Shown: positions 1-32,000 of the stretch, one piece after another | Layout of the letters: every line of letters starts with the position of its first letter | Numbering within the stretch: the stretch's first letter is position 1 | Assembly (NCBI GenBank): GCA_963931495.1 | Contig: OZ007020.1 | Coordinates: 450,001 to 482,000 of the forward strand | Source of the DNA: an uncultured Alphaproteobacteria bacterium | GTDB taxonomy: Bacteria > Pseudomonadota > Alphaproteobacteria > Rs-D84 | DNA length: 32,000 nucleotides | Reading direction: 5' to 3' | Translations under genes and position numbers: made by a program | Notes under the pieces: generated by a model | Seen by the model: the letters and a program-made list of their open reading frames with translations, nothing else | Database searches by the model: none | Told to the model about the DNA's origin: nothing

Positions 1-189
1 GTCCAGATCATACGGTGTCATTTCAACACGAACATTTTCGCCGACGTTCACCCAGATGCGTGCCTTGCGCATTTTGCCACATACGGTTGCCAATATTTCG
101 TGGCCATTGTCCAAGCGAACACGGAACATTGTGTTTGGTAATTTATCAACCACAGTGCCACTGAAAACAATTACATCATCTTTTGCCAT
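1..189 (-). CDS. infA: translation initiation factor IF-1, N-terminal 63 codons (3' end runs off the window)
   Basis: The reverse complement from ATG 189-187 reads [63 protein letters not shown]. This is collinear with E. coli IF-1 ([30 protein letters not shown]...). It is absent from the ORF track because there is no stop codon in the window. Confidence 0.9.
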
Positions 190-271
190 TTATAATCCTT
201 GGTATTTACTGTAAAATCATGGCGGTAATTGTATTATTGCGAATAAAAAAAAGCAAGATGTTTTTATGTGC

Positions 272-300
272 TTGCACGGGATGGATTGTTTTGATAAAAT
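272..300 (+). promoter_or_regulatory. sigma70-like promoter candidate for the 332..2500 gene
   Basis: TTGCAC (272-277), a 17-nt spacer, then TAAAAT (295-300), about 30 nt upstream of ATG 332. Sequence pattern only. Confidence 0.4.
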
Positions 301-331
301 TCTATGTAAAGTAATATGTAGGGTGGATTCT

Positions 332-2500
332 ATGAAACTTGGATTTTTTTTAGCCACATTGTTTTTAATCCCTGGAATTGTTAACGCCGCAGATCGCACG
401 TCGGCCAGTTCGGTGCGTGTTGGTGCCAATCGGGCGTCCCAGGTTGGCGCGCGAATGCCGACAATGACGGCCAATGTCGGTGGCGGTACAGTTGAACAGT
501 CGGCTGTGTTGACGGTGAATCCACTGACCCCCAGTCCAAGTGTTGTGGAATCTGAATCTGATGATGGGGCGGATGATTCTTCGTCGGGGGGCGCGGATAC
601 AGAAATCGTTGCAAACAGCCAGTCGTGTCGTGATGCATATCGGGCGTGTATGGATGAATTTTGTTTGCTGGATGAATCCGAGGGGAATCGTTGTGCGTGT
701 TCTGCAAATATAAACCAGGCAAAACCACTTATCCAAGAAATACAAGAAATTCAAGAAGAAGCAGATTTGCTGTATACCGAAGGGGTTGAACGTGAACAAC
801 TGGGGGGCCAGGCGCGGTTGGTATTCGGTGAAAGCGAAGCGGCACAAAAAAGTTCGCGCGTGTCGGGCATCAGCTTTGCAGATCGGATAAATATGGGGAC
901 AGAACAAGAAGATGCCGGTTTGGGCGCAGATTATGATATTGGTGAAGGGCTGTATATGATGGCGGCAGAATTCTGTGCAGACAAATTGGCGGCCTGTGGT
1001 GATGATGCCCAGATGGAAGAAATATTGTATTCACGTTTAATTGTTCAAGATTGTAAAAATTATGAATCTTATTTGAATGACCAAAAATCTATTGCGGAAT
1101 CAAATAAACGCACAGCCGAAGCGGCCGTGCGCCAGGCGCGTTTAGATATGCTGGATACAACAAACAAGTATAATCGCGGCGAATGTTTATTGGCGTATCG
1201 TTCTTGTATCGCGGACAAGGGTGGCTGCGGCGTTAATTTTGAAAACTGTTTGGATGCAGATTTGCTGCAACGCCGTGCAAATGCGTGTGAAAATGTTTTG
1301 GATCAATGCATGGCTGTGCGTGAATACGTCTTGCAGGACTGGGAAGCCGAAGCGGTTTCTATACTGGCGGATGCGGAAAAATATGCTGATCGGTATGCAC
1401 GTCAAACGTGCTTGTCACGGATACAGTTGTGTTTGGAAGACGGCTGTTCAACCAGTACGAATTCAGCATGTTTAACAGATGTTAATGTTGCCGCCGGTGT
1501 TTGCCCGGTTATTGATGAATGTGAAGCGATGATACCTGGTATCAAGGCGGTTGTTAATGACAAGTTGGGTTATCTGCGTACACAATTCTGTCAAAATGAT
1601 GTTGACCAATGTTTGCGTGACCGCTGTGGCGAAAACTTTACTGCGCCGGAATGTGTCGGAAAAAGTGCGCGTGAAATTGCCGAACTGTGTCCCCAGGATA
1701 TGTTCCCGTCATGTAATAATGAAACGCAATTTGATATCATTGTGAATGCGGCATTGTTGCAAATGGATTACCAGATGTTACAAGGCTGTTTGAATTATTT
1801 CAGTCAACAGTTGGGTGCGGTTTGCGGGACAGATATGTCGTGTCTGCCGACAGATACGTTGGTGACGTCGTTGACAGAAATTCCAGATAACCAGGAAGAT
1901 TTGGCCGCATTGCGTGAAACGTTGCGTGAAAATACAGAATTGTCGGTGGACGAATTCTTTGAACAGTTTGAACAGGATAAAACCGTGGCGGCGTGCCAAA
2001 GCAGTCAACGTCCGGCTGGTGAAAAAAGTCTGGGGGACAGTGTATTTACCAGTGCGAAGATGATTGCCCAAATTGGTGCAGAAAATCGTGCAATGCGTGC
2101 GCTGGAATCCAAGATCGCGGAACTGTCGCGTGAACAGGATTTGGCCGCGGCCGAAGAAAATTGTTATAATACTTACCAGGTTGAAAGCCCGGATGAATCC
2201 AGCAAAAATTACAGTTATATTCGCAGTGTGACATTTGAACCGGCGTTGCGTAATTGTCATGTCTGTCGTGTTCAACAGGTGTGTGAAACCGGTGGCCAGA
2301 ATGAATGGACTGGCGCAATGCAGGGATTGGCCGGTGGATTGGCCGGTGGGGCATCAATGGGAACAATGGTGTCGCCTGGTTGGGGAACGTTGATTGGCGG
2401 TGTCGTTGGCGCGGTTGGTGGCGGACTGGTCGGCGGACTGGGCAGTGGCCAAGAAGAATTCTGTCAAGAAATTGAAACGTGTGAAGATATTAATATGTAA
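332..2500 (+). CDS. secreted cysteine-rich coiled-coil protein with a C-terminal glycine-zipper segment (family unknown); paralogue of 2552..5056
   Basis: This is ORF-track frame 266..2500, with the start moved to ATG 332. That start gives a Sec-type signal peptide, MKLGFFLATLFLIPGIVNA|ADR. The mature part has an S/D-rich linker followed by many Cys in conserved blocks (SCRDAYRACMDEFCLLDESEGNRCACS, NKYNRGECLLAYRSCIADKGGCGVNFENC, CENVLDQCMAVREYV) separated by E/Q/A/L-rich helices. The tail is GLAGGLAGGASMG...GGVVGAVGGGLVGGLG and the protein ends ...CQEIETCEDINM. Confidence 0.85.
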   Translation: MKLGFFLATLFLIPGIVNAADRTSASSVRVGANRASQVGARMPTMTANVGGGTVEQSAVLTVNPLTPSPSVVESESDDGADDSSSGGADTEIVANSQSCRDAYRACMDEFCLLDESEGNRCACSANINQAKPLIQEIQEIQEEADLLYTEGVEREQLGGQARLVFGESEAAQKSSRVSGISFADRINMGTEQEDAGLGADYDIGEGLYMMAAEFCADKLAACGDDAQMEEILYSRLIVQDCKNYESYLNDQKSIAESNKRTAEAAVRQARLDMLDTTNKYNRGECLLAYRSCIADKGGCGVNFENCLDADLLQRRANACENVLDQCMAVREYVLQDWEAEAVSILADAEKYADRYARQTCLSRIQLCLEDGCSTSTNSACLTDVNVAAGVCPVIDECEAMIPGIKAVVNDKLGYLRTQFCQNDVDQCLRDRCGENFTAPECVGKSAREIAELCPQDMFPSCNNETQFDIIVNAALLQMDYQMLQGCLNYFSQQLGAVCGTDMSCLPTDTLVTSLTEIPDNQEDLAALRETLRENTELSVDEFFEQFEQDKTVAACQSSQRPAGEKSLGDSVFTSAKMIAQIGAENRAMRALESKIAELSREQDLAAAEENCYNTYQVESPDESSKNYSYIRSVTFEPALRNCHVCRVQQVCETGGQNEWTGAMQGLAGGLAGGASMGTMVSPGWGTLIGGVVGAVGGGLVGGLGSGQEEFCQEIETCEDINM

Positions 2501-2551
2501 TTTGGGCGTTTGTCCAAATTACATGTTTTCTTGTTGTCGGAGAGAGTATAA

Positions 2552-5056
2552 ATGTTAATAAAAAAATTTGTTCTGTCTGTAATGGGGATTTTTGCATTCG
2601 TTGGAACGCAAAATGCGTTTGCTGTGGCGCGAACAACAACGCAATCTGCAATCCAACAAGGAACAACGGTTCGTACAAAAATAGAAGCCGTCGGTTTATA
2701 TGACCAGGCCTGTTATGATGCGTATTTTGGATGTATGGACCAGTTTTGTATCATTGATAATGCAAATGGTGGCGCGTGCGGGTGCAGTGATGACAGTATT
2801 GAATATGAACAGGAATTTGCCGCGATTCAAGAAATTTTGGATGAAGCCACACGTTTGCGCACCGAAGAGGTTGAACGTGTTCAGGCCGGCGCAAATGCAG
2901 ATATTATATTTTCTGGGGAACGCAGATATGATGCAGACGGAAATATTATTGATGACGAAGAATTAAGTGCCGAAGAACAAAAGGCCCAAGAACGCGCAGA
3001 ATTGTTGGCGCTGTTTAATACCAGCATTTATGACGAACCAGAAGAAGATACAACAACCAGCATTGCGGATATGGTTGGTGACGAACTGTATCGCACGGCC
3101 GATGAATTGTGCGTGGCCCAGGTGCCGGATTCTTGTGCCGGGGATATTGATTTCTTGCGTCAATTATATTCGCGGCAAATTACGTCGGACTGTTTGGGGT
3201 ACAAGAATTCATTAACGGCGAAGCGGGCCGAAGCAGAACTGGATTTGGCAGATGCAGAAGCAGCAGTACGTGCGGCATTACAGGAAAGTTTTGAAAGTGC
3301 AAATAAATATGATTTGGGACAGTGTATGGTTGAATTCAAAAAGTGTATGCAGACCGAAGACGCATGTGGTGAAAACTGGGAAAACTGTGTCGCAACCATT
3401 GCCGCAGAAAATATGCAAAATAATGCCGCGGTCAGTACAGCTGGAACAGTTGCGGAATCTGTGGATACGTACAATATTACCGAATCAACAATGGACATAT
3501 TGAATACTAAACGTCCAATTTGTGAAAATGTTTTGGCCCAGTGTGTGGCTGTGCGTGATATGGTGTGGCCAAATTTCTTGAAAGAGGCCGCGCCCACAAT
3601 TCGGGTGGCGGAATTACAGGCAGAATCAAAATTCCGTCAGTCTTGTTTAACAACAATTTCTGAATGTATTACAACCGCGTGTCGCGATGATATTGCCGGC
3701 AAAGGCGTTGCCACCATGGATGCATGTTTGTCACGTCCGGAAATGGCGCGCAGTTTCTGCAAGGTTGAAATTGATCCGTGTGAACGTATGGAACCGCTGA
3801 TTTGGGGATATGTAGAAGACAAATTGGCGGCAATGCGTGTTGACGCATGTACACAAGAAGTCAAAGATTGCTTTACCGCCGACACGCGCTGTGGGGCAAA
3901 TTTTGAAAACTGTATTGGTATGGATTATGACTATATCCATGAAATGTGCCCAATTGACAGTCTGGTCGTGTGCAAGGCAAATAATCCGAATTTTTCCATG
4001 GACGATTTGGATTCTATGTTGATGGGATTGTATCTGAATATTGATAATGCAATGCTGGACCAGTGTCAAAACTTGGTTGACCAGAAAATGGCGGAAATTT
4101 GCGGCAGTACAACTGATTGTAACCGGTTTGCTGCGGATGATACAATTGGTACTGGTTCACTGCGGTCGCAGAAAGATGGCGATGTGTATCGGGTAACCGG
4201 AATGATTTCGTTCGGCAGTATTAAGATGGGTGACGCGTCTGGCCAAATGACAACATTAAATGCGGATGGTGATACCGTTAAACTGGGGCCTGGTGAAATT
4301 GGTGTTGGGGAATATATCGCAAAAATACGTGAACAAAATGCCGATGTTCCAAATGCGGATGCAATTATAAATACAATTGAAGAAGAATTGAATAATATCG
4401 CGGGGACAATTAATCGCACAATCGCGATGATAGAAGAAGATCCGGAAATTCAATATTGCGTCAGTGGACGCGACCTGTCGCAGATAACTGGTGATGATGG
4501 TGCCACGACCGAAGCGCGCTTTCCGAACCTGTTGAACCAGGTGAAAATGCAAATCGCGGTTTCTGCGTTGCGCCAGGCACAAGACAATTATAATAACAAA
4601 TTGAATACGGCGATTGCGGATGCAACCAAAAATGCATCTGCCGACATCGCGCAATACATGTGCCAGAAAATTGCAGAAAATGGCGGAAATATGCTTGCCA
4701 GTGATGCAATTGCACAGTCAACGTCGTTAAATGTTCCATATGCAATCAGTTATGATGTTGGTACAGGGTTGACCGCCGAAGACTTAACACGTGGTGGTGC
4801 CGGCGTTGTCCAGGCGGGTGGCATGACATTCAAAAATGAGGCATATTTAGGTGGCGGATCTGGACTGGAAGGCGATGGTATGACCAAAGAGGTGACAGCT
4901 GTCTTTAATCGTGATACGCGTACATGTCATATCTGTACCACTATAACGACACAAAATTGTGAAACAACCGGCAGCGTCAGTTGGTTCCACAATAACCGTA
5001 ATGTTAATTGTACAACGGAAACGTCTGGACCGGTTTGTGAAGATATTGTGATGTAG
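2552..5056 (+). CDS. secreted cysteine-rich coiled-coil protein (family unknown); paralogue of 332..2500
   Basis: A GGAGAGAG Shine-Dalgarno-like run lies just upstream of ATG 2552. The signal peptide is MLIKKFVLSVMGIFAFVGTQNAFA|VA. Its Cys blocks align with the upstream gene: ACYDAYFGCMDQFCIIDNANGGACGCS, NKYDLGQCMVEFKKCMQTEDACGENWENC, CENVLAQCVAVRDMV, QSCLTTISECITTAC. It ends ...SGPVCEDIVM, compared with CEDINM in the paralogue. Confidence 0.85.
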   Translation: MLIKKFVLSVMGIFAFVGTQNAFAVARTTTQSAIQQGTTVRTKIEAVGLYDQACYDAYFGCMDQFCIIDNANGGACGCSDDSIEYEQEFAAIQEILDEATRLRTEEVERVQAGANADIIFSGERRYDADGNIIDDEELSAEEQKAQERAELLALFNTSIYDEPEEDTTTSIADMVGDELYRTADELCVAQVPDSCAGDIDFLRQLYSRQITSDCLGYKNSLTAKRAEAELDLADAEAAVRAALQESFESANKYDLGQCMVEFKKCMQTEDACGENWENCVATIAAENMQNNAAVSTAGTVAESVDTYNITESTMDILNTKRPICENVLAQCVAVRDMVWPNFLKEAAPTIRVAELQAESKFRQSCLTTISECITTACRDDIAGKGVATMDACLSRPEMARSFCKVEIDPCERMEPLIWGYVEDKLAAMRVDACTQEVKDCFTADTRCGANFENCIGMDYDYIHEMCPIDSLVVCKANNPNFSMDDLDSMLMGLYLNIDNAMLDQCQNLVDQKMAEICGSTTDCNRFAADDTIGTGSLRSQKDGDVYRVTGMISFGSIKMGDASGQMTTLNADGDTVKLGPGEIGVGEYIAKIREQNADVPNADAIINTIEEELNNIAGTINRTIAMIEEDPEIQYCVSGRDLSQITGDDGATTEARFPNLLNQVKMQIAVSALRQAQDNYNNKLNTAIADATKNASADIAQYMCQKIAENGGNMLASDAIAQSTSLNVPYAISYDVGTGLTAEDLTRGGAGVVQAGGMTFKNEAYLGGGSGLEGDGMTKEVTAVFNRDTRTCHICTTITTQNCETTGSVSWFHNNRNVNCTTETSGPVCEDIVM

Positions 5057-5063
5057 TGTATTT

Positions 5064-5090
5064 GACCCGCCAACGGCGGGTCTTTTATTT
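5064..5090 (+). terminator. rho-independent terminator after 2552..5056
   Basis: Stem GACCCGCC (5064-5071), loop AAC, stem GGCGGGTC (5075-5082), followed by TTTTATTT. Confidence 0.7.
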
Positions 5091-5167
5091 GAATACAAAA
5101 TTCCTAGACATTTTTGAAAATAAATGTGATATTATATATGCAGGTAAACGAACAAAAGGGGTTATTT

Positions 5168-5539
5168 ATGAAAAAAATTTCTGTGATTGCGGCCTTGGGC
5201 ACAATTGCCAGCGGGGCGGCATTTGCTGATTTCCAGCCGAATAATCCGGCGCCGGTTGGTGGCGGTTTTGTTGGCGGTAATGAAATAGTTGTCACGGTAA
5301 ATCAAGTCAAAGAAATGCGCGATGATACACCGGTGATTATCCAGGGACGTATCGTTCAACGTATGGGCGATGAAAAATATTTGTTTGAAGATTCAACAGG
5401 TTCGGTAACAGTTGAAATTGACCGCAAGGATTGGCGTGGCCAGACAGTAACACCGTCTGATACAGTTAAACTGTATGGCGAAGTTGATTCGGGCATGTTC
5501 AAAACCGAAGTTGATGTTGATTATGTCCAGAAATTGTAA
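5168..5539 (+). CDS. YgiW/YdeI-family periplasmic OB-fold (BOF) protein
   Basis: The start is moved to ATG 5168, which has an AAAAGGGG SD upstream and a signal peptide MKKISVIAALGTIASGAAFA. The mature sequence ...VKEMRDDTPVIIQGRIVQRMGDEKYLFEDSTGSVTVEIDRKDWRGQTVTPSDTVKLYGEVD...VDVDYVQKL is collinear with E. coli YgiW (...SLRDDTWVTLRGNIVERISDDLYVFKDASGTINVDIDHKRWNGVTVTPKDTVEIQGEVD...). Confidence 0.85.
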   Translation: MKKISVIAALGTIASGAAFADFQPNNPAPVGGGFVGGNEIVVTVNQVKEMRDDTPVIIQGRIVQRMGDEKYLFEDSTGSVTVEIDRKDWRGQTVTPSDTVKLYGEVDSGMFKTEVDVDYVQKL

Positions 5540-5540
5540 T

Positions 5541-5570
5541 AAAAAAATCGCCCAGTTGGGCGATTTTTTT
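5541..5570 (+). terminator. rho-independent terminator; member of the ATCGCCCA-TGGGCGAT hairpin family
   Basis: AAAAAAATCGCCCAGTTGGGCGATTTTTTT: an A-run, a GC-rich palindrome and a T-run directly after the stop at 5539. Confidence 0.7.
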
Positions 5571-5575
5571 ATGGT

Positions 5576-5604
5576 TTGCATTTATACTGAATAAATTGTA
5601 TAAT
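5576..5604 (+). promoter_or_regulatory. strong sigma70-like promoter of small Cys-rich paralogue A
   Basis: TTGCAT (5576-5581), a 17-nt spacer, then TATAAT (5599-5604). The same TTGCAT-17-TATAAT arrangement recurs at 31650-31678. Confidence 0.6.
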
Positions 5605-5610
5605 TCATAT

Positions 5611-5812
5611 CGCAACAATGTGTTATTGTTGTGTGGCTTCACATCCACTGCAAAGCATCGCGATATGCGATGAAAAATTCTCCAACCAATCCGGGTTGGA
5701 GGGGTCTTGAATATATATTGAATAAAGACCGCAATTCTTTGCAGTTGTTGTGAACCTCCAACCACTTGAATTTATTTCCGGTGGTTTTTTGTTGCAAAAA
5801 TGGGGGTCAAAG
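5611..5812 (+). promoter_or_regulatory. structured 5' leader, copy A; candidate riboswitch or attenuator-like element
   Basis: There are four pairing segments: seg1 CTCCAACC (5680-5687), seg2 GGTTGGAGG (5694-5702), seg3 CCTCCAACC (5755-5763) and seg4 GTGGTT plus a T-run (5781-5790). Hairpin P2 is GGTCTT[GAATATATATTGAATA]AAGACC (5703-5730). Hairpin P3 is 5731-5742. The SD TGGGGG lies at 5801-5806. See the findings for the model. Confidence 0.5.
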
Positions 5813-6388
5813 ATGAAAAAGATATTTGTCGCCATTGTCGCGTGCATGATCTGCAACGTTGGTTGGGGTATTAATTGGGTTTGTGAAATAGACCAGTGTG
5901 ATAAAGGAACTTGGGCGCTAGATGATAATCCTTATAATAACCCATGTATGGTTTGCCCAGCCAACACATATCAAGATGGCTGTATTAATCTTGGTGAAGA
6001 GTGTACCCCATGTCCCGCGGGGACCGGCACGATTGGTGATACGGCGGCCCATCACGACAGTATTGATGATTGTATTCCGATGGAAACAGAAGAAATATCT
6101 TGTAATCCGGGATATTATTTACCCGCAAACAGTCAACAATGTACGCAATGTCCACGTAATCATTATTGTCCCGGTGGGACGTTTACAGAAACGACATCTG
6201 ATTCTGGGATAACACAATGTCCTGATAATATGTATTCACCACTGGGGTCAGATAGTGCGGATGATTGTGGGCGCGTGTTACATATTGGCGAATATATTTT
6301 ATATCTGCGCACGGCAAAACTGACCGTGCCATCACTGAATGTCCAGATTGGCAACACGATATATTACGGTGATATGTTCCCCGCGTAA
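5813..6388 (+). CDS. small secreted Cys-rich protein, paralogue A (ephrin-receptor-like/GCC2-GCC3-type CxxCP repeats)
   Basis: The start is moved from 5750 to ATG 5813, because the longer ORF would translate the leader hairpins. The signal peptide is MKKIFVAIVACMICNVGWG. The mature part has about 14 Cys in motifs CMVCPANTYQDG, CTPCPAGTGTIG, CTQCPRNHYCPGG and QCPDNMYSPLGSDSADDC. The C-terminal tail is CGRVLHIGEYILYLRTAKLTVPSLNVQIGNTIYYGDMFPA. Confidence 0.85.
   Translation: MKKIFVAIVACMICNVGWGINWVCEIDQCDKGTWALDDNPYNNPCMVCPANTYQDGCINLGEECTPCPAGTGTIGDTAAHHDSIDDCIPMETEEISCNPGYYLPANSQQCTQCPRNHYCPGGTFTETTSDSGITQCPDNMYSPLGSDSADDCGRVLHIGEYILYLRTAKLTVPSLNVQIGNTIYYGDMFPA
6002..6388 (+). repeat. left arm of a 387-bp inverted repeat (partner 14656..15042)
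   Basis: From TGTACCCCATGTCCCGCGGGG to the stop codon, the DNA is near-identical to the reverse complement of 14656..15042, with only a handful of substitutions by eye. Identity ends exactly at the stop codon. Confidence 0.85.
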
Positions 6389-6423
6389 TAATTAATATCA
6401 CCGCCATGGGGCCCGGGGTAAAT

Positions 6424-6447
6424 AAAAAATCGCCTAATTGGGCGATT
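6424..6447. repeat. third copy of the ATCGCC..GGCGAT palindromic hairpin, in the orientation that lacks a T-run on the + strand
   Basis: AAAAAATCGCCTAATTGGGCGATT. On the + strand the hairpin is followed by GACTTGGG, not a T-run. The T-run is on the - strand, where no gene ends nearby. Confidence 0.4.
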
Positions 6448-6737
6448 GACTTGGGTATTGTTTGAATGTGCCGGTTGCAAATGGCGCGGTGACTTGAATT
6501 GATATGCGCCGGTGCAAAGACGTGTAAGCGAAAAAAATTGTATGCAGCCTGGGGCGTGTTCAGAAAACTGGAAACGCATCCCGGATGTGGTCAATATATC
6601 GGATGGAATGTTTTTTTGGGGGGGGCGATGATAGTGGTGCATGGACGTAATTCAGACAGATGCCAATATTAATCTCTGGTGTTTTTATGTTTTTTTCAAT
6701 AAACATATGAATGGAATATGTTTATAATTGCAATAAC

Positions 6738-7382
6738 ATGAAATTGGAATCGTCGGGAATTTTGATATCGTTGCGACCGTTTGGGGAACGCGATTGTGTG
6801 GCACACATATTTACGTCTGGGTATGGGGTTATGTGTGGTATGATGCGTGGTGCAATGGTTGCGAAAAAAAACAGGCCTTTGGTTGGGCAAGTGGGTGTGG
6901 CATCATGGAATGCACGATTGGATTCGCAATTGGGCACATTTCATTGGGAACCAGAAAAGAACTTGGCGGCAGGTGTCATGTTGTCGCGCGGCGGATTGGG
7001 ATTTTTGAACAGTGCGTTCGGACTGATTTTATCTTTGTTGCCGGAACGCGAACAGTACAAGAATCTGTATGACCAGACGTTGAATATGCTGGATAATTTA
7101 TGTTCGGATGCGGCAACCGAATTGTACCAGAATTGGGAAATTGCCTTGTTGCGCGAAATGGGGTATGCATTGGATTTGCGATCGTGTTCAGGGTGCGGGA
7201 CGCATGACGATTTACAGTATTTATCGCCACGGACTGGGCGGGCGGTTTGTGCAAAATGTGCCGCACCATATGTGGATAAACTGTATCATTTGCCACTGGA
7301 TTTGAATGTGCTGCGGCACTTTATTAATCGTGCATGTGATGCCCAGGGTGTGGAATTGCCACTGGCGCGAAAAATTTTGTAA
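6738..7382 (+). CDS. recO: DNA repair protein RecO
   Basis: The N-terminus MKLESSGILISLRPFGERDCVAHIF is OB-fold-like. A C-terminal Zn-finger-like motif is present (CSGCG...CAKC). Length and layout are typical of RecO. ATG 6711 is an alternative start. Confidence 0.85.
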   Translation: MKLESSGILISLRPFGERDCVAHIFTSGYGVMCGMMRGAMVAKKNRPLVGQVGVASWNARLDSQLGTFHWEPEKNLAAGVMLSRGGLGFLNSAFGLILSLLPEREQYKNLYDQTLNMLDNLCSDAATELYQNWEIALLREMGYALDLRSCSGCGTHDDLQYLSPRTGRAVCAKCAAPYVDKLYHLPLDLNVLRHFINRACDAQGVELPLARKIL

Positions 7383-7458
7383 AGTTACTAATTATTCCTT
7401 GCACTGGGAATAATTTTTATGTATTGTAACTATCGTTCAACAGACAAAGGAGAAAATA

Positions 7459-8286
7459 ATGACTTGGACAATTTTAATCCTGGTGATTGGTATTCTGTTG
7501 TTCTTGTTCGGTGGTATGTTGCTGGGCAAGGGTGACGACAAAAAACCATCTGCGGGAAAAATCGTTGCAAACAAATCTATCACATTAATTGCGATTATTT
7601 TAATTGCAGGCAGCATGTGCCGTCTGTATACACCGTATTATCTGACCGCGGTTAACCCGGCAATTGTACAGGAAATGATTACAGGTATGCAGGAACAGCA
7701 ACAGGCGGAAAAGAACAAGCAAATTCGCAAGTATGTTCGCGAAGAAGGTGACAGAATGATGCGTGATGCGCCGGTTCTGGGTAATCGCGATGCGAAAAAG
7801 ACAATCTATGTCTGGACAGACTTTTCTTGCCCATTCTGCCGTCGGGTTCATGGTGAACTGGATCGCGTGATGGCGAATCGTGATGATTTCCGCGTTGTTG
7901 TAAAGAACTTCTCTATCCATGGGGCTTTGTCTGATGCGCCGGCCAAGGCAGTTATTGCAGCAAACCTGCAAGATCCAGAAAAGGCCGCGGAACTGACAGA
8001 CATGCTGATGACGCGTGAATATTATACGCAAGCAGATTTGGAAGACCAAGCCAACGTGGCAGACAAGGTTGAAGCAAATGTTATGAAATTTGCCAAAGAA
8101 GTTGGATTGGATACAGAAAAATTGAAAGAAGATATGAACGGCGAAGTTGTTGCACGCGAATTGAGAAATGTACGTGATTTGGCACAACGCTTTGAAATCA
8201 ATGGTACACCGTTCTTGATTATCGGTGAACAGGCGTTCCCGGGTGCAATCCCAGCGGATCAAATTGAAGCCGCATTGAATGAATAA
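7459..8286 (+). CDS. membrane-anchored DsbA-family thiol:disulfide oxidoreductase
   Basis: An AAAGGAGAAAATA Shine-Dalgarno region precedes the ATG. There is an N-terminal TM helix (WTILILVIGILLFLFGGMLL). The thioredoxin-fold active site is WTDFSCPFCRRVH (CPFC). The C-terminal ...INGTPFLIIGEQAFPGA is typical of the DsbA family. Confidence 0.85.
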   Translation: MTWTILILVIGILLFLFGGMLLGKGDDKKPSAGKIVANKSITLIAIILIAGSMCRLYTPYYLTAVNPAIVQEMITGMQEQQQAEKNKQIRKYVREEGDRMMRDAPVLGNRDAKKTIYVWTDFSCPFCRRVHGELDRVMANRDDFRVVVKNFSIHGALSDAPAKAVIAANLQDPEKAAELTDMLMTREYYTQADLEDQANVADKVEANVMKFAKEVGLDTEKLKEDMNGEVVARELRNVRDLAQRFEINGTPFLIIGEQAFPGAIPADQIEAALNE

Positions 8287-8304
8287 ATCACTTGTTTGCA
8301 TGTT

Positions 8305-8337
8305 AAAAAAAATCGCCCAATTGGGCGATTTTTTTTG
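8305..8337 (+). terminator. rho-independent (bidirectional) terminator; ATCGCCCAATTGGGCGAT hairpin family
   Basis: AAAAAAAATCGCCCAATTGGGCGATTTTTTTT: a perfect 18-nt palindrome flanked by an A-run and a T-run. Confidence 0.75.
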
Positions 8338-8515
8338 TGGGATGTTTTTTATATTCGGGGCATGGGTGGAAACAATTGTCGGCCATGTGTGTTGCAGGGT
8401 ATTGGGTGATAATTTGCCCCCCGGACTGTGTTTTACAACGGCATAAAGGGGCGCGGGATTACTGTCTGGCGTATGTATCCGTAACTGGGGCGTATATTAT
8501 TATACCTTATTGAAT

Positions 8516-8539
8516 AAAAAAATCCGCCAATCGGCGGAT
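8516..8539 (-). terminator. rho-independent terminator of the rpsF-rpsR-rplI operon
   Basis: ATCCGCC-AATC-GGCGGAT hairpin. On the - strand it is followed by a T-run (the complement of AAAAAAA at 8515-8521), about 20 nt past the rplI stop. Confidence 0.7.
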
Positions 8540-8561
8540 TTTATGTGAAACACGTGCTGAA

Positions 8562-9185
8562 TTATTCAGCATCTGTACCGTTTTCTGGCGCTGGTTCTGA
8601 TGGTTGTTCAACCGGTGCTGGAACGGGTTGTTCATCTGTTTCTGCTGTACCAGACGCATTTTCTGATTCGTTGTTTTCATCAGTCTTTTTTGTTCCGAAT
8701 GTCAAAATTTTGCCGGCAACCAAGGCTTCTATTTCGTCTTGGGATTGTGCGACATATATTTTAACTGGAACAATAACGTCTGGGTGCAGGGCGATTTGTG
8801 TATCAAACGCCCCCACAGATTTAATCGGTGCGCCTAACATAACCTGGGCTGATTCAATATTGATACCGGTTAATTCTTTTAATGTGCGGGCAATATCACG
8901 TGTTGAAACCGAACCGTATAATTGGCCGGTATCACCCGCCTGGCGAATCATGTATAATTTTGCATTTTTGATTGCGTCAACATTGCCTTCGGCGGATTTG
9001 CGTGCCGCATCTTGACGTGCCTGTAATTCAGCCTTTTGTGCTTCAAACAGCGCGACGTTTTCGCGCGACCAACGCATGGCTTTGCCCAAAGGCAACAAAT
9101 AATTACGCGCGAATCCAGTCTTTACTTCAACCGTGTCGCCGATGTTGCCCAGTTTTGTAATTTTTTCTGTTAAAATAACTTTCAT
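8562..9185 (-). CDS. rplI: 50S ribosomal protein L9 with an acidic C-terminal extension
   Basis: The start is moved to ATG 9185. MKVILTEKITKLGNIGDTVEVKTGFARNYLLPLGKA is the canonical L9 N-terminal domain. The tail ...TKKTDENNESENASGTAETDEQPVPAPVEQPSEPAPENGTDAE is additional. Confidence 0.9.
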   Translation of the reverse strand: MKVILTEKITKLGNIGDTVEVKTGFARNYLLPLGKAMRWSRENVALFEAQKAELQARQDAARKSAEGNVDAIKNAKLYMIRQAGDTGQLYGSVSTRDIARTLKELTGINIESAQVMLGAPIKSVGAFDTQIALHPDVIVPVKIYVAQSQDEIEALVAGKILTFGTKKTDENNESENASGTAETDEQPVPAPVEQPSEPAPENGTDAE

Positions 9186-9236
9186 TGTATCTGTCCTTTG
9201 TTTCAAGTTAGGGATGTTTCCCAGATAATGTTTTGT

Positions 9237-9464
9237 TTATCCCAAGTTATTGCGAACAAACGGCATCAGTCCCAAATGACGCGCACGCTTAATCGCCTTG
9301 GCCAATTCGCGTTGATCTTTCTGTGAAACGCCACTGATACGTGACGGCACGATTTTACCGCGTTCGGTTATATAATGTGATAAAGTCTTGATGTCTTTAT
9401 AGTCAATCACTTTGCCCTTTAATGGGTTAGACTTTTTACGATAAATTGCTGCACGAACTGCCAT
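9237..9464 (-). CDS. rpsR: 30S ribosomal protein S18
   Basis: ...[50 protein letters not shown] is the canonical S18 core. The start codon overlaps the rpsF stop (TAATG). Confidence 0.95.
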
Positions 9465-9802
9465 TATTCCACCTCTTCATTATTTTTTTTCATCATCACA
9501 GACGGTGTGGTCGCTAATTCTTTGACACGCACGTTCAAGAAACGAATTACGTCTTCGTCAATGCGTGCGCGACGTTCATATTCTGCAACTTTATCGCCCG
9601 GCAATTCAATGTTCAACATGACATAGTGTGCCTTGCGATTCTTGCGGATTATATAGGCCAAATTCTTCAAGCCCCAAAATTCTGTGGATTTAACATCACC
9701 GCCCAGTTCGCGAATAATGTCAGTGTATTTTGCCGCTTTTTCTTTGACCTGCGGTTCGGTCAAGTCCTGGCGAAAAACCAAGACGCTTTCATAGTAAGCC
9801 AT
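9464..9802 (-). CDS. rpsF: 30S ribosomal protein S6
   Basis: [14 protein letters not shown]...[24 protein letters not shown] is the canonical S6 sequence. It is the first gene of the rpsF-rpsR-rplI operon. Confidence 0.95.
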
Positions 9803-9966
9803 CTATATTTTCCTTTGGTTTACACAGCCGGCAACCCCATGTCGCCAGCAGGAATCCCACCAATTATGACGAAAAATTTAATAAAATCAAGTGTTTTGTA
9901 AATTTGATTAATCTGGCATGGATTTTTATGTGTATTTGTGTCATAATTATTCGTAACGGGCAGAGA

Positions 9967-10878
9967 ATGAAGTTCTTATACGGTGTTTTTATTGGGGTAA
10001 TGGCTGTTTTGCCGAATCTTGCCCATGGGGCGGGTTTTGTTACGCATACTGTTATGTGGGATGTTGAAGATACGCCTGATATAGGTGGCCAGGATGCATA
10101 TGATGAATATATGAAGGGCCTGTTTTGCAAAGATGGTGCCGGTGCGATAACTGTTGGTGAAAATGGTATAGAAGTATTATGTGAATCATGGAAAAGTGCA
10201 GAACCGGCAGATGCGGATATTAAAAGTGCCCATGGAATTGCGCTGTGTCGTGCACAGTGTGCCGAAAATGGTGAAATATACGTGTCTGGCACGGGTGGTG
10301 ATGATTGCCGATGTCGGCCGGCCCCATCCCAGGACCCAGAAATAATTGAACTTGAAGCATCTGTAAACCGCCAGGTGGCCAGCCGTACAAATCGCCAGAT
10401 TAACAGGGATGTAAACAGTTTGGTTAATGAAGCGGACAAGGAGTTAAGCAGTCAAATTCGTGATGAATTGCGTAATCAAAAGTCCGATTTACGGGCGGGG
10501 GCGAAAGAATCTGATTCCGCAATGTCAGAACTGACGGCGGCGGTAAATCGCGACGTTCTGGAAAGCGAAATGAGAAATCCGGACATTGACCAGATTGATA
10601 GTGATGTCGCGAAAATGAATGAAGATCTAGATAAACAGCTGGACAAGCAACTGGAATGCGAAAGTCGTAATCCGCCAATGGGGGTAAAGAAAAACGCGCT
10701 GGGGTTGTGGGTTTGCACAGAAACAGAAGACACGATTGCGGCACGCGAGCAGAAAAAGGCAAATAACAAAGCCTTAAAGGCATTCTGGGACGATATTGAT
10801 GATATTGAACGTGCGTTTAATCGTCGCGTTCGTCAATTGCGTCGTGTGGCGAATGCAGATAATGGGGGCGACCAATGA
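9967..10878 (+). CDS. secreted protein with a Cys-containing N-terminal domain and a long charged coiled coil (unknown function)
   Basis: The start is moved to ATG 9967, giving signal peptide MKFLYGVFIGVMAVLPNLAHG|AG. The N-terminal domain contains ...CRAQCAENGEIYVSGTGGDDCRCRP. The rest is D/E/R/N/Q-rich helical sequence. The stop overlaps the next start (ATGA at 10875), suggesting translational coupling. Confidence 0.7.
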   Translation: MKFLYGVFIGVMAVLPNLAHGAGFVTHTVMWDVEDTPDIGGQDAYDEYMKGLFCKDGAGAITVGENGIEVLCESWKSAEPADADIKSAHGIALCRAQCAENGEIYVSGTGGDDCRCRPAPSQDPEIIELEASVNRQVASRTNRQINRDVNSLVNEADKELSSQIRDELRNQKSDLRAGAKESDSAMSELTAAVNRDVLESEMRNPDIDQIDSDVAKMNEDLDKQLDKQLECESRNPPMGVKKNALGLWVCTETEDTIAAREQKKANNKALKAFWDDIDDIERAFNRRVRQLRRVANADNGGDQ

Positions 10879-12545
10879 AACGAAATTTAATCGCCACATT
10901 AATGATGTTATTTCCCATTGTTGCGTTTGGGGGCCCAGATTTGTCGGCAATTGAATCAGCGCAAACAATGGATGAATTAAAGACGGCATATAAAGACGCG
11001 GTGGAAAATGTTATTACAGAAAACAAGGATAAAGTTGATTCATTTGAATTGATTTCTGCGCGCACACAGTACCAGGAAAATATAGTCGCGCTGGATGAAG
11101 ATGCGGCAACGTTAACAAATAACACGGATGCAAAAAATCAACAAAGTGAAGATGCCCCGGCAAAGATTCTTTCGCAAGAAGATTCGTTGGCCCAGATTTC
11201 GGAATTACAGGCGAATGCGGACGCGATGCGTGACAAAGAACAATCAACAGCGAACAAGATACTGGGGGCTGCCGGCATTGGTGCAACAGGTATTGGATTA
11301 ATGCAAACAGCATCTGCGTTGGCGCAACAGAATGCATCAAATGATGCGACACGCGATATGACGGCATACCTGGCAACATTCCGGTGTGACTATGGTTCTG
11401 GTCGCAACATCAGTGGTGGTGAAACGGGCATAACGTTACCTGGGGGGAACCAGTTATTACCACTGTATACAGAATATATAACATTGGCATCAGACTTAAA
11501 GACGCGTAAAGAAGCATTGGGATTAAGTCCTGGCATAGAATCCGAGATAATACAAGACAGTGCGACATCTGGGTTATACGACAATGTATCGTTGGGTCGC
11601 GGTGATGGTGTATATGTATCATTGGCGGCGGCGTTATCTGATCCGACTGGACCTGCGGCGGCGGCATGGGCGGCGCAACAATCTGCGACATCGGAACAAT
11701 TACAAACAGGTTTAATAACGGCTGGGGTTGGTACATTGGCCAGTATAATTGGCAATATTGCGATAAATGAAAACAAAAAATCACCCCAGAATTTAACTGA
11801 TGACATCATCGCAAAGTATGATGCCAAGCGTACGGTTATCAAAGAAGATTTGTCTGGAACCGAAGAAGATTCAAAACAAGATGCAGAAGATGCCGTGCCG
11901 GCGCCAGAAGATGGCAAGGCGCCGTCTGGAGGGCATACGGAATATTTGATTAATGCGCAACAGGCGTGTGAAGCGTTGTCTGGGAAATGGGATGCGGTTG
12001 CAGAAATATGTCATTGTGCGGGTTACCAAATATGGGATAACTATGCATTAACATGTCTGGATGATGACGCACCGTATGATGATGTGGTGCCCCAGCCGGT
12101 TAATAAACCAATTGTTACACTGTATGCGGAATCATTGTTTGACAGTGGCAAGGTACAGGTTAAATCACCAACAGATAAACTGGATGATGTGATTGATTCA
12201 ATAAAAAATGAAATTGCAACCGATACCGGGGTAGAAATATTGTTGGTTGCGCATACAGACAGTGACAAGATAATCCAAAGTGCAAATTTATGTGCGCGTG
12301 ATAAAATATGCACAAATCAATCACTGTCGGTGGCGCGGGCGGAATCTGTACGCGGTTATATTCAAAATAAATGGGCAGATATGCCGGCCGGTATAAGTAT
12401 AACAATTCGTGGTGTTGGTGATCAATGTGCCAATCCGAACAGTTCTGATGCGCAAAAAGCACTGGAACGCAAGGTTGATTTCTATGTGTTCTTTAACGGT
12501 GAAGACACGGATAATATTGATGTATGCAGTGTCGGAACAAATTGA
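10875..12545 (+). CDS. secreted or membrane protein with a divergent C-terminal OmpA-like domain (unknown function)
   Basis: The signal peptide is MKRNLIATLMMLFPIVAFGG. Internal Gly/Ala hydrophobic segments are present (ILGAAGIGATGIGLMQTASALA; GLITAGVGTLASIIGNIAI). The C-terminus reads ...LFDSGKVQVKSPTDKLDDVIDSI...EILLVAHTDSDKI...NQSLSVARAESVRGYI...ITIRGVGDQ...LERKVDFYVF. This follows the OmpA_C pattern (FdsGk...GHTD...N..LS..RA..V...G.G...NRRVe) with insertions. Confidence 0.75.
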   Translation: MKRNLIATLMMLFPIVAFGGPDLSAIESAQTMDELKTAYKDAVENVITENKDKVDSFELISARTQYQENIVALDEDAATLTNNTDAKNQQSEDAPAKILSQEDSLAQISELQANADAMRDKEQSTANKILGAAGIGATGIGLMQTASALAQQNASNDATRDMTAYLATFRCDYGSGRNISGGETGITLPGGNQLLPLYTEYITLASDLKTRKEALGLSPGIESEIIQDSATSGLYDNVSLGRGDGVYVSLAAALSDPTGPAAAAWAAQQSATSEQLQTGLITAGVGTLASIIGNIAINENKKSPQNLTDDIIAKYDAKRTVIKEDLSGTEEDSKQDAEDAVPAPEDGKAPSGGHTEYLINAQQACEALSGKWDAVAEICHCAGYQIWDNYALTCLDDDAPYDDVVPQPVNKPIVTLYAESLFDSGKVQVKSPTDKLDDVIDSIKNEIATDTGVEILLVAHTDSDKIIQSANLCARDKICTNQSLSVARAESVRGYIQNKWADMPAGISITIRGVGDQCANPNSSDAQKALERKVDFYVFFNGEDTDNIDVCSVGTN

Positions 12546-12555
12546 TTAAAGATTG

Positions 12556-12585
12556 TTGACTTGCCTTTATAAAATTTACTATCAT
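12556..12585 (+). promoter_or_regulatory. sigma70-like promoter candidate for the MotA/MotB-like pair
   Basis: TTGACT (12556-12561), an 18-nt spacer, then TATCAT (12580-12585), about 26 nt upstream of ATG 12612. Confidence 0.4.
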
Positions 12586-12611
12586 TTCTGTAAAGACAGA
12601 GAGAAACGCAC

Positions 12612-13367
12612 ATGAATAATCAATTTCATCATGCACTGAACAGAATGGCTTTCTTTACAGCATTGTTGGTGGCGGGGCTGATTTTATTTTATCGGCCGTT
12701 TCTGGGGATTGCCAGTGCGAACGTTGTTTTGAACGGCATTATTATTGGAACAATTTTATTCGGAATTGGGTTATGTTTTGTTGAAATGTTCAAATTGTTG
12801 CCGGAATATCGCTGGGCGCGGGCGTATTTTTCGGGACGGCGCAATGCGCCATTACCACCACGATTATTACGTTCTGTCGCGATTTTGTTGCGTTCGCGGC
12901 CACGTCGGATTTATGCGTCAACACTGAATGGAATGTTGGAAATGATTCAATTGCGCTTTGACGATTCGCGTGAATCTGTGCGGTATATAACAAATACGTT
13001 GATATTCTTGGGACTGTTGGGGACGTTTTGGGGATTGATAATAACCGTTGGTGGTTTCGCCGATTTAATTGGTGCATTGGATTTTTCAGACGAATCTGTT
13101 TTGCAAACGATGCAGGCGGGATTGACCGGGCCACTGGCGGGAATGGCGACCGCGTTTACCAGTTCGCTGATGGGACTGGCGGGCAGTTTGATCGTCGGAT
13201 TCTTGGGGTTACAGGTGCAATCGGCCCAGAATTCTATATTCCGCGATGTTGAAGATTATTTGGCGGCGCATACCAGTACGGCAATTCCGGATAATGAACG
13301 CGTTATCGCGGCAATATCAGGGGATGATGTTAATAATGAATCAAAGCGCAATGTAGTAAAACGTTAA
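12612..13367 (+). CDS. MotA/TolQ/ExbB-family proton-channel protein
   Basis: Four predicted TM segments. The family signature lies in the C-terminal half: TLIFLGLLGTFWGLIITVGGF ... GPLAGMATAFTSSLMGLAGSLIVGFLGL, compared with the LGLLGT..G and A..TT..GL motifs of ExbB/TolQ/MotA. Confidence 0.8.
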   Translation: MNNQFHHALNRMAFFTALLVAGLILFYRPFLGIASANVVLNGIIIGTILFGIGLCFVEMFKLLPEYRWARAYFSGRRNAPLPPRLLRSVAILLRSRPRRIYASTLNGMLEMIQLRFDDSRESVRYITNTLIFLGLLGTFWGLIITVGGFADLIGALDFSDESVLQTMQAGLTGPLAGMATAFTSSLMGLAGSLIVGFLGLQVQSAQNSIFRDVEDYLAAHTSTAIPDNERVIAAISGDDVNNESKRNVVKR

Positions 13368-13391
13368 AAGTGTGTGCACAGGGGGGAACAG

Positions 13392-14504
13392 ATGATGAAT
13401 TTCAGATTTCGTAACCAGACAAATGCATGGCCGGCATTTGTGGATTTGTTTTCAAATCTGGTGATAATTTTAATATTTTTATTAATTGTGTTCGTGTTTC
13501 TGTGGACGACAACCAGTGTGTTTAATAAAGATTCTGGGGCCAAGGCGGTTGCGGATTTGCGGGCAACGAATGAAGAACAGGCGGCACGTATTGTGCAAAT
13601 GACCGCGGATGAAGAAGAGGCCAAGCGTTTGTTAATCTTGGCGCGTAATGAATTGGAAAACTTGGCGGCCAGTAATACAGAACTGACCAATGAACTGCAA
13701 CAGGTGGATGTCAGTATGGATGAACTGATTGCGGATTACGAAGCCAAAGTGGCCGAATTACAATCCCAGGGTACGGATTTACAGGACCAGGTTGCATCAT
13801 TGACCACGCAATTAAATCAGGCCAAACTGGATAAACAAAAAACGGCCGAACTGGAACAAGAACGCCGCGAATTACAGGCACAGATGACGGCCCAGCGTGC
13901 GGAATTGGCCGAACAGTTGAATAAATTAAACGCGGCACTGGATGCGGCAGAGGCGGCCGCCCATGAAAAAGATATTCAATATGTTGAAATGTCTGAACGT
14001 CTTAATAAAGCCTTGGCGGACAAGGTGGCGGAGTTAAATGATGTTGCACAGTACCAATCGGAATTCTATCGTGCAATCAAAGATGCGCTGGGGGATGAAC
14101 GATTCGTTCAGCCAGATGGTGACCGTTTCATAATTGCCAGTGATATTTTGTTCAGCAGTGGTTCATATACGTTGTCACCCGAAGGTAAAAATCAATTGCG
14201 CTTGATTGCAAATGTAATCAAGGATTTGGAAAATGTTATCCCGACGAATATCAATTGGATAATTCGGGTGGATGGTCATACGGATCGTCAACAGGTTATG
14301 TCTGGGACGCGTGCATTCAAAAATAATATGGAATTATCATTGTTGCGTGCAAACGCGGTCACAGATGAATTGGTTGCCAATGGGGTGTCGCCACGTCGCT
14401 TGGTCCCCAGTGGTTTCGGCGATTTGCACCCGGTGACATTGGGCACCGATACAGACAGTATGCAGCAAAATCGTCGCATAGAATTGCAATTAACCAACAG
14501 GTGA
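13392..14504 (+). CDS. MotB-like protein: N-terminal Asp-containing TM helix, long coiled coil and C-terminal OmpA/MotB peptidoglycan-binding domain
   Basis: The start is moved to ATG 13392, with a GGGGGGA SD at 13381-13387. The TM helix is AWPAFVDLFSNLVIILIFLLIVFVFLW, and its Asp sits where the MotB/TolR/ExbD protonatable Asp is found. About 190 aa of Q/E/L/A heptad-like sequence follow. The OmpA_C domain reads FSSGSYTLSPEGKNQL...IRVDGHTDRQQV...NMELSLLRANAV...GFGDLHPV...NRRIELQL. Confidence 0.85.
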   Translation: MMNFRFRNQTNAWPAFVDLFSNLVIILIFLLIVFVFLWTTTSVFNKDSGAKAVADLRATNEEQAARIVQMTADEEEAKRLLILARNELENLAASNTELTNELQQVDVSMDELIADYEAKVAELQSQGTDLQDQVASLTTQLNQAKLDKQKTAELEQERRELQAQMTAQRAELAEQLNKLNAALDAAEAAAHEKDIQYVEMSERLNKALADKVAELNDVAQYQSEFYRAIKDALGDERFVQPDGDRFIIASDILFSSGSYTLSPEGKNQLRLIANVIKDLENVIPTNINWIIRVDGHTDRQQVMSGTRAFKNNMELSLLRANAVTDELVANGVSPRRLVPSGFGDLHPVTLGTDTDSMQQNRRIELQLTNR

Positions 14505-14534
14505 TATTTTAACTGTTGTGATAAATATTATTAT

Positions 14535-14576
14535 GCCTGTCATTTTCCATATATGCTGGAATGACAGGCTTTATTT
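14535..14576 (+). terminator. rho-independent terminator between convergent genes
   Basis: GCCTGTCATT (14535-14544) pairs with AATGACAGGC (14560-14569), giving a 10-bp stem followed by TTTATTT. Confidence 0.7.
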
Positions 14577-14655
14577 ATGCACAACAGTTTGACTGATATT
14601 ATTTATCAGGCCCGCCGTATGGCGCGCGGCGTGCGTTGTAAGTTTGGAATGTATT

Positions 14656-15042
14656 TTACGCGGGGAACATATCACCGTAATATATCGTATTGCCAATCTG
14701 GACATTCAGTGATGGCACGGTCAGTTTTGCCGTGCGCAGATATAAAATATATTCGCCAATATGTAACACGCGCCCACAATCATCCGCACTATCTGATCCC
14801 AGTGGTGAATACATATTATCGGGACATTGTGTTATCCCAGAATCTGCGGATGATTCTGTAAACGTCCCACCGGGACAATAATGATTACGTGGACATTGTG
14901 TGCATTGTTGACTGTTTGCGGGTAAATAATATCCCGGATTACAAGATATTTCTTCTATTTCCATCGGAATACAGTCATCAATACTGTCGTGATCGGCCGC
15001 CGTATCACCAATCGTGCCGGTCCCCGCGGGACACGGGGTACA
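14656..15042 (-). repeat. right arm of the 387-bp inverted repeat (partner 6002..6388)
   Basis: The reverse complement is near-identical to 6002..6388 and encodes CTPCPAGTGTIGDTAADHDSIDDC...GNTIYYGDMFPA. Confidence 0.85.
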
Positions 15043-15249
15043 AGAAAAGTATGTACCACTTTCTTCTTGATATGTATTCGTTGGGCAAGTGCAACACATA
15101 TATGCGCCTTCGCCATCTGCTGGCGATGGTGCATTATACATTCCCGCCTGGCAATTCGTCCCCCCCGGCCTGGCGGGTGGCATGCAAATGCCCCATGCTG
15201 AATTATATGCTGTACACACGACAACAATGGCGATAAATATCTTTTTCAT
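14656..15249 (-). CDS. small secreted Cys-rich protein, paralogue B
   Basis: The start is moved from 15327 to ATG 15249, giving signal peptide MKKIFIAIVVVCTAYNSAWG. The N-terminal roughly 55 mature residues (ICMPPARPGGTNCQAGMYNAPSPADGEGAYMCCTCPTNTYQEESGTYFS) are unrelated to copy A. The C-terminal 128 aa are almost identical to copy A. Confidence 0.85.
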   Translation of the reverse strand: MKKIFIAIVVVCTAYNSAWGICMPPARPGGTNCQAGMYNAPSPADGEGAYMCCTCPTNTYQEESGTYFSCTPCPAGTGTIGDTAADHDSIDDCIPMEIEEISCNPGYYLPANSQQCTQCPRNHYCPGGTFTESSADSGITQCPDNMYSPLGSDSADDCGRVLHIGEYILYLRTAKLTVPSLNVQIGNTIYYGDMFPA

Positions 15250-15440
15250 CTTTAACCCCCATTTTCGTAACAAAAAACCACCGGAAATAAATTCAAGTGG
15301 TTGGAGGTTAGCAACTATCAAATACAATAGTGTCGTTTATTCAATATATTCACGAACCCTCCAACCGCAAGGTTGGAGTATGCGTATTTGCGAGGTTGCT
15401 ACACCCCGTATCAGAAACTTTCTGATACGTTCGTATTATA
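15250..15440 (-). promoter_or_regulatory. structured 5' leader copy B, including a TATAAT -10 box
   Basis: On the - strand: TATAAT (15440-15435), seg1 CTCCAACC (15378-15371), seg2 GGTTGGAGG (15366-15358), seg3 CCTCCAACC (15307-15299), then the AACCAC/GTGGTT hairpin and T-run (15302-15272). The P2 loop GAATATATTGAATA is conserved, while the P2 and P3 stems differ from copy A but still pair. Confidence 0.5.
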
Positions 15441-15548
15441 GAATAATGTGGATTTTTTTTCCATAACAAAGTTTATAGACTTTGTTTTTCACCGGCCAGG
15501 TTGTATCCAGGCTGTATTTACATGCTTATATAACGTTATATTATAAAT

Positions 15549-15660
15549 TTGAAATCGCCGGCGGTTTTAATATTCATGCGACCATTCGGCGAAACCGATT
15601 GGGTTGCGCGTGTGTTTGCATATGAATACGATGGGCCGTCCGGTGCATGGCGCGCAGACG
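15549..15660 (+). pseudogene. possible recO N-terminal remnant
   Basis: The translation (TTG start in the ORF track) is MKSPAVLIFMRPFGETDWVARVFAYEYDGPSGAWRA. It aligns with RecO residues 1-39 from 6738 (MKLESSGILISLRPFGERDCVAHIFTSGYGVMCGMMRGA), sharing the block (L/M)RPFGE.D.VA..F. The similarity stops after about 36 codons, where the sequence runs into the 3' end of pgk. Confidence 0.3.
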
Positions 15661-15665
15661 TGATT

Positions 15666-16835
15666 TTACGAATCGCACAATACGGCAATGCCGGGCAGGG
15701 TTCGGCCTTCTATGAATTCCAAGAATGCGCCGCCGCCGGTGGACACGTATGTTATGTCGTCTTTGACGCCACATGCGGTTAATGCCGCAACAGTATCCCC
15801 GCCACCGACAATGCTTTCCAATTTTCCGGCGCGTGTTTGTTCGGCAATCGCATGCGCGATTGCAAATGAACCATACGACCATGTTGGTTGCCATTCTGCC
15901 ATGCCAACGGTGCCGTTCCATATCACGGTTGCCGCGTTGCGAATTTCTGAGACATCGCGTTCTGTCGTTGCGATGCCGGCATCAATAATTATATCGTCGT
16001 CAGCAATTTCGGTAAAATCTTTGTTTGTGCGCGGGGCATCGGGTTTGAATTCTTTGGATACCCCCTTGTCCAAGGGTAATAAAACTTCGCAATTATTTGC
16101 ACGGGCATATTCTAAAATTTCTAATGCGGTATTTTTCTGGTCGGCTTCGTACAAAGAATTACCGACCTTGCCACCGGTTGCATAGTTAAATGTTGTTCCC
16201 AATGCGCCGCCAATAATTAATTTATCAGACAGTCGTGCCAATGCGCGTAATACACCGATTTTTGTGGAAACTTTGCTGCCGGCGACAATAGATAACAGCG
16301 GACGGCGTGGATTTTCCATTACTGCAGACAAGTGTTCTATTTCCGACGCCAATAATTTTCCGGCATACGATGGTAAAATATTGGCGACACCAACAGTGCT
16401 GGCGTGCGCACGATGGGATACCGCGAATGCGTCGTTTACAAAAATGTCAAATCCAGTGGCCAATTGCTGGGCAAATGCCGGGTCATTTTGTTCTTCGCCT
16501 GGGTAAAATCGTACATTTTCCAGTAATACAACATCACCGTCGCGCATGGTTTTCATGAATTCTTTGTCCAGACAATCGGGAATCAATGGAATGCCCATGT
16601 ATTCAGCAACCGGTGCCAGTGTGTATGCCATGTTGCGCGTACCCTTTGGCCGGCCCAGATGGGCGCAAATCGCAATTCGGGCACCCGCCGCACGCAGGGC
16701 GGATATTGTTGGCATGCTCTGGTCAATTCGGAACGCGTCTGTAATTACGCCATCAACAATTTGTACGTTAAAATCATCGCGCAGTAAAATATATTTGCCA
16801 TGTACATCCAGTTTATCAATTGTGCGTAGATTCAT
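15666..16835 (-). CDS. pgk: phosphoglycerate kinase
   Basis: MNLRTIDKLDVHGKYILLRDDFNVQI...RIDQSMPTISALRAAGARIAICAHLGRPKG and ...YVSTGGGAFLEFIEGRTLPGIAVL are canonical PGK N- and C-terminal motifs. Confidence 0.95.
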   Translation of the reverse strand: MNLRTIDKLDVHGKYILLRDDFNVQIVDGVITDAFRIDQSMPTISALRAAGARIAICAHLGRPKGTRNMAYTLAPVAEYMGIPLIPDCLDKEFMKTMRDGDVVLLENVRFYPGEEQNDPAFAQQLATGFDIFVNDAFAVSHRAHASTVGVANILPSYAGKLLASEIEHLSAVMENPRRPLLSIVAGSKVSTKIGVLRALARLSDKLIIGGALGTTFNYATGGKVGNSLYEADQKNTALEILEYARANNCEVLLPLDKGVSKEFKPDAPRTNKDFTEIADDDIIIDAGIATTERDVSEIRNAATVIWNGTVGMAEWQPTWSYGSFAIAHAIAEQTRAGKLESIVGGGDTVAALTACGVKDDITYVSTGGGAFLEFIEGRTLPGIAVLCDS

Positions 16836-17460
16836 CTTTCGTCATCCTTTCTTTCACAGGTTTATAACTTTTACGATAATGTTCGTTTATACCATATTTT
16901 TCAATTGCGTGCAAATGTTCCGCAGTGGGATATCCGGCATTTTTATCCCAACCGTACATCGGGAACTGTGTCGCCAAATCTTGCATGATTTTGTCGCGTG
17001 TTTCTTTGGCAATAATGGACGCGGCGGCAATTGATATTGATTTTGCATCACCCTTGACAATCGGAATACCAATTATATTATGCGGCAATTTGTTCCCGTC
17101 AATTAAGCAAAACTGGGGCGTGCAAGTTAATTTTGTAACAGCACGCGACATCGCCAACATAGACGCATGTAAAATGTTTAATTCGTCTATCTCGGTCGGG
17201 CTGCATTGCGCCACCGCCCATATTGTGTTTTGTGTTATCCAATCATACGCCACCGCGCGTGCATGCGCCGTCATTTGCTTGGAATCGCGAATTACAACAG
17301 GAATGTCAATATCGCGCCGTGGGAAAATAACCGCCGCCGCAACCACAGGCCCACACAGGGGGCCACGACCGACCTCATCCACGCCGGCAACCATGGTAAA
17401 TCCAGTTTCGTTTTCAATTTCAAATGTGGGCGTTGCTTTCATTGCGATTAAATCCATCAA
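16816..17460 (-). CDS. rnhB: ribonuclease HII
   Basis: VAGVDEVGRGPLCGPVVAAAVI is the RNase HII active-site motif. The 3' end overlaps the pgk start by 20 nt. The start is uncertain (ATG 17460, 17457 or 17442). Confidence 0.9.
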   Translation of the reverse strand: MMDLIAMKATPTFEIENETGFTMVAGVDEVGRGPLCGPVVAAAVIFPRRDIDIPVVIRDSKQMTAHARAVAYDWITQNTIWAVAQCSPTEIDELNILHASMLAMSRAVTKLTCTPQFCLIDGNKLPHNIIGIPIVKGDAKSISIAAASIIAKETRDKIMQDLATQFPMYGWDKNAGYPTAEHLHAIEKYGINEHYRKSYKPVKERMTKDESTHN

Positions 17461-17626
17461 CTGGTACTTTTGGTTTAAGATACCTGTTTATTGTTCTGTG
17501 ACACGACATACTCATGATGCTATTCTAATAAAATAGGTATAAAAATAAATACAAAAATTTATGAACCAGATATTTTGGCATTAAAGCAATGTACGATGAT
17601 TTTATGATTTCTGCTGTATATTAAAA

Positions 17627-19357
17627 TTAAATCGCCATGCGATTCGCAATTTGTTGCTGGACATATTCGTCTTCGCTGTTATACAGGGGCCATTCCCCAT
17701 CAGCCAAATCACGCAGTGCGGTTAATGGTTGATCCAGACGCGCCCGGTACAGCCACAAATTTGACATGACACGTTTTATATAACTGCGCGTTTCATATAC
17801 AGGAAAACTTTCTATGTATAACAATGGATCGTGCGTAGAAAACATTTTTTCAAAACTGACCAATGTGCCCATGCCGGCATTGTACGCGACCAGCATTTTT
17901 ATTATGTTGTTGTTGATGTTCGGATGTGCCAATAAATCAACAATATACTGTTGCCCCAAGAACATGTTATGTTCCGGATTCAACATGTCTATGTCGGACA
18001 TATCAACTTTGTTTTCGCGGGCAACACGTTTGGCGGTACTGGGCATAATTTGCATCAGACCATTTGCGCCCGCCCCAGATTTTGCATTTGTTTTGAATCC
18101 GCTTTCTTGTTTTGTGATGGCCAATAATAATGCACGATCAATTGACCATCCGCCCATTGGTTCCCAATCTGGCAATGGATACTGGGCGGAATAAATAATA
18201 TTGTCGTCAATTTCCAGAATACCACGATCCTGGACCAGGCCAGATGCCTGGATTGACACGCGCGGCAAACCGTATGCAGTTGCCACAGAGTTTATTGCAT
18301 GCAATGTGCGGTCGGTAACCTTGGGCGTAATCATGTATTTCAAATATATTTCGGCGCGATCTTTTTGCCCAACCTGTAACAGTGCCAACGCACGTTTGCC
18401 GTATTTTGATTCGCGCAGTACATCAATGTCGTCATCGGTACAGTCTTGTTCAAAAAATTCGTATCGTGGCGTCCGCCCCAACATCACGGACGACAATGCG
18501 CCATAAAACGACATCGGGTGTGCAGATGCAATTTTCCAGTATTTTTTTGCTGTACTGCGATTATCATTCATGTCGGCGGCACGGCCCGCCCAGAATGCCG
18601 CTTCGGTCTTGCGGGCCGCATTTATTTGTTCCAGTTGCAATATTTGGCTGAAATATTTTTCGCTTTCGTCAAATTTTTCTTCTTTGAAATACAACAACCC
18701 CATTGACCACAGGCCGTATTCTGACTTTGCGTCAGATGCGACAAATCCCCATTTTTTCGCCAGTTCATATTCGCCATTTGTATAATACAAGAATGACAAT
18801 CGGCCCGCCAAGCGCCCATAATCCGATTCGGTTAATTTTCGTTTGAATGATGAATCTTCCAGTATTAAACGGGCGCGTTTTGTTTGGCCGCTGCGTATTG
18901 CGCGCTTGAACTGTGTGATTTTTGTATTTGTGTCACCGCTGTATTTTTTTGCCGTCCATGTTTCAGACTGGGGCGTTTCAATTGATGCGCCCCCAGTGAT
19001 TGTTCGTGGAATATATGCACTGCGTACAGTGGCCTGTTTGATTTTGGCCAGTTTTACCATGCGATCGGCCCCAGGCATGTCGTAATAGTTATTCATCCAA
19101 GAAACCAGTTCTTTGCCACGGGTACGGTATGTTTTGGATATAAAACGCTGGTATAAAACTTCGTTCATCAGCAACGGGTCATTCAATTGTTCTTGCAGTT
19201 TTTGGGCCGCGCTGATTTCTTCTTCGCTTTGTAATAAAAAGATTTGTTTATATAAACTGGCGTCAGAATCAGATAATACATCAATCGTCGGCAGGTCGGC
19301 CGCCATCGCCGCCACCGGCAAAAAGATTGCTATTAAAAATGTGAAAATTTTTTTCAT
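17627..19357 (-). CDS. soluble lytic murein transglycosylase (Slt70-like)
   Basis: The signal peptide is MKKIFTFLIAIFLPVAAMA. A long helical-repeat N-terminal region is followed by a C-terminal SLT domain, ITKQESGFKTNAKSGAGANGLMQIMPSTAKRVA, which fits the ES...S.AGA.GLMQ..P.TA motif. Confidence 0.85.
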   Translation of the reverse strand: MKKIFTFLIAIFLPVAAMAADLPTIDVLSDSDASLYKQIFLLQSEEEISAAQKLQEQLNDPLLMNEVLYQRFISKTYRTRGKELVSWMNNYYDMPGADRMVKLAKIKQATVRSAYIPRTITGGASIETPQSETWTAKKYSGDTNTKITQFKRAIRSGQTKRARLILEDSSFKRKLTESDYGRLAGRLSFLYYTNGEYELAKKWGFVASDAKSEYGLWSMGLLYFKEEKFDESEKYFSQILQLEQINAARKTEAAFWAGRAADMNDNRSTAKKYWKIASAHPMSFYGALSSVMLGRTPRYEFFEQDCTDDDIDVLRESKYGKRALALLQVGQKDRAEIYLKYMITPKVTDRTLHAINSVATAYGLPRVSIQASGLVQDRGILEIDDNIIYSAQYPLPDWEPMGGWSIDRALLLAITKQESGFKTNAKSGAGANGLMQIMPSTAKRVARENKVDMSDIDMLNPEHNMFLGQQYIVDLLAHPNINNNIIKMLVAYNAGMGTLVSFEKMFSTHDPLLYIESFPVYETRSYIKRVMSNLWLYRARLDQPLTALRDLADGEWPLYNSEDEYVQQQIANRMAI

Positions 19358-19360
19358 AAG

Positions 19361-19861
19361 TCAGAATAACGATGTCTTGGGCAGTTCGCATACCACCGCA
19401 CCATCATCAGCCTCTGGGATTTGTTCAATTATTTTTTTGAAATCCGATATACGTGAAAATTTGCGATACACAGATACAAATCGCACAAATGCAATCGGAT
19501 CCAGATTCAACAATGAATCAGACACCATTTGACCAACCATTGCGCTGGTTATCGTATCATCGGCGGTTTCTGTTTCAAGACGACGATGGATGGACGTGAC
19601 CAATTTTTCAATCTGTTCGTCACCAACATCGCGATTGCGACACGCCAATTTTATACTGCGCGTTAATTTTTCGCGGTCAAAAGGTTCCAATTTTCCACTG
19701 TTTTTGCGAACCATCAGGTCACGCATCTGGACGCGTTCAACCGTTGTGAATTTCGCGCCACACTGGTTGCAAACACGCCGACGCCGGATTATAGCGTCTT
19801 CGGTATCGGGTCTGGAATCCGTAACCCGACTGTCAGTAGAATTACAATACGGACATCTCAT
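19361..19861 (-). CDS. nrdR: transcriptional repressor NrdR
   Basis: The start is moved to ATG 19861. MRCPYCNSTDSRVTDSR...RRRRVCNQCGAKFTTVERV is the Zn ribbon. It is followed by an ATP-cone (KNSGKLEPFDREKLTRSI...). Confidence 0.92.
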   Translation of the reverse strand: MRCPYCNSTDSRVTDSRPDTEDAIIRRRRVCNQCGAKFTTVERVQMRDLMVRKNSGKLEPFDREKLTRSIKLACRNRDVGDEQIEKLVTSIHRRLETETADDTITSAMVGQMVSDSLLNLDPIAFVRFVSVYRKFSRISDFKKIIEQIPEADDGAVVCELPKTSLF

Positions 19862-20045
19862 ATCGGTATACAGTAGCAATGAAATCCGCAACTGTAAAGC
19901 AGAATTTATATTTGGCCCATTGGGTGACCAAAAAGTGCTTTTTTATAAAAATCAAGAACTTTATTTATCGGGATATGGTGCAGGGCGACTTTTTAACGTA
20001 TGCGATTTATGGTAAAATATGTATTACATAGGGCCAGACGGAGAG

Positions 20046-21146
20046 ATGGAAAAATACCTGAACCAGATTTTTGCCGGGGATTGTGTGGACGTTATGCGCG
20101 GCATCCCAGATGCGTCGGTTGATGCCGTGTTCGCAGATGCGCCATATAATCTGCAATTGGGGGAAAAAACATTGTATCGGCCCGAAGATCAAACAGCTGC
20201 CCGTGCGGTCCGCGATGCATGGGACAGTTTTGACAGCCCAGCGGCCTATGATGAATTTACACGTGCGTGGATGACCGAATGTCGCCGTGTGTTAAAGCCT
20301 GATGGGGCAATGTGGGTTATCGGCAGTTATCATAATATTTTCCGTGTTGGTGCCATTTTACAAGATCTGGGATTCTGGATTTTGAATGATATTGTATGGG
20401 TCAAGACCAATCCAATGCCGAATTTTCGCGGTACGCGTTTTACAAATGCGCACGAAACGCTGATCTGGGCAACGCCGCGTAAAACAGGCAAGTATACGTT
20501 TAATTATGAAACAATGAAAAAGTTAAATGGTGGCAAACAGATGCGTTCTGATTGGGATATTAATATATGTCTGGGCGAAGAACGCGTCAAAGATGCAAAT
20601 GGTAAAAGTTTGCATAATACGCAAAAGCCGATGGATTTGTTGCGCCGTGTGATTTTGTCTTCTACAAAGCAGGGTGATGTTATTCTGGACCCGTTTATGG
20701 GCAGTGGCACCACCGCCGCCGCGGCCAAAGAATTGGGGCGTAATTTTATAGGTATAGAACGCGAAGAATCATACGTCGCGGCGGCGCGGACCCGTGTTGA
20801 TGCGGTGCGTGCGGTGGATTTGTCGGATATAGAGGTTGCAATCCCGAAGCGTGCGGAAATTCGTGTGGCGTTCAAGGAACTGATTGATGCAGGACTGTTG
20901 TATGTTGGCCAGACGTTGGTCAGTCCGCGCGGCGAACGCGTCATGATTACGCGTGACGGACAATTGGCACATTCACTGCATGGCAAGGCGTCAATTCATG
21001 TTATGGCGGCGCGTTTGCAACATTGTGTCAGTTTTAATGGATGGGACTATTGGTCCGCGGAAAAGCGCGATGGGTCATTGGTGCCGATTGACGAATTGCG
21101 CAAATATCTGCGTGGAATAAAGCGTGATATAAAGCAGGCGGCGTAA
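20046..21146 (+). CDS. ccrM: CcrM-family N6-adenine DNA methyltransferase (beta class; GANTC specificity inferred by homology)
   Basis: Collinear with Caulobacter CcrM over the full length. Shared blocks include ...NLQLG..., WVIGSYHNIFRVGAILQDLGFWILNDIVW.K.NPMPNF.GTRF.NAHETLIWA, QMRSDW, HPTQKP-like HNTQKP, and VILDPFMGSGTTAAAAKELGRNFIGIERE. The CcrM-specific C-terminal domain is also present. ATG 20019 is an alternative start. Confidence 0.92.
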   Translation: MEKYLNQIFAGDCVDVMRGIPDASVDAVFADAPYNLQLGEKTLYRPEDQTAARAVRDAWDSFDSPAAYDEFTRAWMTECRRVLKPDGAMWVIGSYHNIFRVGAILQDLGFWILNDIVWVKTNPMPNFRGTRFTNAHETLIWATPRKTGKYTFNYETMKKLNGGKQMRSDWDINICLGEERVKDANGKSLHNTQKPMDLLRRVILSSTKQGDVILDPFMGSGTTAAAAKELGRNFIGIEREESYVAAARTRVDAVRAVDLSDIEVAIPKRAEIRVAFKELIDAGLLYVGQTLVSPRGERVMITRDGQLAHSLHGKASIHVMAARLQHCVSFNGWDYWSAEKRDGSLVPIDELRKYLRGIKRDIKQAA

Positions 21147-21192
21147 TATAATAATATGATGATGTTGAAAATTGTGGGCGCCAAAAAATCAC

Positions 21193-21221
21193 TTGTAAAA
21201 AGGTGAAAAAATCCATATACT
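21193..21221 (+). promoter_or_regulatory. sigma70-like promoter candidate for the giant repeat protein
   Basis: TTGTAA (21193-21198), a 17-nt spacer, then TATACT (21216-21221). A GGAGGG SD at 21282-21287 precedes ATG 21294. Confidence 0.4.
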
Positions 21222-21293
21222 GCAAGGGACGCAGGGCAAAAAACGTGCCGAATCTAAAGGAACGGTTAGTCACGACGATATCGGAGGGACACA

Positions 21294-24200
21294 ATGTCGC
21301 AGATTTTCGGGATTTTTAGAAATAGAAATATTGCTAAAATAACCGTTTACTTTTTTTTCTCTTTACTACTTTTGCTGTGCATTGTGCCTGATGGTTATGG
21401 GGCGGGTTATACATGCTCTGCGTCGTCCAAGAAATATACATCGTGCAAATCCGGGTATTACTTAAATGGTACCGGTGCCGGTAACAGTTGTTCAACATGC
21501 AGCAGTCTGGGTTATACATCATCTGCGAATGGTAATTCCAACGGTGCGGCGGCGTGTTATAAATCATGCACCAAAGCCTGTACGCGACAGACATGTCCAT
21601 CGTCAGCATACAGTTGCAGTCATGGCAGCACATCAACATCTGGGACACAGTATTATGGTGGTTCGTGCAGTGCCCCATCTTCAACATGTTCATTGACGAT
21701 AAACAGTTGCAAATCGGGATATTATAAGAACGGCAACAGCTGTGCAACATGCAGCAGTTTGGGTTATACGTCATCTGCGAATGGTAATTCCAACGGTGCG
21801 GCGGCGTGTTATAAATCATGTACCCGTGCGTGTACGCGACAAACATGTCCGTCAAATGCGACCTGTACCCATGGCAGTACATCAACCAGTGGTACCCAAT
21901 ATTACGGTGGTTCGTGCAGTGCGGCGTCATCCACATGTTCAATCAGCATATCTTGTAACTCAGGATATTACAAAAGCGGCAGCAGCTGTCCGGCCTGTAC
22001 GAGTGTCAGTGCGACGGACTTATCACAATCATGTTCACGCAATCCAACCAGCACGGAATTAAGTAACGCACATGCATACGCAGGTACAATCAGTGGTGCG
22101 AAGCAACAGTGTACTGGTAAACATACCGGTGGTGCGGGCGGAACAGCTGGCTCTGGGTCGTGCACCGGGTGCAGCAGTTGGGGTACATGCAGTGGCGGCA
22201 CATTAACCATTACATCATGTTCGGCGGGATATTATAAAGATGGTAATAGTTGCAAATCCTGTCCATCGGGGTATACATCTGCGAACGGTACAACGGGTGG
22301 CATTGGTTCGTGTTATATTAATGTATCTGCGGGTAATTATATTAAGGCAGCAAACAGTTCAACACAATCAACGTGTACGGCGGGGTATTGGAATCCGGCA
22401 CATACCGTGTACTATGGCAACACGTCTAGTTGTAATAAGTGCACAGGCACAACATATTCAGATACTGATGGCGCCAGCAGTTGCAAGCAATGCCCAACCG
22501 CAACAGAGTATGCCGACATAATAACAAGTTATTGGTATTGGTCAGAAGATGATATTCATGACACTATTGGTGGCTGTCGTGCCGAGTTTGATGAATCAGA
22601 TTCCAAGGGTTCGTACAATTACAGCTGTGCATATAAAAATGGTGATTATGGCGTTGCCGGTGGTGGTACCGGTACATGTATGGCGACGAAACCAAATTCT
22701 TGTGCTGCGACATATTATTGGCCGGGTGGAGATTCTAATATTTGGGCGGGCAATCGTGCGGAATTGTTAACGCAAATGTGTTCCAGTGTTGGCAAGGGAT
22801 ATTGGTCGGCGGCCGGTTCTTTGACCCGCAGCCAGTGTCCAGCGAACTATCGCGATGGCGCGGCGGCGGGCAGTCAGGCGGGTTGCAAGACCAGTTGTGC
22901 GGCCGGGACATATGTAAAGACAGCAAATGCAGCGTGTACATCTGTTGGCACGGGATATTACCGTGCTGCGCATACGGTAAGTTACGGCAGCACCAGTACC
23001 CGCAGCCAGTGTCCAGCGAACTATCGCGATGGCGCGGCGGCGGGCAGTCAGGCGGGTTGCAAGACCAGTTGTGCGGCGGGAACATACGTTGCGACAGCGA
23101 ATGCAGCGTGTACGTCGGTTGGTACGGGATATTATCGTGCGGCGCATACGGTAAGTTACGGCAGCACCAGTACCCGCAGCCAGTGTCCAGCGAACTATCG
23201 CGATGGCGCAGCGGCGGGCAGTCAAAATAACTGTATTGGTATATTTGAAAAAACAGGTGGCCAGAATAATCCGACCAAACCGACGGGTTGTGCAACGATG
23301 GAATACGCATCATCGTGTACACCGCCAACGTGTGAATATCAAAAGAACTATGCGGGTACTGTTGTTAAAGATTGTACGCCCGGGAATTGTACCAAGGCGA
23401 TAACAAAACTGACGGCAAATGCCGACAGATATGTGAATGGCACAACGTCTTGTCCGGCGTGCAGCAGTTACAGCAGTACGTACACCAAGTCAGATGGCGG
23501 CAGTATTACGTATAACTCTTGTTATATTACCAGAAGCAAGACGGGCAGCCAGGTTAACGGCAGTACGCCCAGTGGGTGTGCCAGTGTGACGGCATGGTAC
23601 GCATGTACGCCCGGCACGTGCACATACAAGGACTATTTGGGTCAGACTGGTGAAACATGCACGCCATCAAACTGTACTAAGTCGCCAAAGACGGTTACGG
23701 CAAAGGAGAATTACTATGTCAGTGGTGCAACATGTCCGGCGTGCAGCAGTTACAGCAGTACATACACCAAGTCAGATGGCGGCAGTATTACGTATAACTC
23801 TTGTTATATTACCAGAAGCAAGACGGGCAGCCAGGTTAACGGCAGTACGCCCAGTGGGTGTGCCAGTGTAACGGCGTGGAATGCATGTACGCCCGGCAAA
23901 TGTACGTACAAAGACTATTTGGGTCAGACAGGTGAAACCTGTACCCCATCAAACTGCACGAAAACGCCAAAGACAGTTAGGGCCAAAGAGAATTACTACG
24001 TCAGTGGTACGTCTTGTCCGGCATGCAGCAGTTACAGCAGTACATATACCAAGTCAGATGGTGGTTCAATAAGCAGTGCATATTGTTACCGAACAGCCAC
24101 CAAGACGGGCAGTCAGGTTAATGGCAGTACGCCCAGTGGGTGTGCCAGTGTAACGGCGTGGAATGCATGCACCCCCGGCACATGTACGTACAAGGACTAT

Positions 24201-25589
24201 GCCAGTGCGACGGATACAACATGTACACCGTCAAACTGCACAAAAACGCCAAAGACGGTTACGGCAAAGGAGAATTACTATGTCAGTGGTACGTCTTGTC
24301 CGGCGTGCAGCAGTTACAGCAGTACATACACCAAGTCAGATGGCGGTTCAATAAGCAGTGCATATTGTTACCGAACAGCCACCAAGACGGGCAGCCAGGT
24401 TAATGGCAGTACGCCCAGTGGGTGTGCCAGTGTAACGGCATGGAATGCATGCACGCCCGGCACATGTACGTACAAGGACTATGCCAGTGCGACGGATACA
24501 ACATGTACACCGTCAAACTGCACAAAAACGCCAAAGACGGTTACGGCAAAGGAGAATTACTACGTCAGTGGCACGTCCTGTCCAACATGCCCAACGGGGT
24601 ATCCGAACTCGGATGGTGGTACGGGTGGTGTAACGGTGTGTTACAGTAATACAAAATCCCGTGCATGGACCGGCAGCCAGGTTAACGGCAGTACGCCCAG
24701 TGGGTGTGCCAGTGTAACAGCGTGGAATGCATGTTCCAAGCCGGCATGTAGTTATGTTGCGTATTCCAACAGTGCTGGTACGGGCGATGGCGAAATAAAA
24801 AGTGGATGCAGCAGTAATAGCGCCAGTTGTACCAAGACCCCAAAGACAGTTACGGCCAAGGAGAATTACTATGTCAGTGGCACGTCCTGTCCAACATGCC
24901 CAACGGGGTATCCGAACTCGGATGGTGGTACGGGTGGTGTAACGGTGTGTTACAGTAATACAAAATCCCGTGCATGGACCGGCAGCCAGGTTAACGGCAG
25001 TACGCCCAGTGGATGTGCCAGTGTAACAGCGTGGAATGCATGTTCCAAGCCGGCATGTAGTTATGTTGCGTATTCCAACAGTGCTGGTACGGGCGATGGC
25101 ACAATAAAGAGTGGTTGCAGCAGTAATAGCGCCAGTTGCACAAAAAACCCAAAGACGGTTACGGCCAAGGAGAATTACTATGTCAGTGGCACGTCCTGTC
25201 CGACATGTCCGACGGGGTATCCGAACTCGGCGGGTGGGAACATTGGTCAAAGCATGTGCTATAAGACATGTGAAGACATAGACATTACCGGTGGGACGAA
25301 TGTACCGACCAGTGGCACGGCGTATTATGGCAACAGTTGCACATATACGACGGTTTGTGACGATGGGTATAATCTGACGGGGACAAACACGTGCAGCCAG
25401 TTATGTACACTGGGTGTGACCAGTCTGCGTACGGGTAATGGTGTGACGATACCGTTGTACAGTTCGGCATTATCCACACCATCGTTAAACATTGGTACTG
25501 GTGGTGGTGTATGCTATGGCATATTGGAAAGTGGTGCGGGAACACTGAACATCCAATATGACGGCAAAACGTATCACGCGGTGGATTAA
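21294..25589 (+). CDS. giant secreted Cys/Ser/Thr/Gly-rich repeat protein (CxxC-GYY modules; VSP-, furin- or GCC2-GCC3-like)
   Basis: A single uninterrupted 1431-codon ORF with a GGAGGG SD. The N-terminal hydrophobic signal or anchor is ...ITVYFFFSLLLLLCIVPDGYG|AGYTC. It is modular throughout: CKSGYY.NG.SC.TCSS, CKSCPSGYTSANG, SQCPANYRDGAAAGSQAGCKTSCAAGTYV, SCPACSSYSSTYTKSDGG, SCPTCPTGYPNSDGG. The C-terminus shares the LRT...PSLN(I/V)...YG module with the small paralogues. Confidence 0.85.
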   Translation: MSQIFGIFRNRNIAKITVYFFFSLLLLLCIVPDGYGAGYTCSASSKKYTSCKSGYYLNGTGAGNSCSTCSSLGYTSSANGNSNGAAACYKSCTKACTRQTCPSSAYSCSHGSTSTSGTQYYGGSCSAPSSTCSLTINSCKSGYYKNGNSCATCSSLGYTSSANGNSNGAAACYKSCTRACTRQTCPSNATCTHGSTSTSGTQYYGGSCSAASSTCSISISCNSGYYKSGSSCPACTSVSATDLSQSCSRNPTSTELSNAHAYAGTISGAKQQCTGKHTGGAGGTAGSGSCTGCSSWGTCSGGTLTITSCSAGYYKDGNSCKSCPSGYTSANGTTGGIGSCYINVSAGNYIKAANSSTQSTCTAGYWNPAHTVYYGNTSSCNKCTGTTYSDTDGASSCKQCPTATEYADIITSYWYWSEDDIHDTIGGCRAEFDESDSKGSYNYSCAYKNGDYGVAGGGTGTCMATKPNSCAATYYWPGGDSNIWAGNRAELLTQMCSSVGKGYWSAAGSLTRSQCPANYRDGAAAGSQAGCKTSCAAGTYVKTANAACTSVGTGYYRAAHTVSYGSTSTRSQCPANYRDGAAAGSQAGCKTSCAAGTYVATANAACTSVGTGYYRAAHTVSYGSTSTRSQCPANYRDGAAAGSQNNCIGIFEKTGGQNNPTKPTGCATMEYASSCTPPTCEYQKNYAGTVVKDCTPGNCTKAITKLTANADRYVNGTTSCPACSSYSSTYTKSDGGSITYNSCYITRSKTGSQVNGSTPSGCASVTAWYACTPGTCTYKDYLGQTGETCTPSNCTKSPKTVTAKENYYVSGATCPACSSYSSTYTKSDGGSITYNSCYITRSKTGSQVNGSTPSGCASVTAWNACTPGKCTYKDYLGQTGETCTPSNCTKTPKTVRAKENYYVSGTSCPACSSYSSTYTKSDGGSISSAYCYRTATKTGSQVNGSTPSGCASVTAWNACTPGTCTYKDYASATDTTCTPSNCTKTPKTVTAKENYYVSGTSCPACSSYSSTYTKSDGGSISSAYCYRTATKTGSQVNGSTPSGCASVTAWNACTPGTCTYKDYASATDTTCTPSNCTKTPKTVTAKENYYVSGTSCPTCPTGYPNSDGGTGGVTVCYSNTKSRAWTGSQVNGSTPSGCASVTAWNACSKPACSYVAYSNSAGTGDGEIKSGCSSNSASCTKTPKTVTAKENYYVSGTSCPTCPTGYPNSDGGTGGVTVCYSNTKSRAWTGSQVNGSTPSGCASVTAWNACSKPACSYVAYSNSAGTGDGTIKSGCSSNSASCTKNPKTVTAKENYYVSGTSCPTCPTGYPNSAGGNIGQSMCYKTCEDIDITGGTNVPTSGTAYYGNSCTYTTVCDDGYNLTGTNTCSQLCTLGVTSLRTGNGVTIPLYSSALSTPSLNIGTGGGVCYGILESGAGTLNIQYDGKTYHAVD
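21444..21953 (+). repeat. in-frame tandem repeat, two units of about 252-264 bp
   Basis: TGCAGCAGT(C/T)TGGGTTATAC...AATGGTAATTCCAACGGTGCGGCGGCGTGTTATAAATCATG occurs at 21498 and 21750. The units start at TGCAAATC(C)GGG, at 21444 and 21708. Confidence 0.8.
22827..23230 (+). repeat. in-frame tandem repeat, 174-bp period, about 2.3 units
   Basis: The anchor CGCAGCCAGTGTCCAGCGAACTATCGCGATGGCGC is at 22827, 23001 and 23175. The units encode SQCPANYRDGAAAGSQAGCKTSCAAGTYV.TANAACTSVGTGYYRAAHTVSYGSTSTR. Confidence 0.85.
23385..25230 (+). repeat. in-frame tandem repeat array with 282-bp (x4-5) then 309-bp (x2) periods
   Basis: The anchor AGTACGCCCAGTGG is at 23562, 23844, 24126, 24408, 24690 and 24999, giving spacings of 282, 282, 282, 282 and 309. 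Neighbouring units such as 24126-24330 and 24408-24612 differ at only a few positions. Confidence 0.9.
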
Positions 25590-25613
25590 TGTGGTGTGTT
25601 GGTGGCAAATTAA

Positions 25614-25645
25614 ATACCCGCACAGAAATGTGCGGGTATTATTCT
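25614..25645 (+). terminator. rho-independent terminator of the giant gene
   Basis: ATACCCGCACA-GAAA-TGTGCGGGTAT gives an 11-bp stem with a GAAA loop, followed by TATTCT, which is a weak T-tract. Confidence 0.6.
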
Positions 25646-25700
25646 GGGTGGGTTTACACCGGGGATAAAAAAGGGGGGCATGGGTGTGAATTTCGCATGA

Positions 25701-25730
25701 CTTGCATTTTTTTATAAATTACATATATAT
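25701..25730 (+). promoter_or_regulatory. promoter candidate upstream of clpP (sigma32-like CTTG-N17-CATATAT or sigma70 TTGCAT)
   Basis: CTTG at 25701-25704 and CATATAT at 25722-25728, compared with the alphaproteobacterial RpoH pattern CTTG-N17-CYTATNT. Pattern match only. Confidence 0.3.
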
Positions 25731-25795
25731 ATGATAAATTCGCGAATCGGTTTTTTGTGTGATATAGTTTTATTTGTAAAAATGAGGTTTTTATA

Positions 25796-26377
25796 ATGGC
25801 ATTAATTCCAGTTGTAATAGAAGAATCCCCGCGCGGTGAACGTTCTTTTGACATATATTCACGTTTGCTGCGTGACAGAATTGTTATGATAAGTGGAACC
25901 ATAGAACCCGCAATGGCAAATGTTGTTGTGGCCCAGTTGTTGTTCTTGGAATCTGAAAATCCAAATGCGGATATTTCGTTATATATTAATTCGCCAGGGG
26001 GCGATGTTTCCGCGGGTTGGGCAATTATGGATACTATGCAGTATATTAAATCGCCTGTTTCAACAATTGGAATGGGGTTGGTGGCGTCAATGGGGTCTGT
26101 GCTGTTGGCCGCAGGTGAAAAAGGTAAACGGTTTGTGTTGCCGAATACCCAAATTATGATTCACCAGCCCTTGGCCGGTGCCGAAGGCCAGATTACAGAT
26201 ATGGAAATCCGTATGGCCCAGTACCAGAAAAATAAAAAGATGTTGATTAAGCAAATGTCTGAATTCACCGGGCGCAAGGAAAAAGAACTGTTTGATGCAA
26301 TGGAACGCGATAACTGGATGACCCCAGATGAAGCAAAAGAATTTGGACTGATTGATGGCGTGCTGAAACGCAAATAA
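25796..26377 (+). CDS. clpP: ATP-dependent Clp protease proteolytic subunit ClpP
   Basis: [30 protein letters not shown]...INSPGGDV...[32 protein letters not shown] carries the canonical ClpP Ser/His context. Confidence 0.95.
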
Positions 26378-26398
26378 TTTTATATCGGGGATTTTGGG

Positions 26399-27670
26399 AT
26401 GAGTGACGATAAAATAAAAAAATCAGACGAAACACAAACAGATACACCACAGTTTTGCAGTTTCTGTGGCAAGGCTGTGTATGAAGTAAAAAAATTGGTC
26501 AGTGGGCGTAATGTTTGTATTTGCGATGAATGCATTAACCTGTGTAATGATATCATGGCCGATGATATGCGACGTGATGTCGGGCACGATGCCGCAAAGT
26601 TACCAACACCGCGCCAGATTTATAATTTCTTGAATGAATATATTGTGGGCCAAGATAATGCAAAGCGCACTTTATCAGTCGCAGTATATAATCATTATAA
26701 ACGCCACAGTGTTGCGTTGAACACAAATGTGGAAATTCAAAAGTCTAATGTTTTATTGATTGGACCCACAGGAACTGGAAAGACGCTGTTTGCACAAACG
26801 TTGGCACGGATTCTGGATGTGCCGTTCGCAATCGCAGATGCAACCACTTTGACCGAAGCGGGATATGTCGGTGATGACGTAGAAAGTGTGTTGACCCGAC
26901 TGTTACAGAATGCGAATTTTGATGTTGATCGCGCCGGTCGTGGAATTATCTATATTGACGAAATTGATAAAATCGCACGTAAGTCTGAAAATCCATCGCT
27001 GACCCGTGATGTTTCTGGCGAAGGGGTACAGCAGGCCTTGTTGAAACTGGTTGAAGGTACGGTCGCAAACGTGCCAGCCGGCGGGGCAGGGCGCAAGCAT
27101 CCGGGCGAGGCAACTGTGCAACTGGATACGTCAAAGATTCTGTTCATATGTGGCGGGGCGTTTGATGGACTGAACAAAATCATTGGCGCACGTACAAATG
27201 AACGTGCAGGTATTGGTTTTGGTGCCACAGTACAATCAAAAAAAGAACGCGAGGCGAAAAATTATCTGGATGATGTCCGACCCGAAGATTTGGTGAAATT
27301 TGGAATCATCCCAGAACTGGTCGGGCGTTTGCCAATTGTTACAACACTGCAAGATTTGGATGAAGATGCGTTGGTTAAAATTTTGACTGAACCCAAAAAT
27401 GCAATCGTAAAGCAATATGCGGCAATGTTGGAAATGGATGGCGTGAAGTTAACAATTACGGATGACGGATTGCGTGAAATCGCCAAAAAGGCTGTTGAAC
27501 GCAAAACTGGTGCACGTGGGTTGCGCAGTATTTTGGAAAAAATATTGTTGGGACCAATGTTTGAAGCACCAGAAAAACAAGATTTGGCGGAAATTGTTAT
27601 TGATAAAGATGTTGTTGCCGGGAAAAAAGCACCGGTTGAAATTCTGCGTGATGCAAAAAAAGTTGCATAA
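26399..27670 (+). CDS. clpX: ATP-dependent Clp protease ATP-binding subunit ClpX
   Basis: The Zn-binding N-terminus is CSFCGK...[10 protein letters not shown]. Walker A is [12 protein letters not shown]. Also present are [10 protein letters not shown], the [15 protein letters not shown] pore loop and RGLRSILE. Confidence 0.97.
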
Positions 27671-27671
27671 A

Positions 27672-27696
27672 AACGGGGCTGGGGCCCCGTTTTTGT
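27672..27696. terminator. bidirectional rho-independent terminator between clpX and the convergent Cys-rich gene
   Basis: AACGGGGC-TGGG-GCCCCGTT hairpin, flanked by AAAA on the 5' side and TTTTGTT on the 3' side. Confidence 0.75.
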
Positions 27697-27706
27697 TAAC
27701 ACGTTA

Positions 27707-28574
27707 TTATGAATAATAGCATGGCTGTACGTATGTATAGTTACCGGTGCTGTCACTGCCACTTGGGGGGATGACGTAACAACTGCTGATGCTGACCGTT
27801 TTTCCGATGTCGCCGGCTGTGGCCGTTGTTTGACCGCCAGACGAGTATGTCGGGCATGGCGTACAGTATGATGTTATCTGGTTCACGAAACTTATGCCGG
27901 GTGTACCGTAATAACCACGGGGACAGCGCACTTGGTCGGGCATTGTTGTCATGCATAGTGTGCTGGTGCTGTTGCACGCCTTGTTTGTGCGTCTTTGTAC
28001 GGCATTACTGCCGCTGTATAAAGTTTCCCATTCGTCCGGCACGCATGTTGATTCATCACATGAACCAGACGGCGATGTCGTTTTGTTATACAGGCATTTA
28101 TAGAATATCAATGTTGACGGACATCCGCGGATTTCAAATGTCTTGCGGGTGTAGTTCGTTTTGCAACCTGTTGCGGATTTTGCGTAATATTTTATACCAT
28201 CAATATCAAAACATACATTTGTGGTACCCGTGGCCCCAGAATCACCCAACACAGATGCAGACGAACCCGTATCTTGCCATTCGGTGCGACTGGAAATATC
28301 GGTACATCCCGCAGATATACACAACGCAAATCCGCCACCACCACCACCGGCACCACCAGTACTATCTTCACACTGAACACAGCAACTGGCGCCTTTCCCA
28401 ACTGCCGCATTCTATGCAGTTATGGATACATCTGTCGCCAGAAAAACTGATATCGCCACCCGAAGAACTGGCCGCGTTTGCATATTGGACACACATGGTT
28501 AACATAATCGCTGAAAACAAACCACCGTTTATAATGGCGGTTTTTATTTTTGTAAAAATCCCAGATTTCTGCAT
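27707..28574 (-). pseudogene. Cys-rich secreted protein split by a 1-nt frameshift (pseudogene, assembly error or recoding)
   Basis: The upstream piece runs 28574..28368. It has SD GTGGGGGA, signal peptide MQKSGIFTKIKTAIINGGLFSAIMLTMCVQYANA|ASS, then ...CIHNCIECGSWERRQLLCSV and a stop. The downstream frame is open from 28411 to 27707 (...GKGASCCVQCEDSTGGAGGGGGGFALCISAGCTD...RCPRGYYGTPG...CTPCPTYSSGG...). It has no ATG or SD of its own; the ORF track starts it at a TTG. The two frames overlap across 28371-28411. Confidence 0.6.
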
Positions 28575-28637
28575 TTTTTGTCCCCCACTTTTTGCCGAAT
28601 CCAAACGGTGGTTTAGGTTAGGCATCTATTCGTACAT

Positions 28638-28667
28638 ATTTTACCCAAAAATCCGACCATACGTCAA
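28638..28667 (-). promoter_or_regulatory. sigma70-like promoter candidate for 28574 gene
   Basis: On the - strand: TTGACG (28667-28662), an 18-nt spacer, then TAAAAT (28643-28638). Confidence 0.4.
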
Positions 28668-28834
28668 CGGCATTTTTGATGTTTGCTGTCGGTTTTTTAT
28701 TTCTATTAATAACAATAATTCATAAAAAATACCGTTTTATCTGATTTGTGGTAATCAGAATTGCTCACGAAATTTTTACTTTGCGATTATATGGATGATA
28801 ACGGATATAATTTGCTTGTTTTAATGACAGAATG

Positions 28835-28860
28835 AAAAAAACACCCAAAATGGGTGTTTT
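28835..28860 (-). terminator. rho-independent terminator downstream of tRNA-Leu
   Basis: On the - strand: AACACCCA-TTTT-GGGTGTT, followed by TTTTTTT (the complement of the A-run at 28835-28841). Confidence 0.7.
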
Positions 28861-28865
28861 ATCCT

Positions 28866-28950
28866 TGGTGGCCCTGGTCGGACTTGAACCGACACTCCTT
28901 GCGGAACTTGATTTTGAGTCAAGCGCGTCTACCAATTCCGCCACGGGGCC
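28866..28950 (-). tRNA. tRNA-Leu (anticodon CAA), class II with a long variable arm and encoded CCA
   Basis: The reverse complement is GGCCCCG TG GCGGAATTGGTAGACGC G CTTGA CTCAAAA TCAAG TTCCGCAAGGAGT GTCGG TTCAAGT CCGAC CAGGGCC A CCA. The cloverleaf was folded by hand. The anticodon loop is CT-CAA-AA. There is one C6:A67 mismatch in the acceptor stem. Confidence 0.85.
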
Positions 28951-28970
28951 AAAACACAACGCAACAAAAA

Positions 28971-29345
28971 TTATTTTGTTGCCGCCTGGCGTGATTCAAC
29001 CTTTTTTACCAAACGCGCACTGCGGTTCGCCTTGTGCGTGGCTTTTTTCGCTGGTTTTTCAGCCGGGCCAATCTTTTTATTAATCGCGCGCTTAATTGCC
29101 GCCATTTCAGGTGTTAAACGCGATGGTGATTTTGACATCACATATGCATCCAGTCCGCCATGTTTTGTCAATGTACGCAGACCAGCCGTTGAAATACGCA
29201 ACGAAAAGTCGCGGTTCAAAATATCACTGTGAAACTTTAATTTTTGCAAATTCGGCAAGAATGTACGCTTTGTATGGCGCATGGAGTGGGATACATTCAT
29301 CCCAACCTGTGTTTTCTTACCTGTAACCTTACATACACGTGGCAT
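28971..29345 (-). CDS. rpmB: 50S ribosomal protein L28 with a basic C-terminal extension
   Basis: The start is moved to ATG 29345. MPRVCKVTGKKTQVGMNVSHSMRHTKRTFLPNLQ matches the L28 N-terminus (E. coli [33 protein letters not shown]). The tail ...KKIGPAEKPAKKATHKANRSARLVKKVESRQAATK is additional. Confidence 0.9.
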   Translation of the reverse strand: MPRVCKVTGKKTQVGMNVSHSMRHTKRTFLPNLQKLKFHSDILNRDFSLRISTAGLRTLTKHGGLDAYVMSKSPSRLTPEMAAIKRAINKKIGPAEKPAKKATHKANRSARLVKKVESRQAATK

Positions 29346-29506
29346 ATTATAATCCTTTGATAACCGGGGCATAATTTATAATAAAAATCATAAAAAGTCA
29401 AGAAATGTTTTGTTTTTTCAAAATAAATGGCCTGGCTGGTGCATTATATCACAAAAAACGCCCATTTTCAGTCAATATATATTTATCAATGTTTTGATTC
29501 CTGTAC

Positions 29507-29536
29507 CTTGAAAAAGCACAAAATGCTACTATATAT
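29507..29536 (+). promoter_or_regulatory. possible heat-shock (sigma32-like) promoter of clpB
   Basis: CTTGAAA at 29507-29513 matches the sigma32 -35 element. CTATATAT at 29529-36 is only a partial -10 match. Confidence 0.25.
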
Positions 29537-29562
29537 AGGAAAAAACAAAGGAGATTTATAAT

Positions 29563-31620
29563 ATGAATCCAGAAGAAATGCAAGAAACCCCAGACCAGGC
29601 GATTGCAAAATATACCACAGATTTTACAAAGCTGGCGGCGGATGGAAAATTGGATCCGGTTATCGGTCGCGACGAAGAAATTCGTCGTACAATCCAGGTG
29701 TTGTCACGTCGCACAAAAAATAATCCTGTATTGATTGGTAATCCAGGTGTCGGTAAAACAGCGATAGTAGAAGGACTGGCGGAACGAATCGTATCTGGGG
29801 ATGTGCCAGAAAATTTGTTAAAGAAAAAATTGTTGTCGTTGGATATGGGCGCGCTGATGGCGGGCGCAATGTTCCGTGGACAATTTGAAGGCCGTTTCAA
29901 AGCAATATTGAAAGCCGTCAAAGATTCTGATGGTCAGATCATACTGTTCATTGATGAATTACATACATTGGTTGGCGCCGGCAAAGGCGAAGGTTCTATG
30001 GATGCAGGAAATTTGATAAAACCGATGTTGGCGCGCGGTGAATTACACTGTTTGGGCGCAACAACACTGGATGAATATCGTCAGTATATTGAAAAAGACC
30101 CGGCGTTGGCACGTCGTTTTCAACCCATATATGTTGATGAACCAACGGTTGATGACACAATATCTATATTACGTGGCTTGAAAGAAAAATACGAAGGACA
30201 TCATGGTGTTCGTATTTCTGATGCAGCACTGGTGGCGGCAGTTCGTTTATCAAACCGCTATATCACAGACAGATTTTTGCCCGACAAGGCAATTGACTTG
30301 ATTGATGAAGCGGCCGCACGTGTTCGTATTGAAATTGCGTCAAAGCCGGAAAAACTGGACGAAGTTGACAGACATTTGATGCAATTAAAAATAGAACAAC
30401 AGGCACTGAAAAAAGAAAAAGATGAAGATTCTAAAAAGCGTTTGAAAGAATTGGACGCAATCGTCAAAGACACAGAATCTGAATCAGAAAAATTAACGGC
30501 TGCATGGCGCGCAGAGCAAGAAAAAATGCGTGCATTATCTGATGCAATGGCCGCGTTGGATGCCGCCAAGGCCGAAGTTGCCACCGCTATGCGCAATGGG
30601 GACTATGAAAAAGCGTCAGCATTGCAATATGGAAAAATCCCAGAACTGGAAGAAAAAATTCAAAAAATGAATGCGGAATCCAAGGAATATAAAACCGTTC
30701 TGCCGGAACATATTGCCGCCGTGGTCAGCAAGTGGACCGGGGTGCCAGCCGACAAATTAAGCATGGAAGAACAATCAAAATTATTGAACATAGAAGACGA
30801 ACTGCGCAAACGTGTCGTTGGTCAAGATCACGCGTTATCCGTAATTGCGCGGGCAATTCGGCGCAGTCGCGCGGGGTTGTCTGATCCGCACCGCCCATCA
30901 GGCAGTTTTATGTTCTTGGGCCCAACCGGTGTTGGTAAAACCGAAGTTGCCAAGGCACTGGCAGAATATTTGTTTAATGACGAAACAGCAATGACCCGTA
31001 TTGATATGAGTGAATATATGGAACCACATTCTGTATCCCGCCTGATTGGCAGTCCCCCGGGATATGTCGGATACGAACAAGGTGGTGTATTAACCGAAAG
31101 TGTACGTCGTCGCCCATATCAAGTATTGCTGTTTGATGAAATTGAAAAAGCAAATCCAGACGTCTTCAATGTGTTCTTGCAGATATTGGACGATGGGCGT
31201 CTGACCGATGGCCAGGGTCATGTGGTGAATTTTACAAATACCATCATAATTATGACCAGCAATTTGCCTGATATGGACGCAGTGAAAAAACAGTTCCGTC
31301 CGGAATTCATAAATCGTATTGACGAAATTGTGTTCTTTAATCCATTGGGCAAAGATGTCATGGCCGGCATTGTAAAGATTCAATTGCAAAATCTGGAAAA
31401 ACGCTTGGCTGAACGGCGCATTAGTATGGAAGTATCAGACAAAGCCATTAAATGGCTGGGCGATAATGGATACGACCCTGTATTTGGTGCGCGGCCATTA
31501 AAGCGGTTAATCACGTCGGCGGTTGAAGATAAAATCGCAGATTTGATTTTATCTGGTCGTATCGGCGAAGGCAGTACTGTTTTCGTTGATGTGAACGGCA
31601 AAGATTTGGTCGTGAAATAA
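29563..31620 (+). CDS. clpB: ClpB disaggregase lacking the N-terminal domain (685 aa)
   Basis: An AAAGGAGA SD precedes the ATG and there is an in-frame TAG at 29536. The alignment with E. coli ClpB begins near its residue 150 ([58 protein letters not shown]). NBD1, the coiled-coil M-domain, NBD2 ([20 protein letters not shown]) and the C-terminal domain are all present. Confidence 0.95.
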
Positions 31621-31621
31621 A

Positions 31622-31646
31622 ATACGGGGCGTTCGCCCCGTATTTA
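31622..31646 (+). terminator. terminator hairpin after clpB
   Basis: ATACGGGGC-GTTC-GCCCCGTAT followed by TTTA, which is a short T-tract. Confidence 0.55.
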
Positions 31647-31649
31647 CGT

Positions 31650-31678
31650 TTGCATTTATATTTAATAAATTGTATAAT
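31650..31678 (+). promoter_or_regulatory. strong sigma70-like promoter of paralogue C
   Basis: TTGCAT (31650-31655), a 17-nt spacer, then TATAAT (31673-31678). The block GTTTGCATTTATA..AATAAATTGTATAATTC is shared with 5574-5606. Confidence 0.6.
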
Positions 31679-31684
31679 TCCAGT

Positions 31685-31885
31685 TGCAGTGATGTGTTGT
31701 TGCTGCGGGGCGTCACAACCTCTTATCAAGTGTCTGAGTCAAGACAAAAATATATCTCCAACCATATGGTTGGAGGGACCCTGGAATATATTGAATACAG
31801 GTCGCAATTCTTGATAATTGTTGTGAACCTCCAACCACTTGAAATTATTTCCGGTGGTTTTTTGTTGCAAAAATGGGGGTTAAAG
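31685..31885 (+). promoter_or_regulatory. structured 5' leader copy C
   Basis: seg1 CTCCAACC (31756-31763), seg2 GGTTGGAGG (31768-31776), P2 GACC(C)TG[GAATATATTGAATA]CAGGTC, P3 CAATT-CTTGAT-AATTG, seg3 CCTCCAACC (31828-31836), AACCAC/GTGGTT plus T-run (31833-31864), and SD TGGGGG (31874-31879). Confidence 0.5.
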
Positions 31886-32000
31886 ATGAAAAAGATATTT
31901 ATCGCCATTGTCGCGTGCATGATCTGCAATGTTGGTTGGGATAAACAACTGATAGAACAAGAGAAGCAAAAAGACTTGAAAAACAATTATGACGCTGTTA
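31886..32000 (+). CDS. third member driven by the same leader and signal peptide (5' part only; runs off the window)
   Basis: ATG 31886 gives MKKIFIAIVACMICNVGWDKQLIEQEKQKDLKNNYDAV. The first 18 residues are almost identical to paralogue A, and the sequence then diverges completely. It is not in the ORF track because there is no stop in the window. Confidence 0.7.
   Translation, partial: MKKIFIAIVACMICNVGWDKQLIEQEKQKDLKNNYDAV

Follow-up and report, generated by a model that had tools for sequence, protein, structure and literature searches.

Two adjacent genes, P1 (332..2500) and P2 (2552..5056), lie in the window – the whole 32,000-nucleotide stretch of DNA analysed here, from Ca. Enterousia (order Rs-D84, Alphaproteobacteria) – and both, like every feature between 189 and 5090 described below, are on the forward (+) strand. 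P1 encodes 722 aa plus a stop codon and is the glycine-zipper-bearing, P1-type member of the pair. Its open reading frame spans 266..2500; the start is the ATG at 332, with the RBS-like AGGGTGGA upstream, where orthologues begin at the same Met, giving the N-terminus MKLGFFLATLFLIPGIVNA-AD. P2 (834 aa plus stop; P2-type; N-terminus MLIKKFVLSVMGIFAFVGTQNAFA-VA) is preceded by a Shine-Dalgarno-like element, GGAGAGAG (2539..2546), read from the sequence; GGAGAGAG or GAGAGAG likewise lies upstream of P2 orthologues. A pattern match in the infA/P1 divergent intergenic region (189..217; TTTATA-17-TAAAAT, nine of 12 consensus positions) is tentatively put forward as a candidate sigma-70-like promoter.

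The original prediction gave the spacer between the genes as 51 nt, which is correct, and its hairpin as weak, which is not: a 15–16 bp stem over the P1 stop codon (2492..2527), followed by a U-rich tract, folds at -21.7 kcal/mol (z = -5.6), and 0 of 200 shuffles folded as well. Of the 40 orthologous loci listed, roughly one in three has a hairpin at this position, of different sequence. Being strong and U-tailed, the hairpin in the P1–P2 spacer of the window could attenuate read-through and is a possible attenuator or mRNA-end structure within the operon. The end of the P1–P2 unit is marked by an intrinsic terminator (5064..5090), the 8-bp stem of which (5064-5082; GACCCGCC-AAC-GGCGGGTC; seven G-C pairs) runs into a T run, TTTTATTT. 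The terminator follows P2 only and separates it from the gene at 5168..5539, a YgiW/YdeI (BOF) OB-fold protein; this assignment, too, had been anticipated, and both PF04076 (105 bits, cut-off 25.8; Pfam E 2e-30) and NF033674 (122 bits, cut-off 35; NCBIfam E 1e-35) match above threshold. With the tandem kept in relatives and the terminator placed after P2, the proposed co-transcription of P1 and P2 appears likely.

An undescribed protein family

P1 and P2 are paralogues (BLASTP: 32% identity over 476 aa, E 1e-56), and every aligned block quoted when they were first described as tandem paralogues was recovered. In an exhaustive profile search, 887 clusters (50% identity level) fall within the family at E <= 1e-3, of which 259 pass E <= 1e-30. 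None of the database matches to P1 (958) or to P2 (1320) came with a name; the roughly 240 homologues listed all carry neither a Pfam domain nor a name, and the one named relative is a 'hypothetical protein [Alphaproteobacteria bacterium]'. For P1 and P2 themselves Pfam, NCBIfam, PHROGs and PADLOC gave no match that passed its threshold, the PDB held no sequence or profile match, viral contigs held no relatives, and defence and phage family searches gave no matches. Searches with the predicted structures (Foldseek against PDB and BFVD) returned no match at E <= 0.001. The pair had been called an unrecognised family, and none of these resources assigns either protein to a characterised one. The P1/P2 'heptad-Cys' family of Rs-D84 Alphaproteobacteria is undescribed, new both as a family and as a fold; it is at these two levels that we set its novelty, the mechanism discussed below being what we infer.

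As sampled, the family is restricted to Alphaproteobacteria, mostly the Ca. Enterousia/Rs-D84 group, and comprises two subfamilies, P1-type and P2-type. Its signature consists of a signal peptide, a first block C-x6-C-M-D-x-F-C-x9-C-x-C-S, a module C-x6-C-x6-CG-x-[DN][FWY]-x2-C, about 30–40 conserved Cys and, frequently, a C-[ED]-D-[IV]-x-[MF] end. These features hold across 130 members, and the signature is complete in both P1 and P2, the ends of which were correctly read at the outset (CEDINM in P1, CEDIVM in P2). Nearly all of 150 cluster representatives have signal peptides; 41 of the 150 end in Met and 16 in Phe.

Organization of P1 and P2

Each protein begins with a predicted Sec signal peptide in a hydrophobic N-terminal window, as had been claimed: residues 1-19 of P1 (332..388; SPase I type, cleavage VNA-AD) and residues 1-24 of P2 (2552..2623; cleavage AFA-VA), both read from the sequence. 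The architecture of the P1 signal peptide is common to all P1-type members, and P1 has no lipobox Cys, the VNA-AD end lacking a Cys at +1. A linear motif follows in both proteins. That of P1, RVGANRASQVGARMPTMTANV (416..478; residues 29-49), sits at low pLDDT within a tether that is disordered in the AlphaFold2 (AF2) model (residues 13-95), and is kept in P1-type members down to 37% identity. That of P2, RTTTQSAIQQGTTVRTKIEAVG (2630..2695; residues 27-48), also has low pLDDT in the monomer model; its family consensus, from column counts in an 80-sequence alignment, is A-R-A-A-x-[TK]-Q-[KS]-V-[IV]-x-x-G-T-[KT]-V.

The bulk of both proteins is a Cys-rich helical core. In P1 it is almost all-helical (617..2173; residues 96-614; AF2 pLDDT mostly 80-96) and holds 31 of the 36 Cys; in P2 it spans 2705..4120 (residues 52-523; 29 Cys; AF2 pLDDT mostly 85-96), has conserved Cys columns and is homologous to P1 residues 97-504 (BLASTP). 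P2 continues with a middle alpha/beta domain of four short strands plus helices (4121..4681; residues 524-710; pLDDT about 90-97 over most of it), partly absent from P1, where the alignment has a gap. A C-terminal beta-sheet domain completes P2 (4748..5053; residues 733-834; CHIC...C...C...CEDIVM); its terminal strand is placed by AF2 at 828-833, and conservation reaches 90% or more at C792 and C803. P1 likewise ends in a beta-strand, EFCQEIETCEDINM (2456..2497; residues 709-722; AF2 strand E709-721), which bears the C-terminal motif kept in P1-type members and family-wide.

The two AF2 models (m7e0b631bb391 for P1, m9950f7c7851f for P2) are confident by pLDDT (83 and 75); their pTM is 0.46-0.51, a value that leaves the overall shape of both proteins uncertain. 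They show a helical body with a small sheet of three to six strands containing Cys, and no beta-barrel. Identity as an outer-membrane beta-barrel or autotransporter was accordingly rejected: there is no barrel and no OMP or autotransporter Pfam match, and an aromatic end is not the rule.

The cysteine framework

P1 and P2 contain 36 Cys each, and their spacing is far from random. Pairs at i,i+7 number eight in P1 (1.7 expected) and ten in P2 (1.5 expected), against maxima of six and seven, respectively, in 5000 shuffles; family-wide this spacing (Cx6C) is by far the commonest. The original prediction had depended on the Cys positions being conserved in relatives, and it stands: in an alignment of 130 diverse members with a mean column identity of 12%, 32 of the 36 P2 Cys columns show full invariance or conservation of at least 90%. 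Cys columns of the P1 core reach the same level. The conserved Cys sit mostly on helices that AF2 predicts with confidence. P2 also holds a duplicated six-Cys module, with one copy at 3323..3544 (residues 258-331; C-x6-C-x6-CG-x-N[WF]-x2-C ... C-x6-C) and a second, found by hhalign and regex, at 3848..3973 (residues 433-474). In hhalign, residues 45-345 align to 346-530 with a probability of 93% (E 3e-7), and regex matches confirm the pattern, which recurs in two further genes adjoining the P2-type gene of locus L082.

A DsbA-like gene lies 2.4 kb downstream of the pair; at another locus (L089) such a gene directly follows the P2-type gene. On the basis of the signal peptides, the even Cys count, the heptad spacing on predicted helices and the nearby DsbA-like gene, we infer that P1 and P2 adopt a disulfide-stabilised exported fold. 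One alternative is that the Cys stay reduced in the anoxic gut, where they would coordinate metals or clusters or serve as a redox buffer in the periplasm. Enterousia is an anaerobe and strict fermenter with no respiratory chain (PMC12306168), leaving a DsbB-quinone route doubtful; the C-terminal sheet combines C-H-[IV]-C with more Cys in a way reminiscent of a small metal site, and the Cys count is even in just 56% of long family members. Both window proteins, however, have an even 36, the helical C-x6-C pattern (for example C-x6-C-x6-C-x6-C) is unlike Fe-S, zinc-ribbon or metallothionein signatures, no Pfam metal-binding family matches, and a DsbA-like gene has been retained near the pair in a genome of less than 1 Mb. 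We regard this thiol or metal chemistry as improbable.

The predicted disulfide framework has counterparts in design, though none in sequence. CHCH proteins with a twin Cx9C motif carry two Cys on one helix face, each paired with a Cys of the antiparallel helix and oxidised after translocation into an oxidising compartment, the mitochondrial intermembrane space. P1 and P2 may share this design principle, on predicted helices and putative disulfides, but with Cx6C in place of Cx9C, dozens of Cys rather than four, proteins ten times larger, and a bacterial, Dsb-dependent rather than Mia40-dependent setting; with Cx6C dominant and no Pfam CHCH match in P1 or P2, we rejected CHCH membership. The Hcp proteins of Helicobacter, a host-associated proteobacterium, are secreted or periplasmic helical repeats (Sel1-like) whose paired helices are linked by disulfides. 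P1 and P2 differ from these in repeat length and in Cys pattern, and Sel1/SLR membership was likewise rejected: neither P1 and P2 nor 22 further P1-type and 14 further P2-type members have a Pfam match, and Foldseek gave no helical-repeat structure.

In Chlamydiae, DsbA/DsbB serve to build an envelope that is cross-linked by disulfides (PMC6752827). P1 and P2 resemble the chlamydial Cys-rich outer membrane complex proteins OmcA/OmcB with MOMP, which DsbA/DsbB make and remodel, in being Cys-rich Sec-exported proteins, presumably of the envelope, in a reduced-genome, host-dependent bacterium, with a presumed disulfide-linked network and a retained Dsb oxidoreductase (PMC6752827; here the DsbA-like gene of the window). 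They differ in being mostly helical (predicted) with heptad-spaced Cys, and in a host that has apparently kept normal peptidoglycan machinery. Homology to OmcA/OmcB (Chlam_OMP6/DUF11-type) was dismissed, no Pfam, NCBIfam, PDB-profile or Foldseek match having been found for P1 or P2.

The glycine zipper of P1

Between the last two beta-strands of P1 lies a glycine-zipper segment, GLAGGLAGGASMGTMVSPGWGTLIGGVVGAVGGGLVGGLG (2291..2449; residues 654-706), a predicted helical hairpin in which two short hydrophobic helices and repeated GxxxG/AxxxG surround a turn. A Kyte-Doolittle peak falls at residues 685-703, AF2 draws a helix-turn-helix at low confidence (pLDDT 33-47), and the segment is present in nearly all P1-type cluster representatives, with G655, G677, G685 and G697 invariant in P1-type members. 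P2-type members have no counterpart (a few have unrelated Gly-rich stretches), and within the pair the zipper is, as first noted, confined to P1.

The analogy originally drawn to glycine-zipper proteins and the 17-kDa antigen is reasonable, but the P1-type segment reaches the gathering threshold of none of the Pfam glycine-zipper models (PF13441, PF13488, PF05433). P1 itself scores 16.9 bits against Gly-zipper_YMGG (PF13441; E 0.005; cut-off 28.9), and 23 P1-type members gave weak matches to Gly-zipper_YMGG (six), Gly-zipper_Omp (five) and Rick_17kDa_Anti (one), the best being to Gly-zipper_Omp (E 1.7e-4). Glycine-zipper lipoproteins, SlyB and YfgH among them, act as stabilisers embedded in the outer membrane (bioRxiv 10.64898/2025.12.22.696046, 10.64898/2026.06.08.730324). 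With these, and with PCP, YMGG and the Rickettsia 17-kDa antigen, P1 654-706 shares a GxxxG-rich two-helix hairpin of the same length and composition; unlike them P1 lacks a lipobox and does not belong among the lipoproteins, and its zipper is a small near-C-terminal insert in a 700-aa Cys-rich protein, where theirs forms the core of a small lipoprotein.

Zippers of the kind found in VacA and class IIc bacteriocins raise the prospect that the P1 segment oligomerises into a channel, with P2 as a soluble partner, serving nutrient uptake or the permeabilisation of a partner cell. Besides the Gly-zipper families, the weak P1-type matches include Bacteriocin_IIc (5/23) and C19orf12 (3/23); the zipper glycines are invariant, and Rs-D84 has no standard sugar, amino-acid or peptide transporters (PMC12306168). 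Yet none of these matches passes its threshold and all reflect Gly/Ala composition; the zipper accounts for about 7% of P1, and a pore would leave the other 93%, a conserved Cys-stapled body common to P2, unexplained; and there is no immunity-gene-like partner, polymorphic C-terminus, mobile context, relative on viral contigs or match to defence or phage families. A pore is, in our judgement, a poor prospect.

Conservation and neighbourhood

Ca. Enterousia/Rs-D84 bacteria are uncultured and widely distributed in the guts of humans, poultry, horses and ruminants. Enterousia genomes are smaller than 1 Mb, lack many biosynthetic pathways and standard transporters, and encode many hypothetical membrane proteins (PMC12306168). 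Against this background the pair, at 4.7 kb of roughly 0.9 Mb, takes up about 0.5% of the genome. The order infA–P1–P2 is kept in about 75 Enterousia species, where P1 orthologues (59-78% identity) hold the same position; P2 orthologues (62-79% identity) were found in 80 species genomes. The P1->P2 tandem, often with a spacer of 15-30 nt, is present in the relatives examined except at L082/L083, which carry a P2-type gene with no P1-type neighbour. At 39-47% identity it recurs in another neighbourhood (secG...PHP; L084/L085), and at L087/L088 the pair adjoins secG and an autotransporter; across the various loci, family genes adjoin infA, secG or rpoA-rplQ. A third paralogue lies just outside the window, beyond infA. 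Median identity is 68-69% for P1 and P2, compared with 61% for RecO, 69% for BOF and 92% for InfA, so that by sequence comparison the pair is conserved at a housekeeping-like pace. That pace, the presence at the same locus in relatives and the hundreds of clusters make it very likely that P1 and P2 are important to the cell.

Five strongly Cys-rich exported proteins are encoded within the 32-kb window. Among the neighbours are eukaryote-like Cys-rich exported proteins with Ephrin_rec_like matches and a 1431-aa repeat protein, all duplicated and repetitive, and related lineages have ankyrin-repeat genes as well as autotransporters beside the P1–P2 pair. Such company, with the proposal that Enterousia depends on a partner and uses hypothetical membrane proteins for cell-cell interaction (PMC12306168), could point to surface-displayed or released, disulfide-hardened adhesins or contact structures directed at a partner (a bacterium, gut protist or host mucus) by what is putatively an obligate symbiont or parasite; a fold rich in disulfides is well suited to life outside the cell. 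P1 and P2 nevertheless have neither an autotransporter barrel nor a known C-terminal sorting domain, the genome survey of Rs-D84 does not mention pili or a secretion apparatus (PMC12306168), and the median identity of the pair with its strict single-locus synteny looks like that of a housekeeping component rather than of a fast-evolving surface antigen, in contrast to the duplicated, repetitive Ephrin-like and repeat neighbours. We rate a partner-cell adhesin or effector role as unlikely, if the most credible of the rival explanations.

A possible envelope scaffold

The reading we favour, though tentatively and as somewhat short of probable, is that P1 and P2 form a periplasmic, disulfide-stapled, mostly helical scaffold anchored in the membrane by the glycine-zipper hairpin of P1. 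It draws on the paralogy of the two proteins, their signal peptides without a lipobox, Cys conservation, heptad spacing, the six-Cys repeat and a zipper conserved in P1-type members, and on the P1->P2 adjacency, the terminator after P2 only, housekeeping-like conservation, the DsbA-like gene and the Cys-rich proteins of the window. After export, a DsbA-type oxidase would oxidise the conserved Cys, 36 per protein, to form as many as 18 disulfides in each. Cys pairs spaced by seven residues along one face of a helix would staple neighbouring helices, much as in CHCH twin Cx9C proteins, into rigid helical bodies. The P1 and P2 bodies might then associate via their homologous cores, a contact suggested by paralogy and gene order. 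The hairpin that only P1 possesses would hold the complex to a membrane, which we guess to be most likely the outer membrane, on its periplasmic face. The N-terminal linear motifs on their disordered tethers, and the terminal strand C-E-D-I-x-M, could contact envelope components or neighbouring subunits. P1–P2 would thus be a structural envelope scaffold within an unusually Cys-rich exported proteome served by the nearby DsbA.

Rs-D84 genomes retain MreB, RodA and PBP2 (PMC12306168), and the window also holds SLT and OmpA-domain genes; the cells thus have peptidoglycan and no obvious need of a protein exoskeleton. This we counted against a scaffold, together with the low zipper pLDDT, the sub-threshold Pfam matches, the low pTM and the P2-type gene lacking a P1-type neighbour at L082/L083. 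Also counted was the absence of a respiratory chain (PMC12306168), which makes the route of DsbA re-oxidation questionable.

For structural biology the family offers a new helical architecture, predicted to be heavily stapled by disulfides, that contains a repeated six-Cys module and matches nothing solved; for envelope biology, a candidate alternative means of reinforcing or organising the diderm envelope, together with what may be new targeting motifs. In microbiome studies it provides a marker protein or antigen that is specific to the Rs-D84/Enterousia lineage, conserved and probably abundant.

More speculatively, and on balance rather unlikely, P1, P2 and the third paralogue could be the core of a bacterial envelope structure of a kind not seen before, a lattice or rod built of heptad-disulfide-stapled helices and inserted by the zipper, with the tags (R-M-P-T-M, Q-S-V-I-x-x-G-T-K-V) and the terminal strand as its addressing and interlocking parts, and essential for the partner-dependent Rs-D84/Enterousia lifestyle. 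Were this true, an N-terminal tag common to unrelated Cys-rich glycine-zipper proteins would amount to a new envelope sorting or attachment signal. The RMPTM motif is indeed also found on an unrelated Cys-rich Gly-zipper protein in loci L082/L083.

Two exported paralogues encoded in tandem

Two open reading frames on one strand fill positions 332-5056. The first (266..2500, +) encodes P1, a protein of 722 aa that starts at the ATG at 332, after AGGGTGGA; the second (2552..5056, +), preceded by GGAGAGAG, encodes P2, of 834 aa. P1 carries a Sec-type signal peptide of textbook form (MKLGFFLATLFLIPGIVNA followed by AD), with the same start methionine in orthologues, and a signal peptide is likewise read from the sequence of P2 (MLIKKFVLSVMGIFAFVGTQNAFA followed by VA). 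A lipobox is absent from both. BLASTP aligns the two proteins at 32% identity over 476 aa (E 1e-56), and all five sequence blocks quoted in the original prediction as a sign of paralogy are present, together with the CEDINM and CEDIVM ends.

The spacer between the genes is 51 nt, as predicted; the hairpin described there as weak is not. Located at 2492-2527, it straddles the P1 stop codon with a 15-bp stem (-21.7 kcal/mol, z -5.6); a U-rich tract comes next. Stop-straddling hairpins occur in about one third of the 40 orthologous loci listed (L002, L006-L010, L014-L016, L020, L025, L034), with differing stem sequences and energies of -14 to -28 kcal/mol; the remaining listed loci have a bare spacer of 15-30 nt. 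The hairpins may provide lineage-specific tuning of the P1:P2 ratio. A clean intrinsic terminator lies 3' of P2 (5064-5082 plus a T run), and the next gene encodes, as had been proposed, a bona fide YgiW/BOF OB-fold protein. An Rfam scan gave no match within or around the pair.

A heptad cysteine framework in a large family

Both proteins contain exactly 36 cysteines. P1 has 8 and P2 has 10 pairs of cysteines at a distance of seven residues, compared to 1.7 ± 1.2 and 1.5 ± 1.2 expected from composition; the maxima in 5000 shuffles were 6 and 7, respectively. Across 150 family representatives consecutive cysteines are most often seven residues apart, by a wide margin (1408 occurrences, compared to 327 for the next spacing).

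A 5.8-billion-sequence index holds 1320 homologues of P2 and 958 of P1; the best 120 matches to each are 74-100% identical, unnamed and without a precomputed Pfam domain. When a joint P1+P2 profile was run exhaustively with HMMER against 1.84 billion cluster representatives, it matched 887 clusters with E <= 1e-3, of which 684 had E <= 1e-10 and 259 had E <= 1e-30. Nearly all family representatives have a length of 700-1100 aa, 30-46 cysteines and a signal peptide. In an alignment of 130 members mean column identity is just 12%, and very few residues other than cysteine are conserved to the degree of the cysteines themselves. Far from varying among orthologues, 32 of the 36 P2 cysteine columns are kept (13 invariant and 19 at least 90% conserved). 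Profile-profile comparison further reveals a six-cysteine module, C-x6-C-x6-CG-x-[DN][FWY]-x2-C ... C-x6-C, duplicated inside P2 (45-345 versus 346-530; probability 93%, E 3e-7). In the distant relative L082, two further exported proteins encoded next to a P2-type gene contain this module as well.

Predicted structures and comparison to known families

AlphaFold2 models were built from family alignments. The P2 model (mean pLDDT 82.8; 398 residues at or above 90) comprises a disordered stretch of 40 N-terminal residues, a cysteine-rich helical body (52-523) with helices of up to 52 residues, a very confident alpha/beta domain (approximately 524-710) and a C-terminal beta-sheet (733-833), of which the CEDIVM end is the last strand. 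In the P1 model (mean pLDDT 75.4) a disordered segment (13-95) precedes a helical body (96-614), two strands (627-653), a helical hairpin of low confidence formed by the glycine-rich segment (654-706) and a final strand (709-721). The pTM is approximately 0.5 for both models and the packing of domains is therefore uncertain.

Neither protein matched Pfam, NCBIfam, PADLOC or PHROGs above threshold. PHROG tape-measure and endolysin matches (E 0.003-0.1) covered only the glycine-rich segment and were rejected as compositional. A Pfam scan of 23 P1-type and 15 P2-type members (the two subfamilies, of which the first is characterised by the glycine zipper) gave no consistent family besides weak glycine-zipper matches. 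Two family-alignment profiles searched against all PDB sequences reached E 1.1-1.4 at best, and Foldseek searches of the PDB with both models, and of BFVD with the P2 model, gave nothing at E <= 0.001; the weak local similarity between CapZ or levivirus coat proteins and the C-terminal sheet is not significant (TM 0.2-0.38, E > 0.2). The sole source name among relatives is 'hypothetical protein [Alphaproteobacteria bacterium]', and the Enterousia literature that we found, which consists of genomic surveys, does not mention the proteins. No profile or family search thus assigned either protein to a characterised family, in agreement with the original prediction, whose observation is confirmed and whose interpretation is supported and extended here. 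The family is new, large and lineage-restricted; its predicted fold appears new by comparison of the models with the PDB (both proteins) and BFVD (P2).

Several modes of anchoring or origin were also considered. Sequence and model rule out a lipoprotein, an autotransporter, a trimeric-autotransporter anchor and an OMP beta-signal. An N-terminal Ala-Asp is the site of peptidoglycan attachment in Brucella outer-membrane proteins; mature P1 of the window begins AD, yet most orthologues begin AT or AE, which makes this mode less likely here. A scan of viral contigs contained no relatives of P1 or P2, which led us to reject a phage or mobile origin.

Linear motifs at both ends

Directly after the signal peptide, within segments that AlphaFold2 leaves disordered, each subfamily carries a conserved motif: A-R-A-A-x-[TK]-Q-[KS]-V-[IV]-x-x-G-T-[KT]-V in the P2-type and R-V-G-x-x-R-x-S-Q-x-G-A-R-[MA]-P-[TSN]-M in the P1-type. 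The RMPTM of P1 (window 416-478) recurs elsewhere only at the N-terminus of a cysteine-rich glycine-zipper protein in L082 (13003-15249) and L083 (12046-13833), where ...Q-x-x-A-R-M-P-T-M... again follows the signal peptide, near P2-type genes. That protein (of 595 or 748 aa) was tried as a divergent P1; since the hhalign match is confined to the 34-column N-terminal motif (probability 66%), we conclude that it is not a P1 homologue. The motif may be a common sorting or attachment tag. At the other end, 41 of the 150 representatives finish in methionine and 61 in [IVLFY]-x-[MFYLI], typically C-[ED]-D-[IV]-x-M; in a further 14, I-x-M stops a few residues short of the terminus. Where conservation falls on motifs left unplaced by a monomer model, contact with other molecules is the usual explanation, and may be so here.

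Host, gene order and evolutionary tempo

Scanning one genome per GTDB species with a degenerate pattern located 346 stretches with relatives. All of the top 80 come from metagenome-assembled genomes of human, chicken, horse and ruminant guts, under the names Candidatus Enterousia, 'uncultured Alphaproteobacteria', 'Rickettsiales' and 'proteobacterium'. One locus (L056, CAVGNU010000011.1) is labelled Bacteroides fragilis; it carries infA, P1 and P2 at 64-70% identity in the same synteny as Enterousia and is therefore almost certainly a mis-binned Enterousia contig. The window itself encodes a CcrM-type methyltransferase, an enzyme typical of Alphaproteobacteria. Enterousia (order Rs-D84) has a genome of approximately 0.75-1.0 Mb, does not respire, has an incomplete glycolysis, lacks standard transporters and encodes many hypothetical membrane proteins, and a partner-dependent lifestyle has been proposed (PMC12306168). 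This gut lineage is important and uncultured, and the family within it is solid and clearly bounded.

The order infA(-), P1, P2 holds in all of the approximately 75 Enterousia-type loci long enough for assessment, across which orthologues of P1 are 59-78% and of P2 62-79% identical; the BOF gene comes next in roughly half. P1 and P2 have a median identity of 68-69%, compared to 92% for InfA, 69% for BOF and 61% for RecO. Judged from these values, the tempo of the pair appears housekeeping-like, unlike that of a variable antigen.

Approximately 17 of the 150 representatives are P1-type, and in nearly all of these the glycine zipper lies 30-70 residues from the C-terminus; P2-type representatives have no counterpart of this segment. 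The P1→P2 tandem is retained in L084/L085, where P1 is 39% and P2 47% identical and the flanks are secG and a PHP phosphatase gene, and in L087/L088, adjoining secG and an autotransporter gene. In L089 a P2-type gene is followed directly by a DsbA gene, with a P1-type gene 5 kb further on. In L082/L083 (one labelled Rickettsiales) the P2-type gene, located after rpoA-rplQ, has no P1-type neighbour and adjoins other cysteine-rich exported proteins, one with a glycine zipper. These distant P2-type-bearing lineages also carry ankyrin-repeat genes with a GC-content of 37% (L083 4933-5388 and 18800-18994; L082 5975-7039), and in one a reverse transcriptase gene is inserted between rpoA and rplQ, features typical of eukaryote-associated symbionts.

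In relatives, a third, divergent paralogue lies across infA (L001 2785..5295, -; probability 99.2%, E 1e-19 by hhalign against the family profile) and also in L087 (1332-3455, -). Of approximately 824 aa, it has a signal peptide, a long Arg/Thr-rich low-complexity N-terminal region, the first block of the family (CRDAYFTCMDQFC) and a cysteine-rich, Ephrin-like C-terminal part. In the genome of the window it would lie just left of position 1.

A possible role in the cell envelope

What is established is that the pair is conserved and co-located, that both paralogues are Sec-exported and share a conserved heptad cysteine framework on predicted helices, and that one member carries a conserved glycine-zipper hairpin. 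Our preferred reading, tentatively held, is that of a disulfide-stapled, membrane-anchored structural pair in the envelope. Up to 18 DsbA-dependent disulfides per protein would staple the helices together, as suggested by the exported location, the even cysteine count and the i/i+7 geometry; by a gene for a membrane-anchored DsbA-like thioredoxin 2.4 kb downstream of P2 (7459-8286, +), the equivalent of which directly follows the P2-type gene in L089 (934-1773, +); and by the five strongly cysteine-rich exported proteins in the 32-kb window. Against this stands a host that is an anaerobe without the usual DsbB-quinone sink, and the disulfides are predicted. A thiol or metal protein with reduced cysteines is improbable in our estimation.

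Since neither protein has an outer-membrane translocation device, both would be retained in the envelope, where P1 and P2 may associate through their homologous bodies. The P1 hairpin would anchor the pair at the membrane, by analogy with glycine-zipper proteins of the SlyB/YfgH type (bioRxiv 10.64898/2025.12.22.696046, 10.64898/2026.06.08.730324). The low confidence of the glycine-zipper model weighs against our reading, as does the occurrence of P2-type genes without P1-type neighbours in some lineages. To the idea that the zipper forms a pore we give little credence.

A structural housekeeping role for the stapled pair is suggested by analogy with the disulfide-linked chlamydial envelope (PMC6752827), although the peptidoglycan machinery is present. 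A surface adhesin or contact protein directed at a partner cell, which would suit a dependent host and fits less readily with the steady tempo, is unlikely but deserves to be taken seriously; a small share of our expectation is left to some other function. The pair is comparable at best to the chlamydial cysteine-rich envelope scaffold of OmcA/OmcB, to SlyB-type glycine-zipper anchors, to the twin-CxnC helix staples of CHCH proteins and to the Helicobacter Hcp proteins; it belongs to none of these groups, having failed every sequence and fold criterion tested.

Cysteine-rich genes around the pair

Two paralogous exported cysteine-rich genes (5713-6388, +, and 14656-15349, -; 191 and approximately 198 aa) lie in inverted orientation, one with a match to Pfam Ephrin_rec_like (E 1.4e-7). 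Their arms (387 nt, 96% complementary, and 126 nt, 86%) provide a substrate for inversion or gene conversion. The intervening 8.3 kb, approximately, holds recO, the dsbA-like gene, rplI, two cysteine-containing envelope genes and a MotA/MotB-like pair.

Further along, an exported protein of 1431 aa (21294-25589, +) contains 116 cysteines (8.1%). It is encoded by tandem DNA repeats of 174, 282 and 309 nt (82-94% identity), has no Pfam match at 1e-3 and ends in a tail resembling those of the two Ephrin_rec_like proteins; it is eukaryote-like, in the style of TNFR, ephrin or VSP proteins, and probably variable. Finally, an exported protein of 556 aa (10875-12545, +), whose C-terminal domain is OmpA-like, has the conserved segment ...EYITLASDLKTRKEALGLSPGIESE... 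in common with a cysteine-repeat protein of L083 (14436-16442, -), which sits in the cysteine-rich gene cluster of that distant relative. The P1/P2 family may therefore be accompanied by a broader group of envelope proteins.

Follow-up and report, generated by a model that had tools for sequence, protein, structure and literature searches.

A leader RNA of ~190 nt, which occurs three times within the window (the whole stretch of 32,000 nucleotides that was analysed), forms together with its promoter and its terminator a unit that we consider, at a probability of roughly 70%, to be a default-OFF attenuator acting in cis on a gene located ~50 nt downstream. Comparative evidence shows that one strand of the structured leader, seg2, pairs with both seg1 and seg3, which are thus proposed to constitute a relay of anti-antiterminator, antiterminator and terminator. 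A switch-like RNA family of this kind could not be found in Rfam or in the literature as searched.

From 5' to 3', the unit consists of the -10 box, a hairpin (H0), a multiloop, seg3, the terminator and the Shine-Dalgarno sequence (SD). For copy A, which locates to the plus strand as do all features given for it below, the original prediction of a TTGCAT-17-TATAAT promoter was confirmed by the sequence and a consensus scan (5576-5604; TTGCAT at 5576-5581, a 17-nt spacer, TATAAT at 5599-5604), and the gene upstream possesses a terminator of its own at 5539-5572. Among 116 homologs, 56 possess TATAAT and 21 TAAAAT as -10 box, which mostly lies 68-92 nt (mode ~75) 5' of seg1. Transcription of copy A presumably starts just before H0, the 5'-terminal hairpin with a GUGUU loop that MFE folds place at 5611-5633. 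In 115 homologs this position is occupied by a hairpin of ~8 bp, the stem sequences of which are unrelated to each other, with GUGUU being the commonest loop and a mean MFE of -10.0 as compared to -4.4 kcal/mol in shuffles.

The core of the proposed relay is built by three segments, namely seg1 ((U)CUCCAACC, 5679-5687, with seg1 proper at 5680-5687) as anti-antiterminator strand pairing with seg2, seg2 (GGUUGGAGG, 5694-5702) as shared strand whose partner is either seg1 or seg3, and seg3 (CCUCCAACC, 5755-5763) as antiterminator partner of seg2, whose AACC opens the terminator stem. These segments, like the fourth one, the promoter, P2, the U-tract and the SD, were found at the positions originally assigned to them. 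The seg1:seg2 helix comprises 8 pairs and is 99.9% paired across the family, and seg2:seg3, a continuous 9-bp helix devoid of any bulge, reaches 99.2% pairing, four of its nine pairs having undergone compensatory changes. All three segments are nearly invariant and variant copies are rare. Such variants were identified at L095:3054-3204 (seg1 UCCCGACC, seg2 GGUCGGGA, seg3 CUCCCGACC), at L014:6046-6200 (CUUCUGC, GCAGGAGG, CCUCCUGCC) and at L075:510-693 (CUCCUGA, GUCAGGAGG, CCUCCUGACC), with a related triplet at L103:4314-4502, and each of the four shares its contig with a canonical copy. As seg1, seg2 and seg3 change together in these diverged copies, seg2 must really pair with both partners, which upholds the earlier claim that it does so in two mutually exclusive ways. 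In five further copies seg2 GGAGU pairs with seg3 ACUCC, meaning that the ninth pair has changed from G:C to U:A, a change that was taken from the sequences and not from the pair table, as the model gaps that seg2 column. The coexistence of variant and canonical triplets on the same contigs makes a sequence-specific trans partner (sRNA or protein) of seg1 or seg3 unlikely.

In the dominant (MFE) fold of the leader, as modelled, a pair of long-range helices, a:a' and b:b', closes a multiloop that encloses H5, seg1:seg2 and P2. Strand a (5639-5645) pairs with a' (5747-5753) in 7 pairs, which are 99.4% paired, all 7 with compensatory changes, and which rank among the top mutual-information pairs; strand b (5647-5655) pairs with b' (5736-5744) in 9 pairs, which are 93.9% paired, again all 9 with compensatory changes, and hold the top mutual-information pairs. 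The single addition from a mutual-information scan for extra tertiary pairs was one further pair that lengthens a:a' (columns 7 and 248). H5 (CAUCGC...GCGAUG, 5656-5672) is optional, as it is missing in copy B and several homologs; its 4 pairs are 97.2% paired and all covary. It is followed by the A-rich junction j4 (AAAAAUU, 5673-5679), the A-rich consensus of which is kept in alignments A3 and A4. The P2 hairpin (5703-5730) combines a variable stem with a conserved loop (GAAUAUAUAUUGAAUAA, GAAUAU..UUGAAUAA), into which some homologs carry an inserted hairpin, and its 3 modelled pairs are 97.0% paired and covary throughout, in line with the initial observation of changing stems that stay paired around a constant loop.

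Two local hairpins overlap the long-range helices. The loop of H1 (GUGG 5633-5636 : CCAC 5645-5648) carries strand a, and its columns 2-5:14-17 are 86.8% paired, with pair 3-16 being G:C in 67, A:U in 20 and G:U in 19 cases and copy A representing a U:A variant. The loop of H4 (CAAU 5732-5735 : GUUG 5744-5747) is b' (5736-5744), and a perfectly complementary 4-mer is present in 107 of 110 homologs as compared to 61 +/- 4 (maximum 77) in a permuted control; CUAU/AUAG (62) and CAAU/AUUG (35) prevail, next to CUAC/GUAG, CUAA/UUAG and others. The hairpin P3, originally drawn at 5731-5742, thus exists and roughly corresponds to the family-wide H4, yet its pairing had to be redrawn as given here. 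Likewise, the parts of the originally drawn leader fold were correct, but H0, H1, H5 and both long-range helices had been missed, and the three-way junction drawn therein is retained as the putative alternative (ON) state and not as the MFE fold.

Taken as a whole, the nested fold has 97.6% of its cells paired and shows changes on both sides in 32 of 37 pairs, in an alignment that is fitted to the model structure. Its covariation score amounts to 0.572, as compared to 0.142 in shuffles and at most 0.06 in slid controls; the score was reached by 0 of 500 shuffles, which is not a probability, the shuffle control ignoring phylogeny. The seed was obtained by parsing constrained MFE folds into blocks, which were N-padded by us and are gap-free, and served to build model R1, while all statistics derive from the Infernal realignment of the real sequences (A4) and not from the N-padded seed. 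Plain MAFFT followed by RNAalifold (116 sequences) yielded no helices beyond H0, a:a', H5, seg1:seg2 and the terminator, the variable strands b/b' and P2 being misaligned, and independent folding yielded the same architecture for 89 of 116 sequences. The concern raised with the original prediction, that conservation could merely reflect recent duplication, is answered by this wider alignment, in which covariation is extensive and the 32 pairs are compensatory.

The intrinsic terminator (5760-5793) consists of the AACCAC...GUGGUU hairpin (GUGGUU at 5781-5786) and the U-tract UUUUUUGUU. Its 6 pairs are 97.4% paired, one of them being A:U in 62 and G:C in 45 cases, and a U-run follows the stem in 105 of 108 copies, supporting the view that a hairpin sharing its 5' strand with seg3 runs into a U-tract. 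This 5' strand can alternatively pair with the upstream seg2. The stem is short, as had been cautioned, and A:U-rich; the terminator is nonetheless better than this caution suggests, additional pairs being formed within its loop and its stem covarying across homologs. The SD of copy A (GGGGG 5802-5806 within UGGGGG 5801-5806) precedes the ATG at 5813-5815 and is paired with the CCUCC of seg3 in the MFE fold; such masking is predicted for 77 of 91 copies, in agreement with the complementarity of seg3 and SD noted before. The GGGGG itself was rejected as a special feature, because other genes in the window share it.

The gene downstream of copy A (5813-6388) encodes a Cys-rich protein of 191 aa with a signal peptide and Ephrin_rec_like repeats (Pfam PF07699, E 1.4e-7), of which 58 homologs were found, nearly all from metagenome assemblies only. 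Across the family an SD and an ORF of at least 45 aa follow on the same strand 34-70 nt after seg3 in 91 of 108 copies (84%), as compared to 6% of random positions. Roughly 62% of the ORFs appear to code for secreted proteins, and many others are small XRE-type regulators. The leader is not specific to the Cys-rich gene but heads a set of genes for secreted proteins and XRE regulators across many species. As there is no room for a second promoter after the terminator, the downstream genes are transcribed only through it.

The ON/OFF logic that we infer from the modelled folds assumes that in the OFF state seg1:seg2 forms inside the multiloop closed by a:a' and b:b'. With seg2 paired to seg1, seg3 would be free to pair its AACC(R)C with G(Y)GGUU, whereupon the polymerase would terminate at the U-tract, and in any transcript that is read through, the CCUCC of seg3 would mask the SD. 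In the ON state seg2 would hold seg3, whereby the terminator is destroyed and the SD freed, and the local hairpins H1 and H4 would replace, or coexist with, a:a' and b:b'. A leader peptide is not part of this logic: no ATG column 5' of seg1 is common to 8 or more of the 115 sequences, and such ORFs as are present are not conserved. Owing to the missing conserved start column, ribosome-mediated attenuation of the trp/his type was rejected.

Having its own promoter and terminator in every case, the unit could mainly be the gene of a trans-acting sRNA of ~190 nt, in which ACCUCC 5' of the terminator would serve as anti-SD seed and the terminated RNA would repress mRNAs with a strong SD, the downstream gene being one target among others or a passenger. 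We regard this as unlikely. There are many copies per genome (three in 32 kb here) and the OFF fold leaves CCUCC unpaired within the leader, as such a function would ask for. Moreover, 16 of 121 pattern-matching copies lack a qualifying ORF within 260 nt, and tandem units without an intervening gene exist (three at L082, two at L050); orphan and tandem copies of this kind would fit a stand-alone RNA. They are, however, the minority, as 91 of 108 copies (84%) lead an SD and an ORF at 34-70 nt, against the 6% expected by chance, with no space for an intervening promoter, and the triple covariation of seg1, seg2 and seg3 would be purposeless in a pure sRNA. A dual role, as cis attenuator and trans-acting sRNA, may apply.

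In 111 of 112 sequences the MFE structure corresponds to the OFF fold, and with nested pairs alone taken into account the ON fold lies, on average, 11.9 kcal/mol above it. These values are also compatible with a constitutive, pseudoknotted fold that does not switch at all and instead lends stability to the mRNA, fixes read-through at a constant low level or insulates the gene, the complementarity of seg3 to seg2 then being a by-product of the resemblance of seg3 to seg1. By a steric argument of ours, analogous to kissing loops, loop-to-strand pseudoknots might allow H1 to form alongside a:a' and H4 alongside b:b', and both local hairpins could belong to a single pseudoknotted fold and not to an alternative state. 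Hairpins at the 5' terminus, of which H0 is one, are classic stabilisers of mRNA. Nevertheless, this explanation seems rather improbable, as seg3 stays fully complementary to seg2 when all three segments change and the ninth pair, G:C, is replaced by U:A in five copies, both of which would be difficult to account for unless seg2:seg3 pairing is under selection; furthermore, regulated attenuators are as a standard built with an overlap like that between seg3 and the terminator strand.

The attenuator reading further gains from the distribution of the family. With filters off, the covariance model identified exactly three copies in the window, namely copy A (5632-5791, plus strand, 112 bits), copy B (15271-15408, minus strand, 107 bits) and copy C (31706-31864, plus strand, 118 bits), so that the architecture recurs twice as originally described; leaders A, B and C fold far better than shuffled sequence (z = -6.3, -4.9 and -3.8). 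Copy B (whole unit 15247-15440, minus strand) possesses its -10 TATAAT at 15440-15435, H0 at ~15429-15408, seg1 at 15378-15371, seg2 at 15366-15358, P2 at 15357-15332, H4 at 15330-15315, seg3 at 15307-15299, the terminator at 15302-15269, the SD at 15260-15256 and the ATG at 15249-15247. In copy C (whole unit 31650-31888, plus strand) TTGCAT locates to 31650-31655, TATAAT to 31673-31678, H0 to 31686-31706, seg1 to 31756-31763, seg2 to 31768-31776, P2 to 31777-31803, H4 to 31805-31820, seg3 to 31828-31836, the terminator to 31833-31866, the SD to 31875-31879 and the ATG to 31886-31888.

Beyond the window, a scan with an exact three-part pattern matched at least 120 loci, as compared to a chance expectation that we estimate at less than 1 in 596 Gb, and the covariance model found 115 copies from 100 sources, all family sequences being MAG-derived. 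Among the pattern matches listed, nearly all belong to gut and rumen MAGs of Candidatus Enterousia / Rs-D84, 'Rickettsiales' or Alphaproteobacteria, which, together with the number of loci, shows that the element is no local duplication. Two Lewinellaceae loci (L024, L071) were excluded as members, as they matched the DNA pattern by way of a palindromic tandem repeat. A phage origin was rejected for want of evidence, since 0 copies were found among 2.9 million viral contigs and the window is core chromosome, harbouring genes for S6, PGK, RNase HII, NrdR, ClpP, ClpX, L28 and RecO. Recent spread of the element as a dispersed repeat, or as a mobile cassette of promoter and terminator (MITE- or REP-like), could also underlie its conservation and would account for the many copies per genome, the near-identical 3' parts of the window copies, the near-identical promoters of A and C and the REP-like palindromes adjoining some copies, but it is very improbable given that same-genome copies differ at most helix positions yet stay paired, a signature of long divergence under structural selection, that reading through the copies revealed no terminal inverted repeats, that the viral contigs searched contain no copies and that the position of the copies relative to start codons is fixed.

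As originally suspected, no named riboswitch class was recognised: Rfam 15 at gathering thresholds gave a tRNA as the single match in the whole window and nothing but tRNAs and RNase P on 18 homologous loci, and at E<=10 copy A and L007 yielded only chance matches far under threshold. A non-exhaustive search of the literature on Enterousia, Rs-D84, RF32 and structured-RNA catalogues returned no description of the leader, and the segment sequences are absent from the first 200 of the 408 supplementary files of a human-microbiome structured-RNA catalogue (PMC8040213).

Regarding known systems, the four-segment relay with a shared strand (seg2) and two identical partners resembles the S-box/SAM-I, T-box and pyr/PyrR platforms, and so do the overlap of the terminator 5' strand with the antiterminator partner and the 5' leader with its own promoter; as for PyrR, some of the regulated genes are regulators themselves. 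Unlike the S-box, T-box and pyr systems, the leader has no sequence or structure match in Rfam, its sensing domain is a multiloop closed by long-range helices, either of which is accompanied by a local hairpin that competes with it or forms a pseudoknot, and its three switching segments are almost invariant. Specifically, no T-box match was obtained at E<=10 for copy A and L007 and the antiterminator bulge is absent. Riboswitches for c-di-GMP are often terminator-based and leave short terminated transcripts (Clostridioides, Geobacter), as the leader would. With GEMM-I and GEMM-II the leader shares the many copies per genome ahead of functionally mixed, often surface or secreted, genes, but it does not match RF01051 or RF01786 at E<=10, and helices and conserved nucleotides differ. 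Several copies, an SD-complementary CCUCC and an own promoter and terminator are likewise found for multicopy sRNAs with C-rich seeds ('cuckoo'/alpha-r14-type, RsaE, csRNAs); here, however, one CCUCC belongs to a conserved stem while the second constitutes the switch strand, the leader is fixed ~50 nt before a gene that is read through its terminator, and no Rfam sRNA matches. Finally, a strong promoter and a terminated leader of ~190 nt before regulated genes recall the lambda PR'-tR' '6S' RNA with Q as well as put and EAR RNAs, which in contrast act processively on long operons and lack covarying internal alternative pairing, whereas the units described here lie ahead of the start of one adjacent gene and carry the antiterminator inside the RNA.

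As the segments co-vary within individual molecules and canonical copies reside on the same contigs, the effector was argued not to read the segment sequence. It should rather act on the conserved 5' domain, i.e., the P2 loop, the A-rich junction, H5 and the H0 loop, where an aptamer-like conservation amid covarying stems is seen for the P2 loop GAAUAUAUUGAAUAA, the A-rich j4 and the GGG after seg2 as well as for the GUC/GAC stem of H5 and the GUGUU loop of H0. The context of downstream genes, i.e., secreted proteins and XRE regulators, gives no hint of a ligand. In a rough split, the largest share, still short of half, goes to a small molecule, ion or second messenger, which would render the leader a true riboswitch, a further sizeable share goes to a protein and the remainder either to a physical cue or to the absence of any switching. 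Tentatively, the leader may therein combine the aptamer and the expression platform of an undescribed riboswitch class for a small molecule, ion or second messenger, which would serve the order Rs-D84 as a master switch of surface-protein and XRE genes in an estimated 10-30 transcription units per ~0.9 Mb genome and at the levels of transcription and translation, with both conformers leaving covariation.

Rs-D84 / Candidatus Enterousia are uncultured gut bacteria with genomes below 1 Mb and with neither a TCA cycle nor respiratory chains (PMC12306168). As a complex and strongly conserved RNA precedes many of their genes for secreted proteins and small regulators, the leader probably occupies a central place in the regulation of this lineage and may reveal the way in which these bacteria react to a host or partner. 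It represents a clean new orphan switch with a large covarying alignment, an unambiguous terminator platform, natural compensatory mutants of three strands and possibly a second pair of alternative helices; alignment, platform and natural mutants make the search for its ligand or factor testable in vitro without culturing the organism. In annotation, the leader can serve to mark promoters, transcription starts and a regulon in MAGs, most of whose proteins are unannotated.

Three copies of the leader element lie in the window, namely A (5576-5815, + strand), B (15247-15440, - strand) and C (31650-31888, + strand), and every feature originally described for copy A was found in the sequence. A TTGCAT promoter element (5576-5581, + strand, as are all features of this copy) is separated by a 17-nt spacer from the -10 box TATAAT (5599-5604), and the switching strands seg1 (CUCCAACC, 5680-5687, with U5679 directly 5'), seg2 (GGUUGGAGG, 5694-5702) and seg3 (CCUCCAACC, 5755-5763) follow, hairpin P2 (5703-5730) being located between the latter two. 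Further downstream the terminator 3' strand GUGGUU (5781-5786) with the U-tract next to it, the SD UGGGGG (5801-5806) and the ATG (5813) were identified. The recurrence of this architecture at two more sites likewise proved genuine: the covariance model, run over the whole window with filters off, returned exactly A, B and C, and folding of all three leaders is far more stable than that of shuffled sequences (z = -6.3, -4.9 and -3.8). They are 77% identical overall, with near-identity from seg3 to the first ~30 nt of coding sequence and differences in the helices. The stretches 5755-5840, 15222-15307 (-) and 31828-31913 are identical or nearly so, reaching into the signal peptide MKKIF.., and the two complete Cys-rich proteins (5813-6388 and 14656-15249 (-)) have C-terminal halves ~95% identical by eye and different N-terminal halves; the identical 3' leader stretch and the protein mosaic suggest gene conversion or recombination among paralogs. 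As the opposite-strand seg2/seg1 hairpin plus the complement of the A-rich junction j4 scores as an intrinsic terminator (5680-5701 (-) and 31756-31775 (-)), the element could also halt antisense transcription.

Homologous loci were collected with the pattern CTCCAACC N2-10 GGTTGGAG N36-66 CCTCCAACC in 596 Gb comprising one genome per species, where by our own estimate chance would yield less than one match; at least 120 loci were obtained. Among the matches listed, nearly all come from MAGs of gut or rumen origin that carry the label Candidatus Enterousia, Alphaproteobacteria or 'Rickettsiales', and several share one assembly. Enterousia is placed in order Rs-D84; its genomes are mostly smaller than 1 Mb and have neither the TCA cycle nor respiratory chains (PMC12306168). 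Two Lewinellaceae matches (L024:117-182 and L071:3464-3537) were discarded as false positives, since a palindromic tandem repeat (..CCTCCAACCTTCCGGTTGGAGAACCCGTA..) unrelated to the RNA family matches the pattern by chance. A full-length, well-scoring copy (L025:3530-3688 (-), 80 bits) that precedes an XRE gene resides on a contig labelled Muribaculaceae and binned as Bacteroidota, which is probably mis-binned Rs-D84 rather than a case of horizontal transfer. From thirteen additional copies in ~0.78 Mb of flanking sequence and three in the 32-kb window, roughly 10-30 copies were estimated for a ~0.9-Mb genome, a figure which clustering of copies may bias.

When 116 non-redundant homologs were each folded on their own, a shared architecture emerged in 89 of them. 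From 5' to 3' it comprises the -10 box (TATAAT in 56/116, TAAAAT in 21/116 homologs); H0, a hairpin of ~8 bp whose sequence is unrelated among homologs, whose loop is mostly GUGUU and whose mean MFE is -10.0 as compared to -4.4 kcal/mol for shuffles; the H1 5' strand (GGGG), strand a and the H1 3' strand (CCCN); strand b; the optional hairpin H5; j4; seg1, a variable loop and seg2, then G; P2 with a variable stem and the conserved loop GAAUAUAUUGAAUAA, carrying an inserted hairpin in some homologs; the H4 5' strand (CUAU or CAAU), strand b' and the H4 3' strand (AUAG or AUUG); strand a', one A and seg3; the terminator hairpin and U-tract; and finally a spacer of 15-35 nt, the SD and the start codon. 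In this model the long-range helices a:a' and b:b' jointly close a multiloop containing H5, seg1:seg2 and P2. H5 is dispensable for the core fold, as it is absent from copy B (15271-15408 (-)) and several homologs (L023, L060, L097, L083). Of the structure first proposed, hairpin P3 corresponds to H4, and H0, H1, H5, a:a' and b:b' had been missed.

As MAFFT failed on the variable strands, 21 N-padded sequences derived from parsed folds served as seed for covariance model R1, with which Infernal realigned the real sequences from the loci, yielding a clean alignment (A4) of 115 distinct copies, 13 of them without an exact match to the search pattern. For the nested structure, 97.6% of cells are paired (shuffled 72.7%, slid partners 30.6-47.9%), 32 of 37 pairs changed on both sides (shuffled 21.4, slid partners 13-20) and the covariation score amounts to 0.572 (shuffled 0.142, with 0 of 500 shuffles reaching the observed value; slid partners at most 0.060); A4 was fitted to the model, and phylogeny is not taken into account by the shuffles, effect sizes being very large all the same. 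Compensatory changes occur at all pairs of a:a', b:b', H5 and P2, and one terminator pair is A:U in 62 and G:C in 45 sequences. An independent mutual-information scan ranked the model pairs top and added solely a one-pair extension of a:a'. Mere recent duplication does not account for at least 120 loci and for covariation across 115 copies; the element is a widespread family rather than a local duplication.

The proposal that seg2 pairs exclusively with either seg1 or seg3 was borne out by joint changes of all three strands. Pairing of seg2:seg3 reaches 99.2%, compensatory changes being present in 4 of its 9 pairs, and in rare diverged copies seg1, seg2 and seg3 changed together, these being L095:3054-3204 (UCCCGACC, GGUCGGGA, CUCCCGACC), L014:6046-6200 (CUUCUGC, GCAGGAGG, CCUCCUGCC), L075:510-693 (CUCCUGA, GUCAGGAGG, CCUCCUGACC) and the related L103:4314-4502. 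In five more copies the ninth pair changed from G:C to U:A (seg2 GGAGU with seg3 ACUCC), which was read off the sequences instead of the pair table, the model gapping that seg2 column. As seg2 is unable to pair with both partners simultaneously and both pairings are selected for, two conformations follow, which speaks against the rival explanation of a structural, non-switching leader. Every variant triplet has a canonical copy on the same contig, hence complementarity is kept up within the molecule rather than dictated by a common trans-acting partner. The terminator 5' strand (AACC plus RC) overlaps seg3 as predicted, and a U-run follows the hairpin in 105/108 copies. Nearest-neighbour energies identify the seg1:seg2-plus-terminator fold as MFE in 111/112 sequences, and forcing seg2:seg3 costs 11.9 +/- 5.3 kcal/mol, considering nested pairs only; the predicted default state is thus OFF. 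Masking of the SD by seg3, also part of the original prediction, is predicted for read-through RNA in 77 of 91 cases, which is not independent evidence because CCUCC is complementary to any SD.

For H1 (columns 2-5 with 14-17), pairing amounts to 86.8%, one of its pairs being G:C in 67, A:U in 20 and G:U in 19 sequences, and for H4 a perfectly complementary 4-mer is present in 107/110 sequences versus 61 +/- 4 (maximum 77) in permuted controls (CUAU/AUAG 62, CAAU/AUUG 35, also CUAC/GUAG, CUAA/UUAG and GGUC/GACU). Strand a forms the H1 loop and strand b' the H4 loop, for which two readings are conceivable. H1 and H4 may be local alternatives to a:a' and b:b', the closed form being favoured by 7.3 +/- 3.2 kcal/mol; the ON state would then consist of H1, H4 and seg2:seg3, i.e., the originally proposed three-way junction of seg2:seg3, P2 and P3. 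Alternatively, all four helices may be present at once, H1 and H4 forming loop-to-strand pseudoknots with a:a' and b:b' within one compact fold, for which steric reasoning suggests that H1 alongside a:a' would be allowed and H4 alongside full b:b' strained, not impossible.

An SD and an ORF (>=45 aa) follow on the same strand 34-70 nt 3' of seg3 in 91/108 copies as compared to 6% at random positions, this gap leaves no space for a promoter, and the upstream genes end in terminators of their own. Of 105 downstream proteins, 65 look secreted, including a 25-member Cys-rich family (Ephrin_rec_like) with the window's two complete genes, Flg_new-repeat proteins and small secreted peptides of ~65 aa; ~30 are small and non-secreted, among them XRE-type HTH proteins with lengths of ~75 and ~115 aa. 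The commonest non-secreted gene encodes the MxIGxEIExIR...YQLIMFI family (~60 aa, 16 members: L001:938-1120, L035:7556-7750 (-), L096:781-966 and 13 others), which has no Pfam match at E<=0.1 and weakly resembles the N-terminus of PDB 5v5t, an XRE-type HTH (E 0.002); it is a candidate autoregulated factor. Single cases include an EcoRI-type adenine methylase (L054) and an EamA transporter. A conserved leader peptide was sought in the homologs and none was found. GC-rich REP-like palindromes (e.g., GCCGTCATACCGCCGCAGGGCGGTATCTGG) lie directly 3' of the leader terminator in L008, L027, L040 and L080, in L027 and L080 between terminator and gene; in L008 and L040 a search of 260 nt revealed no gene.

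Fold, alternative complementarity, terminator, promoter and fixed position before genes are documented at the sequence level. Functionally, it was suggested that the RNA by default folds OFF during transcription because seg1:seg2 forms first, whereupon RNA polymerase would terminate, yielding an RNA of ~190 nt. By acting on the conserved 5' domain, an effector would enable seg2 to capture seg3, which would remove the terminator and unmask the SD. A riboswitch for a global signal fits the complexity, the conserved loop and junction nucleotides and the many copies before heterogeneous genes, a genomic pattern shared with c-di-GMP riboswitches; a protein factor restricted to the lineage has about the same likelihood of being the effector. 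As a rival explanation, the leader may be a trans-acting anti-SD sRNA, for which the existence of orphan and tandem copies speaks. The tandem arrays hold three complete units (L082:5564-6131 (-)) or two (L050:3415-3762 (+)), each unit with its own -10 box, with no ORF between units and degenerate terminators in the upstream ones; these units may represent independent RNAs or duplicates in decay. A mobile cassette is the remaining rival. In 2.9 million viral contigs no copy was present. The window is ordinary core chromosome (S6, PGK, RNase HII, NrdR, ClpP, ClpX, a ClpB-like ATPase, L28, RecO, a DsbA-like protein). The window also holds an N6/N4 DNA methylase gene with RAMA domain (20019-21146), three ORFs with no significant Pfam domain (266-2500, 2552-5056 and 21294-25589; 744, 834 and 1431 aa), two of them directly 5' of copy A, and an 82-nt tRNA with long variable arm (28869-28950 (-)), its sole Rfam match.

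No Rfam 15 family matches the leader at gathering thresholds or E<=10, and a literature search short of exhaustive found no paper describing it. The original prediction was essentially right and the finding real, the element being larger and far more widespread than was visible from the window. The terminator/antiterminator/anti-antiterminator relay is a classic mechanism type; the novelty lies in the RNA family together with its architecture and regulon, and the leader qualifies as a strong candidate for a novel class of regulatory leader RNAs.

Follow-up and report, generated by a model that had tools for sequence, protein, structure and literature searches.

The window analysed here, a 32-kb stretch of alphaproteobacterial DNA, carries three paralogues, designated A, B and C, which are probably independently promoted, Sec-exported and recombining genes for putative surface-displayed or secreted binding proteins, each lying behind an RNA leader. 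The host is a member of the Rs-D84/Enterousia group, whose genomes are reduced (source contig, 958,617 bp); Rs-D84 bacteria have genomes of less than 1 Mb, with a proposed dependence on partner cells (PMC12306168). The gene structures, the domain family, the recombination, the strain variability and the RNA covariation are directly supported by the data below. As we interpret them, A, B and C would be paralogues of a family present in Rs-D84/Candidatus Enterousia-like gut alphaproteobacteria with reduced genomes, and each product, about 170 residues long and Sec-exported, would form a rod of three disulfide-bonded TNF-receptor/ephrin-receptor-like modules plus a tail, with the first module presumably distal. 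Short gene-conversion tracts would move between paralogues, with the leader/signal-peptide block and the 3' block as homology arms, and alleles would additionally be imported from other strains. Exchange via the conserved arms, together with import, would therefore homogenize the 3' scaffold within each genome and reshuffle both the first module and the number of middle modules. We infer further that the product is a binding protein at the surface or secreted, that its tip is under diversifying pressure (from host immunity, phage or partner-cell choice), that the conserved tail serves anchoring or export, and that the leader is an RNA switch with a trigger of its own.

Gene A (5813..6388, plus strand) is an open reading frame of 191 aa, whose product consists of a signal peptide, then three cysteine-rich modules, and a tail of beta strands. 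It is preceded by a promoter-like site (5575..5604, plus strand) made up of TTGCAT, 17 nt and TATAAT, with the -10 box at 5599-5604; a promoter scan of 5500-6500 returned no second such site on the plus strand. Locus C keeps the same arrangement, and locus B has a TATAAT box. The signal peptide, MKKIFVAIVACMICNVGWG (5813..5869, plus strand), with cleavage after G19 as judged by eye, is retained in most homologues, is 96% identical between A and C at the DNA level, and appears in the AlphaFold2 model as a helix over residues 4-14 followed by a region of low confidence. A lipoprotein signal peptide was considered and rejected; the IVAC of A fits a lipobox, but the VVVC, IAVC and SVIC of its relatives do not. 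The variable N-terminal cassette (5870..6001, plus strand; residues 20-63) is the first cysteine-rich module. Modules 2-3 and the C-terminal tail make up the conserved 3' block (6002..6388, plus strand), an inverted repeat common to B. The mature protein contains 14 cysteines, all outside the tail of approximately 40 residues. Positions 6107..6199 (plus strand) form a mosaic patch, in which 6107-6190 is B-like and not C-like, while 6191-6199 is of a third type, unlike both B and C and the same as that of locus B in strain L016. That L016 locus is also the nearest relative of the whole 3' block of the window's A (97.9%). The 3' flank of A, which includes a hairpin (6389..6450, plus strand), is common to locus C and absent from B, as seen at 6391-6420, where identity is 97% for A-C and 23% for A-B.

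Gene B (14656..15249, minus strand) is an open reading frame of 197 aa, composed of a signal peptide (15190-15249), a cassette of its own (15043-15189) and the common block (14656-15042). In other strains, locus B holds another allele type, with an MRKLIF signal peptide in L016. The leader RNA and -10 box of gene B (15250..15440, minus strand), placed by alignment to the leaders of A and C, represent a variant lacking helix P3. At locus C, the promoter and leader RNA (31648..31885, plus strand) were delineated from direct repeats with A and from the leader alignment, and are followed by a 5' remnant of gene C comprising signal-peptide codons (31886..31940, plus strand), which ends in the first copy of a 28-bp direct repeat (31913-31940). 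This repeat flanks a phage-derived insertion of 1,002 bp that follows the signal-peptide codons and disrupts the gene; its start occupies 31941..32000 (plus strand), and it runs past the window end, so that the remaining part of gene C falls outside the window. In this genome, C is a pseudogene. In two other strains, L007 and L009, the same leader stands before family genes that are intact. The sequence encoded by the insert corresponds to the N-terminal half of a phage major head protein (phrog_9953, E 1.9e-37) and shares approximately 40% identity with capsid proteins from two phages, Bradyrhizobium phage ppBjS10J-1 and Myxococcus phage Mx9. A phage-borne origin was dropped despite this capsid fragment, because neither the protein family nor the leader motif was found on IMG/VR viral contigs.

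The original prediction described A as a chimera that shares its 3' 387 bp with B and its 5' end with C. Both blocks are present: the 387-nt block is an inverted repeat of 96% identity (6002-6388 versus 14656-15042), and the leader plus signal peptide common to A and C form a direct repeat of 158 nt at 92% (5713-5870 versus 31786-31943). The predicted open reading frames and the two quoted cassette peptides are also exact. The likeness of A to C had been confined to the 5' end, and this limit does not stand, as C with its insert taken out is 93-100% identical to A across the cassette and on into the 3' flank, the stretch at about 6107-6199 excepted. Further matches join the promoter regions of A and C (5574-5649 versus 31648-31723, 79%) and the leaders of A and B (5713-5838 versus 15224-15349, 86%). 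In 30-nt windows, A-B identity is 33-60% across 5845-6000 and 93-100% from 6001 on; the cassette of A shows 33-60% identity to that of B versus 97-100% to that of C, and the order is reversed at 6151-6180 (A-B 100%, A-C 63%). Inversion of the 8.3-kb segment between A and B was rejected, all strains of the same species being collinear; gene order differs in the more distant genome CALXLO01, where a simple inversion between A and B does not account for the arrangement.

An assignment to ephrin-receptor-like repeats had been proposed together with two further families, VSP and furin-like repeats. Both proteins score above the gathering threshold of Pfam Ephrin_rec_like (PF07699; 23.1 bits, whole-protein HMM score), with 31.6 bits (E 1.4e-7) for A and 36.2 bits (E 5.4e-9) for B. 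Searched against proteins of solved structure, the family profile matches ELAPOR1 (E 2.6e-9) and the Chlamydomonas mastigoneme protein Mst1 (E 1.7e-6), the latter annotated with an ephrin-receptor-like domain, while EphB6 is reached only at E 0.3. The other two families fell away, as neither Giardia VSP (PF03302) nor furin-like repeats gave a Pfam match in A or B at E values up to 1; their cysteine-rich, variable character and CXXC-type motifs amount to a resemblance only. The cassettes of A and B had also been called unrelated. This proved incorrect: the best Ephrin_rec_like match falls on the cassette itself (A residues 42-79, B residues 47-85), and both cassettes carry C-x2-CP-x-NTYQ, a common framework from which common ancestry follows. 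Judged from their sequences, the two are highly diverged copies of one repeat. In the suggested structural check, run on the AlphaFold2 model of the A protein (mean pLDDT 80), the top Foldseek matches are all TNF-receptor-type cysteine-rich ectodomains (probability 0.9-0.98; weak E of about 3e-3, TM about 0.2), and such low scores are expected for flexible rods, though they are not decisive.

Likeness to the eukaryotic Ephrin_rec_like (formerly GCC2_GCC3) and TNF-receptor proteins extends to profile matches, cysteine spacing and, less firmly, a predicted elongated disulfide ladder. Unlike ELAPOR1, Mst1, Eph and the TNF-receptors, the family described here is bacterial, has three modules only, and combines a Sec signal peptide with a unique beta-strand tail; it has no transmembrane or kinase part, and identity to the solved structures is 17-22%. 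The distant members P0044 and P0056 pass DUF7631 (PF24634) with 31.4 and 32.3 bits against a threshold of 27, and share with it a C-x-GYYLPAN-x3-C-x2-CP module, to which P0044 adds the C-terminal tail. A and B, in contrast, have no match to this DUF, which is itself without an assigned function. No NCBIfam model covers A, B, P0044 or the cysteine-rich proteins encoded nearby, and literature on GCC2_GCC3 in bacteria, on Rs-D84 and on Enterousia yielded no description of the family's proteins.

Recombination or gene conversion among family members, as originally suggested, is strongly supported by sequence comparison. When the 3' block was examined for breakpoints, incompatibility was found to be clustered: 258 of 741 site pairs are incompatible, none of 5000 permutations in the PHI test was as low as observed, and at least seven recombination events (Rm) fall within 387 nt. 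Paralogues are closer than orthologues. To illustrate, A-B identity in this block inside one genome is 96.1% in the window and 97.7% in L017, above the between-strain values of 91.7% for A-A and 93.0% for B-B. Strain L022 has flanks 100% identical to those of the window, yet the 3' block of its A is B-type; between its A and B of the window, identity is 99.7% (the B gene of L022 itself was not recovered). One cassette type occurs at both loci A and C, and types of signal peptide, cassette, linker, module and tail combine reticulately across the homologue set, in which about 12 cassette types are found. The leader of strain L023 is itself chimeric. A strain comparison, also called for at the outset, shows flanks that are 99-100% identical while loci A and B drop to 57-88%; locus A alleles are 189, 191, 192 or 250 aa long and represent at least four cassette types on near-identical flanks. 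Continuing exchange of segments among the copies thus makes the presumably outer end of the protein vary from copy to copy and from strain to strain. The variant-cassette behaviour anticipated for the family holds between paralogues and between strains only, no machinery for switching within a clone having been found in the region examined. Further family loci in relatives adjoin an M48 peptidase/rubrerythrin pair or TatA/DksA.

Upstream of each gene lies a structured leader RNA of about 190 nt. In A it spans 5611..5812 (plus strand, transcription start inferred) and comprises helices P1 (5613-19/5625-31), Pa (5633-36/5645-48), P2 (5638-43/5749-54), K (5648-55/5737-44), P3 (5656-61/5666-71), P4 (5680-87/5694-5701) and P5 (5703-08/5725-30). 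P4 is an invariant CUCCAACC/GGUUGGAGG hairpin, an 8-bp stem in a 17-nt invariant element with the 3' element GGUUGGAGG at 5694-5702, and the neighbouring helices vary freely. The long-range helices of the junction differ in every copy; helix K of the gene B leader, for instance, reads CAAAUAC/GUAUUUG. A second CCUCCAACC element (5755-5765, within 5755..5790, plus strand) shows no variation among the three copies in the window, has complementarity to the ribosome-binding site and overlaps a terminator-like hairpin (5762-5770/5776-5784, U-run 5785-5790), downstream of which lies the Shine-Dalgarno sequence GGGGG (5802-06). Owing to a single internal mismatch, the hairpin was passed over by a simple terminator scanner.

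Several measures point to a conserved fold with strong covariation. The leader has a z-score of -5.5 against shuffles, RNAalifold finds 13 pairs with compensatory changes, and in a length-matched subset 92.6% of positions counted as pairs are paired versus 80.1% in shuffles, with 0 of 500 shuffles as high. Self-versus-cross complementarity is significant for K (p about 1e-57) and P2 (p about 1e-53) in a test that is alignment-free, since helix K, with its freely varying sequence, could not be brought into register by MAFFT. At least 120 metagenome loci carry the leader, most often in front of genes for secreted proteins but also before XRE-type regulators and DNA methyltransferases, and in most of these copies an extended -10 box stands just before helix P1. 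The leader common to A, B and C reflects a conserved functional RNA, and not merely recombination. In the predicted ground state, the ribosome-binding site is hidden (RNAalifold pairs leader ACCUCCA with Shine-Dalgarno UGGGGGU) and the terminator-like hairpin is formed; from this modelled fold it follows that expression of each copy is probably gated by the RNA. A leader-peptide attenuator was rejected, the short open reading frames across P4 being in different frames in A versus C.

Chimeric genes can arise in assembly from collapsed repeats, and near-identical repeats of 387 nt do exceed the short-read span. Such an artefact is scarcely credible for this locus, as the 958,617-bp contig is recorded in four samples, the exact A protein is present on eight contigs from several samples, and collinear loci with different alleles recur in SPAdes, MEGAHIT and scaffold assemblies of other samples. 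Old duplications, after which positive selection drove the cassettes apart by very fast point mutation, would produce a mosaic with no recombination at all, a history that agrees with the retained C-x2-CP-x-NTYQ framework and with the three A-C differences in the cassette, all of which are non-synonymous (n=3). Identity nevertheless rises from 40% to 97% inside one 30-nt window, and identical cassettes stand at different loci; together with the clustered incompatibility (PHI 0/5000, Rm at least 7), the greater closeness of paralogues than of orthologues effectively refutes this history, to which we give a very slight chance. Programmed antigenic variation, in which one or more expression sites are often rewritten within a clone from promoterless silent cassettes (pilE/pilS, vlsE, msp2), would share its geometry with the family, a hypervariable cassette of about 130-150 nt between conserved 5' and 3' blocks. 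It would also accommodate the two otherwise identical strains that are set apart by a conversion event, as well as a truncated copy, consisting of the 3' part only, in a related metagenome-assembled genome (L002). We consider it improbable all the same, as each of the three window copies comes with a promoter, leader, start codon and signal peptide of its own, the A protein is unchanged on its eight contigs, and the 32-kb window contains no additional cassette copy (about 60 kb, or 6%, of the 958-kb genome was examined). The region examined also showed no silent donor cassettes, invertase or mutagenic retroelement, and 5500-6500 contains no tandem repeat or slipped-strand tract. No reverse-transcriptase-like open reading frame is evident in the window's ORF list, read by eye rather than by Pfam scan, and the cassettes differ by indels and wholesale replacement, unlike the adenine-specific substitutions in the target of a diversity-generating retroelement. 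Given the lack of silent cassettes, mutagenic retroelement and repeat tracts, the sequence record therefore indicates mosaic multi-locus evolution of the opa/bab kind rather than programmed switching.

Two further alternatives concern the products and their leader. The proteins may be soluble secreted effectors or decoys, such as TNF-receptor-like binders of host or partner-cell ligands that are not anchored. The Foldseek matches do include the soluble or decoy ectodomains DcR3, OPG and DR6, among the best structural matches, and the proteins are small, with short family forms that do not have the last part of a longer C-terminal domain present in distant relatives. The cysteine-rich fold is, however, generic and uninformative on ligand, and the 17-22% identity to the matched TNF-receptor structures reflects the cysteine framework with no likeness in ligand-contact residues. 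In addition, the tail is weakly homologous to the C-terminus of a 1431-aa cysteine-rich repeat protein in the same window (hhalign probability 56%, marginal), a type of protein usual in surface structures, and an unanchored decoy is accordingly judged unlikely. The upstream block, for its part, might be a small RNA gene in its own right, or a promoter and RNA travelling together as a portable module, rather than a cis regulator; it has its own promoter, a hairpin and U-run (GGTGG plus T-run) in 80 of 97 diverse copies, very different genes downstream, and 14 of 121 copies with no nearby open reading frame. Within 260 nt of the remaining 107 of 121 copies there is nevertheless a same-strand open reading frame equipped with a Shine-Dalgarno sequence. 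At A, B and C, the U-run is followed within about 22 nt by the ribosome-binding site and start codon, with no other promoter, and base-pairing of the ribosome-binding site with a conserved CCUCC element is predicted, so that we regard independence of the block as somewhat doubtful and retain the leader as a probable cis element of recombining, exported paralogues.

Among known systems, the closest likeness is to Neisseria opa and to babA/babB/sabA of H. pylori, which are complete, scattered paralogues with their own promoters, conserved ends and hypervariable regions, and in which gene conversion between loci and recombination between strains yield mosaics, one variable region occurring at several loci. 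A, B and C are likewise complete, separately promoted and conserved at the ends, with exchange between loci and strains. They differ in their scaffold, which is built of small disulfide-rich modules rather than beta-barrels, in having no on/off repeat tract in the region scanned, in varying at the N-terminal module, and in the structured RNA leader at every copy. With msp2/p44 of Anaplasma, itself an alphaproteobacterium with a reduced genome, and with Neisseria pilE/pilS and Borrelia vlsE, the family shares conserved flanks as homology arms for segmental conversion, but not a promoterless donor archive, none having been seen here; its copies are expression-competent or recently disrupted. The leader resembles riboswitches and attenuators in its position in the 5' UTR, its multi-helix junction, covariation, terminator-like hairpin and predicted sequestered ribosome-binding site, and in a duplicated element whose possible pairings exclude one another. 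It departs from them in that its downstream genes encode putative surface proteins, regulators and methyltransferases, not one metabolic pathway, and in that the 8-bp stem of P4 is invariant while neighbouring helices are free to vary.

The guts of humans, ruminants and termites widely harbour Rs-D84/Enterousia bacteria, which are uncultured, and we know of no account of how they make contact with a partner. The family offers concrete candidates for that contact, built on a cysteine-rich module known otherwise mainly from eukaryotic surface receptors, with a tip that appears as a variation hotspot in an almost invariant chromosome, kept variable by gene conversion. The leader links the family to other secreted proteins and to regulators, and may help to open up the study of gene regulation in these bacteria, in which few regulators are recognisable. 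It is possible, and we propose it tentatively, that the leader represents an undescribed cis-regulatory RNA class of Rs-D84-type gut symbionts, a predicted two-state switch that would respond to a ligand, a protein or a physical cue and gate the repertoire of recombining secreted or surface proteins, XRE-type regulators and DNA methyltransferases. An RNA switch of this kind, if true, would mean co-ordinated control of a variable surface in an obligately partner-dependent bacterium. The Rs-D84 and Enterousia literature yielded no published description of this RNA, and Rfam 15 (4227 families, whole window) gave no match to it at gathering score. At E values up to 10, the single match overlapping the leader is the MESTIT1_1 lncRNA, which is noise (15.7 bits against a gathering score of 50, E 6.3). 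The other weak Rfam matches all sit on the terminator of the upstream BOF gene.

Gene A is a 191-aa ORF on the forward strand (ATG at 5813, stop at 6388) and gene B a 197-aa ORF on the reverse strand (14656-15249); a third start, that of gene C, lies at 31886 on the forward strand, the gene continuing past the window end. As predicted, A and B share a 3' block, which the repeat finder returns as a 387-nt inverted repeat of 96% identity (6002-6388 vs 14656-15042), along with an A/B leader repeat (86%), an A/C direct repeat of 158 nt (92%; 5713-5870 vs 31786-31943) and, more upstream, a 76-nt A/C repeat (79%). In 30-nt windows of a three-way alignment, A-B identity is 33-60% across the cassette (5845-6000), the variable N-terminal Cys-rich module, 93-100% from 6001 up to the stop, and only 23% just beyond the A stop. 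The boundaries of the block are sharp. The finding of the original prediction is real and its interpretation essentially right, the cassette peptides quoted for A and B being exact. The description of these cassettes as unrelated does not hold, as both contain C-x2-CP-x-NTYQ and each carries the best Pfam match of its own protein; they are diverged versions of one first module.

The analysis was extended beyond the window through the ClpB gene. A foreign segment of 1,002 bp (31941-32000, continuing as 12379-13380 of strain contig L008) splits C just past its signal-peptide codons, with the remainder of the gene beyond it and a 28-bp direct repeat, GCGTGCATGATCTGCAATGTTGGTTGGG, on either side. 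Copy C is thus broken in this genome, while strains L007 and L009, with identical ClpB, have an intact gene at the site. The inserted DNA codes for half of a phage major head protein, the N-terminal one (phrog_9953, E 1.9e-37), and the capsids of Mx9 and of a Bradyrhizobium phage match it at about 40% identity. It may be an integration remnant or the product of microhomology-mediated insertion. Two small ORFs accompany the capsid fragment, whose frame joins the remainder of C to give a 345-aa fusion ORF; the insertion is present in several samples, the gene being intact in others. Once the insert is taken out, C and A are 93-100% identical from signal peptide through cassette and again through the 3' flank, so that the sharing of A with C includes the 5' end, as proposed, and is not limited to it. 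The exception is a patch at approximately 6107-6199, where A follows B (6107-6190) and then neither B nor C (6191-6199). A is thus a C-like gene with a tract inside it that came from a B-type donor or a third one. Taken as a whole, the 3' block of A most resembles the B locus in another strain (97.9%).

The predicted recombination among family members is borne out by ten alleles of the 387-nt block, for which none of 5000 permutations gave a PHI statistic as low as that observed, incompatibility affected 258 of the 741 informative site pairs, and the Hudson-Kaplan minimum was seven events. Identity between A and B within a genome (96.1% in the window, 97.7% in strain contig L017) exceeds that between strains (A-A 91.7%, B-B 93.0%); paralogues closer than orthologues are the signature of concerted evolution. 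In strain contig L022, about 14 kb of flanks are 100% identical to the window, yet the A gene has a B-type 3' block (99.7% identical to that of B in the window; the B gene of L022 itself is outside the recovered DNA), which marks a very recent conversion. A segment table of 38 full-length members, comprising about five signal peptides, about 12 cassettes, six linkers, at least five modules (in one or two copies) and three tails, shows reticulate combinations. These sequence comparisons demonstrate recombination among the family loci; gene conversion and between-strain recombination reshuffle the N-terminal module and the module number.

The expected cassette variation among strains was found. 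Nine other contigs with an identical BOF gene are collinear with the window and, along stretches of up to 20 kb, match it at 99-100% identity, whereas identity is 62-88% at locus A among the collinear contigs and 57% at locus B in strain contig L016. At least four cassette types occur among the alleles of locus A, which encode 189, 191, 192 or 250 aa. Variation is concentrated at loci A and B. Related cassettes occur at both locus A and locus C, locus B has signal-peptide types of its own, and relatives have further family loci beside an M48 peptidase/rubrerythrin pair and beside TatA/DksA. A related species (MAG CALXLO010000002.1; loci L001 and L003) has the rearranged order pgk, dsbA, recO, family gene, motB, motA, rpsF, and its 326-aa fusion-like member has a frameshifted tail and, at the N-terminus, a long and different Cys-rich region. 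Rearrangement breakpoints may coincide with family genes. A second strain-variable hotspot, at 9904-10878 (+), encodes a secreted coiled-coil-like protein with no Pfam family, called as 316 aa in the window and as 352 or 482 aa in strains with flanks 99-100% identical (44-92% identity over the gene).

Such variation could also arise by switching between an expression site and an archive of silent copies. Against this, the 32-kb window holds no promoterless cassette copies, the region around gene A (5500-6500) has no tandem repeats suited to slipped-strand switching, the ORF list of the window, judged from the list alone, shows no evident reverse-transcriptase-like or invertase-like ORF, and no family copies were found on viral contigs. 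In its behaviour, the A/B/C system therefore resembles the Neisseria opa and Helicobacter bab genes, which are multi-locus mosaic families, and does not resemble an expression-site-plus-archive system; the latter reading keeps a low probability because the DNA inspected covers about 6% of the genome. In another metagenome-assembled genome, a remnant directly after a TatA-like gene (L002, 2971-3276) consists of the last 101 codons of a family gene, without leader or start codon, and is either a decayed copy or the sole hint of a promoterless cassette.

The suggested kinship to eukaryotic Cys-repeat proteins held for Ephrin_rec_like, which A and B match at 31.6 and 36.2 bits (Pfam curated threshold, 23.1), and not for VSP or furin-like families, which gave no Pfam match; sub-threshold matches were to TNFR_c6, the ELAPOR1 TNF-receptor-like domain and NCD3G. 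No NCBIfam model matches A or B, and some distant relatives match Pfam DUF7631. Among proteins of solved structure, a profile built from 37 members matches ELAPOR1 (E 2.6e-9) and Mst1, a mastigoneme protein of Chlamydomonas (E 1.7e-6). The AlphaFold2 model (mean pLDDT 80) has beta-hairpin modules followed by a four-strand tail, and in the proposed structure search each of its top PDB matches is an ectodomain of the TNF-receptor superfamily (DR6, DcR3, OPG, OX40; probability 0.9-0.98), with the weak E-values and low TM scores expected of flexible rods. By sequence count, each mature protein has 14 cysteines. The C-terminal ~40 residues (GRVLHIGEYILYLRTAKLTVPSLNVQIGNTIYYGDMFPA) are cysteine-free and hardly vary; in distant relatives this tail is longer. 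It shows weak similarity to the C-terminus of a 1431-aa protein of Cys-rich repeats encoded at 21294-25589 (E 2e-5 by BLASTP; E 1e-4 and probability 56% by hhalign). These proteins form an uncharacterised bacterial family of TNF-receptor/ephrin-receptor-like secreted proteins, for which surface binding and tail-mediated anchoring are putative functions. The diversification mechanism is of a known kind, and the novelty lies in the scaffold, the host lineage and the dedicated RNA leader.

Within the window, this leader occurs only before A, B and C. In A, it is a stretch of ~190 nt that follows a promoter-like site (5575-5604) and precedes GGGGG, the ribosome-binding site (5802-5806); its predicted fold is much more stable than those of shuffled sequences (z = -5.5). 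On the forward strand, it contains a hairpin that does not vary, CUCCAACC-loop-GGUUGGAGG (5680-5702), a second copy of the CCUCCAACCAC element (5755-5765) and, just 5' of the ribosome-binding site, a hairpin with a U-run. Rfam gave no match for the leader. An exact-pattern scan of contigs found it at no fewer than 120 metagenome loci from rumen, termite and human gut samples. Across 97 diverse copies, the long-range helices K and P2 are complementary inside one copy and not across copies: median perfect runs in K are 8 nt within vs 5 nt between copies (runs of at least 7 nt, 84% vs 2%, p = 2e-57), and those in P2 are 7 vs 4 (p = 1e-53), with no such difference in a control region. The sequence of K differs in essentially every copy (loci L030-L149). 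In a 15-sequence alignment, 92.6% of cells pair, a level that none of 500 shuffles reached (80.1%), and sliding the partners gives 37-47%; P2 changes on both sides in five of six pairs, and P4 shows zero variation. The P4 hairpin element (17 nt, 8-bp stem) is invariant in 15 of 15 distinct leaders found via protein homology or synteny, its invariance among metagenome copies being by construction, since the exact-match pattern that retrieved them contained P4. The short helix P6 shows two-state covariation (83 matched vs 4 mismatched) and adjoins the 3' strand of K without a linker, so the two are probably mutually exclusive as full helices, which hints at alternative conformations. The shared leader is a conserved structured RNA.

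In both minimum-energy and consensus folds, ACCUCCA pairs with the ribosome-binding site, and GGUUGGAGG could alternatively pair with the second CCUCCAACC element; we propose that the leader would act as a two-state gate on termination and translation, such that expression may be RNA-gated. Among 121 copies listed, 107 are followed within 260 nt by an ORF on the same strand that is preceded by a Shine-Dalgarno sequence. These ORFs mostly encode signal-peptide proteins, many Cys-rich and some with the same tail family, as well as about 12 XRE-type regulators and a few DNA methyltransferases. The leader likeness noticed in the original prediction is thus mainly functional conservation with some exchange on top, as in strain contig L023, where an A-type leader has a C-type central part. 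Large contigs hold several leader copies, and two in tandem, 250 nt apart, precede an XRE-type regulator gene (e.g. L093, 8757-8839 and 9003-9083).

The exact A protein was found on one 958,617-bp contig (ena:ERZ21564551:s287.ctg000449c) and seven similar contigs. A CcrM-like DNA methyltransferase, RecO, ClpXP/ClpB and other housekeeping genes are encoded in the window. Genome matches are to uncultured alphaproteobacterial metagenome-assembled genomes and Candidatus Enterousia, a member of order Rs-D84 (PMC12306168). Members of this order have genomes below 1 Mb, without respiration or a TCA cycle, and their metabolites are proposed to come from partner cells (PMC12306168).

Other Cys-rich proteins are encoded in the window. 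The 1431-aa protein (forward strand) has near-identical tandem repeats of 174, 252, 282 and 309 nt, belongs to no Pfam or NCBIfam family, and at its C-terminus resembles the longer form of the tail domain. Adjacent genes at 266-2500 and 2552-5056 (+) encode large secreted proteins of 744 and 834 aa with many paired cysteines and similar C-terminal CH(V/I)C...CETxG motifs, neither matching a Pfam or NCBIfam family; together with a DsbA-like gene at 7459-8286, they suggest a large disulfide-rich exported proteome. A 205-aa Cys-rich ORF at 27707-28324 (-), with a faint Ephrin_rec_like match (E 0.68), overlaps a publicly annotated 289-aa gene of odd composition (27826-28725, +). This public call is probably on the wrong strand; at this position, the gene called in strain contig L009 is on the minus strand (266 aa), and the 205-aa ORF may be another variable Cys-rich gene.

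Follow-up and report, generated by a model that had tools for sequence, protein, structure and literature searches.

The analyzed window, a 32,000-nt stretch of contig OZ007020.1, originates from Candidatus Enterousia (Alphaproteobacteria, order Rs-D84), a lineage of gut bacteria whose genomes are smaller than 1 Mb. Members of this lineage have been proposed to be obligate symbionts or parasites without standard transporters (PMC12306168). An earlier note, made from the DNA letters alone, had rightly supposed a host-associated alphaproteobacterium. Within the window, three to four genes of a cysteine-rich protein family were found together with a gene for a DsbA-like protein; one family member is a giant of 1,431 aa. 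The features are as follows.

5813..6388 (ORF 5750-6388), + strand: small paralogue, ~191 aa from an MKKIF start, with signal peptide
7459..8286, + strand: membrane-anchored DsbA-like thiol:disulfide oxidoreductase with CPFC motif (PF01323 DSBA, E=8.6e-21)
14656..15249 (ORF 14656-15327), - strand: second small paralogue, in inverted orientation
21283..21288, + strand: Shine-Dalgarno sequence GGAGGG, 5 nt upstream of the ATG, read from the sequence
21294..25589, + strand: giant protein ORF, one open frame with ATG start, 1,431 aa
21294..21401, + strand: signal peptide, aa 1-36, with basic n-region (R9, R11, K15) and h-region (residues 13-31)
21402..21983, + strand: N-terminal Cys-rich region, aa 37-230, 11.3% Cys
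21984..22826, + strand: non-repeated middle region, aa 231-511
22827..23243, + strand: 58-aa repeats, 2.3 copies, aa 512-650, RSQCPANYRDGAAAGSQAGCKTSCAAGTYV.TANAACTSVGTGYYRAAHTVSYGSTST
23244..24575, + strand: 94-aa repeats, one degenerate and four further copies, aa 651-1094
24576..25253, + strand: 103-aa repeats, ~2.2-2.3 copies of a variant of the 94-aa unit, aa 1095-1320
25254..25589, + strand: C-terminal region, aa 1321-1431, and stop codon
25389-25586, + strand: family-defining C-terminal module, last 66 aa (~65 aa), CSQLCTLGVTSLRTGNGVTIPLYSSALSTPSLNIGTGGGVCYGILESGAGTLNIQYDGKTYHAVD
27707..28573, - strand: third Cys-rich paralogue, with an apparent frameshift after the signal peptide and without the C-terminal module

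The giant gene and its paralogues

The single ORF with a good Shine-Dalgarno sequence described in the earlier note was confirmed by the intact frame and by the position of the GGAGGG motif, and all five motif strings quoted there were retrieved from the protein. Residue counts (S 15.4%, T 14.6%, G 11.7%, Cys 8.1% or 116 residues, Y 7.6%) likewise bear out the reported Cys/Ser/Thr/Gly-rich composition; CxxC motifs amount to 14. Promoter-like hexamers at 21124-21152 and 21193-21221 showed no enrichment compared with shuffled sequence. The gene neighbors ccrM and clpP/clpX, and no dedicated secretion genes were found flanking it.

A mis-assembled repeat array or a pseudogene without functional product was considered, as near-identical DNA repeats are difficult to assemble, the related entry P0003 is truncated by a 1-bp deletion in GGTGGCC and a neighboring paralogue is frameshifted. 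This is nevertheless very improbable: no stop interrupts the 4.3-kb frame, an identical protein has been recorded on a 469-kb contig seen in two samples, and hundreds of homologues are intact, with conserved termini and with conserved and covarying cysteines. The 284 homologues of the giant, the predicted repeat fold (pLDDT 86) and the near-perfect covariation of the cysteine columns indicate that it is more than a chance reading frame. A phase-variable tract at the P0003 frameshift was rejected, the GGTGGCC lying next to an A6 run without any long homopolymer.

The C-terminal module was correctly noted as being common to the giant and the small paralogues, since it was found in both ORFs 5750-6388 (+) and 14656-15327 (-); in the first it is truncated and follows Ephrin_rec_like/TNFR-like modules. 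The two small paralogues have their 5' and 3' ends in common, the 3' 387 nt being 96% identical, and diverge in the middle; the identical stretches form inverted repeats at 6002-6388 and 14656-15042. At the third paralogue, the source annotation called an antisense ORF instead.

Export signal and sorting motifs

The claim of a secreted protein with an N-terminal hydrophobic signal is supported as Sec targeting by a single hydrophobic segment, residues 13-31, with a Kyte-Doolittle value of 2.47 compared with a maximum of 0.85 elsewhere. Judged from the sequence, cleavage probably occurs at GYG|AGYTC; homologues have a conserved mature start AGY[ST]C directly after a canonical ALA| site. Regex scans of the giant for LPXTG, RTX (GGxGxD nonapeptides) and lipobox motifs were negative, and no autotransporter barrel, YadA_anchor, T1SS, T5SS or T9SS signal was matched in Pfam or NCBIfam. 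The earlier statement that a beta-barrel, LPXTG motif or secretion-system signal is lacking therefore holds in these scans, as does the dissimilarity to the usual bacterial adhesin repeat families, no classical family or anchor being matched. In the giant, no second transmembrane segment was found beyond the N-terminal signal and no coiled coil was predicted before the C-terminal module. An aromatic terminal residue as in autotransporters is absent: the C-terminal module ends in HAVD or DDSM, the giant itself in ...YDGKTYHAVD.

With only a Sec signal and no recognized outer-membrane export or anchor device, and with genes for OmpA-family proteins, a lytic transglycosylase and DsbA nearby, the giant could also be a periplasmic or envelope-structural protein, acting as a scaffold or tether rich in disulfides and not exposed on the cell. 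We consider this unlikely, as lengths of up to 4,739 aa, hypervariable repeat numbers and Flg_new and discoidin domains within the family are hallmarks of exposed proteins.

Modular anatomy

The giant combines repeats of at least three types (~84, 58, and 94/103 aa) with the conserved C-terminal module. In its N-terminal region, the ~84-aa module, CKSGYY..NSC.TCSSLGYTSSANG..., occurs twice in full and once in part, and its middle region contains a stretch with fewer cysteines that is rich in W, Y and D (aa 400-500). The 94-aa unit follows the pattern SCPACSSYSSTYTKSDGGSI..CY..TKTGSQVNGSTPSGCASVTAWNACTPGTCTYKDY...TCTPSNCTKTPKTVTAKENYYVSGT, the 103-aa unit SCPTCPTGYPNSDGGTGGVTVCYSNTKSRAWTGSQVNG...ACSYVAYSNSAGTGDG.IKSGC.... 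On the DNA level, Tandem Repeats Finder reported repeats of 174 bp (2.3 copies, 94% matches) and 309 bp (2.3 copies, 94% matches), and a 282-bp repeat is present in four to five copies.

The most abundant module is the 94/103-aa unit, accounting for ~45% of the protein. A derivation of this unit from the 58-aa unit was ruled out by profile comparison (hhalign probability 4%), and no recognizable relatives of it were found. The description of the protein as consisting almost entirely of CxxC/GYY modules hence stands with respect to its Cys-rich modular nature and falls with respect to "almost entirely", since nearly half of the protein belongs to this unrelated unit. Searches of the PDB for sequence relatives of the whole giant, of the 58-aa and 94-aa profiles and of the small paralogue returned none.

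Probable disulfides and fold class of the 58-aa unit

Family-wide, the 58-aa unit is the commonest module, with 626 units (263 unique ones) in the 120 listed homologues. Within the unique units, a cysteine in alignment column 27 is accompanied by one in column 42 or 43 in 128/128 cases, one never occurring alone, and cysteines in columns 27 and 47 exclude each other (phi -0.98). In 118/132 cases, a unit with a column-47 cysteine precedes a unit bearing an extra CxxC cysteine, compared with 0/131 otherwise. Because the pairs covary almost perfectly, these cysteines are expected to form real disulfides, and the covariation describes two alternative disulfide topologies, predicted as C27-C42/43 or C47-C0' of the following unit.

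An AlphaFold model of two 58-aa units (pLDDT 86) adopts a beta-hairpin ladder. In a Foldseek search of the PDB, all 38 matches of this model were extracellular Cys-rich receptor domains, all of them weak, including OX40, CD40, HVEM, the cysteine-rich domains of EphA2/A4, thyroglobulin and Elapor1; the best one was statistically weak (E=0.19, TM ~0.3). The AlphaFold and Foldseek check proposed by the earlier note thus yielded solely weak TNFR, Eph cysteine-rich and Elapor1 matches for this module. On sequence level, the whole giant showed no Pfam match above threshold and none to PF07699 (Ephrin_rec_like, formerly GCC2_GCC3; gathering score 23.1 bits) at E<=1. Its middle region carries sub-threshold Ephrin_rec_like and TNFR_ELAPOR1-like modules at aa 300-410: scanned alone, aa 340-410 scored 21.1 bits against PF07699 (E=2.6e-4, below the cut-off of 23.1), and the region matched PF23091 (TNFR_ELAPOR1) at a sub-threshold E=6e-4. 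Three of 32 58-aa units matched PF07699 at E<0.1. The first small paralogue exceeds the PF07699 gathering score clearly (32.2 bits, E=9.1e-8), as does homologue P0026 (25.4 bits), and it is related to the 58-aa repeat profile in hhalign (E=4.8e-6, probability 86%). This paralogue and relatives match Pfam Ephrin_rec_like, TNFR_c6 and TNFR_ELAPOR1, so that the suggested GCC2-GCC3 likeness is valid at family level, most relatives matching PF07699 as the paralogue does. The modelled fold points, weakly, to an Ephrin-receptor-like/TNFR-like structural class for the 58-aa module.

Ephrin_rec_like domains are seen as a eukaryotic invention, and rare bacterial cases have been ascribed to horizontal transfer (PMC6993872). 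Together with TNFR-superfamily ectodomains being the top structural matches, this would fit a eukaryote-derived mimic, in which horizontally acquired TNFR/Eph-like modules form a secreted decoy or ligand for host TNF-family or ephrin-type signaling. Such an origin is quite improbable: no eukaryotic sequence occurs among the 284 and 62 homologues found, the TNFR/Eph likeness does not go beyond the fold class, and the family spans the lineage, where it has diversified and is conserved in position. The earlier note had proposed a test for horizontal acquisition from a eukaryote; a recent event of this kind found no support, the gene having a native GC3 (0.47, inside the 0.38-0.485 range of neighboring core genes) and a core-gene setting, and the lineage-wide family including positional orthologues adjoining secA. 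With GC3 and codon use both unremarkable, recent horizontal transfer was rejected.

The C-terminal module

The C-terminal module was found in 928 cluster representatives, nearly always at the extreme C-terminus, in Cys-rich proteins of 75-4,739 aa (median 6.2% Cys). Two subtypes exist among the homologues, the giant of the window carrying subtype A. AlphaFold predicts an all-beta structure (pLDDT 80-92). The module has no match in Pfam, NCBIfam or the PDB; a Foldseek search with its fold returned nothing from the PDB (best E=1.3) and, from BFVD, uncharacterized phage proteins at best (E=0.1). Weak matches to adenovirus and eCIS fibers were also seen. Multi-stretch matches in Bacteroidota T9SS proteins pointed to an Ig_7/PKD-like nature, the direct comparison being insignificant (probability 2.5%). 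Alphaproteobacteria are not known to possess a T9SS. The idea of a "cap", i.e., a Cys-less degenerate 58-aa unit, stemmed from an hhalign run-on and was rejected by direct profile-profile comparison (probability 0.4%). For fixing the protein to the envelope or directing it outward, this module would be the best candidate.

Family variation

The giant bears the signature of its family: a Sec signal, a mature protein beginning with AGY[ST]C, a modular body rich in Cys and the C-terminal module. Its closest variant, P0002, has identical termini and 5/2/2 copies of the three units compared with 2.3/4/2.3 in the giant. Approximately 40 of 120 listed homologues combine family modules with Flg_new (InlB B-repeat), homologue P0030 carries an F5/8 type C domain, and several MAGs contain two to three family loci. 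Subtype-B genes are positional orthologues adjoining secA (39/80 loci), and the giant gene of the window has no synteny with these secA/dnaE loci. The conserved neighbors were evaluated as a dedicated secretion system and rejected as such, subtype B showing only synteny with the housekeeping genes secA and dnaE. We found no description of the Cys-rich family or of bacterial Ephrin_rec_like radiations in the literature; this is a large family, so far undescribed there.

This variation also bears on a protective coat instead of an adhesin, i.e., a dense, disulfide-rich and protease-resistant layer whose paralogues and repeats provide antigenic or phage-receptor variation. Functionally, such a coat would be like Giardia VSPs or ciliate surface antigens. 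It would account for the VSP-like composition and CxxC content, for the multigene family with conserved ends and variable middles, for the polymorphic repeat copy number and for the frameshifts in one paralogue and one allele. We regard it as doubtful, given that genomes hold few paralogues compared with hundreds in Giardia, that no switching mechanism is evident (neither long homopolymer tracts nor an invertible promoter were found) and that the subtype-B positional orthologues are conserved, unlike contingency loci. Furthermore, the giant has no VSP-type membrane anchor or tail and is, accordingly, not a Giardia VSP. The whole protein gave no match to Pfam VSP (PF03302), the best score, 14.7 bits (E=0.015, aa 300-345), falling short of the gathering score of 31.4; with this sub-threshold value and neither a C-terminal transmembrane helix nor a CRGKA tail, the proposed kinship was not sustained.

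Interpretation

Based on these data, we favor the giant as a Sec-exported, disulfide-cross-linked, rod-like surface or envelope protein of Ca. Enterousia, forming an adhesive fiber or coat, with a probability of roughly 0.55. The data show a signal for export, a modular build, covarying cysteines, a large family and polymorphic repeats, and they indicate the fold class of one module; surface exposure and an adhesive or coat function are what we infer for the giant. Its stalk would be built from three small beta-hairpin Cys-rich modules of ~84, 58, and 94/103 aa. After export, periplasmic oxidation would follow, for which the DsbA-like protein of the window is a plausible catalyst; it may drive the oxidative folding of the Cys-rich proteins, presumably the giant included. 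Oxidation would yield a protease-resistant fiber fit for the gut lumen, which the all-beta C-terminal module may fix to the envelope or direct outward. The fiber could then mediate attachment to, or shielding from, the partner on which this bacterium, dependent on others for its metabolism, would live, be it the mucus or epithelium of the host, a protist or some other microbe. Recombination between the near-identical DNA repeats would lead to gain and loss of repeats and thereby to strain-varied length and surface. Several points count against this reading: no known device for anchoring or outer-membrane translocation was found, secretion genes do not flank the gene, the structural matches are weak, and the modules lacking recognizable relatives leave nearly half of the protein uninterpreted. 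In addition, the cysteines of the mature protein are odd in number (115), and in an organism without a respiratory chain the route of DsbA reoxidation is in doubt.

A further, more tentative possibility is that the Rs-D84/Enterousia lineage evolved, or anciently captured, a lineage-wide family of receptor-like Cys-rich giants with their own, hitherto undescribed C-terminal attachment or export domain, serving these transporter-poor bacteria as an organelle for docking onto a partner cell. If true, bacteria would have an equivalent of the coat formed by VSPs or ciliate antigens, made of modules of the Ephrin-receptor/TNFR class once held to be essentially eukaryotic.

Ca. Enterousia/Rs-D84 is widespread in human (especially non-industrialized), poultry, ruminant, horse and mouse guts, and has no cultured member. 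According to the genome studies published so far, these bacteria probably depend on a partner cell, but no attachment machinery is named there. The family is a concrete candidate for this role, being lineage-conserved, multicopy and strain-variable, with one giant gene making up ~0.5% of a genome below 1 Mb. It would also mean that the Ephrin-receptor-like/TNFR-like disulfide-ladder module, usually deemed eukaryotic, sustains a large radiation native to bacteria. Two modules without known relatives, the 94/103-aa unit and the C-terminal domain, represent structure targets and a possible new sorting or anchoring signal, and antibodies to the conserved C-terminal module could visualize or enrich uncultured Enterousia cells.

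Comparison with known systems

With Ephrin_rec_like and TNFR domains (PF07699, PF00020, PF23091), the giant has in common the spacing C..G.Y...C..C and, as predicted, small beta-hairpin modules and laddered disulfides. It differs by its bacterial host and Sec-dependent context, by the lack of the transmembrane, kinase or death-domain context of Eph and TNFR receptors, and by the 58-aa unit exceeding the 48-aa Pfam model of Ephrin_rec_like and containing its own conserved AAHTV.YGSTS segment.

The likeness to Giardia VSPs, high-cysteine membrane proteins and ciliate antigens comprises the abundance of Cys, Thr, Ser and Gly, the CxxC motifs, the tandem modules, a multigene family in a gut-dwelling organism and presumed protease-resistant extracellular rods. 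Unlike this group, the giant lacks a C-terminal transmembrane helix, a CRGKA tail and a GPI signal, has only 14 CxxC motifs among 116 cysteines and has far fewer paralogues.

Like the T9SS CTD, the trimeric autotransporter anchor and PEP-CTERM, the C-terminal module is short, conserved, all-beta and attached to proteins of varied length. It fits none of their models, and its carriers are nearly all of one Cys-rich kind, whereas those of sorting and anchoring CTDs are diverse cargo.

Compared with fibrillar adhesins (Ig-like, cadherin-like, Flg_new/InlB B-repeat), the giant has a stalk of eukaryote-type modules rich in disulfides in place of Ig-like beta-sandwiches; a known anchor is missing, a novel C-terminal module is present, and Pfam recognizes no adhesive domain in the giant, whereas Flg_new or F5/8 type C domains occur in some family homologues. 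With these adhesins the giant shares its great length, repetitiveness and N-terminal signal, and its family likewise shows the strain-variable repeat number.

Gene structure and architecture of the giant protein

The open reading frame at window positions 21294-25589 (+) comprises 1431 codons from an ATG start with GGAGGG located 5 nt before it, confirming the gene as real, as the earlier note had read it; in ENA assembly ERZ21549449, a contig of 469 kb encodes an identical protein. For such an uninterrupted frame, an artefact or a pseudogene is barely credible. It is surrounded by core genes (nrdR, ccrM, clpP, clpX, clpB, and a lytic transglycosylase), within whose GC3 range (0.38-0.485) its own value of 0.47 falls. 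The protein has an extreme amino-acid make-up (S 15.4%, T 14.6%, G 11.7%, C 8.1% or 116 Cys, Y 7.6%), with 14 CxxC motifs. Residues 13-31 represent the only hydrophobic segment, the rest not exceeding a Kyte-Doolittle mean of 0.85, in agreement with the N-terminal signal described previously. As the mature start AGYTC aligns with AGY[ST]C of the homologues, preceded in most of them by a canonical ...ALA/ signal-peptidase site, we infer cleavage after GYG36.

Architecture of the giant protein
aa 1-36: signal peptide, one hydrophobic segment
aa 37-230: ~84-aa modules, two full copies and one partial, 11.3% Cys
aa 231-511: unique region with sub-threshold Ephrin_rec_like/TNFR_ELAPOR1-like modules (aa 300-410) and a Cys-poorer stretch
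aa 512-650: 58-aa unit, 2.3 copies
aa 651-1094: 94-aa unit, four good copies and one degenerate
aa 1095-1320: 103-aa unit, 2.2 copies, a variant of the 94-aa unit
aa 1321-1431: C-terminal region, the conserved module being the last 66 aa

The description as a protein made almost entirely of CxxC/GYY modules is therefore only partly right: ~45% of the giant consists of a distinct 94/103-aa module of unassigned fold, with no detectable kinship to the 58-aa unit (hhalign probability 4%) and no sequence relative found in the PDB.

Fold class of the modules and disulfide pattern

Scans of the whole giant returned no Pfam or NCBIfam match, no PDB sequence relative, and no LPXTG, RTX nonapeptide, or lipobox, so that its proposed position outside the usual bacterial adhesin classes, including the absence of LPXTG, holds. 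Besides the giant, the 32-kb window contains three Cys-rich paralogues.

Cys-rich paralogues in the window
5813-6388 (+): small paralogue 1
14656-15249 (-): small paralogue 2
27707-28573 (-): third Cys-rich paralogue, which appears frameshifted

Small paralogue 1, also carrying the C-terminal module, matches the 58-aa repeat profile (hhalign E=4.8e-6, probability 86%) and belongs to Pfam Ephrin_rec_like, formerly GCC2_GCC3 (E=9e-8, 32.2 bits, gathering score 23.1), with weaker TNFR_c6 and TNFR_ELAPOR1 matches; PF07699, PF07562, PF23091, or PF00020 occurs in most of its 62 relatives. Scanned alone, regions of the giant stayed under the cut-offs: Ephrin_rec_like at aa 340-410 (21.1 bits, E=2.6e-4), and TNFR_ELAPOR1_6th (E=6e-4) and VSP (E=0.015) at aa 300-345. 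The likeness to GCC2-GCC3 repeats is thus demonstrated as family membership for the small paralogue but only suggested for the giant. AlphaFold2 modeled two 58-aa units from a 32-row alignment as a ladder of short beta-hairpins (mean pLDDT 86, pTM 0.70). All 38 Foldseek matches of this model in the PDB, none significant (best E=0.19, TM ~0.3), are extracellular disulfide-rich receptor domains (OX40, CD40, HVEM, RANK, TNFR2, EphA2/A4/B6 cysteine-rich domains, thyroglobulin, Elapor1), and on this modeling we read the 58-aa modules as probably of the same broad fold class.

Comparison of 263 unique 58-aa units revealed two invariant Cys columns. The column-27 Cys always occurs with a Cys at column 42 or 43 (128/128), neither being found alone in any unit, and never together with the column-47 Cys (phi -0.98). 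After units with the column-47 Cys, the next unit starts with an extra Cys making CxxC in 118/132 cases, compared with 0/131 after units lacking it. Two alternative, self-consistent pairings of this kind are the signature of structural disulfides and point to an oxidising, extracytoplasmic compartment as the place of folding. At 7459-8286 (+), the window encodes a membrane-anchored DsbA-like protein (N-terminal anchor, thioredoxin fold, CPFC active site); respiratory chains are reportedly absent from this genome.

The family and its C-terminal module

A search of 5.8 billion proteins yielded 284 homologues of the giant. The matches listed span 850-2475 aa with 6-10% Cys, have the signal peptide and AGYxC start in common, and in all but four cases conserve the C-terminal module, which is common not only to the giant and its small paralogues, as first noticed, but also to the wider family. 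It occurs as subtype A, the giant's (...G.T.L..G.G..IPLYS...T.P.INV.....VCYG.L..G..G.LNV.Y.G.TYH...), and subtype B (CGRVLNVNGEKIYLRS.KKTTPSLNV.I.G..FYGNM....G.L.IKSG.TTYSVYDDSM). Its profile (alignment A4), searched against 1.84 billion cluster representatives, gave 928 protein matches at E<=1e-3, of which 435 reach E<=1e-10; almost all carry the module at the extreme C-terminus. The carriers range from 75 to 4739 aa (median Cys 6.2%); ten mid-size ones contained no Pfam domains. This constant position on proteins 60-fold apart in length suggests a possible role in anchoring, export, or assembly.

A few high-scoring multi-stretch matches are Bacteroidota T9SS proteins built of Ig_7/PKD repeats; direct comparison with Ig_7/PKD was insignificant, leaving an Ig-like nature unproven. 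An interpretation of the module as a 58-aa unit devoid of Cys was rejected. AlphaFold2 predicted six beta-strands for the giant's last 75 residues (pLDDT 80-92), with no convincing Foldseek match in PDB or BFVD. The nearest BFVD neighbors, not significant, come from uncultured Myoviridae and Podoviridae and are themselves uncharacterised (E=0.1-0.2, 62-69 aligned columns, rmsd 3.3-4.0, 20-24% identity), followed by weaker, likewise non-significant matches to adenovirus, eCIS, and reovirus fibre shafts.

Distribution and genomic variation

The window's ClpX shares a 90%-identity cluster with that of Candidatus Enterousia excrementavium. Enterousia belongs to the order Rs-D84; its genomes, <1 Mb, have no TCA cycle, no respiratory chains, and no standard transporters. 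Scanning one genome per species for the module confirmed 89 loci, nearly all from gut MAGs labeled Candidatus Enterousia, Alphaproteobacteria, or "Rickettsiales", with sources including human (Brazilian and Hadza cohorts), chicken, yak, buffalo, deer, horse, and mouse, and with 2-3 loci per genome in several MAGs. Subtype-B genes are positional orthologues across Enterousia (loci L002-L081, e.g., L014 6889-9598), with secA immediately downstream in 39/80 loci and dnaE nearby in 25/80; the window's subtype-A gene shows no synteny with them and sits elsewhere.

Tandem Repeats Finder detected repeats in the giant's gene at DNA level (174 bp x2.3, 282 bp x4-5, 309 bp x2.3; 82-94% match). The closest variant, database protein P0002, has identical ends and five, two, and two copies of the 58-, 94-, and 103-aa units versus 2.3, 4, and 2.3 in the giant; repeat number thus varies between close strains. 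In the related database entry P0003 (849 aa, 3-kb contig), a 1-bp deletion in GGTGGCC beside an A6 run, at the place of giant residue ~655 (window 23253-23262), causes a frameshift and a truncated protein; this may reflect misassembly or, alternatively, a naturally occurring null allele.

The two small paralogues (5713-6388 and 14656-15349) make up a pair of inverted repeats ~8.3 kb apart, 96% identical over the 3' 387 nt and 86% over the 5' 126 nt (upstream region and signal peptide); the divergent mature N-terminal segment between conserved ends gives a cassette-like pattern. The repeats could permit inversion of the 8 kb between them. In the third paralogue, the signal-peptide frame (MQKSGIFTKIK...ANA/ASSSGG...CIECGSW) ends near 28370 and the Cys-rich body runs on in a different frame, the source annotation calling an antisense ORF at 27826-28725 (+) instead. 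Possible readings are a pseudogene, an assembly error, and a contingency locus.

Further genes in the window
266-2500 (+) and 2552-5056 (+): tandem genes for secreted acidic proteins of 744 and 834 aa, 4-5% Cys
9904-14504 (+): apparent four-gene block encoding proteins of 324 aa (secreted), 556 aa (C-terminus weakly OmpA-like), 251 aa (multi-pass membrane, no Pfam match), and 376 aa (coiled-coil, C-terminus OmpA/MotB-like)

The tandem proteins, with motifs (for example C..AY..CMD.FC) that set them well apart from the giant, ends ...CEDINM or ...CEDIVM, and no Pfam family beyond a weak Gly-zipper match, are a second uncharacterised Cys-rich family. The four-gene block may encode an envelope-spanning complex.

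Proposed function and comparison with known systems

We favor, with a probability of roughly 55%, an attachment fibre: the giant would be exported by Sec, be oxidised after export, and be displayed as a stiff fibre that resists proteases and mediates attachment, and repeat recombination would vary fibre length and epitopes. We infer the surface exposure, the ligand, and the export route. Some homologues additionally carry Flg_new (InlB B-repeat) or F5/8 type C domains, an arrangement that fits the fibrillar-adhesin scheme of a stalk with a binding domain. A periplasmic or envelope scaffold is quite unlikely.

In one review of Eph evolution (PMC6993872), Ephrin_rec_like counts as an invention of eukaryotes and its sporadic bacterial cases are put down to horizontal transfer, which makes a native radiation of hundreds of clusters within one bacterial order noteworthy. 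A eukaryote-derived decoy or mimic is very unlikely. The literature searched contained no description of the protein family. A VSP-like protective or variable coat, with which the varying repeats would be compatible, is a rather unlikely reading; the giant differs from Giardia VSPs in having no VSP HMM match above the cut-off, no transmembrane helix, and no CRGKA tail, and the suggested resemblance does not extend to kinship. Nor does it belong to the autotransporter, LPXTG, RTX, or lipoprotein adhesins. Unlike general sorting tags, the C-terminal module nearly always has one Cys-rich kind of cargo. In looks, the giant resembles Ephrin-receptor/TNFR-class cysteine-rich domains, and in how it would work, a fibrillar adhesin or surface coat.
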